Virus record (IMG/VR): IMGVR_UViG_3300048599_000281
DNA from: a virus
Length of the DNA stretch: 64,000 nucleotides
Strand: one strand, 5' to 3'
Positions 1 to 64,000 of the stretch are shown here, piece by piece (position 1 is the first letter of the stretch; every line of letters starts with the position of its first letter). Below the pieces are notes generated by a model, which was not told the origin of the DNA, ran no database searches, and saw only the letters and a list, made by a program, of their open reading frames with translations. Position numbers and translations under genes: made by a program.

Positions 1-3000
1 ACGAGGTTCTGCGTATTGGTTCCTACAGCAGTGCCATTCTCAACTTCGGCGTTGTTTGCGGCGAGCTTGTTGATGCGAGGATTGTAGGTATCTCGCTTGT
101 TGTCGATCATGACCCATTGACCGCCACTTGCGCCTACGTTCCTGATCAACAGGAATGCAGGGCGGAATCCGCACCACACAAAGGTGCCGTCTGCGGTTCC
201 ACTGCCAGTGAAGGTGCCGAACTTGCTGAAGCCGTCGACCTCGGTAAAGGCAAACGCGACATATTTTGCGCCGTTACTGTTGACGGAGCTTCCAGTGCCA
301 AGCGTGATGACCGAGGAAGTCGGCGTGGTATTATTCCAGTAGAGCGCGCTCACACTGGGCGCGGCATTCGAATTAAGCGTGATCGCTCCGCCATTGCCGT
401 AACCACGGTGATAAACCATGCCGATCGGATTTACCGAGCCGCGATCCTTGACGATGATGAAATGCGGCACGGCGCTCAGGGCGTGCGAGACGTTCTGGTT
501 GGCGCCGGTGCCGGTATACAGAATTTCATCATAGCCAGGCGTAACACCCTTCTTCCAGGACCACATCACATAGGTCGCCGACAGGGTATTGACCTTGGAA
601 TTGTTTCCAATCAGAGCGCCGTATTTAGACCAGGACAGAACGGTCGCTTCGGCTGCTTCAGCCGAGTTGAGATCGCTGCCCGATCCGATCGTCGGACCAC
701 GGCCTGAATCAATCCAGACGTGACTGGTTGCGCCCGATCGACCCTTAAGCCAGAGCAGATCCGGCTTAATACCGTTCGCCCAATACGTCGACGGCTCGGA
801 CAGATTGGCGCTGCACAACGCCTTGAAATCTGACGTGCCTGAGTAAGCGAATGGACGCTGCCCTGTGTTGATTGAAAATGTAGGAGCGCCAGACACGGCC
901 GTGCCAACGTGTGGCGCAACAAGCGTTCCGGCAAGTCCCGTACCTGTCTTAATAGTCCCTTGCGCCGTGCCGTTCTTGTAGAACTTTAGCGTACCAGCGT
1001 CACAATCCAATTCAACGCCTATAATATCGCCTGTAGTCCACGCAGCGCCTAGCGTGTTCGATGCACCGTTATCGTACCATCCGCCATCGTAACCGTTGTA
1101 GTGCCAAGACGGCTGCCCGGTGTTCCAAGGATGGGTATTCTTGTTAATATTAGAGGTGCATACACCTACAACGTTGTTCGATCCACCTGCGGCTACGCAT
1201 GTAATCTCCCAACGCCACTTTCCCGTTTTCACCCACATCGAGAATGGGTGAACGCTATTTATGCCGTAGGAACCATCCAGCGCGCCGTTTGTAATCGTGG
1301 CGGACGACGGAACGTCCATGACATTTAAGGTAGCGTAATTCCCGCGCACTTCTCCACCAACACCAGTGTCGGTGCCGTAATCGCTAGGCGACTCAAGCAG
1401 GCTATCATTACCGCTGCCCGCGGCGACGCTGAAATTGTTCGGCGTCCAGTTGTTGGAGCCAGCCTGATCCTTACCAAGCGTGGTAGAGGTGGTGTTGCTG
1501 TTGTCGGAGAAATTCAGCCGGAAGCCCACGGTGCCGTAGGTCAGACCTGAAATATCCTTCGGGATCCAGGCGCCGGTCGTGCCGGTTTCTGCAAACGACG
1601 ACGCATCCAGCGCCTGGCCGTCGCAATAGGCCAGCTCGGCGATATAACCGTCGAAATAATTCGACCCGCCATAGTCACGACCAACACTATAGGCCGCCGT
1701 GTTACCGAGCGACGTATTGATGTTGGTAGGCTGAGTGTTGGTGTCAAAGGTGGTGACCTGCGTGCCGTTCACGTACAGCCGAGCTGTCGTGTTGGCGGCG
1801 TCGAGATATGCCACGATATGCACCCAGGCAGTCGTGTCCTTGAAAACCTGCGTGGTGACCAATCGGAAATCGTATGCTGCGCCTCCGACGTTGTAACTCA
1901 TGAACTCCAGGCGATCGTTGGTATCGAAACGAAGCACGGCTTGGTTACCGCCGCCGGCACCGATCGAGAAAATGCCCTGGAACGTACCGAGCTTAGATCG
2001 CTTGACCCAAACCGAGATTGTCGCCTTCTTTTGATCGCCAGCCGCTCCAGGCGTGCGATTCAGATAGGCACTGTCGGCCGAGTTAAATCGCAGCGATCGC
2101 GGCACAATCGAATTCGGATCGGGGCGTCGCTCTTGCTGACCAACCCAGATCGAACCACCATTCCCGGTATAGGAATTGATCGTGAAATAGTCCTTACCCT
2201 TCTTGATCGCCGGATCCGGAAGGTTATGCGCGCAGAGACACTTGAATCCACTAGACGCGGCGTAGTCGAAAACACGCTGGCCAAAATTAAAGCTGTAGTT
2301 CCAGCCACTATGACCGAAGGCGACGGGGAAGAACTCGCCAGAGGTTAGGCCGGTGAAGGCCGTACCCTGCGAAACACCCTGCTTGTAGAAAGTCAGCGTT
2401 CCAGCATCGCGGTCAAACTCAACGTCGATTATGTCGCCTGCGGTCCACGCACCACCATAAGCAACACCTGCTCCACCTCCGCCATTGTTCAGCTTGTTGC
2501 CGCTCGGCATGTAGGCATAAACGTCGGCGCCATTGTAGATTATGTTTGAGCCTTCAACGCCCTTGATACGAGCGGTCGAGCGAACAATACCAACGCCGCA
2601 TCCGGACGTAGCTCCTAACGCCGTCGCCTTGATCGAAAACTTCCATTTGCCATAGGACATGGCAAAGTCACCCGTGACGACAGCAACGTAGGATCCGCCT
2701 CCATACGCCCCATCCAGACCACCATTCGACACGGTGACCACGTCGGTATTGCTGTTGATCCAATTCAGCGTGCAGTAATTGCCGCGGATCTCACCGCCCA
2801 AGCCGGCGTCAGTGCCATAGGGCGTCGGCGTGTCCAATAGGCTGTCGTTACCGATGCCCGCGGTGACACTGAAGTTCGTCGGCGTCAGATTATTGCCGAG
2901 ACCGGAGCTGTCCTTGCCGAGCGTCGTTGAGGTGGTTCCGCTATTATCAGCGAATTTCCAGAAGCCGCTATTATTGGCGTAGGTGCCGGAATAAGCCTTC

Positions 3001-3773
3001 GGAACGATAATTCCGCTCGCAGTATCGGTATCCGTAAAGCTGGCATAGGTCAGCGCCTGACCATCAATGAAATAGACCTCGGTAAGATAGCCTTCGAGCT
3101 GGCTACCCCAACTCGGAACATAGGTTCGACTTGAACCGATCGTAATGTAATAGCCGCTCGTGGCGATGAGGGTCTGCCCGGACGAGAACGAGTTGGTAGA
3201 GCCAGTGTCGAGGACGCCGTTCACCCAGACCTTGCAGCGATCTACCTGCGTCGCCTGATCAGTATCGATGGATAGACAAATGTGATACCAAGCCGTCGGA
3301 TCACGAAACACCCTGTTTGACACATAGGGCGTTGACGGGGCGCCGCCCGGATCCAACTTGATCTTGAGCTTGTCGTCGGTGTCGAAACAAAAGTAATCCC
3401 ATCGCGAGCCGGCGCCATCAAAGTTCAAGAGCACCCGCTCGGTGCCAAACTTCGTCGGCTTCACCCAGCAGGAGAAGGTGAATTTCTTGTTGCCGTTGGT
3501 GGCAAGCGTGCTGAGAACTCGATCAAGACGCGGGCTGTCCGCAGCATTAAACCGCAGCGAGCGAGAAATCTGGTAGGCGCCGCTTGGCCGGCCGAATGCT
3601 GGAATGAAGGGGAAGAAAGCAGGATTCACCTGCTTGCCCTTCTCCATACGCTGCATGGCACGCTCAATCTGCCGCGCACCAGGCAACGCAATCGTTGGCG
3701 CCGGCGCGACGGCAAGAAATGCCGCCAGGCTGAAACCTGCAATCCACGCGATCTTCTTCTGACGGAGCACCAT
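1..3773 (-). CDS. Large tail-fibre-like or secreted protein, C-terminus beyond the window edge; two tandem LamG-like + SPRY-like modules
   Basis: Stop-free minus-strand frame from ATG 3773 to base 1 (about 1257 codons). Absent from the ORF track because no stop lies in the window. GGAG 13 nt upstream. N-terminus MVLRQKKIAWIAGFSLAAFLAVAPAPTIALPG is signal-peptide/TM-like. The block SLRFN(A/S)ADS.. followed later by GKW(K/R)..TL(T/K)FYK(Q/N)G occurs twice. Confidence 0.75.
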   Translation of the reverse strand, partial: MVLRQKKIAWIAGFSLAAFLAVAPAPTIALPGARQIERAMQRMEKGKQVNPAFFPFIPAFGRPSGAYQISRSLRFNAADSPRLDRVLSTLATNGNKKFTFSCWVKPTKFGTERVLLNFDGAGSRWDYFCFDTDDKLKIKLDPGGAPSTPYVSNRVFRDPTAWYHICLSIDTDQATQVDRCKVWVNGVLDTGSTNSFSSGQTLIATSGYYITIGSSRTYVPSWGSQLEGYLTEVYFIDGQALTYASFTDTDTASGIIVPKAYSGTYANNSGFWKFADNSGTTSTTLGKDSSGLGNNLTPTNFSVTAGIGNDSLLDTPTPYGTDAGLGGEIRGNYCTLNWINSNTDVVTVSNGGLDGAYGGGSYVAVVTGDFAMSYGKWKFSIKATALGATSGCGVGIVRSTARIKGVEGSNIIYNGADVYAYMPSGNKLNNGGGGAGVAYGGAWTAGDIIDVEFDRDAGTLTFYKQGVSQGTAFTGLTSGEFFPVAFGHSGWNYSFNFGQRVFDYAASSGFKCLCAHNLPDPAIKKGKDYFTINSYTGNGGSIWVGQQERRPDPNSIVPRSLRFNSADSAYLNRTPGAAGDQKKATISVWVKRSKLGTFQGIFSIGAGGGNQAVLRFDTNDRLEFMSYNVGGAAYDFRLVTTQVFKDTTAWVHIVAYLDAANTTARLYVNGTQVTTFDTNTQPTNINTSLGNTAAYSVGRDYGGSNYFDGYIAELAYCDGQALDASSFAETGTTGAWIPKDISGLTYGTVGFRLNFSDNSNTTSTTLGKDQAGSNNWTPNNFSVAAGSGNDSLLESPSDYGTDTGVGGEVRGNYATLNVMDVPSSATITNGALDGSYGINSVHPFSMWVKTGKWRWEITCVAAGGSNNVVGVCTSNINKNTHPWNTGQPSWHYNGYDGGWYDNGASNTLGAAWTTGDIIGVELDCDAGTLKFYKNGTAQGTIKTGTGLAGTLVAPHVGTAVSGAPTFSINTGQRPFAYSGTSDFKALCSANLSEPSTYWANGIKPDLLWLKGRSGATSHVWIDSGRGPTIGSGSDLNSAEAAEATVLSWSKYGALIGNNSKVNTLSATYVMWSWKKGVTPGYDEILYTGTGANQNVSHALSAVPHFIIVKDRGSVNPIGMVYHRGYGNGGAITLNSNAAPSVSALYWNNTTPTSSVITLGTGSSVNSNGAKYVAFAFTEVDGFSKFGTFTGSGTADGTFVWCGFRPAFLLIRNVGASGGQWVMIDNKRDTYNPRINKLAANNAEVENGTAVGTNTQNL

Positions 3774-3779
3774 CTGAGA

Positions 3780-4427
3780 TCAGGCTCCGGAGACGTTGAG
3801 CGTGTGGCCGATATATTCGAGGTTCGAAGTATCGATCGCGCGGCAGAGCAGATGGTCTTTCTTGCCGGCGGCCTGCGACCAGATGATATTTTGCGCGGAA
3901 AGACCGGTGAATGCGCTGGCGAATGCCAGCGTGTGCGCCGTCGTGAAGCTGATATAGAAGGCGTAGTAGGCCTTCGCGATCAGACTTCCGCCGGTCGGGC
4001 TCGCCGCGGTGAAGTTCGAACCGTTCACGGTGATCGTGCAGGCTTGCTTGTTGCCGTTCCAGGCGGTGTTGTGGGTCAGCGCCTGATCACCGGCGAGCAC
4101 CGTCTTCAGGAAGGTATTCAGCTCGTCGAGCAGCGGCATGTCTTCGGCGCGCGGCGCGATGAACACCGAGGCGTTGCCGGAGAGGTTCAGAAGCGAGCCG
4201 GTCGAGCTGGCGGTCAGCGTGCGCGACAGCGTGGTGCCGGACGAGGTATAGGTGCCGGTGCCAATTTCCCAGTTCGAGCCGTCGATGATGCAGTAGGAAA
4301 CGACATCGCCGTTCGAAACGCCGGCGGCCGCAAAGCTATGGTAGCCGGTCAATGCCGCGCCGAGCGTGAGGGTGCCGATGCTAACCGTAGCAGTCGACAT
4401 CCATGCGCGATTTTTAACTTTGGCCAT
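3780..4427 (-). CDS. Fibre-module structural protein, function unknown
   Basis: 215-aa ORF with AGGTGA 4 nt before the ATG and GC-rich third positions. Lies between fibre genes. Confidence 0.7.
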
Positions 4428-4461
4428 AGGTCACCTTTGAGCTTTGCGGCAGCGTTTGCGA

Positions 4462-4812
4462 TTAGAGCGAGCCGGCGACGCGCTCGTAATGCGCCTTCGC
4501 CTCGCCACCCTTGGTCGCCACCGCGACACCACGACCAGTCTTGAAGTTGCGGAGAGCCCAGCGCTCCTTGCGATCGCCCAGCGACTGAATCAGGATGACG
4601 AGCGGCTTCTCCGGCCGCGGATCCATGTCGGTGCCGGCGACAGCGTCATTCACCGCGAGCTTGGCGCACTGATAGGCGGTCTCGATCCAATACTGATCGA
4701 AGTCCTTCTCCTCGACGCCGAGCGCCTTCAGGATGGCCGGATAGGCGAGATCGGGATCGACAATGAAAGCGCCGCTCTTGTTGCGGCTCATCCATTTGGG
4801 AAGCTTGTTCAT
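4462..4812 (-). CDS. Hypothetical phage protein
   Basis: 116-aa ORF in the late operon with GC-rich third positions and a weak AAGG RBS. Confidence 0.65.
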   Translation of the reverse strand: MNKLPKWMSRNKSGAFIVDPDLAYPAILKALGVEEKDFDQYWIETAYQCAKLAVNDAVAGTDMDPRPEKPLVILIQSLGDRKERWALRNFKTGRGVAVATKGGEAKAHYERVAGSL

Positions 4813-4830
4813 GGCAGGACCTTTTTGAAA

Positions 4831-4845
4831 CGTCAGGACTGACTG
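4831..4845. repeat. AGTCA-N4-TGACT family palindrome, copy 1
   Basis: CGTCAGGACTGACTG in the 34-nt gap between two late genes. Confidence 0.85.
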
Positions 4846-4846
4846 G

Positions 4847-5284
4847 TTACTGAGCGCGGAAGAAGCCTGCGGCGTTGACCTGGAGGGTCACGTCGGAGCC
4901 GTCGGTCACGACCGGGAAGTCATGACAGGTGAGCGGAACGCGGCCGGAGTCTGCGGCCGATTCCTGGTAATAGACGACGGCGTCGGTCAGCGTATTGTTC
5001 GCCGCGCCGCCGAGCGCGTTCCAGGTCTGGTCCGGCAGATCCACATCGACGCGATCGTTGGTGTCATCCACTGTGATCGTGCCGGTGAGACCGGTCTTGC
5101 GGGCATAGTTGGTTGCGTCCGCTTCGGTGCCGCCGTTCGCCAAAATTTCAGCGAGAGTGTCGCGGTCCTTGAAGGTGGAATCGGCTTCGGCCGCCTTGAG
5201 CAGCATGATGCCGAGAGCAGAAGCGCCGTCGCGGACCTTCTCGGCCACGGCGCCTTTGGCGATATTGAAAACAAAGTCAGCCAT
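4847..5284 (-). CDS. Hypothetical virion-module protein
   Basis: 145-aa ORF with coding-like composition, in the late operon. Confidence 0.65.
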   Translation of the reverse strand: MADFVFNIAKGAVAEKVRDGASALGIMLLKAAEADSTFKDRDTLAEILANGGTEADATNYARKTGLTGTITVDDTNDRVDVDLPDQTWNALGGAANNTLTDAVVYYQESAADSGRVPLTCHDFPVVTDGSDVTLQVNAAGFFRAQ

Positions 5285-5296
5285 ATCAGGCTCCTG

Positions 5297-7096
5297 TTAG
5301 CTAGTGACCAAGTTGCGGACCACATGCAGTGACACCGTCACCTTTGTGATTACAGCGTTCGTGCTGTTGACGTAGAACCGCAACACATCGCCCTGGCTGA
5401 GAGACTTGCTCCAGCCGGTCAGGGTGCTGTCTCGCGATTTGATGGCGCCGCTCAGCGTCGGCACGGCCGACGCGACAATGGTGTCCGGGGAGCTGGGCGG
5501 GAAGCTGGCGTAGCTGATGCGCTGAATATCGACAGCCATCGAGCCGACGACATCAGCAAGCATGGTGACGCGATCGATGGTGCAGTCGAACGGCACCTCA
5601 ACGTCGACATACTGGGAAATGCCGATCGGCTGGCCGCCGCCATCGAGGATGGCCGGAATTGCCGCGTAGAGATCCTTGTTTGGCAGATTGCCGGTTCGAT
5701 AGAAAATGATGTCGAATTCGCCGTCGGCGGAGAAGGCATCGCCGGAATTGACGTGCGTGACACTCAGCTTGGAGTGGTTCGCATAATTGACGTTGTCGCC
5801 GGACAGCCTGTAGACGCCGTATTGCTTGAAATTGAAGCGGTTGCGAACCAGCAACGTGCCGCGATCGGTCGGGATATTTCCGTCATCCCAGGTGCCGATG
5901 TAGGAGAAGATGTCGTTGGTGAAATTGTCGATCTTCGCCAGCGAAATCTCGTTCACCGCGTTGAGCGTCAGCGAGTTCATCTTGAACTTGCCGGATCCGG
6001 GATTGTTCGCCGTCACCGTGTCGTTGTTGAAGACATAAGAGAAGCCGCCGAGGCCTGCGGTGCCGACCGAGGCAAGTAGCGCCCAGTGGCTATTGGTGGT
6101 CGTTGGCAGCGTCGGCGGCGCATTGCCGGCACCAGATGTACCGTTGGTATAGACCCAGGTCGAACCCTTATCGATGACGATATCGAATTCCTGGTAGACC
6201 GCGACGGCGCTGTAGTCGCCACACAGATTGAAGCCGACAACTGAGGATTCACCGGCGGAGCTCATGATGCGCCAGCGCGCGCTCGTACCGTCATAAATGA
6301 GCATCGCCGCCTGGTAGCGCCCGATCGAAACAGGGCTATTGGCAAGCTGGAATCGGTTTGCCGCGAGCGAAGACGAGCTCTCTCCGATCAGGCGGATCGG
6401 GAAATCGCCGAAATTGATCAGGATGATCATTCGGCCGGGGGCGCCGCCAGCAAGTCCGGTCAGGTCGCGGGTCGTATCAGAATTGATCCGAAGAATATTG
6501 GCCTTGGAGAAGTTCGGCGGATCGAAATTGTCCTCGTTCTGGATGATCTGCGGCGACGTGATGATGTTGCCGAACAGGATCTGGGAGAGATAGGAAACGC
6601 CGCCGGTCGAGGGGTCGACCGACAGAAGCTTGGTCCAGACGCCGGTCAGCAGATATCGGATCGCGAGCTGATCGTCGCCAAAGGCACCGATCTGAAACAG
6701 ATCGGTGCCATCGCGCTGCAGCACCATACCGGCATTGTCGTTGGCGTCGTTCTTTTCGAGCTTGACCAGGGCGTCGTCGCTCGTGACCGAAAACACCTTG
6801 CGCTGGGCCGCGGAGACCGCGGAGAGCTGCTTGGAGACCTGGCGCACCGAATCTCGGGCGGCGCTGCTCTTGAACCAGGTATAGGCCTGAGCCGAGGCAT
6901 TAGCGCCCTGATAGCCCCGATCGACAGTCACATGGGTGTCGTCGGTGATCTCGATCGCCTCATACCAGCGCCCGTCGGGCGCGAAAATCGTGTCCCCCTC
7001 AACCAGGGACGCCCACAGCGTCCCTGCCCCGACAAATGTCGGGCTGCCATTGGTCACCTGGATGGTGCCATCGGTATAGAGGGTGGTTCCATTCAT
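5297..7096 (-). CDS. Tail fibre protein
   Basis: 599 aa, directly downstream of the J-like gene. Gly/Ser/Thr/Asn-rich beta-type sequence. Confidence 0.7.
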   Translation of the reverse strand: MNGTTLYTDGTIQVTNGSPTFVGAGTLWASLVEGDTIFAPDGRWYEAIEITDDTHVTVDRGYQGANASAQAYTWFKSSAARDSVRQVSKQLSAVSAAQRKVFSVTSDDALVKLEKNDANDNAGMVLQRDGTDLFQIGAFGDDQLAIRYLLTGVWTKLLSVDPSTGGVSYLSQILFGNIITSPQIIQNEDNFDPPNFSKANILRINSDTTRDLTGLAGGAPGRMIILINFGDFPIRLIGESSSSLAANRFQLANSPVSIGRYQAAMLIYDGTSARWRIMSSAGESSVVGFNLCGDYSAVAVYQEFDIVIDKGSTWVYTNGTSGAGNAPPTLPTTTNSHWALLASVGTAGLGGFSYVFNNDTVTANNPGSGKFKMNSLTLNAVNEISLAKIDNFTNDIFSYIGTWDDGNIPTDRGTLLVRNRFNFKQYGVYRLSGDNVNYANHSKLSVTHVNSGDAFSADGEFDIIFYRTGNLPNKDLYAAIPAILDGGGQPIGISQYVDVEVPFDCTIDRVTMLADVVGSMAVDIQRISYASFPPSSPDTIVASAVPTLSGAIKSRDSTLTGWSKSLSQGDVLRFYVNSTNAVITKVTVSLHVVRNLVTS

Positions 7097-7123
7097 AACG
7101 GGGTTCTACGAGCTCCCGAAAGG

Positions 7124-7141
7124 TAAGTCAAGACTGACTGA
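7124..7141. repeat. AGTCA-N4-TGACT family palindrome, copy 2
   Basis: TAAGTCAAGACTGACTGA between the J-like gene and the fibre gene. Confidence 0.9.
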
Positions 7142-7143
7142 TT

Positions 7144-10100
7144 TTACAACCCGCGCGGTTCCAGGAATAGGATATTCGCCTGGTTAAATTTCCAGGTATA
7201 GGTGTAGGGAACAGACATGCCGCCAAATCCACCGTGAACGATCGTAGTGACCACGCGCACAGTGATGGTCTCTCCAACTGGCACCTGCACCATTAGGCCG
7301 CTGACGCTATAAAGCTGGCCGTTTAGAGCTGTAGGAATAGCGTTCGCCCCAGTAAGAGTAGACCTAAGTGTCGTGGTTGCGATCACAGTGCCGAGTTGAT
7401 TGAGAACCTGAAGCGAAACAGAAAAACTCTGACCACTGCCTGAAATACCGTCGTCGGTTCCCAGACCCATAACCACGCTCGCAAAGATCAATACCGAGCT
7501 TTTGTTTGATTGATAGGAAACGCTAGACACAACATCATTGGTCATACTAACCGCCGGTCCGACCGGATTGGCGCCCCAAGTGATGAGCGTCTTGTCGACC
7601 GGCGCCGGCAAAACCGATGCCTTGTTGTAGATCGCGAAATTGGAGTTGATATTGCTCGCGTTCAGATTAGTGATATAGGCCGTGTTGATATTGGCATTGA
7701 CGAAGTCGGCGACGTTCGCCGCGAGCTTGTCGGCTGTAATGACGTTCGCCGCGAGCTTGTCGGTCGTGATCGAGCCGTCGACGATCACATCGGCGTTGAT
7801 CTTCAGGGTATAGGAAACGGTGCCGTCGAGTTTTCGAATGCCCTCAAACAGGAAGCCGCCAGTCGTGTTGTCGATCGTGCCAGTTACGCCAAACTGAACC
7901 TTGACGCCGTCGTAGCTACCCTGGATCGTGTTGATCTGGGAGGTGTGGCCGTTCAGCGAGGTGGTGATGGACGAAATATTCGTAGCCAGCGCATTATCAG
8001 CGGTGACGCGAGCAGTCTGTTCGTTGGCGATCGCCGCCAGAACGCCGTCACCAATCTGCGCACTGAGAAGCTCTCGGGCGCGCGCCTCCGCGAGGTCGGC
8101 CTCAACCCGCGCATACTGTTCCTGAACGAACCGCGCCTGGACATTGTCGAGTTGCACCGACAGCATGTTGTGGATGCGCTGCAGACGGCCATCTTCGTCG
8201 TCGCGATCCTGAACCATCTGCGCCGACATGAGAGCGACAGCTTCGGCAAGATCCTCGACATCGAGCAGACTGGCGGCACCGTTGGTCTCGATGATCGACG
8301 GCAGCACCGCGGCGATCGCCTGCGACACACTCGTGACGGTAACGGAAATCTCCGAGCTGACGTTTAGCCCTTGCTTGCCGAAACGGTCATAGACAGCGAC
8401 GCGGACATAATAGGTGCCGGCATCCAGAGTGAGCACCGCCGTGGTGTCCGGACCGTCATAATCCGGCGCGATCAGCGAGGGGTTGAACCCGCCGGTCGAC
8501 TTGCACCAGATCATGACCCCGGCGAAGTCGTTATCCGTCGGCGGCGTGTAGCTGATTTCGAGGGTGTTGACGCCAGGCTTGATCGAGGGCGTCACCAGAG
8601 CCGGCACGGGATTATCAACCGAGATCGTCGCCGGATCGCTTTCGATGCCGGTTACCCCCTTCACGGTCACGTCGAAACGCAGCGCGCGGCGCGGGCCGCC
8701 GTCATTGACGTTCTTCTCGAAGTCGTAGGTATAGCTCGGCTGCCGCACGATTTCGGTGCGCAGCAGGTGATCAGCGGCGTCATAGACGCGCACCACGTTC
8801 TCGGGCTGATAGACGACAGCGTCGGTCGGAAACACGTTCTCCCAGACGAGCGTCGGTGCGGTGCCTTCAAAGGTCGTGCCGCCGCCCTGCAATTCGAGCA
8901 TGTCGACGACCGGAACCTCGATCGCTTCCCAGCCCTGCACCGTGAAGCCGTATTCGAGCGGCGGCGAAACATTGCCAGCCCGGTTCACAGACTGGATATA
9001 GAAGGTCCACTCGCCGGCGACGGGGTCGACGATATCGATGCTGGGCGTATTCGTCGGCGCAAAGGTCACGAAGCCACGGGGAGAGTCCGCGGTGACCTTG
9101 AAGTCGAGTGCCAGGAAATCGTTGACCGAGGTCCAGGACAGAGACACGCGCGAATGGGTGACGCCGTTCTGAAAATATCGGCTCTCGACGGCATGCGGGT
9201 TCGTCGGCGGCCTGATGATGTTGCTCGGGCGCGTATAGGTCGGCGCATCCAGAATAAGCCCCTGCTCTACCCGAGCGTATTTCGTCGGGTCATGAAACAG
9301 CGCAGTGACCGAGAAGATCTGCTTATCCTCACGCACCGAAAGCACGCGGTAGAGCTTGCCCTGAAGATCGACACCCTGGATGGCAAACTGAGTGCCGCGC
9401 TTTGGCAGGCTTGGAAGTGCGGTCGCAAGATTGACGATGGTATTGCCGCTCGCGAAGCTGTTGATGGTGCGTTTTTCCAGCGAGCCGTCTTCCATCACCA
9501 CGGTGACGTTATAGGTCACGCCGATCGTCGGCGCGAAAGGCGCATCGAGCTTGAGCTGTGTCAGCGAATTGACCGCAACCAGGCGCCCGCCGGCGCGCAC
9601 GCCGCCGGCCTTGTGCGGATCATTGACCAGGATGATCTGACCCGGACGCAGAGCCTGACCGTCTTCCAGGACGTGTCCGTCGAAGGACATATCGAAGGTG
9701 ACGGTTTCAGTTTCGTGTTCTTCAGCATCAAGGATCCAGCGGCCGAAACGGTTCGCCTGGCCGCGACTGGTGCAGCCGTGATGCTGCGCCTCAATCGAAT
9801 TCCAGCCATACCGGGCGAGCTGGTTCTGGTTCTGCACCACCTCCACTGCTGGTGCATAAAAGTCGGCCGGATCGTTCCAGGACACCATCGCAACCGAATG
9901 GCGGGCTTTCAGCGCGGTCTTGGAATAGTGAAAACGTCCATTGACCACGTTGGAAGGAGAGATCACCGTTGCGGGATCCTCCGGAATGTCGGCGGTCGCA
10001 AAGACTTGGCCGAGCGACCAATAGGCCATGCCGCGGAATGCCGTCGTGATGTTCTGCAGGACGCGATAGGCGTCCTCCCGCGTGATGATCTGGGTATTGA

Positions 10101-11163
10101 AGGTGAACCGCGGCTCAAGAATCTCGTCGCCGTTCTCGTCCTTGAAGCCGGACGGAACCAGTTCGTCGCAATACTGACCGATTCGATAGATCGTGAACTT
10201 GTCGACGATGGATAAATCGACAAATTCACCAAGACCGTATCGGTTGTTGAGAAGCAGATCGCGGAAGATATAGGCCGGGTTGTTGGTCCAGCCCTTCTTC
10301 CAGGTGCCGTCCCAGATCCCGTCATAGGTGCGGGTTTCGGGATCGTAGTTCGACGGCACGTCGATGATCAGGCCGCGATAGCGATAGGCGCGCGCCGGCA
10401 CCGACGAGCCGAATTGTCGGCTGTCGATGTTGAAGCTGACCAGAGCGGAGTTCGGATAGATGAACTTGCCGCGGGTGAGGATCGCGTAGCTTTCCCAATA
10501 GGTGTCGTTCTGAAGCTTGACCTCGGTCGAATCTGCCGTCAGTCGACGCACGCGCAGATCCCAGGGCGCGCCGCCTGTGGGAAGCTCGATCAGGTGCTGG
10601 CGCTGATAGGGCGACGTGCATTTTTGGTTGACGATTTCAGTCAGATGCACCTGGGTCCAGGCGCCACCGTTTGCACGAAGATCGATGGCATAGGAAACAT
10701 CGGTGCCGGTGACATCGCCACTGCTCGAATTTTGACTGGCAAGAGCCGGAATGCGAACAACGACTTTTGCCGCATCAGCGTTGAGATCGCTGATCGTGCG
10801 CACCGGCGCCGCCAGCGATTGCTTTACCTGCACCTCGACCGCGACGTTGGTCTCGCTGCCGGCGACGCCTGAGATCGGATCTTGATCCGGCAAGCCAAAA
10901 CGCTGTGTTACGGAGACGCCCTGAAAATTCAGGCTGTTGTCCGTGTTCTTGATCGGCGTCTTGTTGAGGAAAATCGAAGTCAGAATGGTGTCTTCGGTCA
11001 CCGGCTGGAATTCATCGTCAACCAGGCCGACGCATTCACCCTCGCTGATCAGCTCGGTGATATTGGCGATCGCAAGCGAGCGCAGCGTATTGGCGGATTC
11101 GACGCCAGAACTTTGAGGCTGGCTGCTACCCTTGGCGCCTTCGATAAAGAAATGCTTACTCAT
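7144..11163 (-). CDS. Host specificity / central tail tip protein (lambda gpJ-like)
   Basis: About 1339 aa. N-terminus MSKHFFIEGAKGSSQPQ. Follows the M-L-K-I order. Start moved to ATG 11163, which overlaps the upstream stop. Confidence 0.88.
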   Translation of the reverse strand: MSKHFFIEGAKGSSQPQSSGVESANTLRSLAIANITELISEGECVGLVDDEFQPVTEDTILTSIFLNKTPIKNTDNSLNFQGVSVTQRFGLPDQDPISGVAGSETNVAVEVQVKQSLAAPVRTISDLNADAAKVVVRIPALASQNSSSGDVTGTDVSYAIDLRANGGAWTQVHLTEIVNQKCTSPYQRQHLIELPTGGAPWDLRVRRLTADSTEVKLQNDTYWESYAILTRGKFIYPNSALVSFNIDSRQFGSSVPARAYRYRGLIIDVPSNYDPETRTYDGIWDGTWKKGWTNNPAYIFRDLLLNNRYGLGEFVDLSIVDKFTIYRIGQYCDELVPSGFKDENGDEILEPRFTFNTQIITREDAYRVLQNITTAFRGMAYWSLGQVFATADIPEDPATVISPSNVVNGRFHYSKTALKARHSVAMVSWNDPADFYAPAVEVVQNQNQLARYGWNSIEAQHHGCTSRGQANRFGRWILDAEEHETETVTFDMSFDGHVLEDGQALRPGQIILVNDPHKAGGVRAGGRLVAVNSLTQLKLDAPFAPTIGVTYNVTVVMEDGSLEKRTINSFASGNTIVNLATALPSLPKRGTQFAIQGVDLQGKLYRVLSVREDKQIFSVTALFHDPTKYARVEQGLILDAPTYTRPSNIIRPPTNPHAVESRYFQNGVTHSRVSLSWTSVNDFLALDFKVTADSPRGFVTFAPTNTPSIDIVDPVAGEWTFYIQSVNRAGNVSPPLEYGFTVQGWEAIEVPVVDMLELQGGGTTFEGTAPTLVWENVFPTDAVVYQPENVVRVYDAADHLLRTEIVRQPSYTYDFEKNVNDGGPRRALRFDVTVKGVTGIESDPATISVDNPVPALVTPSIKPGVNTLEISYTPPTDNDFAGVMIWCKSTGGFNPSLIAPDYDGPDTTAVLTLDAGTYYVRVAVYDRFGKQGLNVSSEISVTVTSVSQAIAAVLPSIIETNGAASLLDVEDLAEAVALMSAQMVQDRDDEDGRLQRIHNMLSVQLDNVQARFVQEQYARVEADLAEARARELLSAQIGDGVLAAIANEQTARVTADNALATNISSITTSLNGHTSQINTIQGSYDGVKVQFGVTGTIDNTTGGFLFEGIRKLDGTVSYTLKINADVIVDGSITTDKLAANVITADKLAANVADFVNANINTAYITNLNASNINSNFAIYNKASVLPAPVDKTLITWGANPVGPAVSMTNDVVSSVSYQSNKSSVLIFASVVMGLGTDDGISGSGQSFSVSLQVLNQLGTVIATTTLRSTLTGANAIPTALNGQLYSVSGLMVQVPVGETITVRVVTTIVHGGFGGMSVPYTYTWKFNQANILFLEPRGL

Positions 11164-11818
11164 TATAGGCACCCGCATTTTCGATATCGATGCCGGCGGA
11201 GATCGTCACCGACCCAAAGATGCCTTCGCCATAGACAAGAGGCACCGGCCCGCCCTGCTGGATCGAATTGCCAGGTCCCGAGAACGACCAGGAAGCAGCC
11301 TGATCGACGCTTTCAGAAGTCTTCGGAGTTTCGCTGGCGGCTTTCATCATGCCGACACCGGCAAGCGCGAGCCCGACGCCCACCATGGCGAGCGTGCCGT
11401 ATGTGATGCCTGCACCGCCCAAAATCGCTGTGCCGGGAATAGCCATGCTCATACCACTGAGCAATCCCGCTCCCGCCAGACCACCTGAGAAGAAGATAGC
11501 GGCGCCAACCAGTGCCACGCCGATGATCGCCTTGGTGGTGCCGCGGCCTTTTGCCGAGGAGCCGGCGGCGACCGGGATGATGTGGAGATCGGCATTGCCG
11601 AGGTTGAATTTGCAGACCAGGTCGAGATCGAGCGCCATGCCGCCGGTCTTGCGGCCGCGAATGATCTTGTAGGCACCCTCGCGCAGCGACGCGACGAACT
11701 TGCCCGGAAATGCGCAATCCAGCGCGCGCAGAGCCTCGCTCGCAGTGCTCACGTCGAAACGGAAGACGGAGCCGAATTCTTTCTTCAGCTTGCCGTGAAG
11801 GAAGACGTTGCGCATCAT
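11156..11818 (-). CDS. Tail assembly protein (lambda gpI-like)
   Basis: 220 aa from ATGATG at 11818, overlapping the K-like stop. Gly/Ala-rich hydrophobic centre. The track ORF extension to 12091 overlaps K and is rejected. Confidence 0.8.
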   Translation of the reverse strand: MMRNVFLHGKLKKEFGSVFRFDVSTASEALRALDCAFPGKFVASLREGAYKIIRGRKTGGMALDLDLVCKFNLGNADLHIIPVAAGSSAKGRGTTKAIIGVALVGAAIFFSGGLAGAGLLSGMSMAIPGTAILGGAGITYGTLAMVGVGLALAGVGMMKAASETPKTSESVDQAASWSFSGPGNSIQQGGPVPLVYGEGIFGSVTISAGIDIENAGAYNE

Positions 11819-12618
11819 TTCGCCGTTCCCTCGTATCGGATCCAGAGATCGGCGGCGCGCACCCACATTGCGGCCTGCTCGCGACGCGACGCACGGCCCG
11901 GCAGGTGATGCAGAATCTCGCCGCGGTTCAGCAGAACGCCGCCGTGATTGAGCTTGTTCAGCGGATTGCCGCGATGATCGCCAAAGCGCATCAGGAAGAC
12001 ATCGCCCGGCTGGGCTTCGGCGCGGCTGATAATCTTGAAGCCGTATTTCGACAGCCCATCCTGGTAGAGATCGCGATCGGATTCTCGCCACCAGCCGTCG
12101 CCGCGCGCGACATTCGGCAGCTCGATTGGATCAAACGGCCAGTCGATATGCTGCTCGCACAGCTTGTCCTTGCCGAGCCGGTAAGCGTCGCGCATGACCG
12201 CATAGCAGTCGAAGATGCCGTGAATGAAAGGCCGCCCGACAATCGGCGCGATCGGCAATTGATCGCCCCAGCCGATCGTATCGAGGATCACATCTTCATT
12301 GAGTGGAATGATGAACCACGGCACATCTGTCGCGAGCTGCTGCGCCATGTCCTTTTCGGACGGATAGATCGGCCCGTTCGGATGGGAATGAATAATAGCC
12401 TTCAGCGAGCCCGCGGTGATCGCCTTTTCCAGCCGCGGATCCTCGATTCGGAAATCGGCAAGCGGATCCGCGGCCTGATTCTGGCACGCCACATATTTGC
12501 CGCGCGCGACGAAGCCGCAGCTTTCCTTGGGAAACTGCTCTCGCGCATGCGCCTGCGCCGCCGCCAGAACCTTCGACCCTAGATATTGAGCGATGGCGTT
12601 CTGATAGATCGTCGTCAC
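11815..12618 (-). CDS. Tail tip assembly protein (lambda gpK-like), MPN/JAB + NlpC/P60 domains
   Basis: HSHPNG metalloprotease-type motif plus a C-terminal FDCY Cys and downstream His, which is the gpK architecture. Confidence 0.88.
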   Translation of the reverse strand: MTTIYQNAIAQYLGSKVLAAAQAHAREQFPKESCGFVARGKYVACQNQAADPLADFRIEDPRLEKAITAGSLKAIIHSHPNGPIYPSEKDMAQQLATDVPWFIIPLNEDVILDTIGWGDQLPIAPIVGRPFIHGIFDCYAVMRDAYRLGKDKLCEQHIDWPFDPIELPNVARGDGWWRESDRDLYQDGLSKYGFKIISRAEAQPGDVFLMRFGDHRGNPLNKLNHGGVLLNRGEILHHLPGRASRREQAAMWVRAADLWIRYEGTAK

Positions 12619-13349
12619 AGCCGCACCCGTGCGACGCCAGGAAAACCGCCGAATGGCAGCGGCTGTGCGTTATCGAAACGCTTGCGGCAGCCGCTATTGA
12701 GCTGATGGCTGCATTTGTCGTTTGCGGCCGAGGTCGATTGGCCGAGGTCGTCAAAGGCGGCGACACCGGTATAGGGACAGGGGTTAATGGTCGGATAGAC
12801 GTAGCCGTCGAGCGCTGCGAGCGGGTGGGATGGGTCGTATCGGCGATAGCGCATCGAGCACACGTCGCGCAGAACCTGCCGGCCCGGCAGCATTCGACCT
12901 TCCTGATCGATCGCCGCAGACAGCTCCCATTCGGCCGAAACACCGCTCACCTCCTCGGAAAGCCGCTCGATCCGGAACACGTCTGGGCCAAGGTAGGCGC
13001 CGGCATCCGCTTCCGGCTGGCCGTCAAGACATTCCTGAAAGGTGCGAACTCGGCGAATTTCACAGCCGGCAAGGTCGCCCCAGGCGTTGATCATGGCTTG
13101 CATGATGTCGCTCGTGATCGCGAGCTTCATCTTGGGCGTCGGCAGCGAGCCGCCGGCGACGACCTCAAAATCGCTGAACTGGATATCAATCGGGGTATAG
13201 GCGAGACCGCCAAAAGTGACCGGTTCGCTGCCGAGCTTGCCCTGACAGAAATAATGGATCGACCCGCCCACCAGGCTCGTATCGAGCCGGAACAGCTCGA
13301 CATAGGCCGTGAGGCTTGGTTTCTTGGAGATCCGGGTGAGGGTCGACAT
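12615..13349 (-). CDS. Minor tail protein (lambda gpL-like)
   Basis: 244 aa from ATG 13349. C-terminal Cys cluster CSHQLNSGCRKRF. Position between the M-like and K-like genes. Confidence 0.85.
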   Translation of the reverse strand: MSTLTRISKKPSLTAYVELFRLDTSLVGGSIHYFCQGKLGSEPVTFGGLAYTPIDIQFSDFEVVAGGSLPTPKMKLAITSDIMQAMINAWGDLAGCEIRRVRTFQECLDGQPEADAGAYLGPDVFRIERLSEEVSGVSAEWELSAAIDQEGRMLPGRQVLRDVCSMRYRRYDPSHPLAALDGYVYPTINPCPYTGVAAFDDLGQSTSAANDKCSHQLNSGCRKRFDNAQPLPFGGFPGVARVRL

Positions 13350-13359
13350 GGCCAGACAG

Positions 13360-13377
13360 TAAGTCAGGACTGACTGA
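13360..13377. repeat. AGTCA-N4-TGACT family palindrome, copy 3
   Basis: TAAGTCAGGACTGACTGA. It fills most of the 31-nt gap before the L-like ATG, which has no Shine-Dalgarno. Confidence 0.9.
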
Positions 13378-13380
13378 TTA

Positions 13381-13728
13381 TCAAGGCCAAAGCGAGAAGT
13401 CCTCGATGAAGGTCGCCGTGAAGCTGTCCGGATTCTGGCGCTTGCGGCTCCAGTCCTTGCACTTCCATTGCCGGACCGTGTCGTTGGAGAGCGCGTAGAG
13501 GAACGGGATATAGCCACCCTTCCCTTCCATGAACGTCTCCAGTGCCGCGGCCTGAACGATGGTGAGCGCCTCCCAGGTCAGACTGACCTCGCGCTTCAGG
13601 AAATTGATGCCGTCTGGCATTTCCTGGGTATAGCCGTCACCGAAATCGACCGACAGCAGCTTGAGCCGCGGTTTGGTCGAGGTGCCGGGCGACGGATCAT
13701 AAGGTGGCGCGAATGTGTCGAGAGCCAT
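13381..13728 (-). CDS. Minor tail protein (lambda gpM-like)
   Basis: 115 aa, immediately downstream of the tape measure gene. Confidence 0.8.
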   Translation of the reverse strand: MALDTFAPPYDPSPGTSTKPRLKLLSVDFGDGYTQEMPDGINFLKREVSLTWEALTIVQAAALETFMEGKGGYIPFLYALSNDTVRQWKCKDWSRKRQNPDSFTATFIEDFSLWP

Positions 13729-13732
13729 TTTA

Positions 13733-16700
13733 TCACCGCATCTGATTCAGCATGCCGCCTGGGCGCTGCTGCTGCCGGATTTCCTTGGCCGCGCGAGCGC
13801 CCATCACGTTTTCAAGCTGCTTGGTGATCCGATCAGCCAGGTCCTGATTCTGCTCTGGCGTGCCGCCGCCGCCGGAGACGTTGACGTTGTAGTTGTTGGT
13901 GGTGCTCTGACCGCCGCCGAAAGCATGACGAAGCTGGTTCGGCCAGCCGGTGATCTCGCCCTTCATCGCGGTGATTGGCACTTCGCCCGAGCGGAAGCCA
14001 ACCATACCTCCAACGTGCTGCTTGACGGCGTTCTTCCAGGCGGAAGCGGGAAACAGCCGATCGTTGTTGATGAGACCATTGATGACGCCGCCACCGTGAC
14101 GAGTTGGCGTGCCAATGACCGGCACCTTGGTGCCGCCCTGCATATAACTGCCGGTCTTGCCGGCGCCGCCACCCATGCCGGCGAATGCCGAGCCCGCCAG
14201 ATAGCGGATCGCCATGCGAGCCATATCCTTCAGGATCGTCTCGCCGACGCTCGCAAGACTCTGCAGCTCAAACTTGCCCTTCACCACCATTTCGGCGAGC
14301 TTGTCCGTCGTCTGGTCCATCCAGCCGTTAAATGAACGCGCGAGCTGATTGCCGATATCGGCCCATTCCCGCATCTGCTTGGCAACGGGGTGCTCGGCGA
14401 GCGTGAGCGCGCGATAGGCGCGAATTCGGCGCTGAGCCGTCTCCTCGATCTTGGCGCGCTGTTCAGCATCGTCCCCGACAAGCTTCACCATGTCGTAGAT
14501 GCGCTTTACCTCGTGCTGGAAGTTTGCCTCGCGCTGCTGATCCTGCGTCAGCAAGCTCACTTCCATCTGACGAGTCTTTTCCTGCTCGCTCGCAATCGCG
14601 CTGCCGACCTCAAGGTCGGTCAGGGCCTTCTTGCGACCGTTCAGAATTGTAAGATCCTGCTCCTGCTTTTCCGCAGAGATCTTGCCGATCTGATAGGCCT
14701 TTTGAACCGCCGCGATGTATTCGTTGACGGTTGCTGTTTCGCGGAAGAACTGGTTCGACGGCTTGAAGGTGCTTTCGTCAGCGAAGCGACGGCGCAGATC
14801 AGCCTCACGCTCGGCAATGCTACGCCCCTGCGCCGCGGCGGCGCCTTCATTACCTTCGGTTCCCATAATGCGATCGTATTGATCACGAACACGCTTGGTC
14901 TCCAGCTCCTGCTTTTTGACCTGATCGTATTTTTCCGCCTGTTCGATCAGCCGGGCATAGCGCTGCGATTCCGGATCGCGATCGGGACCGTATTCGCCCG
15001 ATGCGATCAGCGCGCGATACTTCGCAACCTCGCCAGTCAGACCCTTCTGGGCGTCCTGTTCCTTCTGGGTATTGGCAATGGTGTCGCGCTGCGCCTGCGA
15101 CAGCTTCTCGTCGGTCACAAGGCGATTGCGCTCGGTCAGAAGCCGATTTGACTCACTGATTAGCGCCCGCTGTTGCGGATCCTGGTTGGAATAGAACTTG
15201 TCGAATTCCGCGCTCGAACCCGAGCCGGTGCGCGGCGCAGTATAGGCCGTGCCGAAGCGCTGCTGCGCCCAGGTCTGCAGGTCGCCAACAGTGTTGAGCT
15301 TGGAGAACACACCCTGGTTGGCGGCGCGCGCCGCATCGAGCGAACGAATGCTCGAAAGCTGCGTGTCCATGCTCTTACTAAGCGTAGCGATCGCGCCATC
15401 CGGGCCAAGGAAATGCGCCAGATAGACATTGGCATCGTTGGTATCGATGCCGGCGCGGTCGAGCTTCTCGACGTTGCGCGACGAATACCAGGCGATCGCC
15501 TCACGCGCGAGCTTCGCATCGGTGCGCAGGCCGTAATTCTTTTCCTGATCGCTCGAAATCAGCTCCGGATGCATTTCCTTGAGGAATTCCATCCAGGTCG
15601 ACTTGATGAATTGGCCAAGGCCAAGCGCGCTGGAATCTGGGTTCTTGGCGAACGGGTTGCCGCTCGATTCCTGACCCACCAGGCGATCCATGAAGGTGCG
15701 GTTGTTGCCGCCCTGCGAGAAGCGCGCTGCAACCGCAACGCTACCGCCGATCAAATCTGCGCCGCCGAGCGCCGCACCCTTCACGCCAAGCCAGGCATTC
15801 TTCAGACCGCCGAGCACGCCGGTCAGGCGCTCGACCTTGCTCGACATATTGTCACCGAGCGCGCTCGACATTGCGTCTTCGGCGCCCTTCGCCTCCTGCT
15901 TAATACCCGCGAGCATCTGCTGGAGAACGCTGGTCGACGAACCGCCGCCGTAGAGGCCGTTCTTCCACTTCACGGCCATCTTGTCGTAGGCCGACATGCC
16001 GCGGCTCTGGGCGTCGACGATCTCCTCCTGAACCTTCTCCATCTGAGAGGTCAGGTCGCTGTTCAGCTTCTTCTGGCCCTGCACCTGCGCCTGGATCTTC
16101 TCCAGCTCGGTGCCGACCCGCTGCAGCTCGTCGATGGTCTTTTTGACTTCTTCGTTATCGACCGGGCCGTACCTCCGGGCCTCGGTGATCGCGTAGATGA
16201 GCTTCTCAACGTCGCCTTTGGCGCCGCCGAGCTCCGCCCGGCTCTGGACGATTTCAGACTTCAGCTCGACGATCTTGAGCCGGCCCTTTTCAAGGAGCTG
16301 ATCCATGTTCGGCAGCTTGGTGATCTGCTGCACGCCGCCGGCACGCTTCTCCTCGGCCTCGCGCGCCTCCAGGAACTGACGCTTCTTGGCGAGCAATTCC
16401 CCGTTGAGCTTTTCGGCCGCACGGATCTGCGATTCGTCAGAGGTCTGGCCAAGGATTTCAGCGTTGCGCAATCCACGCTCGATGATCGCGATCTGGTCGT
16501 CATAGAATCGCAGGTTCGCAGCCTTCTGCTGCTCCTGATAATCCTTGGTGATCTTGACCGTATCCATGTTGGCGGCAGCGGCCGCCGCGATCGCCTGCTT
16601 ATTGAATTCGGCGCGCTTGATCGATGCGGCATCGTAGGCGCGGCGAACGACTTCGCTCTCCGCGTCGATGCTCTCCGTCTTCTTGCGCGCAATCGCGTCG

Positions 16701-18292
16701 CCTTCATATTTCGTGGCATCTTCCATGCCCGCGGCGATCTTGGAGCGCACCTCCTTGATCGTGGCTTCAAGCTGAGGAATGCCGAAGAATTCGCGGTATT
16801 TCTGTTTGATCTTCTCGCCGCCGAAGCTGAAATACTTGTCGACGAAGTCGTTATCCGCCTTCGCGCGAGCTTCCAGCGACCTCAGATAGCCCTCGGCATC
16901 CTTGACCTGCTGACGCGAGGTCGCGCCGAACTGTTCGAGGTTCTGATAGGCATCCTTGGCCTTGTTGGAGAACAGACCGAAAGCGGCCGCGGTCGCGATC
17001 ACCGCGCCGGCGAGCGGCAGTGCAATCGAAGCGATTGTGCCCATCGCGACGCCGGCAAAGCTGATCGCAGCTCCAAGACCACGAACTGCTACTGCGGCGC
17101 CGGCGGCGACACCGCTCATTTGTCCCGTCGCAACCAATGCAGTGCCGATCGCTTGGCTTTGCGCCATTGCGTTCGTCATGCCGATCCATGCAAGGGTGAG
17201 TGTGCGCGCTTCGGTGACAAGCATGCCAATCGCAGCGCTGATGCTCATCAGGCCGCCGATCAGAACCTTGCCGGCGAAAGCAACAGCCAGCACCTGCGCT
17301 GCGAGCAGCAATTCGTTGCGGAAGCGAACGATCCACTCGATGCCGCTGCGGAGCCAGGTAACCGCGGTCGACAACCCCTCCCCGAGCTGCTTGGCGAAAT
17401 TGCTCGCCACCGGGCTCGCCAGGAACTCATTCAGATCCTTGAGCTGACCCTTCAGATTGTCGAAGAAGCCACCGGTGCCTTCTTTGCCGCCCGCCTCCAG
17501 CGCGAGGTTTTGCAGGATCGTCTTCAACTGAGCGATCCGGCCTGCGAAGGTGTTCATTTGTGCCGAAGCGGCGCCACCAAAGGTGCGCTCGAACTCGGCC
17601 TGCAGAGCCTCCAGCGTCGATTTCGACTCGACCGTGCCGGTGCTGATCTTGGAGAGTAAGCTCGCCATCGACAGCCCGGTGGCGCGTGCCATCAATTCAA
17701 CCGCGCGTGGAATGTGTTCGCCGAGCTGCTGGCGAAGTTCTTCCATCTGGATCACGCCCTTACCCGACATCTGGGTGATGGCGATCGTGACCCGGTTGAG
17801 CTGCTCGTCGGTGCCGCCGGCGGCGGCCACCGCGTCGACATAGGATTTCAGCGCACCCTTCATCGGATCAATGCCGGTGGCGCGCATCTTGACGAAGGAA
17901 TTGGTCAGAGCCTGCAAGGACAGCGGCGCCTGAAGCGCAAAATCACGCAGGTATTTGAGCTGGCTCGCCGCATCCTTTACCGGATCGGCCGCGGTCGACA
18001 TGCCTTTCAGGAGCGTGGTGAGACGCTCCATTTCGGAATTCACCTTGACGATATCGCCGATCCAGCCGGTCGTGACCGCGCGCACATTGGAGAAGGCCTG
18101 GTGCGCGAGGCCAAGAACGATCGTGATGTCGCGAAGGGTCGACAGGAAGCCCTGCGACCCTTCGGTGACGCGCCGGACGCGGGTATAAGTGTCCCCGAGA
18201 TTTTGATTGAACTGGCGAACGGATTCACCCGCATGCAACATGCGGGTGGTGAATTCGCCCGTATCCAGCTCAAGCTCAATTCGAATGGACAC
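13733..18292 (-). CDS. Tape measure protein with internal lytic transglycosylase domain
   Basis: GTG start with GGAGGA 10 nt upstream. 1519 aa, coiled-coil and Ala-rich. SLT-type motif GQESSGNPFAKNPDSSALGLGQF. Confidence 0.9.
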   Translation of the reverse strand: MSIRIELELDTGEFTTRMLHAGESVRQFNQNLGDTYTRVRRVTEGSQGFLSTLRDITIVLGLAHQAFSNVRAVTTGWIGDIVKVNSEMERLTTLLKGMSTAADPVKDAASQLKYLRDFALQAPLSLQALTNSFVKMRATGIDPMKGALKSYVDAVAAAGGTDEQLNRVTIAITQMSGKGVIQMEELRQQLGEHIPRAVELMARATGLSMASLLSKISTGTVESKSTLEALQAEFERTFGGAASAQMNTFAGRIAQLKTILQNLALEAGGKEGTGGFFDNLKGQLKDLNEFLASPVASNFAKQLGEGLSTAVTWLRSGIEWIVRFRNELLLAAQVLAVAFAGKVLIGGLMSISAAIGMLVTEARTLTLAWIGMTNAMAQSQAIGTALVATGQMSGVAAGAAVAVRGLGAAISFAGVAMGTIASIALPLAGAVIATAAAFGLFSNKAKDAYQNLEQFGATSRQQVKDAEGYLRSLEARAKADNDFVDKYFSFGGEKIKQKYREFFGIPQLEATIKEVRSKIAAGMEDATKYEGDAIARKKTESIDAESEVVRRAYDAASIKRAEFNKQAIAAAAAANMDTVKITKDYQEQQKAANLRFYDDQIAIIERGLRNAEILGQTSDESQIRAAEKLNGELLAKKRQFLEAREAEEKRAGGVQQITKLPNMDQLLEKGRLKIVELKSEIVQSRAELGGAKGDVEKLIYAITEARRYGPVDNEEVKKTIDELQRVGTELEKIQAQVQGQKKLNSDLTSQMEKVQEEIVDAQSRGMSAYDKMAVKWKNGLYGGGSSTSVLQQMLAGIKQEAKGAEDAMSSALGDNMSSKVERLTGVLGGLKNAWLGVKGAALGGADLIGGSVAVAARFSQGGNNRTFMDRLVGQESSGNPFAKNPDSSALGLGQFIKSTWMEFLKEMHPELISSDQEKNYGLRTDAKLAREAIAWYSSRNVEKLDRAGIDTNDANVYLAHFLGPDGAIATLSKSMDTQLSSIRSLDAARAANQGVFSKLNTVGDLQTWAQQRFGTAYTAPRTGSGSSAEFDKFYSNQDPQQRALISESNRLLTERNRLVTDEKLSQAQRDTIANTQKEQDAQKGLTGEVAKYRALIASGEYGPDRDPESQRYARLIEQAEKYDQVKKQELETKRVRDQYDRIMGTEGNEGAAAAQGRSIAEREADLRRRFADESTFKPSNQFFRETATVNEYIAAVQKAYQIGKISAEKQEQDLTILNGRKKALTDLEVGSAIASEQEKTRQMEVSLLTQDQQREANFQHEVKRIYDMVKLVGDDAEQRAKIEETAQRRIRAYRALTLAEHPVAKQMREWADIGNQLARSFNGWMDQTTDKLAEMVVKGKFELQSLASVGETILKDMARMAIRYLAGSAFAGMGGGAGKTGSYMQGGTKVPVIGTPTRHGGGVINGLINNDRLFPASAWKNAVKQHVGGMVGFRSGEVPITAMKGEITGWPNQLRHAFGGGQSTTNNYNVNVSGGGGTPEQNQDLADRITKQLENVMGARAAKEIRQQQRPGGMLNQMR

Positions 18293-18641
18293 TTGTTCCT
18301 AATCCTCCGGAGAACAATTGCTTCAGTTCAGCGATGCCCGATCTGTGTGTCTCCCTGTCCAGGTCGATCGAGACCGATGCGGATTGCTCGACCCTGGCGA
18401 TCGTCCCCATCTGCTCCTTCAGGTTCTTCATCAGCTCCTGAAAGCCGTCCGAGGACTGGACTTGCGCAAGCATCATGGCCTGCTGGTAATTGTCGTCCGC
18501 ACGCATGCGGTCGATGTTGCGGTTCAGCATCCAGAAGATCCTCAGTGGAAGGTTGAGGACCTTGTCGACATCGCCGAACCCGTAGGTTTTCAGGACGCGG
18601 GAGAAGATGTAGCCGATGTCGATTTCGGTGATTTTCTCCCC
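18276..18641 (-). CDS. T-frame extension of the tail assembly chaperone (GT product via -1 frameshift)
   Basis: The -1 frame is open from 18704 down to its stop at 18276 and reads ..EKITEIDIGYIFSRVLKTYGFGDVDKVLNLPLRIFWMLNRNIDRMRADDNYQQ... There is no independent RBS. Confidence 0.6.
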   Translation of the reverse strand, partial: GEKITEIDIGYIFSRVLKTYGFGDVDKVLNLPLRIFWMLNRNIDRMRADDNYQQAMMLAQVQSSDGFQELMKNLKEQMGTIARVEQSASVSIDLDRETHRSGIAELKQLFSGGLGTSVHSN

Positions 18642-19006
18642 TGCTTGGGGTCCTTGCCGGCGGCTGCCGCAGCCTCCTGCAAAGCCGGACTGTCGGCGCT
18701 GGCTTCACTCGCCTTCTCGACGATCTCGCGCAGCTTGGTGAGCTGCGGCAGCGTGAGCTGCATCAGCCGCTCCTCGGAAATCGTGGGGAACGAGCGCACC
18801 AGCATCTTCGCGACGATCTCGATTTCTTCGAGCGGATCGACGGGTTTGCCGTCGGCGCGGCGCTTCTCGATATCGGAGAGGATCCGCATGTTCTCGATGA
18901 AGTCCTTGAGCGAGAGCTGCTTCATCGCGTGTGTCTTGCCGTCGAGACCGATTTCGACCATCGCCGGCGACACCGTGTCGAGGTCGATGAAATTGGGTTG
19001 GGACAT
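18590..19006 (-). CDS. Tail assembly chaperone (gpG-like)
   Basis: 138 aa between the major tail and tape measure genes. The overlapping -1 frame continues to the tape measure start. Confidence 0.75.
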   Translation of the reverse strand: MSQPNFIDLDTVSPAMVEIGLDGKTHAMKQLSLKDFIENMRILSDIEKRRADGKPVDPLEEIEIVAKMLVRSFPTISEERLMQLTLPQLTKLREIVEKASEASADSPALQEAAAAAGKDPKQGRKSPKSTSATSSPAS

Positions 19007-19020
19007 CTGGGGCCTGTGTG

Positions 19021-19055
19021 AAACGAAAACTGGCGATCCGGGGTCCCGGATCGCC
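19021..19055 (-). terminator. Rho-independent terminator after the major tail gene
   Basis: Minus-strand GGCGATCCGGGACCCCGGATCGCC followed by AGTTTTCGTTT. Confidence 0.8.
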
Positions 19056-19070
19056 AGTCAGTATTGACTG
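19055..19070. repeat. AGTCA-N4-TGACT family palindrome, copy 4
   Basis: CAGTCAGTATTGACTG, directly abutting the terminator hairpin. Confidence 0.9.
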
Positions 19071-19092
19071 AACTTTAGAAGCCCGTCAAGGC

Positions 19093-19956
19093 TTAGCCGA
19101 TGATGTTCTCGTCACCGACGATCGCCAGGATGCGGGTGTCCGAATCCGGATAGCCGGAGAATTCGACGTTGAAGATCCGCTCCTCGTCGAGCTTGTAGGC
19201 GAAGCTCAACTGGCCCGGAGTCATCGCCTTCGGGATCGTGAAGTCTTCCGACTTGTCGGCCGCCGGCAGGCTCTGCGGATGGAACACGAGCTTCTTGGCG
19301 AACGACAGAAGCGACAGGCCGACGCCGTTCTTCAGGTTCACCTTCTTGCGGGTGTCATCGACACCGCTCGCCATATCGACGATGGTGCAGTTGGCGCCGG
19401 TGACGAAGGTCTTGGTCATGGTCACTGCATTGCCCCACACACCGTTCTCGTCGGCGGTGATGGTCACAGCGGCACCCGAAGCCGAAGCCGTGATGCGCGA
19501 GATCAGCGGATCGGTCGACCCATTGAGCTTGTCGCGCAGCGCGGTCGCGGCGGCACTGATCGACGCCGGAATACCCATTTCGTTGGTATTCGGGGCCGGC
19601 GTGGTCTTGAAGGTGAAATCGATGCCGTTGACCGTGACCTTGTCGCCGTTCACGGGCGCCGCGGTCGAGAACGTGATCGTGCCGGTGGCCTTGGCGCCAC
19701 CCTCACCCACGAGCTGCGCGCCCGGCATGATGCGCACCAGGTTCTCCAGCGTGGTTTCCGCGAGCGGAACCTTGGCGCGGCAGGTGCGACCCATGATGAT
19801 TTCGTCGACCTCGGACTCGCCGAACTGATCGACCATGACTTTCTTGGTGGAGGTGACAACCTCGACCTCGACGCCGCCCTTGGTGTAACCCAGGTCGACG
19901 CCATCGAAGGTGACCGAGCACACGCCGAGCTTCACATTTCGCGTATTGGAAGGCAT
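19093..19956 (-). CDS. Major tail protein
   Basis: ATG 19956 preceded by GAGGAG (the track start at 19965 is a TTG inside the RBS). 287 aa. Lies between connector genes and the chaperone and is followed by a strong terminator. Confidence 0.78.
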   Translation of the reverse strand: MPSNTRNVKLGVCSVTFDGVDLGYTKGGVEVEVVTSTKKVMVDQFGESEVDEIIMGRTCRAKVPLAETTLENLVRIMPGAQLVGEGGAKATGTITFSTAAPVNGDKVTVNGIDFTFKTTPAPNTNEMGIPASISAAATALRDKLNGSTDPLISRITASASGAAVTITADENGVWGNAVTMTKTFVTGANCTIVDMASGVDDTRKKVNLKNGVGLSLLSFAKKLVFHPQSLPAADKSEDFTIPKAMTPGQLSFAYKLDEERIFNVEFSGYPDSDTRILAIVGDENIIG

Positions 19957-19963
19957 TCCGGTC

Positions 19964-19974
19964 AACTCCTCATG
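19964..19974 (-). promoter_or_regulatory. Conserved RBS block CATGAGGAGTT (shared with the capsid gene)
   Basis: The identical 11-mer is also at 25502-25512, in both cases just upstream of the start codon. Confidence 0.8.
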
Positions 19975-19985
19975 ATCTGCCAGAA

Positions 19986-20002
19986 ATCAGTCAATTCTGA
20001 CT
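19986..20002. repeat. AGTCA-N4-TGACT family palindrome, copy 5
   Basis: ATCAGTCAATTCTGACT. Confidence 0.9.
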
Positions 20003-20014
20003 ATATGATACCCG
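20003..20014 (-). promoter_or_regulatory. CGGGTATCATAT box (candidate -10 of an internal late promoter)
   Basis: The identical 12-mer is upstream of the capsid gene at 25556-25567. It contains TATCAT. Confidence 0.5.
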
Positions 20015-20047
20015 ACGAAACCACGAAGGAAAAGAACTAAAAGCGTC

Positions 20048-20575
20048 CTATGCCTCATTCTTGGATAGGGCACCGCTCGCAGCGACCCGCACGCGCCGGA
20101 CATTGGCGGGCTGGACGTTGTAATGAGGCCGGCGCGCCGCGTAGAGCCGGCTCTTGGCGATCCGGATGATGCAGGACTTGTCGCCCTGGTTGCCGCCGGC
20201 GACGTGATAGGCGGCATTGTCCTCGGCGATATACATGCCGACATGGCCACCGCCATTGCGCTTGAAGGTCAGAATGTCCCCCAGCATGGGAACGTCGGCT
20301 TTAACCCCAAAATTGGCCCAATTCAGCGCCCAGAGCGGGTTGACCGGCAGTTCCTTGCCGGCGCGCTTGGCGATGATCGCGGCTTCCAGGCCGCACCAGG
20401 GGATCGAGTCGGCGGTATAGACCTTCTCCAGCCCGAGCTCGGCGGCCCAGGACATGATCAGCGGGCTGTTACCAGGCCCCGGCACCTCGGCCGCGCCATA
20501 GATCTTGACGAATTCGAGGACCATCTTCGGGCCGGGTTCGTTGGCGAGCCAGGCGTATTGAGCGGGCAGGTTCAT
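20048..20575 (-). CDS. CHAP/NlpC-type cell-wall peptidase (TIGR02594-like)
   Basis: 175 aa with AAGGAGAAG RBS. Cys motif DSIPWCGLEAAI and His motif GGGHVGMYIAED. Confidence 0.78.
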   Translation of the reverse strand: MNLPAQYAWLANEPGPKMVLEFVKIYGAAEVPGPGNSPLIMSWAAELGLEKVYTADSIPWCGLEAAIIAKRAGKELPVNPLWALNWANFGVKADVPMLGDILTFKRNGGGHVGMYIAEDNAAYHVAGGNQGDKSCIIRIAKSRLYAARRPHYNVQPANVRRVRVAASGALSKNEA

Positions 20576-20598
20576 GGGGCTTCTCCTTGCCCCTATTG

Positions 20599-20616
20599 TA
20601 AGTCAGTTCTGACTGA
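20599..20616. repeat. AGTCA-N4-TGACT family palindrome, copy 6
   Basis: TAAGTCAGTTCTGACTGA. Confidence 0.9.
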
Positions 20617-20620
20617 TGTT

Positions 20621-21010
20621 CTACGGCAAATGCCAGGTCGTGGCGAAGTCGATCGACCACTCGATGCCGAGCCCGTCGGAGCGCTGGTAGATCACCGGCA
20701 GGTTTTTGGGCAGCATTTGCTGGATCAGGGTCTGATTGGACAGCCGGCGCCGGTAAAATGTCAGGGCTGCGGAGACGCCGGCGGCGAGCGCGTCGCCGGC
20801 GGCAAAGGTCTGGGCGCGAATGATCGCCTGGAGATCCGCGCGGTGATAGCCGGGAATGTTCCAGTCGATCGGCACGCCTTCCGGCGGCAGCCGCAGCAGA
20901 ACGCCGGTGCGGCAATCCGCCGGCATTTCATGAGTGAACAGGTTGTCAGCGGCGACCAGGCTGAGCCCCGCCGGCACCAGGATCTCGGTGGCGATCAGGT
21001 CGATATTCAC
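20621..21010 (-). CDS. Tail completion / tail terminator-like protein
   Basis: 129 aa, position between the neck proteins and the tail genes. Confidence 0.55.
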   Translation of the reverse strand: MNIDLIATEILVPAGLSLVAADNLFTHEMPADCRTGVLLRLPPEGVPIDWNIPGYHRADLQAIIRAQTFAAGDALAAGVSAALTFYRRRLSNQTLIQQMLPKNLPVIYQRSDGLGIEWSIDFATTWHLP

Positions 21011-21471
21011 TGGTTCTCTCCTACCGGCTCACCTTTGATGGTTCGCACTGTCACATTGATCATGGCTTCGCGCAGCGACTTGCGCTCGGCGTCGACCGCA
21101 CGCTTGATGAATTTCGACCCGACATAGATGCCGGGGTTTGCCGCGCGCTTGGCGATCGTGTTCTTGCCCGGTTTGAAGCTCTCGTAGTTCTCGTGGATGA
21201 TCGCGACATAGCGCGAGACATCGACGCCGCGGACGATGCCGCCGGCGACCACGCTGATCTGCAGGCGCCCCTTGGAGGAATAGGTCACCTCCTTGCGGAT
21301 CGAATCCTCCAGCTCGTGATCGTCGACCGGCGCGAACAGCTTCGCCATCTTGACGATCTTGTCGGATCGCCGATGCATCAGCTTGCGCGCGTTGTCTGGG
21401 ACCTTTTCGGCGGCATAGCGGAAGCGCGCTTCCAGCTCCTTCACCCCCGTGGCCCGCATCTTCATTTTCAT
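21007..21471 (-). CDS. Head-tail joining protein (HK97 gp10-like)
   Basis: 154 aa. AKLFAPVDDHELEDSI resembles the gp10-family motif. 4-nt overlaps on both sides. Confidence 0.65.
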   Translation of the reverse strand: MKMKMRATGVKELEARFRYAAEKVPDNARKLMHRRSDKIVKMAKLFAPVDDHELEDSIRKEVTYSSKGRLQISVVAGGIVRGVDVSRYVAIIHENYESFKPGKNTIAKRAANPGIYVGSKFIKRAVDAERKSLREAMINVTVRTIKGEPVGENQ

Positions 21472-21812
21472 GGCACGGAGATCCGGAAATCGGCCTCGTT
21501 GTGATCGTGCTCGCCCCGCACGTTATTGCGTGGCTCGATATTGATAGCTTCCAGCCTGAAACCCATGATCTCGAAACGGTCGCCCTGCTCGATCTCGACA
21601 TAGACCGGAAACAGGATCTTGGCGCTGACCACGATCTCCTCGGCATTGCCGCGGGAGGCCGAGGAATCGGTTCGCACCGAGGATTTCTGCACGGTCTTCT
21701 TCAGATGCACGACGCCGCACGGAACCTCGATCGGATCCGCCCAGACGGTCTCGCCATGGATATTGCGCGCGGTCTTGCGCAGCAGCATGCCTGTAGTGTT
21801 TGGGAGAAACAT
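21468..21812 (-). CDS. Head closure / head-tail adaptor-like protein
   Basis: 114 aa, called on position and size. Confidence 0.55.
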   Translation of the reverse strand: MFLPNTTGMLLRKTARNIHGETVWADPIEVPCGVVHLKKTVQKSSVRTDSSASRGNAEEIVVSAKILFPVYVEIEQGDRFEIMGFRLEAINIEPRNNVRGEHDHNEADFRISVP

Positions 21813-22570
21813 CAGGCCGCCTCCAGGAAGGCTTGCGAGTTCGGGTGAAAGAACTGGCCGCGGATCTCCGCGTAATTCAGGGTTTCGGCGCCCGGATGCA
21901 GAGAAACTACAGTGCCGTTATGTGAATGCTCCGGATCCGGATAGCGCACGATCGCCCGGTCAATGCCGTGTTCGGCGAGCGTCATCAGCACCGTTTCGTT
22001 GTAGGTGGCGAGCATGTTCTGGCGCCAGGTCTGGCGAATGAACCGGCGCGATGGCCATGCCCTGCCCGATCGGTCGTGAAAGAAGAAGTGCAGCTCGCTG
22101 GCATTGCCGGCGCGGTAGCGCATCAGGGCTGCTTCCTGCGGCACACTATGCGCGCGGGCGATCAGCGACACGTTGAGCTGGGTCCGCAGCAGGCTCTGTC
22201 GCAGGAAAGCAATGTCGCGCTCGATCTGAATTGAAATCTCACGCGCGAGATAGTCGGCCGTCGCGTTTAGATGCTCGCTGAGCGCTTCCGAAAGCACGTC
22301 GCTTGTCGCTGCGCTGATTTTCTCAAGCGTCGAGTTTTGCGCGAGGTCGGAGAATTGCAGCGCCTCGCTGTCGATCTGGATCTTCTCGCCGTCAATGAAA
22401 GCCGACGCCGTCTCGTAGGCCTGCTGCGTCACCACATTGAGAAGCTGGGGTGAACCGAAATTGCGGTCATCGAGCGCGCGCGCAAAGCCGAAACGAAAGC
22501 TGTCGATCAGCATTCCGTAACGCTGCGCCGCGGCGTCGGCAGAATAGTTGAGCAGCTCGGCGAGGGTCAT
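21812..22570 (-). CDS. Hypothetical virion-module protein
   Basis: 252-aa ORF, translationally coupled on both sides. Confidence 0.65.
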   Translation of the reverse strand: MTLAELLNYSADAAAQRYGMLIDSFRFGFARALDDRNFGSPQLLNVVTQQAYETASAFIDGEKIQIDSEALQFSDLAQNSTLEKISAATSDVLSEALSEHLNATADYLAREISIQIERDIAFLRQSLLRTQLNVSLIARAHSVPQEAALMRYRAGNASELHFFFHDRSGRAWPSRRFIRQTWRQNMLATYNETVLMTLAEHGIDRAIVRYPDPEHSHNGTVVSLHPGAETLNYAEIRGQFFHPNSQAFLEAA

Positions 22571-23361
22571 GCACGCCCGATCCTTGCCGAATAGAGATCG
22601 AGAAAGCCGCCCAGGTGCCGCAGGGTGTCGCGCGACACCACGGTGTCGAGCGCGCGAACGCCCGGCTTGAACATCATCGAGCTTTCGCCGACGGTTTCCG
22701 ACATCAGGCCGGCGCGCGCGCGATCGGCGATCGGGTCGCCGGTCAGGATGGCATTGGCTTCCTGAACTTGCGCGCGGCGGATCGCGGCGATGAAGCGCGC
22801 CGGATAGGCCATGAATTCCTCGACGGTCATATCGACCCAGGTCGCCGAAACGATGCGCGCCGGATCCTCGATGATCACCCGCGACATCGGGTCGTCGGCG
22901 TCATTGGAGGCGATCACATAAGAGAGCCGCTTCAGCCGCTCGAAGGCCTCGATCAGCGCATTCTGGCGCTTTTCGTCGGTGGCGCCGGCAAAGCCCAGCG
23001 CCGCCGGGAGCTCGCTCATGGTGACGAGCGCCTGGGCATAGGTCTGAAACGAGTTCTCCAGCACCGCGAGGCGGCGCGCGCCGCGCACCGCATAGACCTG
23101 CTCGGCTACAAAGGTTCCGGCGGCGGTCGTAATGGTCAGCTCAACCGAGCGTGCGCCGGCTGTCTGGTTGGCGTCGGCCGGCACCGTGAAGGTCGCAGGC
23201 TGACCGGCAGTGGGCAAGGATACCGTGGTGGCAGCCAGCAGCTCCTCGCCCTCCCCGTCAAGCACGCGATAGGCAAGCCCCGTCGGCGTAACAGCCGCAC
23301 CGTTCAGATCCTTCATGTCGAATGAAAGCGGCACCGCGGCGCCGACGGGGTAGAACTTCAT
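22567..23361 (-). CDS. Head-tail connector-like protein with N-terminal beta-rich domain
   Basis: 264 aa, called on position. The C-terminal half is helical, like gp6-type connectors. This is inference. Confidence 0.55.
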   Translation of the reverse strand: MKFYPVGAAVPLSFDMKDLNGAAVTPTGLAYRVLDGEGEELLAATTVSLPTAGQPATFTVPADANQTAGARSVELTITTAAGTFVAEQVYAVRGARRLAVLENSFQTYAQALVTMSELPAALGFAGATDEKRQNALIEAFERLKRLSYVIASNDADDPMSRVIIEDPARIVSATWVDMTVEEFMAYPARFIAAIRRAQVQEANAILTGDPIADRARAGLMSETVGESSMMFKPGVRALDTVVSRDTLRHLGGFLDLYSARIGRA

Positions 23362-23364
23362 CGG

Positions 23365-24261
23365 TTACTCCACTTTCAGCTCGGGCGTCGGGACAAGCTC
23401 CAGCTTCTCCAGCTCCGGAGCTGGCGCGAGGCCGGCGGCCGCCGCTGGCGGCGGCGGCGTCTCGGCGCCGGTCTCGACCGGCGGCGCGGCGTCGTCCGGC
23501 CGGTTTGAAACGACCTCATCGTCCTTTTCGGTCTCCGCGGTCGCTTCCGGATCCGGTTCGGGCTTGTCGATGGACAGGGCGTTCTTACCGTCCTCGCCGA
23601 TCGCGTTGGAAAGACCTTCGGCTGCGGCCTTTTCCGCTGCGGCTTTCTCAGCCGCAGCCTTCTCGACTTTCTCGGCCGCTTCCTTTTCCAGGTTGCGAGC
23701 TTCGCGGTCGATCTGTTCGTCACGCAGGCGCTGGATTTCCAGGCTCTGCTCCAGGGCGACCTCCCGATCGCGCCGCTGCTCGGCGAGCTTCTCCTCGTAG
23801 CGCGCCTTCCAGACTTCCTGCGCCTTGAGGATCTCCCGGATCATGTTGGTGATCTTGCGATCATGCACGTTCCAGTGCTCGGCAACCGTGCGCAGCCCCT
23901 TGATGCCGCCGGCGGTGGCCACGCCTTCGAGCTCCTCCTTGGTCATGATCCGATAGGGCGGCTTGTCGCTCTGCAGCGCCGCAAGCTTCAGCTCGTTCGC
24001 CTTTTCCTTCTCGGTCTGGCGCTGCAAGCCGGCCGAAACCGGCACCTGGACCGAGGCAAGTGCGACGCCGCGCGCCGCGTTGCCGGCCTGCTCGATCGGC
24101 TTGCCGTCTTCGTCGACCAGCTCGCACAGCACCATGGCCGAGATCCGGTTGATCTGGGCGCGCGTCACCGGCTCAACCGAAATCGAGTTCTCGAAAAGCA
24201 CACCGCCGAAATCGGCGTTATAGTTCTCCCAGCCGGAAGCGATGATCTTGATCTTGTTCAC
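23365..24261 (-). CDS. Hypothetical protein with coiled-coil and low-complexity tail
   Basis: 298 aa. AAEKAAAEKAAAE repeats and a Pro/Ala-rich C-terminus. Confidence 0.7.
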   Translation of the reverse strand: MNKIKIIASGWENYNADFGGVLFENSISVEPVTRAQINRISAMVLCELVDEDGKPIEQAGNAARGVALASVQVPVSAGLQRQTEKEKANELKLAALQSDKPPYRIMTKEELEGVATAGGIKGLRTVAEHWNVHDRKITNMIREILKAQEVWKARYEEKLAEQRRDREVALEQSLEIQRLRDEQIDREARNLEKEAAEKVEKAAAEKAAAEKAAAEGLSNAIGEDGKNALSIDKPEPDPEATAETEKDDEVVSNRPDDAAPPVETGAETPPPPAAAAGLAPAPELEKLELVPTPELKVE

Positions 24262-24519
24262 TCAGGAACCTCCAATCACGGATTGAATAACTCCCTCGGC
24301 GTCGGCTTTGACGAGATCGTAGTGACCGCCAATGTCGCGATTGCCGAGAAAGATCGCCGGACTTTCCGCGTCCGGCTTGCGCTGATTCAGGCGCGCCACG
24401 TTCTGCGGCACCCTGAGATCGAAATAGATGTACGGGTAGTTCCGCTTCTCGCAGAAGCACCGCGCTGCCGCGGTGAACCGGCAATGGTCATGCCCGAAAA
24501 TCTCGATCCGAGGTGCCAT
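24262..24519 (-). CDS. Glutaredoxin/NrdH-like small redox-fold protein, non-canonical active site
   Basis: 85 aa. IEIFGHDHCRFTAAARCFC start and later FLGNRDIGGHYDL. CRFT stands in place of CxxC. Confidence 0.65.
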   Translation of the reverse strand: MAPRIEIFGHDHCRFTAAARCFCEKRNYPYIYFDLRVPQNVARLNQRKPDAESPAIFLGNRDIGGHYDLVKADAEGVIQSVIGGS

Positions 24520-24530
24520 CGCGAGCTCGC

Positions 24531-24562
24531 CTAAAGCAAAGGGCGGGGAATGCCCCGCCCTT
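24531..24562 (-). terminator. Rho-independent terminator after the major capsid gene
   Basis: Minus-strand AAGGGCGGGGCATTCCCCGCCCTT followed by TGCTTT. Confidence 0.8.
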
Positions 24563-24567
24563 CACAG

Positions 24568-24585
24568 TAAGTCAGTTCTGACTGA
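24568..24585. repeat. AGTCA-N4-TGACT family palindrome, copy 7
   Basis: TAAGTCAGTTCTGACTGA between the capsid stop and the terminator. Confidence 0.9.
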
Positions 24586-24594
24586 CGATCAAGG

Positions 24595-25497
24595 TTAAAT
24601 GTTGGTGACGCCCTTCAGGCGGGAGACCGAATGGGTCGCCTTCAGCGCCGTGCCGACGTACCACTTCACACGCCAGCGGACCGCGTCCTTGTTCTGGATC
24701 GTGCCGATCTCCTCGACCTTCAGGCCGGCAGCCTCGCCGCCGACGATGCCGTGGAAGCCGTCGGTTTCGTTGAGGCGGAGCGCGTAGATCGACGTGGTCG
24801 CCGAGTTGGAACCCATGACTTCGTCGTTGGTGATGAAGTCATTGATGATGACCGGCACGCCGTCGATCGAGGGGACCGGGCGGCCAAAATTCTCGATCAT
24901 CATCGAGACCGCATCGTTGCCGCCGGCGGCGCGCAGGATCTGCTTGATCGAGCGCCAGGTGCCGGTCCGCATCATGTAGCAGTCCGCGCCGAGCTTCACG
25001 CTGTCCTTCAGCTCGTCGATCATGTCGAGCGTGATGGCCGCGCCGTTGGCGCCTGCGATCAGGGTCTGGCCCGCAGGGACCAGCTTCTTGATGCCGTCGA
25101 ATTCCTTGGCGTTGTCCGCGGAATTGCCGTTCACCAGGGTCCGGCGGAACTTGCGACCCATTGCCTTCGCCTTCTGGGCGAGCTGAATCGCGAGCTGCGG
25201 ATTGGCGTCGGACATGGTCGACAGGATGAACTTGTCCATATCGACATCGCCCGCCATGATGCGCAGCTTGGTCTCGACCTCGCTGAAGGTCGCGGCGCCC
25301 TCGGGCACCGGGTCGTATGGATCCAGGAACTCACCTTCGGAGAGGGTGTTTTCCCGGTTATAGGAATAGGACTTGCCGTTCACGGTCTTGAACGGAAAGA
25401 GCGCGAAAAGCTCATCGCGGTCGATGACCTCCTCGATCACCCCACGTTCCATCAGGTTTTCCGAGAGCTTCTCGGCTTCGGCTTTCAGCAGGGCCAT
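24595..25497 (-). CDS. Major capsid protein
   Basis: ATG 25497 preceded by GAGGAG. 300 aa. Follows the scaffold gene and is followed by a strong terminator. Confidence 0.88.
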   Translation of the reverse strand: MALLKAEAEKLSENLMERGVIEEVIDRDELFALFPFKTVNGKSYSYNRENTLSEGEFLDPYDPVPEGAATFSEVETKLRIMAGDVDMDKFILSTMSDANPQLAIQLAQKAKAMGRKFRRTLVNGNSADNAKEFDGIKKLVPAGQTLIAGANGAAITLDMIDELKDSVKLGADCYMMRTGTWRSIKQILRAAGGNDAVSMMIENFGRPVPSIDGVPVIINDFITNDEVMGSNSATTSIYALRLNETDGFHGIVGGEAAGLKVEEIGTIQNKDAVRWRVKWYVGTALKATHSVSRLKGVTNI

Positions 25498-25501
25498 TAT
25501 A

Positions 25502-25512
25502 AACTCCTCATG
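25502..25512 (-). promoter_or_regulatory. Conserved RBS block CATGAGGAGTT
   Basis: Same 11-mer as at 19964-19974. Confidence 0.8.
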
Positions 25513-25533
25513 GCAACGCCAGGTCAATTTCGG

Positions 25534-25551
25534 TAAGTCAGTTCTGACTTA
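25534..25551. repeat. AGTCA-N4-TGACT family palindrome, copy 8
   Basis: TAAGTCAGTTCTGACTTA (8-bp arms). Confidence 0.9.
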
Positions 25552-25555
25552 TCCA

Positions 25556-25567
25556 ATATGATACCCG
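25556..25567 (-). promoter_or_regulatory. CGGGTATCATAT box (candidate -10 of an internal late promoter)
   Basis: Same 12-mer as at 20003-20014. TTGTCC lies 18 nt upstream of TATCAT. Confidence 0.5.
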
Positions 25568-25590
25568 GCGTTGCGCATTGAGGACAAGAG

Positions 25591-25617
25591 AAAAAATCAG
25601 TAAGGACTGATTTTTTT
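25591..25617 (-). terminator. AT-flanked hairpin after the scaffold gene (weak or bidirectional terminator; variant palindrome)
   Basis: AAAAAATCAGTAAGGACTGATTTTTTT. Confidence 0.55.
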
Positions 25618-25622
25618 ACCCT

Positions 25623-26564
25623 TTAGGCTGGTTTGCGCGATGCAAGCGCGGCCTCGATGCGGCTGCGGCCGCCGCCGGCGGGGACCTCGGTCATGCGATG
25701 ACCTTCGGTCTCGCCCTTTTTGGTCGTGACGCCGGTGCCCGGTTTCATCGTCGAGCGGATCAGCTTGTCCTTGTCGGAGCGCGCGTCGACCAGGCGCTTC
25801 ATCACGTCTTCAAAGCCGAGCGCGTTGCCGCGGCTGTCGACGAGCTTGGTGCGCCCTTCCTGACCCTTCGGCTTGTCATAGCCGATGACGCGACCGCCCT
25901 CGACCTCGAAGTAATTGCCGAAGGTGGCGCGCGCGATATCGCCGGTCAGCACCGTCTGTTCGGCGATGAACTGCGAATTGGCGAAAGCCGAGCCGACGGT
26001 GAGATCGTCGATGGTCTTGAGCGCGACATCGAGCTGGGTCTGAATCTTGGTGCCCTTCTCGCGCTCGGCGGCGAGCTCCTTGTCGTGCTCCTCGCCCATC
26101 ATCTTCTTGACGCGGTCGAAGTCGCCGGCCTTTTCGAGCGCCGCCTTCTCGGCTTCGCGCTTGGCCTTTTCGGCTTCCTCGGCAGCCTTCGCCAGCTCGG
26201 CGAACTTGGCCGGATCCACGCCGTCAAAAGCCTTGAGCTTGGCATTGGCTTCTTCGAGGGCCTTCTCGGTCTCGCCGAGCTTGGTCTTCTTGGCCATGAT
26301 CTCTTTCAGGAACTCGGCTTCCTTGTCGGAGAGCTTGCGGCCGAATTCCTTCTCGGCGTCTTTCAGCGCCGCCTCGACCGCGGCCTTGCGATCGGCCTCG
26401 ACCTTGTCGGCCGCTTCCTTCGCGGCCTTCTCGGCAGCCGCCTTGTCAGCCGTTTCCTTGGCTTCGCGGGCCGCTTTCTGTTCTGCTGTCTCCCCGCTGC
26501 CGCCTTCCTTGTTGGCGTCAAAGCAGATTTGCGGGCCGAATGGCATTCCGTAACGATACTTCAT
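25623..26564 (-). CDS. Scaffolding protein
   Basis: 313 aa, Ala/Glu/Lys-rich coiled-coil, between the portal and capsid genes. Confidence 0.78.
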   Translation of the reverse strand: MKYRYGMPFGPQICFDANKEGGSGETAEQKAAREAKETADKAAAEKAAKEAADKVEADRKAAVEAALKDAEKEFGRKLSDKEAEFLKEIMAKKTKLGETEKALEEANAKLKAFDGVDPAKFAELAKAAEEAEKAKREAEKAALEKAGDFDRVKKMMGEEHDKELAAEREKGTKIQTQLDVALKTIDDLTVGSAFANSQFIAEQTVLTGDIARATFGNYFEVEGGRVIGYDKPKGQEGRTKLVDSRGNALGFEDVMKRLVDARSDKDKLIRSTMKPGTGVTTKKGETEGHRMTEVPAGGGRSRIEAALASRKPA

Positions 26565-26632
26565 CTGGATCAGTCTCTCGTTCCAGTGTGGTAGAGGCCA
26601 GTCTCTCGGCCCCGGTCAGATCGAGCTTTCGC

Positions 26633-28213
26633 TCATTTTCCCGTGTCGGCGGTCACCTGTCCCTGACGCTTCTGCGCCGGGGCCTTTGACGTGGACGGGG
26701 AAACCGGTGGGACTGGCCGCTCGCCGACAGGCAGATTCACCTTCGGGGGCCAGCTTGCGATATCGCTTTCCATCTTGGCGCGGAGCTCCTCGCTCATGCG
26801 CGGAAACATCTTGTCGAGCATCTGGCGCATCTGTTCGCGGCGCGCCTCGTGCGGGGCGTCGACCAGCGCCAGCTTCTCAGCCATGGCGAGTTCGTCGGCG
26901 AGCCCGAGCACGTCGAAGGTGTCCGGGTATTTGACGAGCTCCTTGTCGAGCTCCACCGAATTCCACAGCATCACCAGCCGGTTCAGCTTGTTCTCGGCAT
27001 TCTCCAGGCTCGAAGCCTTGGAGGTCAGCAGCGAGTTCATGCGCTCGAAATCGTAGGCCTTGGCCACACCGGACGAATTGTCGATGCCGACGGCATTGTC
27101 CTGCTTGGTGCGCTCGCCACCCATGCCGATCGAGTGGTAGATTTCGTTGATGATCTTGTTGATCACCACGACGATCACCTGGGCCTGTTTGGGATCCGGC
27201 GACAGATATTCCGGCGCCACGCCGCCCTCGCCGTCGAACAGGAAGACGCGCTTGGTGCCCATTTCGAGCACCTTCTTGTAATCGTCCTCGCCCGGCAGCA
27301 TGCCCTGCGCCGGCATGGCGAGCTGCGAGAAAGTCTGATCCTGAATGATGGCGTCGAGGTTCGACAGGTAATTGGCGATCGCGCGATCGAGATAGGCGAT
27401 GTCGGCGATCAGCGCCGGCGCCGCATAGAGATTCTCACTGACCACGTTCGGCAGCGGGAAACCCGGAATCTCATTGATCGGATTTGGAGCCCGGCCGATC
27501 TCTTTGACCCGCTCGTCATTGCCCTTCTTCTCGATTTCGAACAGGCGCCACTCATCCTTGGTCCAGAGCCGGTAGAGATATTTCACCGTGCCGCTGGCCG
27601 TGATCGGATTCTCGTCGTCGCGCCAGGTTTCGCGCGTCAGCACCCAATTGACGCCGCCGCGCTCATCAAAACCGACATCGAGAATGTCCTGGGGCGGCAC
27701 GATATAGGCGTAGACCTGAGCGCGAGTTTTCTTCTCGTCAGCCTTGGAGATCGCGGTATCGTTCTTGGTGGTATCGGTGAAGACCCAGGGCATCCCCAGG
27801 ATCGAGGCCTTGGTCGAGGCCAGCCGCATGAACTGGTCGATATCGAGCCCGGACAGGGTCGCATTCTTCCAGAAGGTCTTGAGCTGCTCGGGAGCCTCCT
27901 CCTCGACGCGCTTCACCTTCGCCTTGAAGATGTATTTCTGGACGAGATCCACCACCTCGCGGGTGTGGTTGAAGCGATAGGCGCGCGCCAGGCGGTCCTT
28001 GAATTCCTTGTCGCCTTCCTTGAGGTATTGGAAGATATTGCCGGCGTCCTTGGAGAACCATTCTCGGCCGCCGTTATAGGTCGCCTCCAGGAACTCCCAG
28101 TGATCGATCAGCTCGGCATATTGCGGGTGCCGGCGCTTCAGAAAGCGCAGCATGACCTTTTGGTCTTCCGCCGCGGCGGCCTTGGAAGCGCTGGTTTTGG
28201 GGGTCTTGGCCAC
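26633..28213 (-). CDS. Portal protein
   Basis: 526 aa between terL and the scaffold gene. GTG start. Confidence 0.82.
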   Translation of the reverse strand: MAKTPKTSASKAAAAEDQKVMLRFLKRRHPQYAELIDHWEFLEATYNGGREWFSKDAGNIFQYLKEGDKEFKDRLARAYRFNHTREVVDLVQKYIFKAKVKRVEEEAPEQLKTFWKNATLSGLDIDQFMRLASTKASILGMPWVFTDTTKNDTAISKADEKKTRAQVYAYIVPPQDILDVGFDERGGVNWVLTRETWRDDENPITASGTVKYLYRLWTKDEWRLFEIEKKGNDERVKEIGRAPNPINEIPGFPLPNVVSENLYAAPALIADIAYLDRAIANYLSNLDAIIQDQTFSQLAMPAQGMLPGEDDYKKVLEMGTKRVFLFDGEGGVAPEYLSPDPKQAQVIVVVINKIINEIYHSIGMGGERTKQDNAVGIDNSSGVAKAYDFERMNSLLTSKASSLENAENKLNRLVMLWNSVELDKELVKYPDTFDVLGLADELAMAEKLALVDAPHEARREQMRQMLDKMFPRMSEELRAKMESDIASWPPKVNLPVGERPVPPVSPSTSKAPAQKRQGQVTADTGK

Positions 28214-28240
28214 AATCGGGTTCCAGAGTTTCAGTTATAG

Positions 28241-28258
28241 TAAGTCAGCAATGACTGA
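28241..28258. repeat. AGTCA-N4-TGACT family palindrome, copy 9
   Basis: TAAGTCAGCAATGACTGA between terL and the portal gene. Confidence 0.9.
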
Positions 28259-28267
28259 CTTTCAAGG

Positions 28268-29545
28268 TCAAATAGAAGCCCCGCAGACTTTGATCTGCTT
28301 CATCGGGAATTGCAGATCGATGGCGTAGCCGAGCGCGTCACCGCAATGCTCGACGCCTTGCGACTTGTCGACCTCGCTGGAGCCCTTCTTGTAGACGGTC
28401 TGCAGCATGGAATCGATCGTGTGCTTGCACTTGCGGTCGACCCGCATCCGGATGATGCCGTTGGCCGACACCCACATGCGGTTCACCGCGTTGACGCGAT
28501 CGGCGACCTTGGGGTGCTTGCGCCGGTGCTTGTATTTGAAGCCGCGCTCGTGAAGGATCTGCAGGTCGGATTCACCCCTGCCCTTGGTGGAGCGCTGCGC
28601 GCCGGCGGGGTCGGGGAAGAAGATGATGTTCTTCGACCATTTGTAATAGCGCCGCTCAATCTCGTCGGCGGTTTCCGTGGTGTTGGAGCCGAACAGCACG
28701 CATTCGTCGACGATCCAGACCTCGCCATTCGGCTGCGGTTGCATGATGACCGACGACATCGGGTCGATGTTGAAGTCCTGGCCGATCCAGATCGGCAGCT
28801 TCGGATTGAACTTGAAATCACCGACATGCTTGTTGCGGTCGAAGGCGTAATAGACCCGGCCCGCCATGGTTTCGAAGCTCGCTTCGAATTCCTGCCGGAA
28901 CGACTTCTCGTCCATATCGGCGCGCGCCGCCTCGATTTCGCTCGCCGGGATGAAGGGCGAGGTGATCGTCGGAAACTGCCAGGATTTCCACGGGTTGCGC
29001 TTGATGACGCCCTTGGCATTGGTGAAGGTCTCGCCGCGCTGGCCAAGGACGTAGATATCGTAGAGCCAGTTGAACGATTTCGGGGTGCCGATGACGATCG
29101 CCTCGCCCTTGGTCGAGGCCAGCGTCGGGCGCAGAACCTTTGTCCAAGTCTCCGGCTTGATGTCCTGGGCTTCGTCGATGATCAGAAGGTGAATGCCGAC
29201 GCCGCGCAGCGTGTCGGGCTTGTCGGCGCCCTTCAGCTCGATCCGGGTGCCGTTGATCAGCCGGATCGACATGCGGGTTTCGTTGATGCCGTTCGGCTTG
29301 ATCCAGACCTTCGGGATCGCGTCCTTCAGCTCGTCCCAAAGGATCGAGCGCGCCATGCCGTAAGTCGGCGCCACATACCAGATGAGCTGCTTGGGTTTGG
29401 CGGCGCGCTTGCAGATCGAAATCTTGGATAGCTGGGTTTTGCCCCAGCGGCGCCCCGCGACCACCACCTTGAACCGGTGGTTGTCGCTGTAGACTTCGCG
29501 TTGGCCTTTGTGGAGTGAAAGAACGTGACTGGCCGAAGCCGTCAT
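28268..29545 (-). CDS. terL: Terminase large subunit
   Basis: Walker A VVAGRRWGKT and Walker B LLIIDEAQD. 425 aa. Confidence 0.92.
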   Translation of the reverse strand: MTASASHVLSLHKGQREVYSDNHRFKVVVAGRRWGKTQLSKISICKRAAKPKQLIWYVAPTYGMARSILWDELKDAIPKVWIKPNGINETRMSIRLINGTRIELKGADKPDTLRGVGIHLLIIDEAQDIKPETWTKVLRPTLASTKGEAIVIGTPKSFNWLYDIYVLGQRGETFTNAKGVIKRNPWKSWQFPTITSPFIPASEIEAARADMDEKSFRQEFEASFETMAGRVYYAFDRNKHVGDFKFNPKLPIWIGQDFNIDPMSSVIMQPQPNGEVWIVDECVLFGSNTTETADEIERRYYKWSKNIIFFPDPAGAQRSTKGRGESDLQILHERGFKYKHRRKHPKVADRVNAVNRMWVSANGIIRMRVDRKCKHTIDSMLQTVYKKGSSEVDKSQGVEHCGDALGYAIDLQFPMKQIKVCGASI

Positions 29546-30273
29546 TTTCCACCACTCTCGATAATGTCGTCGTCGCCGATATCGTCTTCCTCGGCCGCGG
29601 CCTCCTTGGGAGGATCGGTTTCGCCGAGCGTCTCGCCTTCGTCCTCATCCTCGCGCGATTGCAGCGCCAGGATTTCCTCGTCGGACAGATCCTTGATGCG
29701 CAGTTCCGGCAGCTCGTTCGGATCGATCGCCTCCTCGGCCTTCAGGATCTTGTAGATCAGGTCGGTATTCTCGCGCAGCACGACGGCAAGCTGCCGCAGC
29801 TCCTTCACATCGATCGGCGCGGTGCCGCCGACGATCGCCTGCTGTCGCTTGACCAGGAGACGGAATTGCTGCTCGGCCGCGAGATAGCGATTCTCCCGCG
29901 CGTTCTCGATGCGCTGCCGGCGCTTCTGCTCGAAGCTTTCCTTCGGCGGCTCCGCTGTCGTTGCGGCCGCGGTGGTTGTTGCGACGGTGGTCGCGACCGC
30001 GGCGGTGGTCGCCGCTTTCACGACGGCGCGCTTGGAGCCGCGCTCGATCTTGTAGCCGTCATCCTCGAAGCGCTTCTTGATGTGCTTGTAGATCGCCTGT
30101 GAGGAAATGCCGTATTTCTCACGGATCTCGTTGGCCGAAAGCGTGTCGCATTCGATATGGGTTTCGATCTCCAGCCACTCGGCGGGCGTGAGCCGGCGGC
30201 CGCCGGCGGAAGATCTCTCCTCCTCGGCAGCGGCTTCCTCGGCCGGAACCTCTTTCAGCTCAGTCTCACTCAT
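29542..30273 (-). CDS. terS: Terminase small subunit (putative)
   Basis: 243 aa with a 4-nt overlap onto terL. HTH-like SANEIREKYGISSQAIYKHI. Acidic termini. Confidence 0.72.
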   Translation of the reverse strand: MSETELKEVPAEEAAAEEERSSAGGRRLTPAEWLEIETHIECDTLSANEIREKYGISSQAIYKHIKKRFEDDGYKIERGSKRAVVKAATTAAVATTVATTTAAATTAEPPKESFEQKRRQRIENARENRYLAAEQQFRLLVKRQQAIVGGTAPIDVKELRQLAVVLRENTDLIYKILKAEEAIDPNELPELRIKDLSDEEILALQSREDEDEGETLGETDPPKEAAAEEDDIGDDDIIESGGK

Positions 30274-30278
30274 GGTCT

Positions 30279-30296
30279 ATCAGTCAATACTGACTG
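30279..30296. repeat. AGTCA-N4-TGACT family palindrome, copy 10
   Basis: ATCAGTCAATACTGACTG, ending 5 nt before the terS ATG. No Shine-Dalgarno. Confidence 0.9.
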
Positions 30297-30329
30297 TCCA
30301 TAAAAGTCAAATTTCCCAGAACCTATTCT

Positions 30330-30338
30330 CGTCTATTA
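30330..30338 (+). promoter_or_regulatory. CGTCTATTA box, copy 1
   Basis: 9-mer in the AT-rich 118-bp gap upstream of terS. Other copies at 46510, 46535 (reverse), 47029 and 56774. Confidence 0.6.
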
Positions 30339-30391
30339 CCTTTAGTATTGTTATTTAAGAGACGGAACGATCCCATTTTCCCAGATCCGGA

Positions 30392-30655
30392 TTACAAAGG
30401 ATTGCCGCGGAAGGTTTGATAGCAAGCCTGTGTTGGCGACCAGATGCATTTGTTCCGGATCTTCTCGACCTTCAGATATCCAAATCTCACCAGGCCGCGG
30501 AGTACGCTCTGCGTCGCCTGATGTGTTGGGCTTCCGGTGAAGCGAGAATGGATCGTCTTCAGATCCATGACCTCTCCGGCGTCGAAACCGTCGAGCACGA
30601 TGCCCGCAGCTCGCTTCTGCCGATCGGTATTGGCGAATTCGAAATGCGCGCCCAT
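30392..30655 (-). CDS. Hypothetical protein
   Basis: 87-aa ORF, last gene of the 34.7-30.4 kb operon. Confidence 0.6.
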   Translation of the reverse strand: MGAHFEFANTDRQKRAAGIVLDGFDAGEVMDLKTIHSRFTGSPTHQATQSVLRGLVRFGYLKVEKIRNKCIWSPTQACYQTFRGNPL

Positions 30656-30658
30656 GCG

Positions 30659-31549
30659 TCACCCGCGGAATGGTTCGTTGGGTTTCTGCAGATCGAATGC
30701 GGTGAGCGGTAGCCGCGCCGGCAGCGCCCTGCCCTTGTCCGGGTTCTTCCAGACGCCGTACATCGGGGACGCGAGCGAGACCTGTTGCAGCGACTTGATG
30801 ATGGTGCGCGCATCCATGGCGTTGACCCGCGCCTGGCCTTTGTCGCGGTTGTTGCCGGTCTTCTCCAGCGCGGAATGGCGGTAATAGAAGTCCTTGCAGC
30901 TCTGCAACAGCAGCTCGCGCTCGCGCGCAGGCTTCGCCTCAAGCTCGGCCACGATCGCCTCGAAATCCTGGGGCGAGGCTTCGAAATTGCTGCGGAAGAA
31001 TTTCAGCCCGGCCTCGAACTTGTTGGCGTTCATCGGCTTGACGAAGCGAAAGCCGGCTTTCTGCCCGAACAGGTTGAACTTCGACATCGAGGACTGGATC
31101 TCCATGAAGGTGTTGCCCTCCATGCGCGAGACCAGATTCATCATGCGGTAGCCGGCGCCGATGCCGCGATACATGGTGTCCACGACGAAGCGCGAGATCA
31201 CCCGGAAATTGGCGTTGATATAGCGATAGCGCTCGGTGTTGGAGAGCTTGGTGTCCTGCCCCGATGGCTTGATCTTCGGGAAGACCAGGTGCCGCTCCTT
31301 CAAGAGGCCCTTCGGGTTAGCGGTGACCAGCACTCCGATGGTCTCGTCATAGAGTGTGAGCTTCCAGAAGCGCGGGCCGATCGGTAGGCTCTCCGCCTTG
31401 TAATGAAGATCGTGCAGCAGATTCCAGTCTGCGACTGCACCGCGCTCGACAAACATATCGTCTAGCAGCGGGAAACGCGCTTTCGGCGCGTCCGTTCGCT
31501 TAATCAGCGTCTCGCTATCAAATTCGCAAATAAACGCACCGGTGCTCAT
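30659..31549 (-). CDS. GNAT-like (acyltransferase-fold) protein, function unknown
   Basis: 296 aa. VVDTMYRGIGAGYRMMNLV resembles GNAT motif A. ATGA coupling to the upstream gene. Confidence 0.6.
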   Translation of the reverse strand: MSTGAFICEFDSETLIKRTDAPKARFPLLDDMFVERGAVADWNLLHDLHYKAESLPIGPRFWKLTLYDETIGVLVTANPKGLLKERHLVFPKIKPSGQDTKLSNTERYRYINANFRVISRFVVDTMYRGIGAGYRMMNLVSRMEGNTFMEIQSSMSKFNLFGQKAGFRFVKPMNANKFEAGLKFFRSNFEASPQDFEAIVAELEAKPARERELLLQSCKDFYYRHSALEKTGNNRDKGQARVNAMDARTIIKSLQQVSLASPMYGVWKNPDKGRALPARLPLTAFDLQKPNEPFRG

Positions 31550-32097
31550 TTGCGCGACTTTTCAGTGATTTTGAAATTGGCCGGATTGTCCGGGTCCTGG
31601 ATCGCGATCTCCTCGTAATCCTTGCGGTGGCGCAGCGCTGTGGGTCGGCCGCGGTTGGTGTCGAGCGCCTGCGGCCCGATATCGGTCTGCACCACCAGAT
31701 AGAGGTGAAGGTCGACATCGTCCTTGTGCAGCCGCACCAGGCGCAATTGTAACGCCCGCGGCGGGAAGCCGAGCGCGATCAGACGCCGGCGTTTCTCTAG
31801 TGCGATATCCTCGCAATCGCCAAAGCCATCGACCGGGTAGGTCCACAACTCGTTGTAGCCGTAATGGACCTTATCGCTCATGTAGGTGATCTCGCGGTTC
31901 ACCGCGCGATTGACCTCTAGCATCTGCCCCCAGGTTTTGTTGTTCCAGATCACCTTGCGGCGCTTGTCCTTGGGCGGCGCGCAGTCCTTCGGCCAGGCAA
32001 GGCAGAACTCCATGAAGGAGGTGTTCCAGCTCTTGTCGGCGTAACAGTCAGCACTGACGGTTAGCCACAGGCACAAGGCGAGCGCGATCCGGATCAT
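31546..32097 (-). CDS. Secreted transglutaminase-like cysteine peptidase (BTLCP / Peptidase C93, LapG-like)
   Basis: ATG 32097 in an ATGA overlap. Signal peptide MIRIALALCLWLTVSADCYA. GDCEDIALEKRR (Cys), HLYLVV (His) and ALDTN (Asp). Confidence 0.78.
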   Translation of the reverse strand: MIRIALALCLWLTVSADCYADKSWNTSFMEFCLAWPKDCAPPKDKRRKVIWNNKTWGQMLEVNRAVNREITYMSDKVHYGYNELWTYPVDGFGDCEDIALEKRRRLIALGFPPRALQLRLVRLHKDDVDLHLYLVVQTDIGPQALDTNRGRPTALRHRKDYEEIAIQDPDNPANFKITEKSRK

Positions 32098-32741
32098 GCG
32101 GCGCTCTCGATCTGTACGCGCTCGCGGAACCGTTTGGTGATGGTGAGGGATGGGCCGAGTTCCTCTTTCAGATCGGTATGCGTGGTCGCGACCATGAGCG
32201 TCTTGCCCATGGCGCGCGCGACCTTCTGCATGTTGAAAGCGACGCATTTTGCTGTCGGCCGATCCAGCACGGCGCCGAATTCGTCGGCGATCCAGACATC
32301 GGCTTTCGCGCCGTAGCTCATCAGCATGGCGAGCTTCAGCCGGTAGCGCTGACCGTCGGACAGCTCCGAGGGCTTTCGAATGTAGATCCAGGCGTCGGAA
32401 ATGCCGGCCTTGGCGAGATAGTCGAGCGCGATGGTCGTTGGCTGCTCCGGCGCCATCAGGTCAATGACCGGTCGATCATCGAACACGAGGGAGTTCAGGT
32501 CAGCGACGCCGAGCCCGGCGTTCAGCATCTGCTTGGTCAGATCCTTCAGCAGCAGCGACTTGCCGGACCCGGATTGGCCAGTGATGTAGATGACATCGCC
32601 CTGCTTCACCTCGATTTCAAGGTTGTCGTAGACCACGAATTCCTTGTTGGAGAGGCCAAGCCCAAAGCCCTCGGCAATCTCCAGCACGCGCGGTGTGCGT
32701 TCGATGGAGGAATTGAAACGCCGATCGATGGTGAACTTCAT
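32094..32741 (-). CDS. ABC-type ATPase (stand-alone nucleotide-binding domain)
   Basis: Walker A GQSGSGKS, signature LSDGQRYR, Walker B VWIADEF. Confidence 0.85.
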   Translation of the reverse strand: MKFTIDRRFNSSIERTPRVLEIAEGFGLGLSNKEFVVYDNLEIEVKQGDVIYITGQSGSGKSLLLKDLTKQMLNAGLGVADLNSLVFDDRPVIDLMAPEQPTTIALDYLAKAGISDAWIYIRKPSELSDGQRYRLKLAMLMSYGAKADVWIADEFGAVLDRPTAKCVAFNMQKVARAMGKTLMVATTHTDLKEELGPSLTITKRFRERVQIESAA

Positions 32742-33112
32742 TCGTCATCCTCATCGTCCAGCTCATACCCTCCCAGGGCCGCAAGGTCTGTCGTTCCGTG
32801 ATAGAACAGCTCCTCTGCGCGCTCCTCCGCGAATTGCGCGGCGCAACGCAACATCATCGAGCCAATGGTGACCGGGTGACCCATCGGGAATTGGGTGAAG
32901 CAGATGATGTCGTCGCCCTGCGAGCGATCGAAGGTTGCAAGCAGCAACCCGGTGATGCGGCCCTCGGCGGCGTAGCCCTTGACCACATCGAGCGCGAGCA
33001 TCAGCTTTTCGTCGACCTGCGGCCCCTCGCCGGCCTGGGCCGGCGGCGGCACGAATTCCTTCTTGGTCCGAAGACTGATGATTTTCGGTTTCGATTCGGG
33101 ATCCTCAGACAT
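32738..33112 (-). CDS. Hypothetical acidic-tailed protein
   Basis: ATG 33112 overlaps the ParB-like stop (ATGTCTGA). 124 aa. Confidence 0.65.
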   Translation of the reverse strand: MSEDPESKPKIISLRTKKEFVPPPAQAGEGPQVDEKLMLALDVVKGYAAEGRITGLLLATFDRSQGDDIICFTQFPMGHPVTIGSMMLRCAAQFAEERAEELFYHGTTDLAALGGYELDDEDDE

Positions 33113-33785
33113 GAGCGGCAATGTGATCGAGCAGAGCCTCGACCCCCTTCTTGCCGCTCTCAGCCTCGATCCTGTTCATGAAAGAGCGGATCTGTCGGCT
33201 TTGCTCGACGGTGACGCGCTTGAAGCCGAGCGCGTCGGCGACGGGAGCTGCACTCTTGTCGATCTCGTCCTGGGCCTTCTTGTTGTCGGCCTTCTGGGTT
33301 TCGACCGCCTCGCTGATGTCTTCGATGAAGACTTCATCGGTCATTTCGCCGAAGGCCTCGGGAGACAAGGCGGTCTGCTCGGCTTCGTTCAGCCCCAGCA
33401 TCGACAGGTCGATCTGTTCCTCGGTCAGGGCGGCGAGACGCCTCGCCTCCTCTTGCAGGAGCGACACGTCCCATTCGGTCGAGGTGGTCTTGTTTTCCGA
33501 GATCCGCAGCGCGTCGGCCTGGGCCTTGGTCAGGTCGGTGCGGACCACGACCGGGATTAAGCCGCGCTTGAGATAGAGAAAAGCCAGTCGGCGGCCGTGA
33601 CCGGCGATGACCGTTCCATCCGGCTCGACGTGAACTGGCTGGGCTAGGCCGAGCTTGGCGATCGATTCCGCCAGCCGGCGAATCTGTTCCTCGGGATGCT
33701 TCTTGGCGTTCTTCTCGTAGGGGATCAGCTTCTCGATCGGCCACATCACGACCGGAAGCTTCGACACGTCAATTTCACTCATCAT
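33105..33785 (-). CDS. ParB-like nuclease domain protein 1
   Basis: ParB/Srx-type N-terminal motif VIAGHGRRLA. Start ATGATG overlaps the upstream stop. Confidence 0.82.
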   Translation of the reverse strand: MMSEIDVSKLPVVMWPIEKLIPYEKNAKKHPEEQIRRLAESIAKLGLAQPVHVEPDGTVIAGHGRRLAFLYLKRGLIPVVVRTDLTKAQADALRISENKTTSTEWDVSLLQEEARRLAALTEEQIDLSMLGLNEAEQTALSPEAFGEMTDEVFIEDISEAVETQKADNKKAQDEIDKSAAPVADALGFKRVTVEQSRQIRSFMNRIEAESGKKGVEALLDHIAAHV

Positions 33786-34005
33786 CGTCGTCCTTGGAGA
33801 TCTCCGCCATGATTTCGCTCTCCTTCGGCGTGCGGCGCTCAAAGCTGCCGTCGTCCATCAGGAGAAAGGTCTCGTCGATGCCGACCTCGTCGCTCTTTTC
33901 CTCGAAGAATTCGCCGGCGCCGCAGAAGGCGCAGAGCGGGTGCGGACGGCTTTTCTTGAAGAAGCGGCAGCCGGTGCATTCGTCGTGAGGCGGGCTCCAG
34001 CTCAT
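33775..34005 (-). CDS. Small zinc-ribbon protein
   Basis: 76 aa with CTGC and CAFC pairs and an acidic tail. Confidence 0.62.
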   Translation of the reverse strand: MSWSPPHDECTGCRFFKKSRPHPLCAFCGAGEFFEEKSDEVGIDETFLLMDDGSFERRTPKESEIMAEISKDDDDE

Positions 34006-34670
34006 TCGTCACCCTTGCCGCTCAGCAGCAGGTGACTCAGCGCGTCGCCGGCATTGGTCAGTTCGTCGCTGGTGGTGAAGCCTTCGCGCTTCTGGATCTT
34101 GGCGATCAGCTCGGTGATGCGCTCGGCGTCGGCGACCGGCACCTTGAAGCGCATGATGGTGTGGGTCTTCGGCGCCTTGGTCGCGCGCGGCTCGTCGGGA
34201 ATTTTCTCGTCCTCGAACCCGTCGGGCAGATCCAATTCGTCGAGCGCTATATTTGCTGACGAGAAAATCGCTGAGAGATCGGTTTCGGTGTAGGGAAGAA
34301 TTTCTTGAAGGTTGTCTTTCTTCAGGTCTTCCAGGACCTTAGCCAGAGCGAAGGTGTCGTCGGCGCCGTATCGCGCGTTGTCGGCGAGCGAGATTTTCTT
34401 GGCTGTCGCGTCGTCGATCACGCCAACCGAGAACACCGGCACCGTGGCGTGCCCCGCGGCCTTGGCCTGGTCCCACCGGTGCTCGCCGCCGAGGATCTCG
34501 AAATCAGTATCAGTGGTGAGATCGTAGAGCTCCCGCACCACGATCGGCTTGAACAGCCCGAGCTCCTTGATGGAGGCAGCAAGCTTGGCTTCGTTTTCCG
34601 GACTGGTGAAATTCGGGTTCCAGGGATTCTTGCGAAGTCGGGCGGGGTCGATCGAAAACTGCTTTGTCAC
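34002..34670 (-). CDS. ParB-like nuclease domain protein 2
   Basis: GTG start. ILGGEHRW motif. 222 aa. Confidence 0.82.
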   Translation of the reverse strand: MTKQFSIDPARLRKNPWNPNFTSPENEAKLAASIKELGLFKPIVVRELYDLTTDTDFEILGGEHRWDQAKAAGHATVPVFSVGVIDDATAKKISLADNARYGADDTFALAKVLEDLKKDNLQEILPYTETDLSAIFSSANIALDELDLPDGFEDEKIPDEPRATKAPKTHTIMRFKVPVADAERITELIAKIQKREGFTTSDELTNAGDALSHLLLSGKGDE

Positions 34671-34685
34671 GCGGTCAGCTCATGT

Positions 34686-34703
34686 TAAGTCAGTTCTGAC
34701 TTA
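34686..34703. repeat. AGTCA-N4-TGACT family palindrome, copy 11 (in a divergent intergenic region)
   Basis: TAAGTCAGTTCTGACTTA, centred in the 65-bp gap between divergent operons. Confidence 0.9.
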
Positions 34704-34735
34704 CCAACGAGCCAGACCAAAATCAAGAGCGATCA

Positions 34736-36334
34736 GTGTCCACTGTCATCACCATTGCCCACAACGCCGTCGTTGCGCAGCTTCACGGCGCCGATGATGC
34801 GGTAAAAAATCTGATTTCAGAAAAGCTTAGCTACCTCGTCGAGGGTCACACCTTCATGGCGGCGTTTCAGACGCGCGGCTGGGACGGGCGCTCCTCTTTC
34901 TTCACGCGGAAGAATTGCGGATTTCCAGCCGGCTTCGTTCATCTGGTTCACTCGACGCTGATCCAGGCCGGCTATCTGGTGCGGATCGTCAAGCGCGAGG
35001 CGCCCGCCCCGCTCGGTCCGGAAACTCCGATCGTCGACGCCTTCGGCAACGACAATCCGAAATATGACTATCAGCTCAAGGCGTTGCGCCAGGTCGAAAA
35101 GTTTCAGCGCGGCATCATTCAGGTCGCGACCGGCGGCGGCAAGTCGAAGATCGCAAAGCTCATCACCGCGCGTTACCGGCGCATGACGCTGTTTCTGACC
35201 ACCCGCGGCGTGCTGCTCTATCAGATGCGCGATTCCTTCGTGAAAGATTGCGGCTTCAATGTCGGCATCATCGGCGACGGTGAATGGTCGCCGACTCGCG
35301 GCATCAATTGCGGCATGGTTCAGACTTTCGTCGCACAGCTCGTGGAGCCCGAGCTGGAGAAAGAGACCGCAGATCTGATCGCGGCCGCCTCGACCTCCGG
35401 CATGAAACTTACCTCCAAGCACAAGGAGGAGCTGCGCGCCGAGGCGAAGCGGATCTGCGCGGAGAAGGGCAAGGTTCGCGCGCGCATCATCAAGCTTCTG
35501 GAAATGGTCGAGGTCGTGATCGGCGAGGAAGCGCACGAAGCCGGCGGCAATTCCTATTACGAGATCCTGAAATATTGCAAGAATGCGAATATCCGGGTGG
35601 CGCTCACCGCGACGCCCTTCATGCGCGCCGATGCCGAAGACAACATGCGGCTGATGGCTGCTTTTGGCCCGGTTCTGATCAAGGTGTCCGAGGCCATGCT
35701 GATCGACCGCGGCATCCTGGCCAAGCCCTATTTCAAGTTCGTCGATTCCGTTCCCCATCCCAGCCTGTTCAAGACCTCGCCCTGGCAGCGCGCCTATCAG
35801 TTTGGCTATATCGAGAACACTCACATGCACGCCGACATTCTGCGCGACGCGCTGAATGCCAGAAAATACGGCCTGCCGGTGATGACGCTGATCCAGCGCA
35901 AGAAGCACGGCGAGATCCTGAAGGCGATCTTCGAGAAAAGCGGGCTGAAGGTTCGCTTCATTCAGGGTGAGAACGATCAGGACGAGCGCAAGCGCGCGCT
36001 CGATGCGCTCGGCTCGGGCAAGATCGATGTTCTGATCGGCACCACCATTCTCGATGTCGGCGTCGACGTGCCGGCGGTGGGGCTTGTGCAGCTCGCCGGC
36101 GGTGGCAAGGCCGAGGTTGCCTTGCGGCAGCGGATCGGCCGCGGCATGCGCTCCAAAAAGAACATGCCAAATCTGTGCTTTGTCGCCGATTACTCGGTCG
36201 AGAAGAACCTGAAGCTTCGCGAGCACGCCCAGCAGCGCCGGGCGATCATTCAGGGAACGCCTGGCTTTGCCGAGGGCATTTTGCCGCCCAAGGCCGACTT
36301 TCCCTGGCACCTCCTCGAAAAAAGAGCAGCGTGA
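34736..36334 (+). CDS. Superfamily-2 DEAD/DEAH-type helicase
   Basis: GTG start. Motif I ATGGGKSK, II IGEEAHEA, III TATP, VI QRIGRGMR. Confidence 0.9.
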   Translation: MSTVITIAHNAVVAQLHGADDAVKNLISEKLSYLVEGHTFMAAFQTRGWDGRSSFFTRKNCGFPAGFVHLVHSTLIQAGYLVRIVKREAPAPLGPETPIVDAFGNDNPKYDYQLKALRQVEKFQRGIIQVATGGGKSKIAKLITARYRRMTLFLTTRGVLLYQMRDSFVKDCGFNVGIIGDGEWSPTRGINCGMVQTFVAQLVEPELEKETADLIAAASTSGMKLTSKHKEELRAEAKRICAEKGKVRARIIKLLEMVEVVIGEEAHEAGGNSYYEILKYCKNANIRVALTATPFMRADAEDNMRLMAAFGPVLIKVSEAMLIDRGILAKPYFKFVDSVPHPSLFKTSPWQRAYQFGYIENTHMHADILRDALNARKYGLPVMTLIQRKKHGEILKAIFEKSGLKVRFIQGENDQDERKRALDALGSGKIDVLIGTTILDVGVDVPAVGLVQLAGGGKAEVALRQRIGRGMRSKKNMPNLCFVADYSVEKNLKLREHAQQRRAIIQGTPGFAEGILPPKADFPWHLLEKRAA

Positions 36335-36353
36335 ATTTTGCTATAGTATCGTC

Positions 36354-36548
36354 ATGACTTCTCGACTTGTGGATCCCATCCATTTCTTCGATCAGCATGG
36401 CAATTCGGCGCTGGCCAATGTCGAGCGCGAGCGCAAGCTCAATGCGGCGGTCGCCGAGAACGAAAAGCTGAAGCGGATGCTGCGTCACCAGGCGCAGAAA
36501 CAAGCCCCGCCCGACACGCCACCCGATCAGAAACCCGCCCTTCACTAA
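36354..36548 (+). CDS. Small coiled-coil protein
   Basis: 64 aa from ATG 36354. The longer track ORF start overlaps the helicase. Confidence 0.5.
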   Translation: MTSRLVDPIHFFDQHGNSALANVERERKLNAAVAENEKLKRMLRHQAQKQAPPDTPPDQKPALH

Positions 36549-36551
36549 CCG

Positions 36552-36570
36552 GCGATTTCAATGAAATCGC
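36552..36570 (+). terminator. Intercistronic hairpin (possible attenuator)
   Basis: GCGATTTC-AAT-GAAATCGC, with a T-rich stretch 8 nt later. Confidence 0.4.
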
Positions 36571-36595
36571 ACGGCATTTTCGTGTCTTTGGACAA

Positions 36596-36610
36596 CAGTC
36601 AGGACTAACT
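36596..36610. repeat. AGTCA-N4-TGACT family palindrome, copy 12 (degenerate)
   Basis: CAGTCAGGACTAACT, 3 nt before ATG 36614. Confidence 0.7.
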
Positions 36611-36613
36611 TTC

Positions 36614-37216
36614 ATGCAACTGCCCCGCTATATCGGCCTCTGCGGTAACCCCAAAGCCGGCAAATCACTGGTGCAGGACATTCTGCAGGAGCGCTACGGA
36701 GTGAAGCCGGTCGATGACGGCGCGATTTTGCGCGAGATCGCGATGACCTATCTCGGCGCCAAGAAGTCCGATGTCTACACCCAGGAGGGCAAGGCGTCGC
36801 TCGCCTTCTGGCCGAACGGCGATCCGCACCTCGATCATCGCACCGGCAAGCACATGAATTGGCGTCAGGTGCTGGGCGAGCTCGGCAGTCAGCTCGAAGC
36901 GTTGTTCGGCGATTTCGTAATGGCGCGCACCGCCTGCGCCCGACTGGTTGATCAGCACGGATCCTTCTCGTTCGGCTCGGTGCGCAAGAATCAGGGCGGG
37001 TATTACAAGAACAACGGCGGCATCATTCTTGAGATCATCAACCCGCTCGCCGGCCCATCCGGCAATGACTTCGATGTCTACGATCAGAGCTTGGTGGATT
37101 TTGCGATCAACAACGATGCGCTCGCGCGCGGGCTTGATCACAAGGCGGCGCTGGAAGATCTGAAACAGAAACTTTTTGCCGTCATGGATCGCTTTGAGAC
37201 CAGCAAGGCTGCCTGA
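36614..37216 (+). CDS. P-loop NTPase, dNMP-kinase-like
   Basis: P-loop GNPKAGKS at the N-terminus. 200 aa. Confidence 0.65.
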   Translation: MQLPRYIGLCGNPKAGKSLVQDILQERYGVKPVDDGAILREIAMTYLGAKKSDVYTQEGKASLAFWPNGDPHLDHRTGKHMNWRQVLGELGSQLEALFGDFVMARTACARLVDQHGSFSFGSVRKNQGGYYKNNGGIILEIINPLAGPSGNDFDVYDQSLVDFAINNDALARGLDHKAALEDLKQKLFAVMDRFETSKAA

Positions 37217-37866
37217 TGGTTCAGGTCTGGTTCAATGGCCAGCTTGTCGGATCGCTGAAGCAAATTGATCCGGACGAGCTTGAAAGCCGCGTCAGCTACG
37301 GGGTGACGATCGGCGACGTGCTCTATTCAATCAATGTGACCCGAATGGGCCGGTTCTTGCCGAGAGAGGTGACGCCCTCTCCCGACGTTGCAGATTACGC
37401 AATTGTCGAGACCGATCATTACAGGGACGCGATCAGATATTCCTGGTTCGCGCTCGATCTGGAAGATCGGATGGCGCTTTATGAAGCCCTGTTCGACTCG
37501 CCGGATTTTGAACCGTTCGATGACACTCTCATTATTCCCGTTTCAGGTGATGAGATTGTCGCCGGCAGCATCGTCGCTGACAAGATTGCCGCGAGTATGA
37601 TTGCTGGCAGTCATGCCGGCGGCTTCGTTACTGATAAATTCTGGAACGACGAAGCTGAATCCAAGCCTATAACTCCGGAAACGCTCATCGAAATAATGAA
37701 GAAAATGGAGGCTGCGAGAATTCCGAGTGTCGCTTCGGAGATTATTCGATCCTCTCCCTTCATTCCCATTAAAATCGAAGATTCCGAGCCTCTCTATAAA
37801 ACGCGCTGGCCCACCGCTTTCAACTGGATCAGGTCCAAGTCTCTGATCAAAGCCGATATCGCATGA
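37216..37866 (+). CDS. Hypothetical protein
   Basis: 216-aa ORF, start overlapping the upstream stop. Confidence 0.68.
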   Translation: MVQVWFNGQLVGSLKQIDPDELESRVSYGVTIGDVLYSINVTRMGRFLPREVTPSPDVADYAIVETDHYRDAIRYSWFALDLEDRMALYEALFDSPDFEPFDDTLIIPVSGDEIVAGSIVADKIAASMIAGSHAGGFVTDKFWNDEAESKPITPETLIEIMKKMEAARIPSVASEIIRSSPFIPIKIEDSEPLYKTRWPTAFNWIRSKSLIKADIA

Positions 37867-38342
37867 CCAATATCGCCAAGAAATTCTCTCACAACGCCGC
37901 GACGCGGGACTTCTTCGAGCTGTTCGTCGGCGAGAAGCTCGGCGAGGGCTGCTATCGCACGGTCTATCGGCACAAGCTTGATCGCAATCTGGTCATCAAG
38001 TTCGAAACCGGCGCTCACTGCTTTGCCAATATCCGTGAATGGGAAGTCTGGAATCGCGTCGAATGCACCGATCACGCGCGCTGGTTCGCGCCGTGCAAGT
38101 GGATCTCGGCAAGCGGCGTCGTTCTTATTCAGGATCGCACCAAGAAGATCACCGGCGATGATCTTCCCCATCAGGTTCCAACCTATTTCTCCGACATCAA
38201 GCCGGCGAACTGGGGCCGGTTGAAGAACGGCGAGGTCGTCTGTCACGATTACGGCCAGCATCTTCTGATCGAGCGTGGTCTCACGAAGCGCCTGAAGCGG
38301 GTCACCAAATACGAACGCAGCCGGGGACACTCATCCACATGA
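37863..38342 (+). CDS. Minimal protein-kinase-fold protein
   Basis: G-loop LGEGCYRTVY, VIK lysine, catalytic-loop-like DIKPANWG, DFG-like HDYG. 159 aa. Confidence 0.68.
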   Translation: MTNIAKKFSHNAATRDFFELFVGEKLGEGCYRTVYRHKLDRNLVIKFETGAHCFANIREWEVWNRVECTDHARWFAPCKWISASGVVLIQDRTKKITGDDLPHQVPTYFSDIKPANWGRLKNGEVVCHDYGQHLLIERGLTKRLKRVTKYERSRGHSST

Positions 38343-38857
38343 CCACCATTGCTCTGTGCCGCAAGGCGCGCATCATGGCGTGCGATTCAGCCTGGTCCGA
38401 CGACAATTATCTGTTCGATCGCCAGGTCAAAATCTATCGCAACGCCTTCGACGTGATCTATGGATCTGCCGGCGACTGCACCGATCGCGACTTCCTGAAA
38501 TGGATGGAGACGATTCAGAAGCCGGCCGACTTCCCGATGGTGAAGGACTTCGAGCCCTATGTTCAGGACGGCGGCGACTTCACCGTGCTGATGTCGTTTC
38601 CGACCGGCGAGTGCTATTGGTTCAACAAGTGTAAGGACGACAACGAATCTTCGGCAACGATGGAGTTCTTCGAGATCCAGCGCCCCTTCATCGCGATTGG
38701 CTCCGGCCGGCTCGCCGCGATGGCCTCGATGTTCACTCAGCAGCGCCTGTGCAAGTCGATCGATCCGGTGATCGCGATCGAGGCCGCCTGCGATGTCGAC
38801 CGCAGTTCCTGCAAACCTGTGCATTTCCTCAAGCACCAGGCGCCCCTACCGAAATAG
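38339..38857 (+). CDS. HslV/proteasome-beta-like Ntn hydrolase
   Basis: N-terminal MTTIAL (Thr nucleophile after Met removal), GSAGD, IAIGSGRLAA. 172 aa. Confidence 0.68.
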   Translation: MTTIALCRKARIMACDSAWSDDNYLFDRQVKIYRNAFDVIYGSAGDCTDRDFLKWMETIQKPADFPMVKDFEPYVQDGGDFTVLMSFPTGECYWFNKCKDDNESSATMEFFEIQRPFIAIGSGRLAAMASMFTQQRLCKSIDPVIAIEAACDVDRSSCKPVHFLKHQAPLPK

Positions 38858-38892
38858 GGTCAGATTCCGTTAACCACTAAGCCCTATCCTCC

Positions 38893-38916
38893 GGTATAAC
38901 GATTTCGCTAAATCGT
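38893..38916 (+). promoter_or_regulatory. Candidate parA promoter -10 (GGTATAAC) overlapping the inverted repeat ACGATTTCGCTAAATCGT
   Basis: GCTANAWC-like box followed immediately by a 7-bp-arm palindrome containing a TCGCTA half-site. Confidence 0.5.
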
Positions 38917-38937
38917 GCCGGTGATTCGGAGAGGGCC

Positions 38938-39579
38938 ATGCTGGCAATTGCCTGCCTTTCGCAGAAAGGCGGCGTCGGGAAATCGACGCTCGCGCGACTG
39001 ATCGCACGCACCTACGCCGTCGGGAAATGGCGGGTAAAGATCGCGGATTTCAACGTCAAACAGAAAACCTCGGTGGATTGGGCCGCGACCCGCATGGCGC
39101 AGGGTGTGGAACCGGAGATCCAGGCCGAGGCCTTCACCGATGTCGCCAAGGCGCTCCGGGAGGACTTTGACCTGGTGGTGTTTGACGGCAAGCCGGATTC
39201 GGACATGCAGACGCTCCAGCTCGCGCGCGACGCCTCGCTCGCGGTCATTCCGACCGGCGTCTCGATCGACGACCTGATGCCGCAGGTGCGCTTCGCCAAC
39301 GAATTGAAGATGCGCGGAATTCCGCCCGAGAAGCTCCTGTTCGTGATCAACAAGACCACCGACAGCGCGGCCGCGACCGTCGACGCCAAGAACTTCATCA
39401 TCGCCGGCGGCTACCGTGTCGCGGTGGTGTCGCTGCCGATGAAGACCGCCTATGTGAATGCGCATAATTCCGGCCGCTGCGTCGCCGAGACCGATTTCCC
39501 GACGCTCAATGAGCGCGCCGAACAGCTTGCAGTCGAGATCGTGCGCGAGGCGACCAATCTAGGCAGGGCCGCTGCATGA
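38938..39579 (+). CDS. parA: ParA/Soj-family partition ATPase
   Basis: Deviant Walker A SQKGGVGKST. 213 aa. Confidence 0.9.
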   Translation: MLAIACLSQKGGVGKSTLARLIARTYAVGKWRVKIADFNVKQKTSVDWAATRMAQGVEPEIQAEAFTDVAKALREDFDLVVFDGKPDSDMQTLQLARDASLAVIPTGVSIDDLMPQVRFANELKMRGIPPEKLLFVINKTTDSAAATVDAKNFIIAGGYRVAVVSLPMKTAYVNAHNSGRCVAETDFPTLNERAEQLAVEIVREATNLGRAAA

Positions 39580-39869
39580 CCGAGGAGAAGAAATCGCTGG
39601 TGCCGCCTCCCCCGCCGCGCGGTCCACGCCGCGGGCTCCTGGTCGAGGTGCCCAAGACCGTCACGACACCGGACAACCTGTCGACGCCCAATTCCGGGCT
39701 CCAGGACATGAATTTCAAGGTGCCACCGGACTTTCATCGGGCGTTCAAGACGGCCGCAGTGATGCGCGGCATGAACATGAAAGAGCTGCTAGAAGCCAGC
39801 TTCCAGTGCTGGGTCGAGACCTACGGCGACGATCAGCTCAAGGCGTTTTTGCCGATGCTGAAGAAATAG
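39576..39869 (+). CDS. Ribbon-helix-helix partner protein (ParG-like centromere-binding candidate)
   Basis: 4-nt overlap with parA. C-terminal MNFKVPPDFHRAFKTAAVMRGMNMKELL RHH pattern. Disordered Pro-rich N-terminus. Confidence 0.72.
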   Translation: MTEEKKSLVPPPPPRGPRRGLLVEVPKTVTTPDNLSTPNSGLQDMNFKVPPDFHRAFKTAAVMRGMNMKELLEASFQCWVETYGDDQLKAFLPMLKK

Positions 39870-40026
39870 CCGTGCGAGATTGACGCTCGTGGTAGATTTT
39901 ATTCATGGTAATCTCGCGCTGCGCGAGGACTTGTCCAGCGGCTGAGTTCGGCTAATGATATTTGCAACGCGCTCCGTCGCATCTTCGCCCGTCAGTTCTG
40001 TCTAAAATCCGTTTTCATGATGTTGA

Positions 40027-40263
40027 TCAGTCGTCAGCGTCGGGGTTAAATGTGAGCGTGTAGCCACACCCGGCTAGGCAGCACCAATGCCCCGGATTGC
40101 TGTGGTGTTTGGTCAACTGCCAAAACCCCCGGTCATGTTTGCAACATTTGCCGCAAACGGTGCTGTGGTTATGGTCATATTTAAATGTGCCGGTTCCATT
40201 ACAAACCGCGCAATCAGATTTCGCGTTAGCCCTAGCGTGGTCGAGTGCATCCATCGGATCCAT
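40027..40263 (-). CDS. Cys/His-rich small protein
   Basis: 78 aa. CAVCNGTG zinc-finger-like motif. Visibly lower GC. Confidence 0.55.
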   Translation of the reverse strand: MDPMDALDHARANAKSDCAVCNGTGTFKYDHNHSTVCGKCCKHDRGFWQLTKHHSNPGHWCCLAGCGYTLTFNPDADD

Positions 40264-40278
40264 AACGTTGTACTCGTA

Positions 40279-40449
40279 TTATCGATTTAGGACTGCGCGG
40301 GTGCCCTGGAGAACGGCAAGCCAATATCTCGGTCGTATATCTTCGGCATGGGTGATGGATCTGCGCAGCAGTTCTTCGATGTAATCGAAGTCCTCGGCGT
40401 CGGCGTGTTTGAGCACCAAGGCCAGCCCATCCTTCTGCCATTGCTGCAT
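40279..40449 (-). CDS. Hypothetical small protein
   Basis: 56 aa from ATG 40449 with GGAGAG RBS. The upstream part of the track ORF is a different gene in another frame. Confidence 0.55.
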   Translation of the reverse strand: MQQWQKDGLALVLKHADAEDFDYIEELLRRSITHAEDIRPRYWLAVLQGTRAVLNR

Positions 40450-40478
40450 CGCAGTCTCTCCGTGGCGTTGTACGGCGG

Positions 40479-40613
40479 CTAATAGGTCGCGTTCAGCAGT
40501 GGCAGCGAAAAGAACCCGGCGGCGACCAGGATCACCACCACAATCACCAGAATGAAAAACGCCACAACACGCACGATGCGCGTGCCGATCAGCCATTTCA
40601 AAATCTCAATCAC
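40479..40613 (-). CDS. Small single-pass membrane protein
   Basis: GTG 40613 with AGGAG 7 nt upstream. VIEILKWLIGTRIVRVVAFFILVIVVVILVAAGFFSLPLLNATY. Below the ORF-track size cutoff. Confidence 0.45.
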   Translation of the reverse strand: MIEILKWLIGTRIVRVVAFFILVIVVVILVAAGFFSLPLLNATY

Positions 40614-40641
40614 CGCAATGCTCCTGTTCAGCGATGCGACT

Positions 40642-40650
40642 GATATAGCG
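40642..40650 (-). promoter_or_regulatory. -10-like box CGCTATATC
   Basis: Matches the alphaproteobacterial sigma-70-type GCTANAWC. 28 nt upstream of GTG 40613. Confidence 0.55.
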
Positions 40651-40669
40651 CTCGCTCGATAGGAGCTGC

Positions 40670-41050
40670 TCAGGCAGCGTTCGGCCGGAACAGCTTCGCG
40701 CCCTGGATCATCGGCTTGTAGTCGCGCGCCTCGTCGACGAAATCATGCGCCGTCTTCAAGGGCTCGTTGCTTTCCTCGTCGATCGCCTGCAGCGCCAACT
40801 GCCAGAAATACGAGCTGATCGCCGGGAAATTGAAGCCGTTGTGGCCATCGATCTCCTTGAGCCCGCGATAGATCACTTCCATCGACTCGGTGATGTTCTT
40901 GCTGAGCAGAGTCAGCGGGCGGATCCGCTCTTTCAGAACCCCGCTCGTGGTGAAGAAGCCATCGGAGAACTCGATCCAGTTCTTCTCAACCCTGGTAACC
41001 TGCCCGATCTTCATGTCGAACACGACCCAGTCATTGACCTTGTAGTTCAT
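40670..41050 (-). CDS. Hypothetical protein
   Basis: 126 aa from ATG 41050 with GGAG 9 nt upstream. Confidence 0.68.
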   Translation of the reverse strand: MNYKVNDWVVFDMKIGQVTRVEKNWIEFSDGFFTTSGVLKERIRPLTLLSKNITESMEVIYRGLKEIDGHNGFNFPAISSYFWQLALQAIDEESNEPLKTAHDFVDEARDYKPMIQGAKLFRPNAA

Positions 41051-41211
41051 CGCCTTTACTCCAGATTCATTGTCGGAATGACCGGGTGAGGCGGCGACAG
41101 CACACGCCGCTCTTTTCGTCTCACTGGGGCAAAGGCCAGTCTCTTGACGCTCACCCGGTCGAACCTCGACGAGGTCGTCGAAGCGCACACAGCACTCGCT
41201 TCGAAGATTAT

Positions 41212-41220
41212 GATATAGCG
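41212..41220 (-). promoter_or_regulatory. -10-like box CGCTATATC
   Basis: About 160 nt upstream of ATG 41050. The long leader has hairpin potential. Confidence 0.5.
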
Positions 41221-41253
41221 CGCTGTCGCTCGGGCTCGATCGCCGTCAGAGGG

Positions 41254-41721
41254 TTATGCGTCGACCCGTGACAGCAGGTAGCTGAGCATCCGGCGCCGCT
41301 GGTCTGCCTCATAGTCAGTCAGCAGCTCGTGGATCTTCAGGATCCCCTTCAGCTCATGATCGTCGGCCCGGATCGCCATGTGAACGTGCTCCGACGGCGC
41401 CAGCGTCACCGGCTCGGTCTGCACGATCTCATCGACAGGCAGCAGCTCATAGACCTCGTTGAAGGCGTCATCCTTCATGGCGCGCAACCACCCGTTCTGC
41501 TCCTCGACGATCCAGTCGCCAAAGAAAGCCTTGGAGCCAGACTTGGCGATCGTGAAATAGGGGTTCTGCCCGCCCTGGTAATAGAGCTTGCCCGTATTAA
41601 ACAGGGTGGAGATCCAGCCCCGTTCAGAAAAGCCAAAACGATGCGCACGAGCCAACGTCTCCGGCAGATGTGGCAAGCGCTGTCGGCGCCAACGATAGTC
41701 GTTAGGGGTTCCAAGAGCCAT
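41254..41721 (-). CDS. Hypothetical protein
   Basis: 155 aa from ATG 41721 with AAGGTG 6 nt upstream. Confidence 0.68.
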   Translation of the reverse strand: MALGTPNDYRWRRQRLPHLPETLARAHRFGFSERGWISTLFNTGKLYYQGGQNPYFTIAKSGSKAFFGDWIVEEQNGWLRAMKDDAFNEVYELLPVDEIVQTEPVTLAPSEHVHMAIRADDHELKGILKIHELLTDYEADQRRRMLSYLLSRVDA

Positions 41722-41737
41722 CAGAAGCACCTTTTCA

Positions 41738-41754
41738 ATCAGTCAGAACTGACG
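41738..41754. repeat. AGTCA-N4-TGACT family palindrome, copy 13
   Basis: ATCAGTCAGAACTGACG. Confidence 0.85.
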
Positions 41755-41757
41755 TTC

Positions 41758-41766
41758 AATATAGCG
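41758..41766 (-). promoter_or_regulatory. -10-like box CGCTATATT
   Basis: 3 nt upstream (in the sense direction) of palindrome copy 13. Confidence 0.55.
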
Positions 41767-42027
41767 CGGAAATCGACGGATGACAGATCCGGCAAGGACT
41801 GGAGAATTCCCGATCGGGCGCGGTCTCAGGACAGCGGACACCAGATGTCGATCCGCGAGCACCCGCAAGAAAGCCCCGTGGAATATAGGCCGGCAAGGAG
41901 TGGCGTAATCGGGTTGGCGACACAGGCGGCATAGGGATCGCGGGCGAAAAATCCCTCTAGGACTTCAGTGTCATTTTTATCACAGTCAAGCGCGGGATCG
42001 ATCGATGTGCGAAATTTATTTTCAGCG
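41767..42027 (-). ncRNA. Candidate non-coding transcript between two leftward promoter-like units
   Basis: About 260 nt with no credible ORF. A promoter-like unit (box + palindrome) lies at 42028-42059 and the next unit at 41738-41766. Confidence 0.25.
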
Positions 42028-42047
42028 ATCAGTCAGTAATGACTTGA
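42028..42047. repeat. AGTCA-N4-TGACT family palindrome, copy 14
   Basis: ATCAGTCAGTAATGACTTGA. Confidence 0.85.
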
Positions 42048-42051
42048 CGTG

Positions 42052-42059
42052 TAATAGCG
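42052..42059 (-). promoter_or_regulatory. -10-like box CGCTATTA
   Basis: Same box-plus-palindrome arrangement as at 41758, 55749 and 63724. Confidence 0.45.
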
Positions 42060-42124
42060 GAGCTCTAAGCTGCATCTATCGACGTTGAATCAACAACGCG
42101 ATGCAACACAAGAGAGATACGACA

Positions 42125-42730
42125 ATGTCTAAGAAGCAAGACGCATACAACGCGACTCGTGAAGCTGCATTCGATTCGCGCGTCGAATACGAGACTGCAA
42201 AGAACGCGAACAACGCGAACATGCAGAAGACGCTCGCAGACATGCGCAAGCTTTTCGCGAACGACAAGATTGCTAGCATCATGCTCGCGTGCAACGTCGA
42301 TGCGAATTTCATCAATCGCAACGAGCGCAACAACGCACGCTACAACGTGTATGCAGCAGAGAAAGTCGCGAACGTCGCGCGCTATCTCGCGAAAGTCGCG
42401 TCGCTGAATCACTACTCTCTCGCAATCATCAAGACAGCGCACGCGCTTGAACGCGCTTCGCTCAAGATGACGCACAAAGACGCTGCACGCGCTTGCACGA
42501 ATGACAGCAAGCTTTCTGACAAGACGCGCGAAGCTATCGTGTCGAAGTGCTGCTACGCTAAGACAGTCGCAGCGAATACAACGTCGACTCAGTCGTCGTC
42601 GTCAATCAACGCTTTGCAGACATTCAATGTCTTGAGCGAAGCGCGCGATGAAAATAACAACGTCGTCTATACGCTGAATCGCGAAAGCGATGCGACAAAG
42701 CAGATTCTCTCTGCGCTCGAATTGCAATAA
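42125..42730 (+). CDS. Gly/Pro/Trp-free protein, paralogue of 45342..46220
   Basis: 201 aa from ATG 42125 (GG-free RBS AAGAGAGA). Aligns with the 45342..46220 product, e.g. IMLACNV..ARYNVYAAEKVANVARYL vs VMIACTV..SRYNVYAIGKLADLVRGL, and TQSSSSINALQTF vs TQASSTMQALETL. Confidence 0.7.
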   Translation: MSKKQDAYNATREAAFDSRVEYETAKNANNANMQKTLADMRKLFANDKIASIMLACNVDANFINRNERNNARYNVYAAEKVANVARYLAKVASLNHYSLAIIKTAHALERASLKMTHKDAARACTNDSKLSDKTREAIVSKCCYAKTVAANTTSTQSSSSINALQTFNVLSEARDENNNVVYTLNRESDATKQILSALELQ

Positions 42731-42739
42731 CGCGACAAC

Positions 42740-42765
42740 GTGAAGCGCGCGAAAGCGCGCTTCAC
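42740..42765 (+). other. Intercistronic GG/CC-free hairpin
   Basis: GTGAAGCGCGC-GAAA-GCGCGCTTCAC, an 11-bp perfect stem with no T-run. Confidence 0.7.
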
Positions 42766-42798
42766 TCTCGCAAGATGCAAACACAAGAGAGATTGCAA

Positions 42799-43032
42799 AT
42801 GTCGAACAAGTCAAAGACTCTCACGTTGATTCGCGACGTGTCGCGCAAGATGAAAGCGAACACGCGCGAAGCGTCGCTTCTTTTGTCGCTCGATTATGAC
42901 GAATGCGAAGCGCAAGAATATCGTCGCGCTTGCGAGCGCGAGCAAACGAGCGACACAATGTCTGACGACTCGATTGCGTTTCATGCGCAGATGATTCGCT
43001 ATCATCGCAATCGCGCAAAGCTAGTGTTCTGA
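42799..43032 (+). CDS. Small Gly/Pro/Trp-free protein
   Basis: 77 aa from ATG 42799. Its leader ATGCAAACACAAGAGAGATTGCAAATG is nearly identical to that of the preceding gene. Confidence 0.6.
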   Translation: MSNKSKTLTLIRDVSRKMKANTREASLLLSLDYDECEAQEYRRACEREQTSDTMSDDSIAFHAQMIRYHRNRAKLVF

Positions 43033-43036
43033 CAAA

Positions 43037-43072
43037 ACCGCCACAGTGGCTCGATAGACTCACTGTGGCGGT
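43037..43072. terminator. Hairpin between convergent units (T-run only on the minus-strand side)
   Basis: ACCGCCACAGTG-N12-CACTGTGGCGGT. The minus-strand reading is followed by TTTTGTC. Confidence 0.6.
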
Positions 43073-43360
43073 CCAGCCACACGGCGCCTCCCGCGGCATA
43101 TCCGCCACACTGCCTCATCGCCGCCACGTCATCCAATAGCCACGTCACTGCCCAGCCACATGGCTTCCCGACCACATGGCATTTCCGCCATGTGTCCCTC
43201 GGGCCATGTGGCTTTTCCGTATGGGGCAGTGCCCCATGGGATCCCGCGGCGGCTCGGGGCGCCAAGGGGCCATTCGGCCAGTCCCATGGACCCTACCGGT
43301 TCCTAAAATCGCCGGCGCCCCACACCATGAGCGCCGACGCCTTTAGTCGCCTTTGTTCCT
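43073..43360. repeat. Noncoding array A: GCCAC(A/G)(C/T)(G) and CCATGG-type words
   Basis: GCCACACGG, GCCACACTG, GCCACGTCA x2 and CCACATGG x2 at roughly 16-26 bp spacing, then inverted CCATGTG x2 and CCCATGG x2. Ends with GGTTCCTA words. Confidence 0.8.
43281..43305 (+). repeat. 25-bp direct repeat GTCCCATGGACCCTACCGGTTCCTA, copy 1
   Basis: Identical to 45222-45246. Confidence 0.9.
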
Positions 43361-43670
43361 AAGCCGCTCGACTGAGCCCGATATATTCGCCATTCGGCTT
43401 GCCCCACTCTCTCCAGGGCAGACAGACATTCGGCAGCTTCTGCAGGCGTCGGTAATATTCCCGCAGGATCCGCGTCACCATCCGGGCCTCGGTGAGCGTG
43501 CGGCACTTGATCGGCGCTTCGAACAGGAACAGCGGCATCCACGCCACCCGCTTCAGACGGAGCGAGTATTCGTGGATCAGCACCGCGCCATCGATCACGA
43601 ACTCGATGGCGTCGCCGTTGGCGTTGAACTTGGTGGGACGGGCCTTTGCCTTGATCTTGAGCTTAGACAT
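43359..43670 (-). CDS. Hypothetical protein
   Basis: 103-aa ORF, overlapping the upstream gene by 8 nt. Confidence 0.62.
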   Translation of the reverse strand: MSKLKIKAKARPTKFNANGDAIEFVIDGAVLIHEYSLRLKRVAWMPLFLFEAPIKCRTLTEARMVTRILREYYRRLQKLPNVCLPWREWGKPNGEYIGLSRAA

Positions 43671-43842
43671 CGAGCCCCTCCACTGCGCAATAGGCGCCGA
43701 TGATCACCATGCCGTGCGGGCGTGGTGCGTAGGGCGCGATTTCGACTGCCTCGGCGCAGAGCTCCGAAGCGACGTGCTGGCGCATGGCGACGGGCTCACA
43801 GGTGCCGCCGAACATGCAGAGGATGACGAACAGGGTTTCCAT
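43663..43842 (-). CDS. Hypothetical small protein
   Basis: 59 aa from ATG 43842, 5 nt after the upstream stop. Confidence 0.5.
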   Translation of the reverse strand: METLFVILCMFGGTCEPVAMRQHVASELCAEAVEIAPYAPRPHGMVIIGAYCAVEGLDV

Positions 43843-43847
43843 GTGCG

Positions 43848-43943
43848 TCAGTCCAGCATCATGACGGCGGTGAGAGCTGCGGCGCCGGCGAGCAAGGTCG
43901 ACCCGAGGAACCAGCAGATATCGATGGTGAAGAATTTGAGCAT
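43848..43943 (-). CDS. Tiny membrane peptide
   Basis: MLKFFTIDICWFLGSTLLAGAAALTAVMMLD. Leader GATGCAAACACGGAGAGCACAAATG. Confidence 0.4.
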   Translation of the reverse strand: MLKFFTIDICWFLGSTLLAGAAALTAVMMLD

Positions 43944-43993
43944 TTGTGCTCTCCGTGTTTGCATCACACAGACAGCATGACAGCGCCGGCGTC

Positions 43994-44006
43994 GGATTGC
44001 GGGTGG
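43994..44006 (-). promoter_or_regulatory. CCWACCGCAWTCC-type upstream box (CCACCCGCAATCC)
   Basis: 29 nt upstream of the ATGCAAAC leader. Confidence 0.5.
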
Positions 44007-44166
44007 TCTCGGTAGGCACGTTGAGGCCTGGTGAGATCGGACCTGGCCTGCGGCCGACAGAGGCCTAAGCCCCATGGACCTCCCTTCTTCCTGTACTTCC
44101 CGCCACGGAGTAGTCAGCTCCGTGCAGGTTACGGGGACGGATCAGAAGCGCGCTACGCGCCGCGGT

Positions 44167-44340
44167 TCAAAGCGACTTCATGGCTTCACCATTTTTCATG
44201 CGTTCAAATCTTCGACGCACCTTCTCCAGCGCGTCGCTGTATTCCTTCTGCTTCGCCTCGGTCTCACCCGCGCCATCGATGGCGACATCGGCGAGTTCAA
44301 GCACCTTGCGGAGCGCCTCGGCATCGACGAGGATCTTCAT
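44167..44340 (-). CDS. Hypothetical small protein
   Basis: 57 aa from ATG 44340 (ATGA overlap, GGAG RBS). Confidence 0.55.
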   Translation of the reverse strand: MKILVDAEALRKVLELADVAIDGAGETEAKQKEYSDALEKVRRRFERMKNGEAMKSL

Positions 44341-44513
44341 GGCGTCTGCTCCATTGCCGCCTTGGTGTGTTTCAGGGCGGTGAGAATTCGGGATCGGGTC
44401 TTCGGCAACCCGACGGCATCCTTCAGCGCGCAGCGGAGAGCTTCCCGTGCCGGAGCATAGGCTCCGCATTTCAGGAGCTCGCGCGCGATGGTGAGATTCA
44501 GTTCGAGGAGCAT
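44337..44513 (-). CDS. Hypothetical small protein
   Basis: 58 aa, MLLELNLTIARELLKCGAYAPAREALRC.. TGATG and ATGA overlaps on both ends. Below the track cutoff. Confidence 0.5.
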   Translation of the reverse strand: MLLELNLTIARELLKCGAYAPAREALRCALKDAVGLPKTRSRILTALKHTKAAMEQTP

Positions 44514-44671
44514 CAGCGTGCCTTGGCGGCGATCGTGACGCGCCCCTCGTCGATCACCTCGATCATCAGACGGCAGGACTCTTTTGCTTCGGGTGAAATC
44601 GTGCCGTCGAAATTCTTATCCTCGGCGAGCCCGAGTTCCAGAATGTCGCGAATATGGATCAGATCGAGCAT
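44513..44671 (-). CDS. Hypothetical small protein
   Basis: 52 aa from ATG 44671 with GAGGG 5 nt upstream. Confidence 0.55.
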   Translation of the reverse strand: MLDLIHIRDILELGLAEDKNFDGTISPEAKESCRLMIEVIDEGRVTIAAKAR

Positions 44672-44688
44672 TGCGCCCTCGTTGTTTG

Positions 44689-44719
44689 CATCACGCTGTG
44701 ACTGTTGCACAGCGTGATG
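44689..44719 (-). other. 12-bp-stem hairpin in a 5' leader
   Basis: CATCACGCTGTG-N7-CACAGCGTGATG. The 3' arm runs into the GATGCAAAC leader. Confidence 0.7.
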
Positions 44720-44720
44720 C

Positions 44721-44733
44721 GGAATGCGGTAGG
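44721..44733 (-). promoter_or_regulatory. CCWACCGCAWTCC-type upstream box (CCTACCGCATTCC)
   Basis: 29 nt upstream of the ATGCAAAC leader. Confidence 0.5.
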
Positions 44734-44837
44734 CGCTGCTAGGCAGCTTTGCGCCGCGGGTTCTGCGCATGAGCAAGCGCCAGAGCACTCGTCTTGAAGC
44801 AGCCCACCCACGGACCGGTGGACGAGGAGCTCCAATA

Positions 44838-44972
44838 TCAGCCCTGACCCTTGGGACCCCGCTTCCAAGCGATCACGTAGCCGTCGTGACAGCCCTCATG
44901 AGAATTCGCCGAGGCGTCGCCGAGGATCGAGTTGGCACGCCAGGGTTTTGTCTTCGGCATGATCCAAGCCAT
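44838..44972 (-). CDS. Possible small ORF
   Basis: 44 aa, MAWIMPKTKPWRANSILGD.., with GGAGAAG 6 nt upstream. Confidence 0.35.
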   Translation of the reverse strand: MAWIMPKTKPWRANSILGDASANSHEGCHDGYVIAWKRGPKGQG

Positions 44973-45036
44973 GTTCGTCTTCTCCGTTGGTTACGTTGCG
45001 TCGTCGCAACGCAATCAGAGCAGCACGCTCCGGCGT

Positions 45037-45049
45037 GGATTGCGGTTGG
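45037..45049 (-). promoter_or_regulatory. CCWACCGCAWTCC-type box (CCAACCGCAATCC)
   Basis: Here it lies 12 nt downstream of the -10-like box at 45062. Confidence 0.45.
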
Positions 45050-45061
45050 TCTGTTGCGGGA

Positions 45062-45070
45062 GATATAGCG
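45062..45070 (-). promoter_or_regulatory. -10-like box CGCTATATC
   Basis: At the left edge of array B. Confidence 0.5.
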
Positions 45071-45300
45071 CCTAAAATCTCAGGCCACGGACTTCTCACC
45101 AAGGGCTTCGCCCCATGGAGAACCACGGTGCGCTCAACCCACGGCCGGGCCATGGCGCAAACCCCTTGGTTCGAACCCCGTGGGTCAGGCAGCCGAGGAT
45201 CGTCCCGGTGCCATGCACCGGGTCCCATGGACCCTACCGGTTCCTAGGCCTGACGCGCGTGGTTCCTAAAATCCTGGTCCCATGGCGCAGCTCGCACAGT
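45071..45300. repeat. Noncoding array B: CCATGG x4 plus CCACGG/CCGTGG/CCTTGG/CCAAGG words
   Basis: Dense CC-NN-GG hexamers. Contains the 25-bp block and a duplicated GGTTCCTA. Confidence 0.8.
45222..45246 (+). repeat. 25-bp direct repeat GTCCCATGGACCCTACCGGTTCCTA, copy 2
   Basis: Identical to 43281-43305. GGTTCCTAAAATC follows after a 14-bp insertion. Confidence 0.9.
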
Positions 45301-45325
45301 GAAAAGGGGCGCCGAAGCGCCCCTT
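45301..45325 (-). terminator. Rho-independent terminator after 45342..46220
   Basis: Minus-strand AAGGGGCGC-TTCG-GCGCCCCTT followed by TTC. Confidence 0.85.
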
Positions 45326-45341
45326 CCCTTTGTGTCGGCGA

Positions 45342-46220
45342 TCAGGCCGAGGTCGCCGCCATCATGCGCGCTTCCAGATGCGCCACCGCGGGGTGGTCCG
45401 TCAGCGTGAAGGTCGGGTTGCGAACCGAACCCTCGCGCTTGACGAGGCCCAGGGTCTCCAGAGCCTGCATCGTGGACGAGGCTTGCGTGGGCGCGGTCGA
45501 GGCGCTCACGGTGTGCCGATGCAGCGCCGAGCGCAGCGACACGTCCGCGACCTTGATCTTGTCCGAAGCCGCAGCCTTCGCCAGCTCGCCCGTGAAAGCG
45601 AGACCGGCCTTGCGGAACTGGAACAAGGACTTCAGACAGGCGCGGTTGATGGCGTTCTGGACCGAGCCATCGGTCAGACCGCGGACGAGATCGGCGAGCT
45701 TGCCGATCGCGTAGACGTTGTAGCGGGAACCCTCGTGATAGGTGCGATTGAGGGTCTCCGGGGTGACGGTACAGGCGATCATCACGCGAGCGGCGCGCCG
45801 CGTCACCATCGCCTCGCGAGCGGACTTGAGGGTGCGCTGGATATTGTGTCCATCGCCCTTCTTCGCCTTCTCGAACTCCACGCGCTCGTCGACCGCCTTG
45901 GCGATCTTGCCGACGACCACGTCCGCATCCGCATCGCTGATCGCGTTGATCTGCTGGCTGAACGGGGTGGAAGCCTGCGGATCTTCGACCGCGAGCACCG
46001 TCTGCGCCTCGATGTTGCTCGGCGCCGTCGGCACATGGACCGGTTCGGCTTCGAGGCTGAGGCTCTCGATCGCCGCAACGTCGTCGGCGTCGATCAGCAT
46101 CGGCGACGGGTCCATCTGGGCTTCGGTCGGGGCGGTGGTCTCGGTCATGGCGAACTCGGTCGCGGGCTTCTCGCTCGCCACCTCGACGTTCTTCGCCTTC
46201 TTGTCCTTACGCTTGCTCAT
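45342..46220 (-). CDS. Phage protein of unknown function (family with 42125..42730 and probably 57527..58219)
   Basis: 292 aa from ATG 46220 (GGAG 6 nt upstream); the track start at 46244 lies inside the conserved leader. Acidic N-terminal half and a conserved C-terminal half. Confidence 0.78.
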   Translation of the reverse strand: MSKRKDKKAKNVEVASEKPATEFAMTETTAPTEAQMDPSPMLIDADDVAAIESLSLEAEPVHVPTAPSNIEAQTVLAVEDPQASTPFSQQINAISDADADVVVGKIAKAVDERVEFEKAKKGDGHNIQRTLKSAREAMVTRRAARVMIACTVTPETLNRTYHEGSRYNVYAIGKLADLVRGLTDGSVQNAINRACLKSLFQFRKAGLAFTGELAKAAASDKIKVADVSLRSALHRHTVSASTAPTQASSTMQALETLGLVKREGSVRNPTFTLTDHPAVAHLEARMMAATSA

Positions 46221-46289
46221 TTCGATCTCCGTTGCTGTTTGCATCCGTCACGTTGTTGTGACGATTGCGACAGTCGCAGATCGCGGTGC

Positions 46290-46302
46290 GGAATGCGGTA
46301 GG
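46290..46302 (-). promoter_or_regulatory. CCWACCGCAWTCC-type upstream box (CCTACCGCATTCC)
   Basis: 45 nt upstream of the ATGCAAAC leader at 46237-46244. The hairpin CGTCAC-N6-GTGACG lies between them. Confidence 0.5.
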
Positions 46303-46399
46303 CAAATGCATAGGCGCACAGGCAGCTCGTGCGCGCTCGCGCGTTCTTTATACATGCGCACAACCGAGCTTTTAGGCAGGTGTGGGGTTGTGGCGGCGC

Positions 46400-46700
46400 G
46401 GGAGTGGAGCTGGTGTGGACTTCCTCGGTCGGGCCATGGCGAACCAAGGAGAACCAAGGAATGCCTCGGAGAGGCCATGGTCTCCCAGCCGGAGAGATCC
46501 GCCATGTTTCGTCTATTATAGGCCTAGTTATACCTAATAGACGAAAATAGGCTTTTTGGTCGAAATGGGAAAATGGGGTGTCGAGTGTTCCATGGCTCCG
46601 GCTCGGGAAAGGGGTTCGCCATGGGACAGCCTGGCGGCGGCGATCGCCAAGGTTCCTGCCGAAGCATGGCTCGCGCCGGTTCCTAGATTCCTGAACTGAT
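46400..46700. repeat. Noncoding array C: CCATGG x4, CCAAGG x3, GGTTCCT words
   Basis: Same word set as arrays A and B, interrupted by the 46507-46546 inverted repeat. Confidence 0.75.
46507..46546. repeat. Perfect 12-bp inverted repeat TTTCGTCTATTA-N16-TAATAGACGAAA
   Basis: Contains two CGTCTATTA boxes in opposite orientation. Confidence 0.9.
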
Positions 46701-46769
46701 GGGTGAAAGGGCGAGGCCGACACAAACGGGCCGGCCTCGCAAGGTGCGGACCGCAGCAAGTGCGGCCGT

Positions 46770-46830
46770 GATGCAAACGACACCGCGGAGATCGGTGAGA
46801 GCGTGTCTAAGCGCAAACCCCTAGACGCAG
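46770..46830 (+). pseudogene. Degenerate inverted copy of the leader and first codons of the 46220 gene
   Basis: GATGCAAACGACACCGCGGAGATCGGTGAGAGCGTGTCTAAGCGCAAA resembles GATGCAAACAGCAACGGAGATCGAAATGAGCAAGCGTAAG. The downstream ORF 46803..47192 has atypical third-position composition. Confidence 0.3.
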
Positions 46831-47028
46831 CGTCGCAAGCGAGAGATAGCGCGTGTCGATGTGGATCGCAATCGGCGGTCATAGGGCAGATCGTCAGGGG
46901 TGAGGATGGTGGGGCGCCAACCCGTCGTCTCACCTGTCTTCTTCCCCACGATCGTCTTTCTGTCTCCCCTATGCGTCTCCCCTGCCCTCGTCTCTCTATG
47001 GCGTCTCATGCTCTTAAGAGCCTGGTAG

Positions 47029-47037
47029 CGTCTATTA
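47029..47037 (+). promoter_or_regulatory. CGTCTATTA box, copy 4
   Basis: GCGTCTATTAGGT, in a tract with repeated CGTCTC words. Confidence 0.6.
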
Positions 47038-47125
47038 GGTGCTCTGGTGAGCATCGTCTCCGATATACGTTTTCCCTTATAGAAAGCGCAGATCCCGATC
47101 AGCTTCAGATTATAGATTTCGCGGT

Positions 47126-47138
47126 GTCGCTAAATCGC
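47126..47138 (+). promoter_or_regulatory. Isolated TCGCTA-type site GTCGCTAAATCGC
   Basis: Same half-site as the 56.6-kb array and the parA operator. Confidence 0.5.
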
Positions 47139-47233
47139 TCGGGGCTATCTTTCTGCGGGGTCTGTTTGCTTGTGCGGGGTGAGCACTCTTAAGTCTATCG
47201 GTGGTGTTTGTGCTGTCGGGAGTATGAGAATTT

Positions 47234-47496
47234 TGGTTGTCTTTTGGGTCGAAAATTATTTTGGGCGTTGGTTGTGCAACTAAGAGTCAACCAAACGACA
47301 ACCAGTCAGCACTGAATTGGTAATCGGGTATTGCCCGCAGAGCGATTTGGTTGTTATTTTGGTTGCATTGGGCCTGGAGAGAGCGGCGGGCTTGTGGGTG
47401 AAAATAGTGGCCTGGTGGGGTTGGACTACCAGGCCTGGTGGGGAGAGACCTCTGTGCGGTGGACCTGGTTGTTACTGGTTGTCTTGATGACAACCG
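47234..47496. repeat. TGGTTGT / ACAACCA word cluster
   Basis: At least 8 copies in both orientations (47234, 47269, about 47290-47303, 47348, 47359, 47466, 47476, 47490). The last ones fall inside the lipoprotein signal-peptide codons. Confidence 0.65.
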
Positions 47497-47780
47497 GCTG
47501 CGTGACGAATGAGAGCGGCTTGCGGTGGGCGACGGCGCCGGGTGAGCAGGTCCAGGTCAACGGCACGAACTATTGGGTGGCCTGGGTTGCCAGAGAGGGC
47601 GGCTATGATCTGCGCAGCGGCTACAAGGAGATCGTGAGCACACTGGATGAGATTGCGGACAAGGCCAATGCGGTGACGGCAGCGAAGCAAGTCGGGGCGA
47701 AGCTGTGCGGCCGGCCGATTGCGATCGAGACCGAGGACAAGGCTGGCCGGCTGTATTCGTTTCGGATCCGGTGCGCCTGA
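47454..47780 (+). CDS. Lipoprotein (candidate lysogeny-expressed moron)
   Basis: GTG 47454 with GGAGAG 6 nt upstream. VRWTWLLLVVLMTTGC has a lipobox Cys. Rightward gene in a leftward region. Confidence 0.68.
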   Translation: MRWTWLLLVVLMTTGCVTNESGLRWATAPGEQVQVNGTNYWVAWVAREGGYDLRSGYKEIVSTLDEIADKANAVTAAKQVGAKLCGRPIAIETEDKAGRLYSFRIRCA

Positions 47781-47879
47781 TCCATTCAAAAAGTCCTCTA
47801 TCTCGTGGGTTGTGTGAAATTGAAATAACCCGTATCGGTTGAATCGGCGTTAGCCGAGACAGTCGGTCGGGGTTCTACA

Positions 47880-48137
47880 TTGATTTTCGGTAGTTTCGAT
47901 TTTTGCAGCTACGGGCCGCGCGAGCCGCTTTGCATTACCCGGCGCAACGCCGAACCCTGGTGGAGCGGACCCCAGGAGATCGACGGCGTCCATATCTTCT
48001 ACGACCGCGGCGCCGGGCGGGTCGGATCAGTCACCATTGACGATCCGCATAACGAGGCCTCGATCAAGACTGCGGCGAAATATCTGGGCGTGCCGGTGTG
48101 GTGGATGCGCCGGAAGATCCGTCAGTTTGCGGACTAG
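47880..48137 (+). CDS. Hypothetical protein (start uncertain)
   Basis: 85-aa ORF with a TTG start and GC-rich third positions. Confidence 0.5.
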   Translation: MIFGSFDFCSYGPREPLCITRRNAEPWWSGPQEIDGVHIFYDRGAGRVGSVTIDDPHNEASIKTAAKYLGVPVWWMRRKIRQFAD

Positions 48138-48583
48138 TCCTCTCCCGGCAGCATAATGGTGATCACGGGCTCGGCGGCGGCGCCAGGGCCGCACAGCGCC
48201 TTGAGGCTGACCAGGCGGTGGGTTGCGCGCGACATGCCGCTATTACCCTTGAGGGGCACGTCCTCATTGGATTGCCAGTCACCGCGGTCGGGCATGGCGA
48301 CATAGAGTTGGTAGTCGATCTGGCTGAGATCATTTGAGGCCGTGCGGGCGATTCCCGCTTTCAGCATCCAGACGATATCCCAGAGCCGGCCGCGCACGTC
48401 CTGGCCCGGCACTGCGCCTTCCGGCACCTCGACATAGCGCGCCCAGACGGTGCTGGTCACGGCGACGGGGAATTTGAAGCCCGCTTCCCTGGCGGTGTCG
48501 CTGACATCGATCAGGACGCCGTCCTCGATCGCCTGGCGCCGGGTATAGGATGAAATCAGGTCCCAGCCGTCTTTCTCGCTCAT
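48134..48583 (-). CDS. Conserved hypothetical protein
   Basis: 149 aa, YTRRQAIEDGVLIDVSDTAREAGFKFPVAVT... I recall similar proteins in plasmid and prophage accessory regions. Not searched. Confidence 0.7.
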   Translation of the reverse strand: MSEKDGWDLISSYTRRQAIEDGVLIDVSDTAREAGFKFPVAVTSTVWARYVEVPEGAVPGQDVRGRLWDIVWMLKAGIARTASNDLSQIDYQLYVAMPDRGDWQSNEDVPLKGNSGMSRATHRLVSLKALCGPGAAAEPVITIMLPGED

Positions 48584-48780
48584 TTGGAGCGCTCCTTCTC
48601 AATCAAATAGTCCAGCAATTGAATCGTCACGTCCTTGCCAGACTGAGCCTGGCGCCGAAGATCCGCAAGATGACGAAGGTTATAGGCGCGCATGACCTCG
48701 TCGATCGCTTCGTTCGTGCTGCATCCATGCCTGGCGCGATAAGCGCGCACCCCGGCGGCGTCGGGTTTTGCAAGTGCCAT
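48580..48780 (-). CDS. Hypothetical small protein
   Basis: 66 aa with 4-nt overlaps. Confidence 0.58.
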   Translation of the reverse strand: MALAKPDAAGVRAYRARHGCSTNEAIDEVMRAYNLRHLADLRRQAQSGKDVTIQLLDYLIEKERSK

Positions 48781-49034
48781 CAGAATATTCCCCAGTTTGC
48801 CGGCCGCGCCTCTTGCGGCTGCTCCGGCATGTCTCGGCTCAGCTTCACGATCTCCTCGGCGATGTTGTCAAACATCTGATAGCCGACATCTTCCTCGTCG
48901 ACCCCGTAGGCCCGGCAGAGCATCTTGGCGTTCCAGAATTTGACGCTACGCGGGCACTTGGCTTTCATCCAAAGGTTCATGGCGATCTCGCCGGCTTCGG
49001 ACAGCTCGCTGTCTCGGGTGATATCGCCTTTCAT
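48780..49034 (-). CDS. Hypothetical small protein
   Basis: 84 aa. Confidence 0.6.
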   Translation of the reverse strand: MKGDITRDSELSEAGEIAMNLWMKAKCPRSVKFWNAKMLCRAYGVDEEDVGYQMFDNIAEEIVKLSRDMPEQPQEARPANWGIF

Positions 49035-49047
49035 TGGTCACACTTGG

Positions 49048-49317
49048 TCACGATTTCGCCGCGTCCGACTCGTTTTCGCCAGATTGCGCCTTGGTTACGT
49101 CACCAAGCGCGATGATGCGCGCTCTGTCGGGCGGCACGACCAGGTTAAGGGTGCCGCCGTTGTCCCATTTGACGCCGATCGTCCAGGTGTCGAACACCCA
49201 TACTGGGTCGTGCCAGACAGTGCCTTGGGTGCCCGGTGCGATCGGATTCGGATCGTTTGGCATGGCGATCAGCTCCACGCGATCGCCGCGCTTGAAGGTG
49301 CAGAGCGGTTTCAGCAT
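49048..49317 (-). CDS. DUF4314-like small protein
   Basis: 89 aa from ATG 49317. GDRVELIAMPNDPNPIAPGTQGTV...VKWDNGGTLNLV pattern (family recalled, not searched). Confidence 0.65.
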   Translation of the reverse strand: MLKPLCTFKRGDRVELIAMPNDPNPIAPGTQGTVWHDPVWVFDTWTIGVKWDNGGTLNLVVPPDRARIIALGDVTKAQSGENESDAAKS

Positions 49318-49430
49318 CGCACGCAATCCCCTACCCGCCCGATCCGATAGAACGGCACCCAGACCTGGTCCGAGGGGCGCAGAAAATACATCCACAGCCA
49401 GCCGGCGATCGGAAAAGCTTTGATCTTCAC
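49311..49430 (-). CDS. Possible tiny ORF
   Basis: GTG 49430, 2 nt after the upstream stop. 39 aa. Overlaps the next ATG. Confidence 0.3.
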   Translation of the reverse strand: MKIKAFPIAGWLWMYFLRPSDQVWVPFYRIGRVGDCVRC

Positions 49431-49432
49431 GG

Positions 49433-49660
49433 TCACCACCCCTTTCCGCAGTGTGATTCCTCGATTTCGATGCCCGCCTGAAACATTGGGCCATCATAGG
49501 CGCCGCCGCCGGATCCCGGATCGAGCAGCATGATAATGGCGTCATCAACACCCTCGATTGCGCCCTCAAACCCCTTCTCGGTAGCGAATTCCTGCGCCTT
49601 CTTGAGCAGGAGCGCCTCGTCAAAGACGTTGATCTCCATCACCAGCTTGAAATTGGCCAT
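49433..49660 (-). CDS. Hypothetical small protein
   Basis: 75 aa from ATG 49660 (TAATG overlap). Confidence 0.58.
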   Translation of the reverse strand: MANFKLVMEINVFDEALLLKKAQEFATEKGFEGAIEGVDDAIIMLLDPGSGGGAYDGPMFQAGIEIEESHCGKGW

Positions 49661-49908
49661 TAGGATTCTCCCGTGATCGGTGGTGATTCCAGCTCGCGAA
49701 CCAGCTCGGTCACCACCTCCTGGAGATACTCGGTGACGTGGCTGATACAGAGCGGCGCGCCGTCGCGAACGTGGATCTTTGCTTCCACATTCTCCTCGTA
49801 GCAGCGCCGGATCTCCTTCTCGGCGGTGACGCAGCAATGGCGCATCGAGCCGCGAATGATCAGCGGGTTGCGCGCGCCGCGCTGCACGGTGACGGTGAGC
49901 GTGCTCAT
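49660..49908 (-). CDS. Hypothetical small protein
   Basis: 82 aa from ATG 49908 (ATGA overlap). Confidence 0.58.
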   Translation of the reverse strand: MSTLTVTVQRGARNPLIIRGSMRHCCVTAEKEIRRCYEENVEAKIHVRDGAPLCISHVTEYLQEVVTELVRELESPPITGES

Positions 49909-50264
49909 GGAAACACCGCTTTCCACTGTCTGCCGGCGTTCAAATAGCCTTCGAGAAAGTCGTCCAATTGCGGTTGGGTGAGATTCCAAAGGCAATAGCC
50001 ATCATCGTCATCATCGCTGACCGGAAGGAACGGATGGCCCTTGCGAAAATGCTCGTGGTCTTCATCTTGGAGCTTGGGCAGCTTCTCAAGCTGATCGCGC
50101 GGAATCGCGTACATGCACCATCCATCGCCTGGATGATCGCCATATCGGAGCACATACGAGGTGATGCCGCGCTTTCTTAGCTGGTCCTCAATATCGCTTT
50201 GATAGGCGATGCCCGTTGACTTGAACATGCAGTTCAAGGCGTCGGGCTGAAAGGTGCTGTTCAT
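49905..50264 (-). CDS. Hypothetical protein
   Basis: 119 aa from ATG 50264 (ATGA overlap, GGGGTGGAA RBS). Confidence 0.62.
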   Translation of the reverse strand: MNSTFQPDALNCMFKSTGIAYQSDIEDQLRKRGITSYVLRYGDHPGDGWCMYAIPRDQLEKLPKLQDEDHEHFRKGHPFLPVSDDDDDGYCLWNLTQPQLDDFLEGYLNAGRQWKAVFP

Positions 50265-50473
50265 TTCCACCCCTGGCGTTTCATGAAGGCCTCGCGGTGG
50301 TAAGCGACCGTGTGCGGGTCGGTGTTCACCGGGTAATTGACGCGGGACAGCGCGAAGCGCTCCCTGCCCTGTTCGAACCACCGGTAGAAGATCTCCGCGA
50401 AAATCTCGTTGTTGCCGCGCACGCGCGGCACGATCTTCACGGTGAGGCTGTTGACGACGGCGGCGTGGATCAT
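50261..50473 (-). CDS. Hypothetical small protein
   Basis: 70 aa with ATGA overlaps at both ends. Confidence 0.58.
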   Translation of the reverse strand: MIHAAVVNSLTVKIVPRVRGNNEIFAEIFYRWFEQGRERFALSRVNYPVNTDPHTVAYHREAFMKRQGWK

Positions 50474-50784
50474 GCGACACCCGCGATCTGATTGCCGTCC
50501 TTGTCATAGATGGTGTCGAGGAAATCCTGGTGATCGTCGATTTCCTCTTGGAGCTGTTTATGGGAGAGCGGATTGCCATTCTCGTCGGTCGGCTGCGTCA
50601 TTTCGACGATGGTCCAGCCAGGCTCGCCGGTCTTTAGATGCATTCCGTCGAACAGCCGCTCTGCGTAGCGAACAGCGGTTGCTTCGGTCTCAAACGGCCC
50701 TTCAAAAGAAAAGCCATCCTGAACTCGTCCGGTGGCGACGGCATAGCGGATCTTCGGTTTAAGCTGGTCACTCACAGTTTGCAT
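50470..50784 (-). CDS. Hypothetical protein
   Basis: 104 aa, the first gene after the promoter-like unit at 50810-50851. Starts with ATGCAAAC. Confidence 0.62.
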   Translation of the reverse strand: MQTVSDQLKPKIRYAVATGRVQDGFSFEGPFETEATAVRYAERLFDGMHLKTGEPGWTIVEMTQPTDENGNPLSHKQLQEEIDDHQDFLDTIYDKDGNQIAGVA

Positions 50785-50809
50785 CGCGAGCCTCTTTTCT
50801 GTTCGCTCT

Positions 50810-50818
50810 GATATAGCG
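50810..50818 (-). promoter_or_regulatory. -10-like box CGCTATATC
   Basis: 25 nt upstream of ATG 50784. Confidence 0.55.
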
Positions 50819-50838
50819 ATCAGAACACAGCGCTCAGA

Positions 50839-50851
50839 GGATTGCGGTTGG
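50839..50851 (-). promoter_or_regulatory. CCWACCGCAWTCC-type upstream box (CCAACCGCAATCC)
   Basis: 20 nt upstream of the -10-like box. Confidence 0.5.
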
Positions 50852-50968
50852 CACCTGACGGGAGTTGCGTTTCAATTCTAAGCGTCACTGACGCTCGGGG
50901 CGAGCTCGATGCTGTCGCGCTATGTCGCAGTGCGTTCCCGTCGCTGTGCGACGTTCTCTGCGCGACTG

Positions 50969-51277
50969 TCAGCGATAGGAATCGATCAGCTTTGCTCGAC
51001 GCTGCACAGGCAGCTCGTCATTGGCGGCCGCGCGGCTCAGCTCCTTCATCTGAAGAAGGGTGCAATTGGAGGTCGACACCAGCACGCCTTGGATCCAGCC
51101 AAGCCAGCGCATCACCTTGTTGTTCGACATGCCTCGGTGCATCTGCGAGACCATCCAGCGCAGGTGGGATAGGCTAAGTCCGTCGCCGCCTATGTCCTGG
51201 CGGATCACCGAACAGACCGGCTCCAGATAGACCTGGTCGATGGTCTTGGCCGCGGCCAATGCCTGGTTGAGGGTCAT
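50969..51277 (-). CDS. Hypothetical protein
   Basis: 102 aa. Confidence 0.58.
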   Translation of the reverse strand: MTLNQALAAAKTIDQVYLEPVCSVIRQDIGGDGLSLSHLRWMVSQMHRGMSNNKVMRWLGWIQGVLVSTSNCTLLQMKELSRAAANDELPVQRRAKLIDSYR

Positions 51278-51576
51278 TTGCGTTTCCGCAGTGTTGCAAG
51301 GATTGAGGAAATCTCAGGCTTGATGCGGCGCGCGGTGACCTCGGTGAGGTTCATATAGGCCTGGAAGCCGATCACCTCGTCCACCGGCACGATCAGCCAG
51401 AAATCCATGCCAGTCTCGCTCCTGGCATAGATGACGCCCTTCTCGATCTGAATGTCGTCCACCGAGAAGCTGTTGCCGTTGGCGAGGATTAGATCGATTC
51501 GCCCAATCAGCCGCTGACTGGCGGCTGGATTGAGAGTTTTCAGGTCTTCGAGGATGACCTTTTCACCGATCTTCAT
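51274..51576 (-). CDS. Hypothetical protein
   Basis: 100 aa from ATG 51576 with GAGGG 6 nt upstream. Confidence 0.58.
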   Translation of the reverse strand: MKIGEKVILEDLKTLNPAASQRLIGRIDLILANGNSFSVDDIQIEKGVIYARSETGMDFWLIVPVDEVIGFQAYMNLTEVTARRIKPEISSILATLRKRK

Positions 51577-51847
51577 CGTCGCCCTCGTCGTCAATGTCGG
51601 CTTCGGCCAGATCGGCGGTGGTCTTTTCGTCCCAGGGGCCGTGAATGGTCATCGCCGGCGACAGGCTCACGCCCGGCAGACTGGGGTTCTTGAAATCGAG
51701 CCCGCTGATCGGAACCTCACCGTCTTGCGGCGTGAGCTCCAGGCAATCCATGTTCAGCTTCTTGGCGATCTCCATCGCCTCCTTCTCGCTCTCCGCCTTG
51801 ATATAGGCGGTGCCGCAGATTTTCAGTTCCACCTGGTAGAGGTTCAT
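51563..51847 (-). CDS. Hypothetical acidic-tailed protein
   Basis: 94 aa from ATG 51847. Confidence 0.58.
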   Translation of the reverse strand: MNLYQVELKICGTAYIKAESEKEAMEIAKKLNMDCLELTPQDGEVPISGLDFKNPSLPGVSLSPAMTIHGPWDEKTTADLAEADIDDEGDDEDR

Positions 51848-51849
51848 GA

Positions 51850-52134
51850 TCACGCCTCGTGCCTGTTCTTGGACACGTCGGCCACTACATCGTCCGGCGC
51901 CGGAATGATTTTCGGATTCAGCGTGCGCACCTGATTGCAGGTAACACCTTCCTCGACCCGATAGATGATGAACCGCCCGAATTGCGACGGCCGACATCGG
52001 ATGCGAATGCCTTCCTCTAGTTGCTTGAAATGGAAATCAGTGCCGAAAGCACGACGGGCCGCCTTCAATGTTGCAGCCATTTCGCGGCTGTTGGAAAGCA
52101 GCGTGAACTCCACGCGATCCTTGGACATGCTCAT
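51850..52134 (-). CDS. Hypothetical protein
   Basis: 94 aa from ATG 52134 with AAGGA 7 nt upstream. Confidence 0.58.
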   Translation of the reverse strand: MSMSKDRVEFTLLSNSREMAATLKAARRAFGTDFHFKQLEEGIRIRCRPSQFGRFIIYRVEEGVTCNQVRTLNPKIIPAPDDVVADVSKNRHEA

Positions 52135-52262
52135 GATCGTTCCTTTCTGCGACATGCGCACTTGTTGGCTTTGCGCCGCTTGTCAGCGACGACACGGGGT
52201 CGGTATTTGGGCTTGCGAAGATCGGCCGCGATCGCATTGCGGCGCCGCGGCTTCTTGGTCAT
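52131..52262 (-). CDS. Small basic peptide, possibly ArfA-like
   Basis: 43 aa, MTKKPRRRNAIAADLRKPKYRPRVVADKRRKANKCACRRKERS. AGGTGGG RBS and ATGA overlap with the next gene. Resemblance to the ArfA core (N-A-x-x-A-L-x-x-P-x-F/Y-R-x-R-V) is from memory only. Confidence 0.4.
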   Translation of the reverse strand: MTKKPRRRNAIAADLRKPKYRPRVVADKRRKANKCACRRKERS

Positions 52263-52338
52263 CGCCGCACCCACCTGATGCGCTTCTTGCGATCACGGCT
52301 GCGGCCGCCCGAGCGATAGACCTGCTTCCAACAGCGTC

Positions 52339-52593
52339 TCATAGGAACGGCCCCTCGATCGCCTGAATATCGGACAGCGGAATGAACACGTCAGGCTGAG
52401 CGGATTTAGCGACACCCATTTGTTGCGCCAGATCGATAGCGATCAGCGGCTGGCCTGGCTTGTTGTGCAGACAGCGAAAGGCGCCGTGAAATACGCCGAC
52501 CGCGGTGTAAACACGGATGAAATAGCCCTGCCCTTCCAGGTCGGCTTCCATATTCTCGGTGATGGCGTTGAACTGATCCTGAGTCATTGCCAT
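52339..52593 (-). CDS. Hypothetical small protein
   Basis: 84 aa from ATG 52593. Confidence 0.58.
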   Translation of the reverse strand: MAMTQDQFNAITENMEADLEGQGYFIRVYTAVGVFHGAFRCLHNKPGQPLIAIDLAQQMGVAKSAQPDVFIPLSDIQAIEGPFL

Positions 52594-52907
52594 GTCTCCG
52601 AGTGATCTGAAAGCCCGAGCTCCGTGTTCAGCGGCGCATCGCAATCGAACAAGATATATTCGGCGCCAAGCTCCCTCGCCTTCTTCATGCAGAGCGCAAG
52701 GTCTTCCGGTAGATCGGGTGAGCCGCCATCCTCGTCGGCATAAACGAACCAGCCGTAAGGCGTAATGCCGACCCAGGCCTCGGGGCGAGTAACGGTCTCG
52801 CGCGTCCAGGCTTTGGCGTCGAGCCAGTCGCCCGTTTCCTTCGTGATGTGTCCGCTCGACAGATCGAGGAACACGCGCAGCGGGTGTTTGAGAGGATGCT
52901 GGGTCAT
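52584..52907 (-). CDS. Hypothetical protein
   Basis: 107 aa from ATG 52907 (ATGA overlap). Confidence 0.62.
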   Translation of the reverse strand: MTQHPLKHPLRVFLDLSSGHITKETGDWLDAKAWTRETVTRPEAWVGITPYGWFVYADEDGGSPDLPEDLALCMKKARELGAEYILFDCDAPLNTELGLSDHSETWQ

Positions 52908-53110
52908 TCGGCATCCCCGAGATTTTTCAGCACCGCCACGGCAGCGTCGGTTTTCATCAGCCGTTCGCGCTGATCGGGAGACAAAATCTCCCACGCCGCG
53001 CGCAAGAGATCCTCCAGATCGCCGATCTGGTGCTCCGGTTCGCTGGTGTCCTTGCCGTGCTGTGCGGCGGCGATAAACAGGTCTTCGAGGCGATCGTCTG
53101 GCTGGGTCAT
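52904..53110 (-). CDS. Hypothetical small protein
   Basis: 68 aa from ATG 53110 (ATGA overlap). Confidence 0.55.
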   Translation of the reverse strand: MTQPDDRLEDLFIAAAQHGKDTSEPEHQIGDLEDLLRAAWEILSPDQRERLMKTDAAVAVLKNLGDAE

Positions 53111-53544
53111 TTGAACCCCAGCTTCATGCTGCGCGCGCCGAAATTGATGATGACCTGCTTGGCGCCCTTGTCGATCGCCTCCTTGATGGGCTTCGCCCAT
53201 TCCAGCGTCTCGGCGAAATCGTCACCGCCGACGAGATCGCGGGCGGTGTCGTACCAATCTTCGTCGTTCTTCGGGTGACAGCCCTTCGCGTAGGCGCAGT
53301 AGCGCTGCCAGTATTTCGTGTTGATATCGGTCGCCGGATCCGCCGGGTCGCCAGGCGTGCCGTTCGACATCAGGTAGACACCCTGGTCATGGACCAGCAG
53401 GATCGACGGCTCGATCACGGGCTTCGTAATCGCCTCGCCAGTTTTGATGTCGAAATCGACGGTCTGCGGATTCTGTGCCGGCGCCGCGATCGAATGCTCG
53501 ACCACGCGCTTCACGTCTTCCGCATTGAAAATTAGCTTTGCCAT
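53107..53544 (-). CDS. DUF3085-like protein
   Basis: 145 aa. LLVHDQGVYLMSNG and GGDDFAE patterns (family recalled, not searched). Confidence 0.65.
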   Translation of the reverse strand: MAKLIFNAEDVKRVVEHSIAAPAQNPQTVDFDIKTGEAITKPVIEPSILLVHDQGVYLMSNGTPGDPADPATDINTKYWQRYCAYAKGCHPKNDEDWYDTARDLVGGDDFAETLEWAKPIKEAIDKGAKQVIINFGARSMKLGFK

Positions 53545-53557
53545 GTCACTCTCCCAA

Positions 53558-53767
53558 TCAGGAAAATTCGACGATGAAACGTACGGTGGTCGGATCGATG
53601 CCGGCTTTCCACGCCTTGTTGGCGCTTTCAGTCACCGCTTCGCCAATCACGTCCTGTGGAAGATCATCGGTGATATTCCGCAACCCAGTGTGCCGAAGTA
53701 ATTCATCGGCTTCGGCGACCTTCGGGCGGTTCGGATAATTCGTCGGATAGACAAGAACCTGCGGCAT
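53558..53767 (-). CDS. Hypothetical small protein
   Basis: 69 aa from ATG 53767. Leader GATGCAAACAAACGAGAGGG. Confidence 0.55.
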   Translation of the reverse strand: MPQVLVYPTNYPNRPKVAEADELLRHTGLRNITDDLPQDVIGEAVTESANKAWKAGIDPTTVRFIVEFS

Positions 53768-53801
53768 TGTTGAACCCTCTCGTTTGTTTGCATCTGCTTT
53801 T

Positions 53802-53809
53802 TCATAGCG
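53802..53809 (-). promoter_or_regulatory. -10-like box CGCTATGA
   Basis: 8 nt upstream of the ATGCAAAC leader. Confidence 0.5.
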
Positions 53810-53820
53810 AGACGCGCAGC

Positions 53821-53833
53821 GGATTGCGGTTGG
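53821..53833 (-). promoter_or_regulatory. CCWACCGCAWTCC-type upstream box (CCAACCGCAATCC)
   Basis: 11 nt upstream of the -10-like box. Confidence 0.55.
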
Positions 53834-53834
53834 T

Positions 53835-54083
53835 TCAACCTGGAGGTTGTTCGGGGCCGGTCGCAGCGAGGTAACGCTCGACAAAGGCGGGATCGACCGA
53901 GAGCAACGCCGACAGCACGCACCGCTTCATGCGGAGTTGCTCCTCGGGCTTCATGCGCTCCCAGGTCGGATAGAGGTGCTGCTCGTGTTCACGGTGCGGA
54001 AAGGCGCGAAAATACTCTCGCCGCACCGTCTTGCAGAAAACGATGGTCGCAACCTCGATCTGCTGCGGGGTGAAGCTACGCAA
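53835..54083 (-). CDS. Hypothetical protein (start uncertain)
   Basis: Frame open to 54161, but a TTG at 54083 overlaps the upstream stop. 82 aa. Confidence 0.45.
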   Translation of the reverse strand: MRSFTPQQIEVATIVFCKTVRREYFRAFPHREHEQHLYPTWERMKPEEQLRMKRCVLSALLSVDPAFVERYLAATGPEQPPG

Positions 54084-54477
54084 CCGCGGCCGCCATTCGA
54101 TCGAGCTGGGCCTGGGTGACGAGCGTGCGTCGGCGATTGGCTCGGGTCTGCGCTCGGTCACGCATCTTCTGAATGGCGGCGGCGCGCGCAGCGATTCTAC
54201 CGAGCGACTTGTCGATGGAGGCCTGGACGTGCGGCGGCATCGCGAAATTGTCAGGCAGGAGCTGGATCAGCTCCGCGAGCGCGGAATCGGTGCGAAACAG
54301 CTCGGCGACCTTCTGGGTCAGGTCTTCAGTCTCGGCCGCCAGTGAGCGCCTGACCTCGGTGAGTTCGATTTCGCGATCCGCAGCTTCCTGCCGACGCTCC
54401 TCCAGCTCGTTTCGGAGTTCAGCGATCCGATGGTCTTTGGAGATCGTTTGATCTGCCAGATGCCTTGTAAAACTCAT
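54076..54477 (-). CDS. Coiled-coil hypothetical protein
   Basis: 133 aa. Confidence 0.62.
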   Translation of the reverse strand: MSFTRHLADQTISKDHRIAELRNELEERRQEAADREIELTEVRRSLAAETEDLTQKVAELFRTDSALAELIQLLPDNFAMPPHVQASIDKSLGRIAARAAAIQKMRDRAQTRANRRRTLVTQAQLDRMAAAVA

Positions 54478-54483
54478 GGTATT

Positions 54484-55716
54484 TTAGCCTTTCACATTGA
54501 CGAGGGTGCGCAGCCTGGTCTGAACCGAGATCAGATCGTCCTGGGCTGCGATGACTGCGGAAACGTCTTTGTAGGCGGCGGGACTTTCATCCAGGACCTC
54601 GCTGTCGCGGCGGCACTCGATGCCTTCGACCGCACGACAATGATCCTCCAGGGTGATCGTTTTCATCGCATCGCCGCGGCTCATGGCTCGCCCTGCCCCG
54701 TGACTGCACGAGGTGAACGAGTCGCGATTGCCCTTGCCCTTCACGATGAAGGAGCCGGTGCCCATCGAACCTGGAATGATGCCGTATTCGTCGAGCCGGG
54801 CGCGCGTCGCGCCCTTGCGGGTCACCCAGACATTCTTGTCGAAGTGATTTTCCTTCGCCGCGAAATTGTGGTGGCAATCGAAGCGCCAATGCACGGCGGC
54901 GCCGAGCACATCGATCACGGCGTCCATCATGGCGTTGCGGTTCGCTTTCGCGAAATCCTGCGCCCAGAGCATCGCCTCGATGTAGAGGCTAAAGTCCTTC
55001 TCGCCTTCCGGCAGAAAGGCGAGATTTGGATCCGGCAATTCAACGTGCCATTTCTCCATGTGCGCTTTCGCACGCCGCGTGAAGATGTTGGCAATTCGAG
55101 CGCCCGGCCCGCGCGAGCCGGAATGCAGCATCAGCCAGACGTTGTTGGCTTCGTCGGCCTGGACCTCGATGAAATGGTTGCCAGTGCCGAGCGTGCCGAT
55201 GTGACGCTCGGTATTCTTGATATCCAGCTCGGGCGTTTTGGCGAGAATGTCGCCCCATCGATACGACAACGATGCTCCAGGAACCGTGTCGCCGGCGAGC
55301 CGCCATCTGTTTTCAATTCGCTCGGGCACCTTGCCCCAGGCGCCGCGATCGTTCGGACCGCCATTGTCAGTGCGGCCGTGTGGCACCGCCTTCTCGATCA
55401 GATTGCGAGCACGGGCGACGCCGAACTCCTCCAGATCGTCGATGGTCATGTCGAGCTTCACCGACTGCATGCCACAGCCGATATCGACGCCGATCGCCGC
55501 CGGCACGATCGCGCCTTGTGTTGCGATCACGGATCCGATGGTCGAGCCCATGCCCCAGTGAACGTCGGGCATCGCAGCGACATGCTTGAAGATGAAAGGC
55601 AGCTTGGCGACGTTGAGAAGCTGTTGCCTGGCTTCGTCTTCGATATGAACGCCATTAACCCAGGCTTTGATGCCCGCGCCGCGCTCCTGGTCGAAATACT
55701 GGTAGTTCTGCGCCAT
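54484..55716 (-). CDS. rtcB: RNA-splicing ligase RtcB (3'-phosphate/5'-hydroxyl RNA ligase)
   Basis: 410 aa. MPDVHWGMG, GVDIGCGM, GTGNHFIE, HSGSRGPG and SCSHGAGR motifs. Confidence 0.95.
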   Translation of the reverse strand: MAQNYQYFDQERGAGIKAWVNGVHIEDEARQQLLNVAKLPFIFKHVAAMPDVHWGMGSTIGSVIATQGAIVPAAIGVDIGCGMQSVKLDMTIDDLEEFGVARARNLIEKAVPHGRTDNGGPNDRGAWGKVPERIENRWRLAGDTVPGASLSYRWGDILAKTPELDIKNTERHIGTLGTGNHFIEVQADEANNVWLMLHSGSRGPGARIANIFTRRAKAHMEKWHVELPDPNLAFLPEGEKDFSLYIEAMLWAQDFAKANRNAMMDAVIDVLGAAVHWRFDCHHNFAAKENHFDKNVWVTRKGATRARLDEYGIIPGSMGTGSFIVKGKGNRDSFTSCSHGAGRAMSRGDAMKTITLEDHCRAVEGIECRRDSEVLDESPAAYKDVSAVIAAQDDLISVQTRLRTLVNVKG

Positions 55717-55726
55717 CGCCCCTCGC

Positions 55727-55743
55727 TAAGTCAGTGTTGACTG
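55727..55743. repeat. AGTCA-N4-TGACT family palindrome, copy 15
   Basis: TAAGTCAGTGTTGACTG between the -10-like box and the rtcB RBS. Confidence 0.9.
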
Positions 55744-55748
55744 TCGCT

Positions 55749-55757
55749 GATATAGCG
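55749..55757 (-). promoter_or_regulatory. -10-like box CGCTATATC (rtcB promoter candidate)
   Basis: 5 nt upstream of palindrome copy 15. Confidence 0.6.
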
Positions 55758-55792
55758 ACTTTTGCGAGGAGCACGATCGGCACAGGCCGGGA

Positions 55793-56062
55793 CTAAGCGT
55801 CCAGGCGAGCGGGCATTATTGAGTCGTCGGGCGTGTGCCGCTCGGCGAGCGCGAGAAGCCCTTCCATCACCGCGGGATATTTCAGCGCCGCGGCAAATGC
55901 GATCAGCGCGGTGCCCTGCTCGATCTGTCGGGTCGTCATGTTCTCCGGATCAATGTCGGACGTGTTGAAGACCTGAAAACTGCCGTCGGCCTTCAAAATT
56001 ACGCCGGCATCACCCTTTGCCACCGGGTTCGGCAGCAAATTTTCCCGAGAAAACAAACCCAT
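55793..56062 (-). CDS. Hypothetical protein
   Basis: 89 aa with AAGGAA RBS. Confidence 0.6.
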   Translation of the reverse strand: MGLFSRENLLPNPVAKGDAGVILKADGSFQVFNTSDIDPENMTTRQIEQGTALIAFAAALKYPAVMEGLLALAERHTPDDSIMPARLDA

Positions 56063-56101
56063 CGCTTATTCCTTGTGTGCGTAGTGACAGAGACTCGCGA
56101 C

Positions 56102-56110
56102 AATATAGCG
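56102..56110 (-). promoter_or_regulatory. -10-like box CGCTATATT
   Basis: 39 nt upstream of ATG 56062. Confidence 0.55.
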
Positions 56111-56344
56111 CGGTCTGACGCGGCGCGATATTCGGTCAATGCTTACTGATGAAATCCCGCTCGCGAAACAGCGCCGCGCGCCGGGCCAGGTGTCATAATC
56201 GGTAAAGCATCCTTCTCACTGATTTTGCTTGGGAATATTTTGGCGTTTCACGACGGGCCGGAAGTTCACCAGATTTGTTAATCTTTTCATTGACGGATAG
56301 GAATTAGATCGTGCAGGATGAAAAAAGTCCTATCGACACGGAAA

Positions 56345-56373
56345 TTGATAACGGTCAATGTACGGCATTACAT
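56345..56373 (+). promoter_or_regulatory. Sigma-70-type promoter candidate TTGATA-N17-TTACAT
   Basis: In an AT-rich gap, 43 nt upstream of ATG 56417. Confidence 0.45.
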
Positions 56374-56416
56374 CGCTGAGTTGTGATGCGGGTTGTGGAA
56401 AAGGTTGGAATGGAAA

Positions 56417-56623
56417 ATGGGCGAAATTTCAAAAGAACGCTTTGAGGAATTGGTGTCAGAAATGACTGACCGCCTGCTGGGAGAGGTGAAACGGTTTGCA
56501 GAGGAAAAGCAGCTCGGGTCGTTCTCGACCGACGCGCTCCATCAAATGTCGACGCCGCTGACCGAGATCACGGGTGAACTCCTGATGTTCGGATCCGATG
56601 TCTGGCCCTTTTCCACGATTTAG
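56417..56623 (+). CDS. Hypothetical small protein
   Basis: 68 aa from ATG 56417. Rightward gene facing the repeat array. Confidence 0.5.
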   Translation: MGEISKERFEELVSEMTDRLLGEVKRFAEEKQLGSFSTDALHQMSTPLTEITGELLMFGSDVWPFSTI

Positions 56624-56773
56624 CGAGGTCGCTAAAACCAGCTTTAGCAACGTCGCCAATTAGCGACCATGCTAATTGGCGATGCCGCTAATTGGCGATG
56701 TCGCTAAAACGCGAATGATCGAAATCGCTATTGAGCGAGGTCGCTCTTTGGCGGCGTCGCTAATTGGCGAAGT

Positions 56774-56782
56774 CGTCTATTA
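56774..56782 (+). promoter_or_regulatory. CGTCTATTA box, copy 5
   Basis: Embedded in the array as GTCGTCTATTAGCGG. Confidence 0.55.
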
Positions 56783-56851
56783 GCGGGGTCGCTATTCAGC
56801 GATGTCGCCAAGTCGCTCTTTCGTGGATAGCGACCTCGTGCTTTGGCGAAG

Positions 56852-56881
56852 TCGCTATGCCGCGTTTTCGCGGCATAGCGA
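56852..56881. repeat. Perfect 13-bp-stem palindrome TCGCTATGCCGCG-TTTT-CGCGGCATAGCGA
   Basis: Its left arm is repeated: the 20-bp direct repeat CGCTATGCCGCGTTTTCGCG lies at 56853-56872 and 56893-56912. Confidence 0.9.
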
Positions 56882-56894
56882 AAGAGCGATACCG

Positions 56895-57092
56895 CTATGC
56901 CGCGTTTTCGCGATCCAGCTTTGCATTGAGTTTTGCGAGGCTTTTGTTGCGGGGATTGTGAATCTGGATCGTCGCCGGGCCTTGCTGCGCTCGCACGCCG
57001 GCGCCACCGCAGGCCTGGCAGTTCCACCATTCACGCACGCCTTGTTGCAGCGTGAAATGCGAGCAGGCGCCGTGGCAGAGCGAGCAGATCAT
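56895..57092 (-). CDS. Small Cys-rich (zinc-ribbon-like) protein
   Basis: 65 aa, MICSLCHGACSH..WNCQACGG. GC-rich third positions and no clear RBS. The stop lies inside the second 20-bp repeat. Confidence 0.45.
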   Translation of the reverse strand: MICSLCHGACSHFTLQQGVREWWNCQACGGAGVRAQQGPATIQIHNPRNKSLAKLNAKLDRENAA

Positions 57093-57106
57093 GGCGATTG
57101 GGCGAT

Positions 57107-57121
57107 GTCGCTATTTCGCTA
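57107..57121 (+). promoter_or_regulatory. Two direct TCGCTA half-sites (GTCGCTATTTCGCTA)
   Basis: In the 26-nt gap between two small genes. Confidence 0.5.
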
Positions 57122-57364
57122 CGGATTTTTTCGAATGGCGTCGGCGATCGCGACACAGGCGCGGTCCCAGGGCGTTCCGCGCTCACATCGCTGCTCCAGC
57201 GCGACGGTCGCGCACCGCTCTCGCTCCAACATGATCGCGTGATCGAGATAGGCGCCGGCCTGACAGACGCCATTGACCGGATCATCACCAGCGACCGTTG
57301 CTCCGCATTTCGGGCACGGATCGGGCTTTTCGTTTTCACAAGGGCAGCCTCTTAAGTCGCTCAT
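57119..57364 (-). CDS. Hypothetical small Cys-containing protein
   Basis: 81 aa. Confidence 0.6.
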   Translation of the reverse strand: MSDLRGCPCENEKPDPCPKCGATVAGDDPVNGVCQAGAYLDHAIMLERERCATVALEQRCERGTPWDRACVAIADAIRKNP

Positions 57365-57380
57365 TGGCGATTCCTTGCAA

Positions 57381-57396
57381 ATCAGTTAACACTGAT
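57381..57396. repeat. Variant palindrome ATCAGT-TAAC-ACTGAT, copy 16
   Basis: 16 nt upstream of ATG 57364. Confidence 0.75.
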
Positions 57397-57435
57397 CCAT
57401 CAACGGGTTACCGCGATGTTTCATGTGAAGCTAAA

Positions 57436-57460
57436 TCGCGAAATAGCGACCTCGCTAAAT
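57436..57460 (+). promoter_or_regulatory. TCGCTA-type sites (TCGCGAAATAGCGACCTCGCTAAAT)
   Basis: Between the terminator at 57463-57498 and the palindrome at 57381. Confidence 0.5.
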
Positions 57461-57462
57461 CT

Positions 57463-57498
57463 CTACAAAATATCGGCGGGCCACTGGGACCCGCCGAT
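57463..57498 (-). terminator. Rho-independent terminator after 57527..58219
   Basis: Minus-strand ATCGGCGGG-N9-CCCGCCGAT followed by ATTTTGT. Confidence 0.8.
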
Positions 57499-57526
57499 GA
57501 ATGCTAGGCTTCAATCGTCGCTGCGA

Positions 57527-58219
57527 TCAGGCAGCGGCGATCCCGCGCAGCGCAGCAGCGACCTGGGAGTTCGGATTGCGCTCCAGGGTCTGCTTCGTGC
57601 GGGTCGCGATCTTGACCGTGTCGAACAGGTTCATGATCTGCCCCGCCTGCGAGCGCGCCGTGCCCTCGCTGTAGGAGGCTCCGGACCGCTTCGACGCGGC
57701 GCGCAGCGCAGCGACGAGATCGGCCTGGGTCACGGTGCCGGCCTTTTCGAGCGCCTCGAAGCAGACCATCGCGTAGACCGACGGTTTCTTGCCGGCGGCG
57801 ATGCTCTGGAACAGGTTCTCGAACTTCTCGGCGATCTTCTTCTGCTTGGGCAGAAGCGCGATCACCGCGGCCTTGTTGGCTTCCGGATCGACGGTCGAGC
57901 CGATGGTCAGCTCGAAATGCTTGGCGTCGATCGCGTTCAGATCGCGCGGCGTGCGCGGCGCGCCAGCCTTGCGGGTCTTCTCGGCAGCCGGGGCTTCCGG
58001 GGTCGCTTCGGGCTCGATGCCGCTGGCCGAGACCGGTGCGGCTTCGTAGTGCTCCGATTTCGCCTCGACCAGCTCGACCGCGGCCTCGTCGGCCGGATCC
58101 AGCTCGACGATCGCCGGATCGCTGGTGAAGCTCTCCAGGTCGAGTTCGGCGAGCTGAGCATCCACCGCGGCGATCTCCGCAGCAGACGGCGTCTCGGTAT
58201 TCACAGTGCGCTTGTCCAT
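57527..58219 (-). CDS. Phage protein, probable third member of the 42125/45342 family
   Basis: 230 aa from ATG 58219 (AAGGAG RBS). Acidic N-terminal half. C-terminal SEGTARSQAGQIMNLFDTVKIATR..RNPNS resembles STAPTQASSTMQALETLGLVKR..RNPT. Confidence 0.68.
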   Translation of the reverse strand: MDKRTVNTETPSAAEIAAVDAQLAELDLESFTSDPAIVELDPADEAAVELVEAKSEHYEAAPVSASGIEPEATPEAPAAEKTRKAGAPRTPRDLNAIDAKHFELTIGSTVDPEANKAAVIALLPKQKKIAEKFENLFQSIAAGKKPSVYAMVCFEALEKAGTVTQADLVAALRAASKRSGASYSEGTARSQAGQIMNLFDTVKIATRTKQTLERNPNSQVAAALRGIAAA

Positions 58220-58276
58220 CAGACACTCCTTCTCTGTTTGAGGAATGATCGCATTCGCGCTCTCATTCGATGTTTC

Positions 58277-58285
58277 AGACATAGC
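58277..58285 (-). promoter_or_regulatory. -10-like box CGCTATGTC
   Basis: The degenerate upstream box CCAACCGACTTCC lies 11 nt further upstream (58297-58309). Confidence 0.5.
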
Positions 58286-58322
58286 GAGTTGCCCTGCGGA
58301 AGTCGGTTGGGACGTTGCGTTT

Positions 58323-58796
58323 TTACGAGGAAACAGGTGAGGCGAGCAGCTTGTTGATCGCCTTGATGCCGAGCGGAGTGACGCGGCAGTCGTGATAGTC
58401 GCCGTTGGTCAGGCCGCGCACGCCGAGTTTCTCCACCGCGCTGCGCAACCGTCTGAGACCGCTGCGGCTGCCAAAATCAATTCCAGTGCCAAGCTCGTCG
58501 ATTGTGCGAAGAACCTGGATTTCGGAAGGGGAAAGATTACTGATGTCGGGCTCGATCGGCTGAATATCGGCGACGGTCAGCATCACAGCGGGGTGTTTGC
58601 TGCTGGCGATGTTCAGCACCACGTTTTGACCGGCGGCGATCGCCAGGCGCTCCTCCATCGAGGGAGCCCAGACCGATGTGAATTGACCGTCGACAGCGCG
58701 AACGGACAGATCGCTACATTCGCCGTCACGTTCCTCGTCCCAGTTCCTGGGCTTTTTCAGCGTCAGATTGGCGCCGTGAAACTTGATGGACTTCAT
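58323..58796 (-). CDS. Hypothetical protein
   Basis: 157 aa. Confidence 0.62.
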   Translation of the reverse strand: MKSIKFHGANLTLKKPRNWDEERDGECSDLSVRAVDGQFTSVWAPSMEERLAIAAGQNVVLNIASSKHPAVMLTVADIQPIEPDISNLSPSEIQVLRTIDELGTGIDFGSRSGLRRLRSAVEKLGVRGLTNGDYHDCRVTPLGIKAINKLLASPVSS

Positions 58797-59056
58797 GTGA
58801 GCTCCGGTTCGTCGTGACAGAGGGGCAGGGGAATGAAATCGCCGTCGCGGAAATAGCTGATGTCGGCGCGTAAGGCGTCGATCTTACCCTCCAGTTCGGC
58901 CTTATCCTGCTGTGCCTTGATCTTGTAGGCGCAGTCCGCGCAATGCCCGGCGCGCTTGTCGCCGATGAATGTCTCCTCGCAGACGCGGCACTTGTTCATG
59001 TAGCTGCCAGGAGCCCACCAGCCGCATTTCGGGCGGTCATCGGTTTTCCAGGTCAT
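58793..59056 (-). CDS. Small Cys-rich protein
   Basis: 87 aa with CRVC and CADC pairs. Confidence 0.6.
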   Translation of the reverse strand: MTWKTDDRPKCGWWAPGSYMNKCRVCEETFIGDKRAGHCADCAYKIKAQQDKAELEGKIDALRADISYFRDGDFIPLPLCHDEPELT

Positions 59057-59301
59057 GCTTTACCCTCGCAGATATAGCCGGCGAGACCCGCGACCAGGAT
59101 CACCACCCGTGAAACGAGCCAGGTCACAAGCATCGCGCCGAGCTGCACCGAGCCTGCAAGCAGCGCGAGAACCGGCACCTGAAACGCGCGCACGAAGCTC
59201 AGTGGCGCGAACCAGAGGGAGGCGCGGAGCGCCAGCCCTGCGGATTGTTGCCAGCTCGCGTTGCGCTTGAAGGTGACGGGGATAACGTCGGTGCTCTGCA
59301 A
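59053..59301 (-). CDS. Small membrane protein
   Basis: TTG 59301 with AGGTGG 5 nt upstream. 82 aa with two hydrophobic segments. The 228-aa track ORF extension is rejected. Confidence 0.5.
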   Translation of the reverse strand: MQSTDVIPVTFKRNASWQQSAGLALRASLWFAPLSFVRAFQVPVLALLAGSVQLGAMLVTWLVSRVVILVAGLAGYICEGKA

Positions 59302-59312
59302 GGGCGCCACCT

Positions 59313-59594
59313 TCAGTTTGCGCCGAGACGCTGCGCCCGGCGCCGGCGCTTCTGATAGGTGTCGACCAGAATCCAGATGACCAAACCGATGGCGCCGATG
59401 AAAATCACCGCGGCGAGCACGACCAGGATCCAGTAGCCGGCGAACAGGAAGAACTTGACCAGCAGCACGATCCACCAGGCGAGCAGATAGCCCCAGGACC
59501 ACATATCGACCGGATTGAAGGTTGCTCCCAGGAAATAGGCGTGGGTGAGGGCGCCGCAGCCGAAATAGCAAGCGAATTGAGTGAGGCGATTCAT
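59313..59594 (-). CDS. Membrane protein (tandem paralogue A)
   Basis: 93 aa, GALTHAYFLGATFNPVDMWSWGYLLAWWIVLL. Confidence 0.62.
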   Translation of the reverse strand: MNRLTQFACYFGCGALTHAYFLGATFNPVDMWSWGYLLAWWIVLLVKFFLFAGYWILVVLAAVIFIGAIGLVIWILVDTYQKRRRRAQRLGAN

Positions 59595-59603
59595 GATTGC
59601 TCC

Positions 59604-59816
59604 TTATTTGCCGAAGGACGAGAAGATGGCGTTGAAGGTGATCTTGCCGATCATGAGCAGGCCGATCACAAGCAAGACGATGCCGAGCAGCACGAAAGGC
59701 CAGCCGAGCAGCACGATCCAGGTCGCGACGCTGCTCCAATAGAAGGTCGACCCGATCAGCAATGCGTGAAACATTGCGCCGATGGTCAGATAGATTGCGG
59801 CACCGATGATTGGCAT
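59604..59816 (-). CDS. Membrane protein (tandem paralogue B)
   Basis: 70 aa from ATG 59816, GAMFHALLIGSTFYWSSVATWIVLLGWPFVLL. Confidence 0.58.
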   Translation of the reverse strand: MPIIGAAIYLTIGAMFHALLIGSTFYWSSVATWIVLLGWPFVLLGIVLLVIGLLMIGKITFNAIFSSFGK

Positions 59817-59824
59817 GTTCGCTC

Positions 59825-60382
59825 CTATGCTGCGGCCGCGAGTGCGGTCGGCAGTTGAAACCAGCCCCAGTCGAGGCCCTTGAAGAAGCACTGCATCATG
59901 CGATCCACGTCGTATTCGGCGGCGTGGGCCTTGGTGTCGTCGTATGGAACGCCGCAGGCGAAGCAGAGCGCGGAGAGGGAAGGGACGTTGCCGATGCCGG
60001 TCGCCCAGCGGCCGTTGACCATCGTGTCGAAGGTCGGTTTGGTCAGCGGCGCCAGCTCGACACGTTTCAGCTCGGAATTGACGAAGGGCAGATCGAAGGC
60101 GTCGCCGTTGTGCCAGACGGTCAGATCGGCACCTTCCAGGCTCGCGCGATAGTTCGGCGCGACAGCGTCCCAGGCGGGCTCGTGCTGGAGATCCTCGATG
60201 GAGATCTTGTGGACGCGCTGCGCCTCGGCCGCGATCGAGCGATGCGGGTTGATGCGCTTGAAATAGGAGCCGACCTGGCGCCGCGAGGACAGGCTGTAGA
60301 GACCCGTATAGACCTCGATGATGCGGTGATCCTTCGGATCGAGCCCGGTGGTTTCGATGTCACTCCCGGCTATAATGGTCAT
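59825..60382 (-). CDS. DEDDh 3'-5' exonuclease (DnaQ/epsilon-like)
   Basis: Exo I DIETTG, Exo II HNGDAFDLPF, Exo III HAAEYDV. Confidence 0.88.
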   Translation of the reverse strand: MTIIAGSDIETTGLDPKDHRIIEVYTGLYSLSSRRQVGSYFKRINPHRSIAAEAQRVHKISIEDLQHEPAWDAVAPNYRASLEGADLTVWHNGDAFDLPFVNSELKRVELAPLTKPTFDTMVNGRWATGIGNVPSLSALCFACGVPYDDTKAHAAEYDVDRMMQCFFKGLDWGWFQLPTALAAAA

Positions 60383-60975
60383 TGACGGCGCTCTCCGAGA
60401 GGAATGGTTAGAATTTCGCTATCGCTCCATCCGTTGCTTCGTCGCCGATTCAATGTTTTCTGACTAATCCCGAGCTTTCGGGACCATTGTGATACGGTTA
60501 GTTTTTCGCCATCAAGCTCCAGGAATACATTGCGCCTCGTGTTCTCGGCTTGATCACGCCGAGTGGCCCAAATGCAATTGTCGGGATTGTAGCCTTCATT
60601 AACGCGCTTCCGTTCAAGCGACGTTCCTTGCGGTCGAGGACCCATATCTGCAACAAATGCGGAGAAATCATTCCATCGTTCGCAAACCTTAATTCCGCGA
60701 CCCGCGTAGTTGGGATGATTTGCACATCGCGCCCTCATACCGCTCCAGAGAGAGTAAAGGGGGTGCTTGCTCATTCCGTGCTTTGTCATTCGTCTCCGCA
60801 AGGAGTCGAGATTGAAGCAGCCGCAAGATTTTGAATTGCCGCTTTTAACAATTCCTGCGACTTGCACGATTTCGTTGCCGCAGTCGCATTTCCAACGCCA
60901 CTGTCGTCCTTCAACTCGCGCAATAGCGACGAGTCGTCCGAAACGCTGACCGGTGATGTTTATCGCGGGCGGCAT
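60379..60975 (-). CDS. Phage DNA-binding protein of a homing-endonuclease-associated family
   Basis: 198 aa. GQRFGRLVAI..CDCG..SCGC zinc-ribbon-like N-terminus and an HTH-like C-terminus. Visibly lower GC. Confidence 0.7.
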   Translation of the reverse strand: MPPAINITGQRFGRLVAIARVEGRQWRWKCDCGNEIVQVAGIVKSGNSKSCGCFNLDSLRRRMTKHGMSKHPLYSLWSGMRARCANHPNYAGRGIKVCERWNDFSAFVADMGPRPQGTSLERKRVNEGYNPDNCIWATRRDQAENTRRNVFLELDGEKLTVSQWSRKLGISQKTLNRRRSNGWSDSEILTIPLGERRQ

Positions 60976-61206
60976 TTATGACGCCTTCCGGTCTTCGATC
61001 CGAATGCCGCTTTTCCAGTCGGCAGGGCGCTTTGCGGTCTTGGAGCGCTCGACGAGCACCTTCTTCTTGCCGACGGAGCGCCAGCCCTTGGTCGAGTGAA
61101 GCGCCAAGCCGGTGATTTCGCTTCTGCGCATCCACACCCAAGCGACCGGGTTGAAGACCACGACGCTCAGGATCCGGAGCCGATTGGTGACGATTTTGCC
61201 TGCCAT
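60976..61206 (-). CDS. Hypothetical small protein
   Basis: 76 aa with GC-rich third positions. Confidence 0.55.
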   Translation of the reverse strand: MAGKIVTNRLRILSVVVFNPVAWVWMRRSEITGLALHSTKGWRSVGKKKVLVERSKTAKRPADWKSGIRIEDRKAS

Positions 61207-61216
61207 TTTGTATTCC

Positions 61217-61231
61217 CGTCAGAACTGACTG
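61217..61231. repeat. AGTCA-N4-TGACT family palindrome, copy 17
   Basis: CGTCAGAACTGACTG. Confidence 0.85.
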
Positions 61232-61411
61232 TTAACCCTGCCGATGCGAAGCGGCCGAGATTGCGGTGATAGTGAAGAAGGCGATCACGACCGAGGTCGC
61301 GACCAGTGCAGATTTCCAGAAGCCGAGCCCGACAAGGTCGCCGATCGCGCCGCAGATTGCAGCGATGAAGGACGTGAACGCGATGGCGATGCAGGCGATG
61401 AAATAGAGCAT
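61232..61411 (-). CDS. Small membrane protein
   Basis: 59 aa, MLYFIACIAIAFTSFIAAICGAIGDLVGLGFWKSALVATSVVIAFFTI.. GGGAGA RBS. Below the track cutoff. Confidence 0.45.
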   Translation of the reverse strand: MLYFIACIAIAFTSFIAAICGAIGDLVGLGFWKSALVATSVVIAFFTITAISAASHRQG

Positions 61412-61424
61412 CAGGTCTCCCTGT

Positions 61425-61604
61425 TCAGTGGATGACGATCATGATGAACAGCAGCCACCAGATCCACGCCGGCGCCTTCGACATCATCAGGTGATGTTCG
61501 ATGAAGTCCCGCAGGGTGAGCTCCTTCGGAAACCGAACGAAGAAGATCGCCAGGGCCGCGAGCAGCAGGATCAGAATAATGATGCCAGTCACAGATGCCT
61601 CCAT
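61425..61604 (-). CDS. Small membrane protein
   Basis: 59 aa from ATG 61604, MEASVTGIIILILLLAALAIFFV... Confidence 0.5.
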   Translation of the reverse strand: MEASVTGIIILILLLAALAIFFVRFPKELTLRDFIEHHLMMSKAPAWIWWLLFIMIVIH

Positions 61605-62116
61605 GTCTTGCGCTCGCGAATGTCCGTGATCGTTTTTCTCGTGATCTGTAGAGATATAGCGAGTTGAGCGAGGCTGTCTTCCGGTGCAGCCCGGATTTTC
61701 AGCACGTCCCCCGCGGTGAGCTTCGCATTGGCATTGGAGGAGCCGCGGGAGGCCTTCAGGCCGGTGCCGTGCGCGTGCTTCTCCTGATCCGAGCGCGACG
61801 CCCATTCGAGATTGGTCTTGGCGTTGTTCGCCTTGACGCCATCGATGTGATTGACCTCGGGCAGATTCAGCGGGTTCGGCAGGAAGGCGATGCCAATCAC
61901 CCTGTTCACCAGAACCGATTTGGAGATCCGCTCGAAGGTGAGGGTGAAATAAACCCGGCCCGTCGCCTTGTGCGTGGAAAACTGGATTCGCTTATAGACG
62001 CGCTGGTTCCTAACCGTCTTGGCGTGACGATAGACCGAGCCGTCCTCACGGGGCACGATGTGACGCGCCTCGATCGCGCGCTTGATCCAGGCGTCTTTAT
62101 CCCAGGTATCATTCAT
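61589..62116 (-). CDS. HNH homing endonuclease
   Basis: VNHIDGVKANNAKTNLEWASRSDQEKHA HNH motif. 175 aa. Confidence 0.85.
   Translation of the reverse strand: MNDTWDKDAWIKRAIEARHIVPREDGSVYRHAKTVRNQRVYKRIQFSTHKATGRVYFTLTFERISKSVLVNRVIGIAFLPNPLNLPEVNHIDGVKANNAKTNLEWASRSDQEKHAHGTGLKASRGSSNANAKLTAGDVLKIRAAPEDSLAQLAISLQITRKTITDIRERKTWRHL
61653..61661 (-). promoter_or_regulatory. -10-like box CGCTATATC (inside the HNH gene 3' end)
   Basis: 48 nt upstream of ATG 61604. Confidence 0.4.
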
Positions 62117-62640
62117 GATGACGCCCGAGCAAAACTGCCAAAGTGTTTCAAAGCTGCGGCGTCGTAAGCAGCCACAGCTTCATTTTCAGTCGCAAAGCTA
62201 CCTAGAAAGATATGTTTTTGGTTTACTGTGATTTGAGCGAGATATCGGTCTTTTCGCCGGCGAACGCCTTTTTTGCCACTAGAATTATTTGTAGGTCTAT
62301 TTTTATTCGCCGCACTCTGCGATCCGGTCGCAATCCGAAGATTGCCCCATTTGTTGTTCGATGGGTTTGTATCTTCATGGTCGACAATTCTAGTCGGCCA
62401 TTTGCCGGTTACGATCGCCCAGACGATTCTATGACCTAAACAAGGAGATCCATCGATCGATATTATGAGATATCCATCAGGTCGAATTGTTCCCGCTACA
62501 TCACCCGCTTTTGCGGCTTTACAGCCGCCACGATCGATACGCCAGCGTAGTTCTCCTGTGAGAGGGTTATAGGAAAGCAACTCCTTCAATCTTTCGACCG
62601 AGGGTTCTTTTCTTACTCTCTTTCGACCAATACTGGTCAC
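62113..62640 (-). CDS. HNH endonuclease with C-terminal AP2-type DNA-binding domain
   Basis: GTG start. HRIVWAI..VDHEDTNPSNNKWGNLRIAT plus YLAQITVNQKHIFLGSFATENEAVAAYDAAA. AT-richer than its surroundings. Confidence 0.85.
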   Translation of the reverse strand: MTSIGRKRVRKEPSVERLKELLSYNPLTGELRWRIDRGGCKAAKAGDVAGTIRPDGYLIISIDGSPCLGHRIVWAIVTGKWPTRIVDHEDTNPSNNKWGNLRIATGSQSAANKNRPTNNSSGKKGVRRRKDRYLAQITVNQKHIFLGSFATENEAVAAYDAAALKHFGSFARASS

Positions 62641-62801
62641 TGCGACAAAGCCATGCCAAGCAGCATCAGAAAGCCGATCCCGGCTACTGTCATCGACGCC
62701 GTAAGATGAGCGCGCCAGGGATAGAACTGGCTGATGTCGCCGGCGAGCGGAATCGCACTTACAAAACCAAAGATGAAAAGCCCAAAGCCTAGAGCGATCA
62801 T
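62637..62801 (-). CDS. Small membrane protein
   Basis: 54 aa, MIALGFGLFIFGFVSAIPLAGD.. ATGA and GTGA overlaps. Below the track cutoff. Confidence 0.45.
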   Translation of the reverse strand: MIALGFGLFIFGFVSAIPLAGDISQFYPWRAHLTASMTVAGIGFLMLLGMALSQ

Positions 62802-63004
62802 TTCAGCCCTTCACGCGCCTGAATGAGAATATTGGTGATCTCGTAGGGCACGAGACCCTGGATCGTGTCGATCTGATAGCGAAGGATCTGGTCGAGCGTC
62901 TGCTTGGTGATCTGAGCCCGGCTGTAGGCGTCCCAGGCATGCTCCAGCGATTCAATCGCTTTGCGCGCCAGTTCGTCCGACAGCTCGGGCCAGGATCGCT
63001 CCAT
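62798..63004 (-). CDS. Hypothetical small protein
   Basis: 68 aa. Confidence 0.6.
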   Translation of the reverse strand: MERSWPELSDELARKAIESLEHAWDAYSRAQITKQTLDQILRYQIDTIQGLVPYEITNILIQAREGLK

Positions 63005-63687
63005 CAGTGAACCGTGATGCCTCGCTCGGCCGCCAATTCCCGGAAGCGCGAGAGCCAGATAGTCTTGGCGATCTCCGGGGACCAGTATTGGAAGTCGAAA
63101 TGCCGCGGCTTTTCCTTCGCGCGGTCATAGACCTTCTTGTCGTAATGAACCGCGTCCTCTTTCGAGGCGATATTCTGCGCCACCTCGGTATGACCGAGAA
63201 TCTCGTCGGCGATACGAACTTCCTTCGGCCACGGATAGACCAGGCTGAAGCGCTCGGCGATCGCCCGCGCGATTCGATCCTCGATCTTGAGATACATGGT
63301 GCCGTAACAGGGCAGGGCCTTCATCGGCCGGATCAGGTCGCCGATGATCGATTCCGGCGAATCGTGCATCAGCGCTTCCAGCGCGAATTTCCTGGGCGTC
63401 AGGTAGGAGGCGTGAATCTCGTGCTCATTGATGGTCATGCCCATGATGGACTGGCCATTGAAGCGGTAGACGCGGGACCCGCCGACTGCCAGGTCCTCGA
63501 TAAAGACCTCCTCGGGGCGTGGGTCGCAGGGGAAGAAGATGCGGCCGGAATGAGTGAAGGTGTAATGGCCGAGCCGATCCGGATAGCCTGGCGAATGAAC
63601 GCCCTCCAACAGGTCTTCGAGCGACGAATCCTTGATCGCCTGATCGATCATCTTCGGGGTCAGTTCCAGTGTGATCTTGTCCAGCAT
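63004..63687 (-). CDS. HD-domain phosphohydrolase (5'-nucleotidase-like)
   Basis: 227 aa. NEHEIHASYL and LMHDSPESIIGD motifs. Confidence 0.78.
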   Translation of the reverse strand: MLDKITLELTPKMIDQAIKDSSLEDLLEGVHSPGYPDRLGHYTFTHSGRIFFPCDPRPEEVFIEDLAVGGSRVYRFNGQSIMGMTINEHEIHASYLTPRKFALEALMHDSPESIIGDLIRPMKALPCYGTMYLKIEDRIARAIAERFSLVYPWPKEVRIADEILGHTEVAQNIASKEDAVHYDKKVYDRAKEKPRHFDFQYWSPEIAKTIWLSRFRELAAERGITVH

Positions 63688-63696
63688 GAAAGCTCC

Positions 63697-63737
63697 GCGC
63701 GCTATAAGTCAGTGTTGACTGACAATATAGCGCGCGC
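63697..63737. repeat. About 41-bp near-perfect palindrome containing palindrome copy 18 and two opposed GCTATA boxes
   Basis: GCGCGCTATAAGTCAGTGTTGACTGACAATATAGCGCGCGC. The core TAAGTCAGTGTTGACTGA is at 63705-63722. Confidence 0.9.
63724..63732 (-). promoter_or_regulatory. -10-like box CGCTATATT
   Basis: Abuts palindrome copy 18. GGAG RBS and ATG 63687 lie downstream. Confidence 0.55.
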
Positions 63738-63757
63738 AGCGAGGGGCTTGATTGCGA

Positions 63758-64000
63758 CTAGGCCCGCTTGAGATTCTTGGCCAGGCTCTCGCGGTCCATC
63801 TTGAGCTTCTTGGCGATGGCCCGGATCGACAGGCCTTTGCCGCCCTTATGCAGCTTCACCGCCTGGGCGAGCTTCTTGGCGTAGGCCGTATTGGGCGTCA
63901 TATTGGGCGCCGAATTGATCGCGGAGGCGAGATCGCCGCGCTTGGCGGCTTCGACAGCGAGATTCTTGGCGTTCTTCTTGACCTCGACGACCGAGACTGA
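63758..64000 (-). CDS. HTH-containing protein, N-terminus beyond the window edge
   Basis: Stop-free minus-strand frame from base 64000 to TAG 63758-63760. ..GGKGLSIRAIAKKLKMDRESLAKNLKRA. Not in the ORF track. The listed plus-strand ORF 63752..64000 is its shadow. Confidence 0.6.
   Translation of the reverse strand, partial: SVSVVEVKKNAKNLAVEAAKRGDLASAINSAPNMTPNTAYAKKLAQAVKLHKGGKGLSIRAIAKKLKMDRESLAKNLKRA

Follow-up and report, generated by a model that had tools for sequence, protein, structure and literature searches.

The non-coding arrays of CCATGG-type words in the window, i.e., the 64,000 nucleotides analyzed here of an RHEph10/pLM21S1-like phage-plasmid of wastewater origin (the whole element is ~119 kb), appear to be clusters of protein binding sites, a conclusion that is well supported by the spacing of the words and the conserved positions of the arrays. 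For a more specific explanation, namely that they are double-stranded DNA binding-site clusters for an element-encoded dimeric protein, likely of the winged-helix family, and serve as operator- or enhancer-like platforms, we consider the chances to be about even. The observation in the original prediction that started this analysis is confirmed.

Arrays in the window

Three arrays (A, B and C) were originally described; all three were recovered, and a fourth, small one was found between A and B. The arrays and the features adjoining them are:

41995-43038, plus strand: GG/CC-free tract, adjoining array A and conserved along with the arrays in most relatives
43037-43072, minus strand: GC-rich hairpin with arms ACCGCCACAGTG and CACTGTGGCGGT, just past the stop codon of the 42799-43032 gene
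43073-43360, minus strand: array A, with CCATGG-type sites at 43284 and 43234, and CCAAGG at 43262
44040-44160, minus strand: small array, between the end of the 44167 gene and the leader of the 43943 operon
45071-45300, minus strand: array B, with 12 CCNNGG sites, a head block and a second GGTTCCTAAAATC word at 45261
45304-45325, minus strand: GC-rich hairpin directly 3' of the 45342-46220 stop codon, parting that gene from array B
46400-46700, minus strand: array C, with two halves, an inverted repeat in an AT-rich core and a degenerate head

The CCATGG counts claimed for A, B and C (2, 4 and 4) were exact on recount: the word occurs at 43234 and 43284 in A, at 45113, 45150, 45225 and 45280 in B, and at 46434, 46475, 46590 and 46619 in C. 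There is one more in the small array (44072), and 7 in the remaining 60 kb. The density of CCATGG is 11.5 per kb in the arrays, compared to 0.12 per kb outside; the corresponding densities of CCNNGG are 32.3 and 5.05 per kb. Enrichment was tested using 2000 dinucleotide-preserving shuffles of each array. The 12 CCNNGG sites of array B (shuffled, 3.4+/-1.8) were reached by 0/2000 shuffles, and the 9 sites of array C exceed the shuffled 2.9+/-1.6 at p=0.002, whereas array A, with 6 strict CCNNGG sites versus 3.9+/-1.9, shows no significant enrichment (p=0.19). The description of the arrays as packed with CCNNGG is accurate for B and C, but not for A, the sites of which are one-base-expanded variants, e.g., GCCACATGGC. 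CCATGG itself is enriched in A (p=0.048), and its counts in B and C were reached by no shuffle. The arrays had been described as non-coding, and a tblastx comparison with relatives agrees: no conserved frame runs across them, and the only match is a short nucleotide-conserved block that matches in all frames.

Each array is located 3' of a gene end or hairpin and 5' of the next operon. Array A, read on the minus strand, starts with TAGGAAC, located at the 43359 stop codon, followed by the head block, the CCATGG-type sites and GCCAC/GTGGC decamers. The reported series of GCCAC-type words (43123, 43139, 43155 and 43171) followed by inverted copies (43187 and 43203) is real; the decamers have a step of exactly 16 bp and together make up a long, imperfect palindrome with its centre near 43183. 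The folding z-scores of array A are -7.4 and -6.5, and the 43037-43072 hairpin belongs to one of the two folds. The T-run of the 43037-43072 hairpin is on the minus strand only, so that the hairpin would terminate minus-strand transcripts crossing array A. The small array contains CCATGG (44072), CCACGG (44103) and a degenerate head block, AGGAAGAAGGGAGGTCCATGGGGC. In array B, three CCNNGG sites with a 14-bp step recur in mirror image, giving an inverted repeat of 34 nt (45085-45118 and 45150-45183). The first half of array C consists of five CCNNGG sites 10-11 bp apart (46434-46475), followed by the AT-rich core (about 46500-46560), more sites (46590-46647) and the degenerate head (TAGGAACCGG...GCCATG) at 46650-46690; the same two-half layout is found in V1VFA-S, pLM21S1 and locus L012. 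It should be noted that spacings in this window are mixed, i.e., 10-11 bp in C, 14 bp in B and 16 bp in A.

Conservation and helical phasing

About 25 related loci were examined, 18 of them in detail. Arrays of the same kind are common to more than 20 related elements, and the 18 loci, including RHEph10, a Methylobacterium AMS5 plasmid and IMG/VR contigs, contain 47 CCATGG clusters at equivalent positions; pLM21S1 and plasmids of Shinella and Pararhizobium have arrays at matching positions. Phased sites are nearly absent from the remainder of the window and from 62 kb of pLM21S1; thus, the arrays are restricted to one locus. Two distant relatives (L028 and L029) have weak arrays or none.

The distances between CCNNGG pairs within arrays peak at 10 bp (105 pairs), 20 bp (53) and 30 bp (31), compared to about 7-24 pairs at other distances, and this ladder is absent outside the arrays. 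A set of 135 decamer units, for which the search itself required CC and GG, shows essentially no constraint on the four spacer bases, ruling out recent tandem duplication, and a bias of the central pair to AT, AC, GT and GC. The combination of 10/20/30-bp spacing with unconserved spacers suggests a protein that reads double-stranded DNA from a single face. Coding sequence, slippage repeats and RNA structure were also considered as the basis of the arrays, and do not fit 10-bp phasing with free spacers.

The recognized unit would be a palindrome-like six-base CC-N2-GG, with CCATGG preferred and CCACGG, CCGTGG, CCGCGG, CCTCGG and CCAAGG tolerated. Units that are typically exactly 10 bp apart would place the bound dimers on one helix face, where we infer that they cooperate or wrap the DNA. 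Situated past the end of one transcription unit and ahead of the promoter and leader of the next, the arrays could act as operator- or enhancer-like platforms, through which the small cassette operons and the binder's own gene would be switched on or off together. No sigma-70 consensus promoter was found adjoining the arrays, so the regulatory targets are suggested by repeated leader sequences alone.

The head block

A polar head element, TTTTAGGAACCGG plus the dyad GGGTCC-ATG-GGACCC, is present at the start of every array, and the 25-mer GTCCCATGGACCCTACCGGTTCCTA that had been noticed in A and B is this element. The two exact copies (43281 and 45222) are in direct orientation, 1941 bp apart, as claimed (~1.94 kb), and seven small ORFs were counted between them, in agreement with the seven small genes that they were said to bracket. 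There is no further match to the 25-mer in the window at <=3 mismatches, and none in shuffles.

43281-43310, minus strand: head block copy A, GATTTTAGGAACCGGTAGGGTCCATGGGAC on the minus strand, including the 25-mer
45222-45246, minus strand: head block copy B, the exact 25-mer

The head block is 90-100% identical between genomes whose proteins share about 45-60%, and pairing in its dyad is kept through double changes (G:C to A:T and G:C to C:G). Two variants of the dyad are G-T pairs, which fit RNA better than DNA. The head element comes first in the transcription direction and would be a high-affinity or nucleating site; given its polarity and the G-T variants, it may also have an RNA-level or promoter role.

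The candidate binder

Two genes adjoin the arrays and encode related proteins:

45342-46220, minus strand: gene encoding 292 aa, with an N-terminal part that is acidic and disordered, a helical domain, and a winged helix-turn-helix at the C-terminus
42125-42730, plus strand: paralogue gene (201 aa), inside the GG/CC-free tract and converging on array A

The 57527 protein had originally been named alongside these two. The 42125 and 45342 proteins are indeed paralogous (33% identity, E=2e-25), but the 57527 protein shows no detectable relation by BLASTP, and profile comparison yields a faint match in the C-terminal motif only. The 45342-46220 gene is flanked by arrays C and B in every relative. 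The structural model of its product has pLDDT >90 over residues 85-292, and by Foldseek the C-terminus resembles winged-helix DNA binders: TubR ranks first and ArsR/SmtB and MarR proteins come next, at probabilities of up to 0.99 and E-values of 0.17-0.7 that are not significant alone. The most conserved segment, STAPTQASSTMQAL, is the helix preceding the wing. The 42125 protein contains no Gly, Pro or Trp.

On the basis of adjacency and predicted fold only, the winged-helix family (45342-46220 and 42125-42730) is the best candidate for the array binder, and a plausible one. The proposal that the arrays are binding-site clusters for the paralogues thus divides in two: phasing, free spacers and positions kept in more than 20 genomes argue for protein sites, whereas a paralogue as the binder is plausible. 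No co-variation between the winged-helix protein and CCNNGG was found across the genomes compared. The putative recognition helix is identical in CCATGG-preferring genomes and in those using CCTAGG, CCTTGG or CCGCGG, and L028 and L029 retain it as well.

Alternative explanations

Array C and the 1.2 kb of non-coding DNA on its right could together be a replication origin, in which the phased sites would be iterons for the winged-helix protein as initiator, with B and A as accessory copies; we consider this unlikely, although it deserves to be taken seriously. Initiators are often winged-helix proteins encoded beside their iterons, array C has its halves arranged around a ~60-bp AT-rich core (as do those of V1VFA-S, pLM21S1 and L012), the DNA at 46.9-47.5 kb is repeat-rich and non-coding, and cumulative GC skew has its minimum at 44-46 kb, followed by a steep rise (+0.21 at 47-48 kb). 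However, the G-rich repeats themselves could cause this skew, no DnaA boxes were identified, the words are 6 bp long at a 10-bp step, rather than 17-22-bp iterons, and the core is absent from B, A and the small array. Moreover, pLM21S1 has RepC as its plasmid replicon, at a distance of about 60 kb from the arrays of that plasmid. Origin elements, one of the original suggestions, are thus conceivable for C alone, with its AT-rich core and phased sites.

Less probable still is that the arrays and the GG/CC-free tract lie within a long direct terminal repeat of the virion and take part in forming the ends, in packaging or in the staged entry of the DNA. The T5 segment that enters first lacks restriction sites, and a GG/CC-free tract beside repeat-rich DNA recalls it; the arrays would work like the repeat-rich injection-stop region of T5 or the arrays of short repeats that adjoin the terminal repeat of T7. 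In the relatives B1VFA and V1VFA-S, the ends are fixed and carry direct terminal repeats of 3.6 kb and 3.9 kb, respectively (PMC12509600), and the V1VFA-S region that reaches from the arrays through the GG/CC-free tract (L006, roughly 5965-9904) is about repeat-sized. The location of these repeats, however, is absent from PMC12509600 and is not revealed by the deposited records, the arrays are interleaved with transcription units of the same polarity, and plasmid-borne copies conserve the arrays equally.

It is similarly improbable that crossovers at the two copies of the 25-mer head block exchange the cassette between them, by way of a site-specific recombinase or, more likely, through homologous exchange at conserved regulatory sequences, as with the PeSL cassettes of T4-type phages. 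The head copies bracket variable genes in several genomes: L012, L019 and L023 likewise have two direct copies, 0.86-1.85 kb apart, and only 1/7 of the small ORFs of the window has an L012 homologue. The block is also far better conserved than the surrounding genes. Conversely, RHEph10, L008, L024 and L034 have one recognizable head copy each, no recombinase was found adjoining the locus, no joint skipping 43306-45221 was detected in four public runs of very low depth, and a head block on every array suits regulation. The originally suggested recombination sites retain the bracketing of variable genes, but no recombinase or deletion variant.

We regard an RNA function of the head block or of whole arrays, e.g., as a nut-like linear and hairpin site, a processing site or a minus-strand protein-sponge RNA, as quite improbable. 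The polarity of the head block is always that of transcription, both G-T variants pair on the gene-sense strand only, the T-run of the 43037-43072 hairpin suggests that array A may be transcribed, and parts of A and C are covered by contigs from RNA-labelled runs. These wastewater runs, however, yield scattered low-depth contigs, coding and non-coding alike, and may contain DNA; the dyad co-variation, of two double-change kinds, is in one base pair only and probably represents two events; there is no Rfam match; and palindromic words phased at exactly 10 bp, with free spacers between them, are a feature of double-stranded DNA.

The arrays are very unlikely to be the centromere (parS/parH-like) of the type Ib system of the window, bound by its ribbon-helix-helix protein as omega binds on pSM19035:

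38938-39579: ParA of the type Ib partition system
39576-39869: ribbon-helix-helix partner of ParA

This pair is 3-4 kb away in every relative, and short symmetric tandem words are what ribbon-helix-helix dimers read. A partner beta-strand of NFK, SFK or TFK goes with CCATGG arrays, and three TFNM genomes lack CCATGG, but clade is a confounder of this co-variation, and the motif at the parA promoter shifts in that clade, too. A different palindrome, ACGATTTCGCTAAATCGT, is found at the parA promoter, and its core TCGCTAAAT makes about 20 tandem 16-bp iterons at 56560-56900. Furthermore, the unrelated plasmids Y. pestis pTP33 and Nostoc p057_D, with the same LNFKV strand in the ParA partner, have TTCGCTAAAT/TTAGCGAAA beside parA and no CCATGG arrays. 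The partner thus appears to recognize TCGCTAAAT, at the parA promoter and at 56.6-56.9 kb, rather than the array words, and the suggested centromere role is disfavoured for this ParA system.

CCATGG, CCWWGG and CCRYGG are known types of restriction-modification target, and CCATGG outside the arrays is about 2.7-fold rarer than base composition predicts (7 vs ~19 expected, an estimate). Nevertheless, clusters of methylation or restriction sites, e.g., CCATGG or CCWWGG, as also suggested originally, are a most improbable explanation, given that single arrays contain words with different central dinucleotides (CCATGG, CCACGG, CCTCGG, CCTAGG and others), that helical phasing would have no role, and that pLM21S1 has no recognizable DNA methyltransferase (PMC5537653).

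Comparison with known systems

The P1 pac site, with clusters of the hexamer TGATCA/G, resembles the arrays in that palindromic hexamers are clustered in a phage-plasmid; however, pac is a single 162-bp intragenic site under Dam methylation, whereas here there are four arrays, variable in their central bases and unconnected with the terminase genes, which are 14 kb away. In iteron origins (lambda O/ori-lambda and RepA/pi-type systems), as in array C, a winged-helix gene adjoins phased repeats and an AT-rich segment, but the words here are 6 bp at 10 bp instead of 17-22 bp, three of the four arrays have no AT-rich core, and the RepC replicon of pLM21S1 is far from its arrays.

In TubR-tubC, a type III partition system of plasmids and phages, TubR dimers read short tandem repeats beside the tubR gene and assemble into a filament on the DNA. 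TubR is the best structural match of the C-terminus of the flanking protein, although a weak one (E=0.17), and this protein has an additional helical domain and two to three times the size of TubR; tubC is one array, as opposed to four interleaved with operons. T4-type PeSLs are also repeated conserved modules (terminator hairpin and promoter region) flanking small variable genes of unknown function, and such modules could drive cassette shuffling, but they are about 50-70 bp long and lack phased binding-word arrays. In the plasmid-prophage N15 (four sopC-like sites) and the plasmid RK2 (twelve KorB operators), one protein with dispersed partition or regulatory sites among operons couples maintenance and gene control; those sites are single long palindromes, genome-wide, whereas the phased-hexamer arrays are all within 3.6 kb.

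The omega heptad arrays (parS1-3 of pSM19035) and ParG/parH of TP228 differ from the present arrays in having contiguous 7-bp or 8-bp units, compared to CC-N2-GG at a 10-bp step, and here the ribbon-helix-helix partner of ParA appears to read TCGCTAAAT instead. They share with them several dispersed non-coding arrays of short words, direct and inverted, located upstream of several operons, where a small dimeric protein that binds cooperatively acts as a global regulator, the role that we propose here.

Array census and phasing

Motif counts over the window bore out every count of the original prediction. CCATGG occurs at 18 sites in 64 kb, and 11 of the 18 are between 43234 and 46619, all of them in four non-coding stretches:

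43073-43360: array A
44040-44160: small array
45071-45300: array B
46400-46700: array C

The small array was not listed in the original prediction. The density of CCATGG is 11.5/kb in the arrays and 0.12/kb elsewhere, and that of CCNNGG is 32.3/kb and 5.05/kb, respectively. Compared to dinucleotide-preserving shuffles, the proposed packing with CCNNGG beyond composition holds strongly for arrays B and C but not, for the strict word, for array A (p=0.19), which is enriched in CCATGG (p=0.048). The 25-mer shared by arrays A and B is exact at 43281 and 45222, with zero occurrences in the shuffles. The sites of array A, where a GCCAC-type series had been noted, are mostly one-base-expanded forms (for example, GCCACATGGC) that recur every 16 bp exactly and are then repeated in inverted orientation; upon folding, positions 43090-43270 form a single long, imperfect palindrome (minus strand, -183 kcal/mol, z=-7.4). 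Because the left arm, which carries the 16-bp step, is missing in the related locus L012, this arm appears to be an inverted duplication specific to the lineage. No conserved reading frame runs through the arrays, in agreement with their proposed non-coding character; a tblastx search for such frames returned only nucleotide-level block matches in a noisy output.

Phasing was analyzed in 47 arrays from 18 loci (10.3 kb in total). The distances between CCNNGG words peak at 10 bp (105 pairs), 20 bp (53) and 30 bp (31), compared to approximately 7-24 pairs at other distances, and no such ladder of peaks was found outside the arrays. Of 178 cases of neighboring CCATGG sites, 26 have a spacing of 10 bp and 12 one of 20 bp. 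The 135 decamer units show a bias in the central pair (CCATGG 51, CCACGG 18, CCTCGG 15, CCGTGG 12, CCGCGG 12), their four spacer bases are free, and the longest runs comprise six units. Recent tandem duplication as the source of the arrays is ruled out because the spacers are free. The register is found in the window at the following positions:

46434, 46444, 46454, 46465, 46475: 10-11-bp register in array C
45113, 45123: 10-bp register in array B, occurring once

Array B otherwise has a 14-bp spacing, mirrored as a 34-nt inverted repeat, and array A has one of 16 bp. Phasing of a palindromic word by exactly one helical turn is characteristic of double-stranded DNA, and the simplest reading is that a dimeric protein reads each word, with neighboring words aligned on one face of the helix. 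Repetition, helical phasing and a conserved position upstream of transcription units are traits that the sites share with operator- or enhancer-like arrays. The arrays are best described as polar, head-marked sets of helically phased CC-N2-GG protein-binding words between small-gene cassettes; the mechanism beyond the binding of a protein at these sites is what we infer.

The element and its relatives

The gene content of the window includes:

5-30 kb: tail tip, tape measure, portal and large terminase genes
33-40 kb: helicase, two ParB-N-domain proteins and a small ParA

The portal protein has 55% identity to that of Rhizobium phage RHEph10 and ~53% to those of SSU5-type phage-plasmids, the ParA-partner protein is also on record in a 119-kb contig and in a JGI metagenome contig, and parts of the window are present in wastewater metagenome runs. 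On these grounds, we assign the element to the RHEph10/pLM21S1-like siphoviruses that are able to live as plasmids; published descriptions of such elements are of plasmid-like prophages that encode RepC and partition proteins (PMC4447125, PMC12509600). The window contains neither tRNA genes nor matches to Rfam families, no Pfam or PHROGs family was found for nine proteins in and around the arrays, and a nucleotide search of phage and plasmid collections with 42000-47500 produced no match.

The scan of viral contigs with the 25-mer matched one contig, in which a GG/CC-poor two-gene operon is followed by GCCAC-type and CCATGG words and then by the block, in the same layout as in the window; the scan of genome contigs yielded three loci only. 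The protein encoded at 45342 has over 250 homologues, some of them on 110-118-kb contigs from Methylobacterium and Faunimonas isolates. Using this protein and the ParA partner, we gathered approximately 25 loci, including RHEph10, V1VFA-S, RHph_N1_15, pLM21S1, Methylobacterium AMS5, Shinella and Pararhizobium plasmids, and IMG/VR and Logan contigs. The arrays, which the original prediction proposed to look for in related phages, are conserved at the same positions: in nearly all of these loci, CCATGG clusters lie directly upstream and downstream of the 45342 homologue and in 1-3 other intergenic gaps. In the V1VFA-S/pLM21S1 clade, CCATGG is absent and the arrays are built of CCTAGG, CCTTGG, CCAAGG and CCGCGG. 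Almost no phased sites occur in the rest of the window or in 62 further kb of pLM21S1. The feature is real, non-random, confined to one locus and conserved across the whole phage-plasmid group.

Polarity, head element and leaders

The arrays lie after a gene end or a GC-rich hairpin, and downstream of them is a repeated leader composed of CCTACCGCATTCCGCA or CCGCAATCC, a hairpin, GATGCAAAC and a ribosome-binding site, followed by the next operon. In the form noted upstream of operon-first genes, the hairpin is short and GATGCAAAC(A) precedes the ribosome-binding site.

45304-45325: hairpin after the 45342 gene, preceding an array
stop codon of the 43359 gene: preceding an array
end of the 44167 gene: preceding an array
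43944-44010, 44671-44734, 44973-45060, 46221-46303, minus strand: leader copies at operon-first genes
42100-42124, 42770-42798, 46767-46802, plus strand: leader copies at operon-first genes

The leader may be a phage-specific promoter or a 5' untranslated region; a sigma factor gene of its own is present in pLM21S1.

On the minus strand, in the direction of the genes, the arrays open with a head element that consists, in this order, of TTTTAGGAACCGG, a T, a purine (A or G) and GGGTCC-ATG-GGACCC. The 25-mer of the original prediction represents two perfect copies of this head, and degenerate copies are found in the small array and in array C. The head is 90-100% identical between genomes with ~45-60% protein identity, and two copies are also present in L012, L019 and L023. 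In the head dyad, double changes G:C > A:T occur in the second copies of L012 and L019, and G:C > C:G in L024 and L033; two variants form G-T pairs, and 92.9% of cells are paired. The co-variation score was reached by none of 500 shuffles, with one of six pairs varying (four double changes, A:U twice and C:G twice, probably representing two events). This pattern fits a structure-forming or strictly symmetric site, for which a nucleation site, a part of a promoter and an RNA hairpin are the candidate readings. The head block matches no Rfam family. A reading of the head block as an ECF-type or sigma-54 promoter was not supported by eye, with no consistent -10 or -12 element at the right distance. 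In the search for RNA evidence on the locus, wastewater runs contained scattered low-depth contigs only, and the run search with the Methylobacterium locus returned only irrelevant runs.

Candidate binding protein

The ribbon-helix-helix (RHH) ParA partner was initially favored as the binder since the presence of CCATGG follows the type of its beta-strand, and the following sites bear on it:

39576-39869: unannotated RHH protein of 97 aa, overlapping the end of parA, RHH motif MNFKVPPDFHRAFK
38899-38916: palindrome of the parA promoter
56560-56900: ~20 tandem 16-bp iterons, (A/T)TTRGCGANGTCGCT, sharing the TCGCTAAAT core with the parA-promoter palindrome
47127, 57452: further copies of the TCGCTAAAT core

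This protein has sub-threshold matches only, to the RHH_10 and Omega_Repress families, and its homologues adjoin ParA on plasmids from cyanobacteria to Yersinia. CCATGG arrays are present in genomes in which its strand contains NFK, SFK or TFK and in none of the three with TFNM; the parA-promoter palindrome differs in the TFNM clade, too. The parA promoter, with its palindrome ACGATTTCGCTAAATCGT, is devoid of CCNNGG words. In the unrelated plasmids Y. pestis pTP33 and Nostoc p057_D, whose ParA partners share the LNFKV strand, TTCGCTAAAT/TTAGCGAAA is found next to parA, and CCATGG arrays are absent. We rejected the RHH protein as the array binder since the parA operator, the 16-bp iterons and the unrelated plasmids tie it to TCGCTAAAT. 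The originally proposed centromere-like role of the arrays becomes unlikely as well, at least for this ParA system: the CCNNGG arrays do not share the operator motif of the parA promoter, and the CCATGG arrays do not travel with the binding protein into unrelated replicons. The parA palindrome, the shared TCGCTAAAT core and the Yersinia and Nostoc motifs make the 56.6-kb iteron array the most likely partition centromere.

By adjacency and predicted fold, the winged-helix paralogue family is the local candidate binder that is left. The original prediction named three paralogues; the 42125 and 45342 proteins are indeed paralogous (E=2e-25), whereas any relationship of the 57527 protein to them is very distant. 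The latter protein (57527-58282) matches phrog_5235 and shares a faint C-terminal motif only (GTARSQAGQIMNLF...RNPN versus STAPTQASSTMQAL...RNPT of the winged-helix family); TCGCTAAAT-type words lie directly past its stop codon. The 45342 protein, adjacent to array C, belongs to no Pfam or PHROG family; the neighboring ORFs encode 31-103 aa, with no family match in Pfam or PHROGs, and the best viral matches of the family are uncharacterized proteins of ~190 aa. The structural model of the family is confident (pLDDT above 90 over residues 85-292), and its C-terminus is modeled as helix, helix, beta-hairpin and helix. Foldseek with this C-terminal part placed TubR first (E=0.17, target-normalized TM-score 0.55), followed by ArsR/SmtB and MarR, with probabilities up to 0.99 and E-values of only 0.17-0.7; no similarity to TubR was found at the sequence level. 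In TubZRC (type III) partition, a tubulin-like GTPase, TubZ, is encoded beside TubR; the ORFs neighboring the 45342 gene are the small ones without a family match mentioned above. A profile search against sequences of solved structures was discarded: apart from a faint match of the ArsR type, its matches were spurious, with helical fusion partners.

The most conserved segment of the family, STAPTQASSTMQAL, is the helix preceding the wing, and it is the same in genomes of the CCATGG type and of the CCTAGG type. Such constancy agrees with a reading of the invariant CC/GG edges and lends it no positive support. In the distant relatives L028 and L029, the helix is kept and the arrays are weak. The arrays single out this uncharacterized winged-helix family as a likely candidate for a master regulator.

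Alternative readings: possible cassette exchange, replication origin or methylation sites

Use of the head blocks as points of cassette exchange is consistent with the variable gene content between the conserved blocks. Recombination sites that bracket a cassette had been considered in the original prediction; none of the 10 proteins scanned in and around the locus matches recombinase families (Pfam, PHROGs), and neither the deletion variants proposed at the 25-mers nor excised or inverted forms or joints were found in public runs, in which depth is very low.

It is possible that array C is a replication origin. It includes an AT-rich core (~46500-46560) that is conserved in three relatives, and the GC skew has a minimum at 44-46 kb, which is suggestive at most. 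However, the core is absent from arrays A and B and the small array, the adjacent protein matches no Rep or other family in Pfam or PHROG, and RepC of pLM21S1, the sole recognized initiator in a relative, is encoded ~60 kb from the arrays of that plasmid. To the right of array C, 46700-47410 is a large stretch without a conserved gene (GC skew +0.21), and the relatives have a ~1.3-kb gap at its position. Repeats in and around this stretch are:

46962-47073: GTCTC-type repeats
47232-47485: TGGTTGT repeats
47409, 47432: GGCCTGGTGGGG
46509, 46532 (inverted), 47028: GTCTATTAGGT-type words, recurring in V1VFA-S

The 47028 copy, GTCTATTAGGTG, is matched exactly in V1VFA-S.

Clusters of methylation sites are unlikely, with a variable central dinucleotide in the decamer units and no recognizable DNA methyltransferase in pLM21S1 (PMC5537653). 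Among the functions originally proposed, clusters of protein-binding sites are the one that phasing and positional conservation support.

The GG/CC-free tract and its possible link to virion ends

The tract at 41995-43038 contains a 979-nt run without GG or CC on either strand and a single GG (42059) in 1044 nt, although its G+C content is 51%. Within the run is a two-gene operon, directly preceded by a promoter-like TTGACG-N16-TAAGCT site; its 201-aa product, a paralogue of the 45342 protein, contains no Gly, Pro or Trp. At least 15 relatives have an equivalent run, of 450-1531 nt and in either orientation, and the run comes after the array block in nearly all of the ~25 loci.

Virion DNAs of B1VFA and V1VFA-S have direct terminal repeats of 3.6 kb and 3.9 kb, the position of which is not stated (PMC12509600). 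In V1VFA-S (L006), the arrays and the GG/CC-free tract (~5965-9904) span about the length of those repeats and may coincide with them. The record ends of B1VFA and RHph_N1_15 are not repeated, and one of these records is circular.

We consider it improbable, but worth spelling out, that the arrays form a single system with the GG/CC-free operon, each being one half of it, based on the reading of CC/GG. Under this scheme, a protein that recognizes little beyond phased CC..GG words, either the winged-helix family or a host factor exploited or evaded by the phage, would use the head blocks as nucleation sites and coat the arrays, perhaps together with DNA that is simply GC-rich. The operon encoding a copy of the same family would have been purged of GG/CC, such that nothing of that kind could bind, block or cut it. 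If this DNA were also the 3.6-3.9-kb terminal repeat of the virion, it would be a pre-early segment that enters first, as in T5, and escapes the notice of GG/CC-dependent defenses, with the arrays as its stop or switch region.

Implications and comparison with known systems

Phage-plasmids of the RHEph10/pLM21S1 type are common in Rhizobiales and Methylobacterium, and their early and maintenance regions encode almost wholly hypothetical proteins. Within those regions, no cis-regulatory signal is clearer than the arrays, and their conserved grammar, in which phased CC-N2-GG words come after a head, shows where each small-gene cassette begins. It could also mark the cassette boundaries at which anti-defense or host-takeover genes are probably exchanged, and may explain the unusual adjoining 1-kb tract without GG/CC on both strands. 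If the arrays are ordinary operators, the grammar is still a useful annotation rule for this group.

The consulted publications on RHEph10, pLM21S1, B1VFA and V1VFA-S make no mention of the arrays, the head block or the link to the GG/CC-free operon. Operator, iteron and centromere arrays are well-known examples of the general type; it is the word, the strictness of its 10-bp register, the head block and the association with the GG/CC-free operon that appear not to have been described before.
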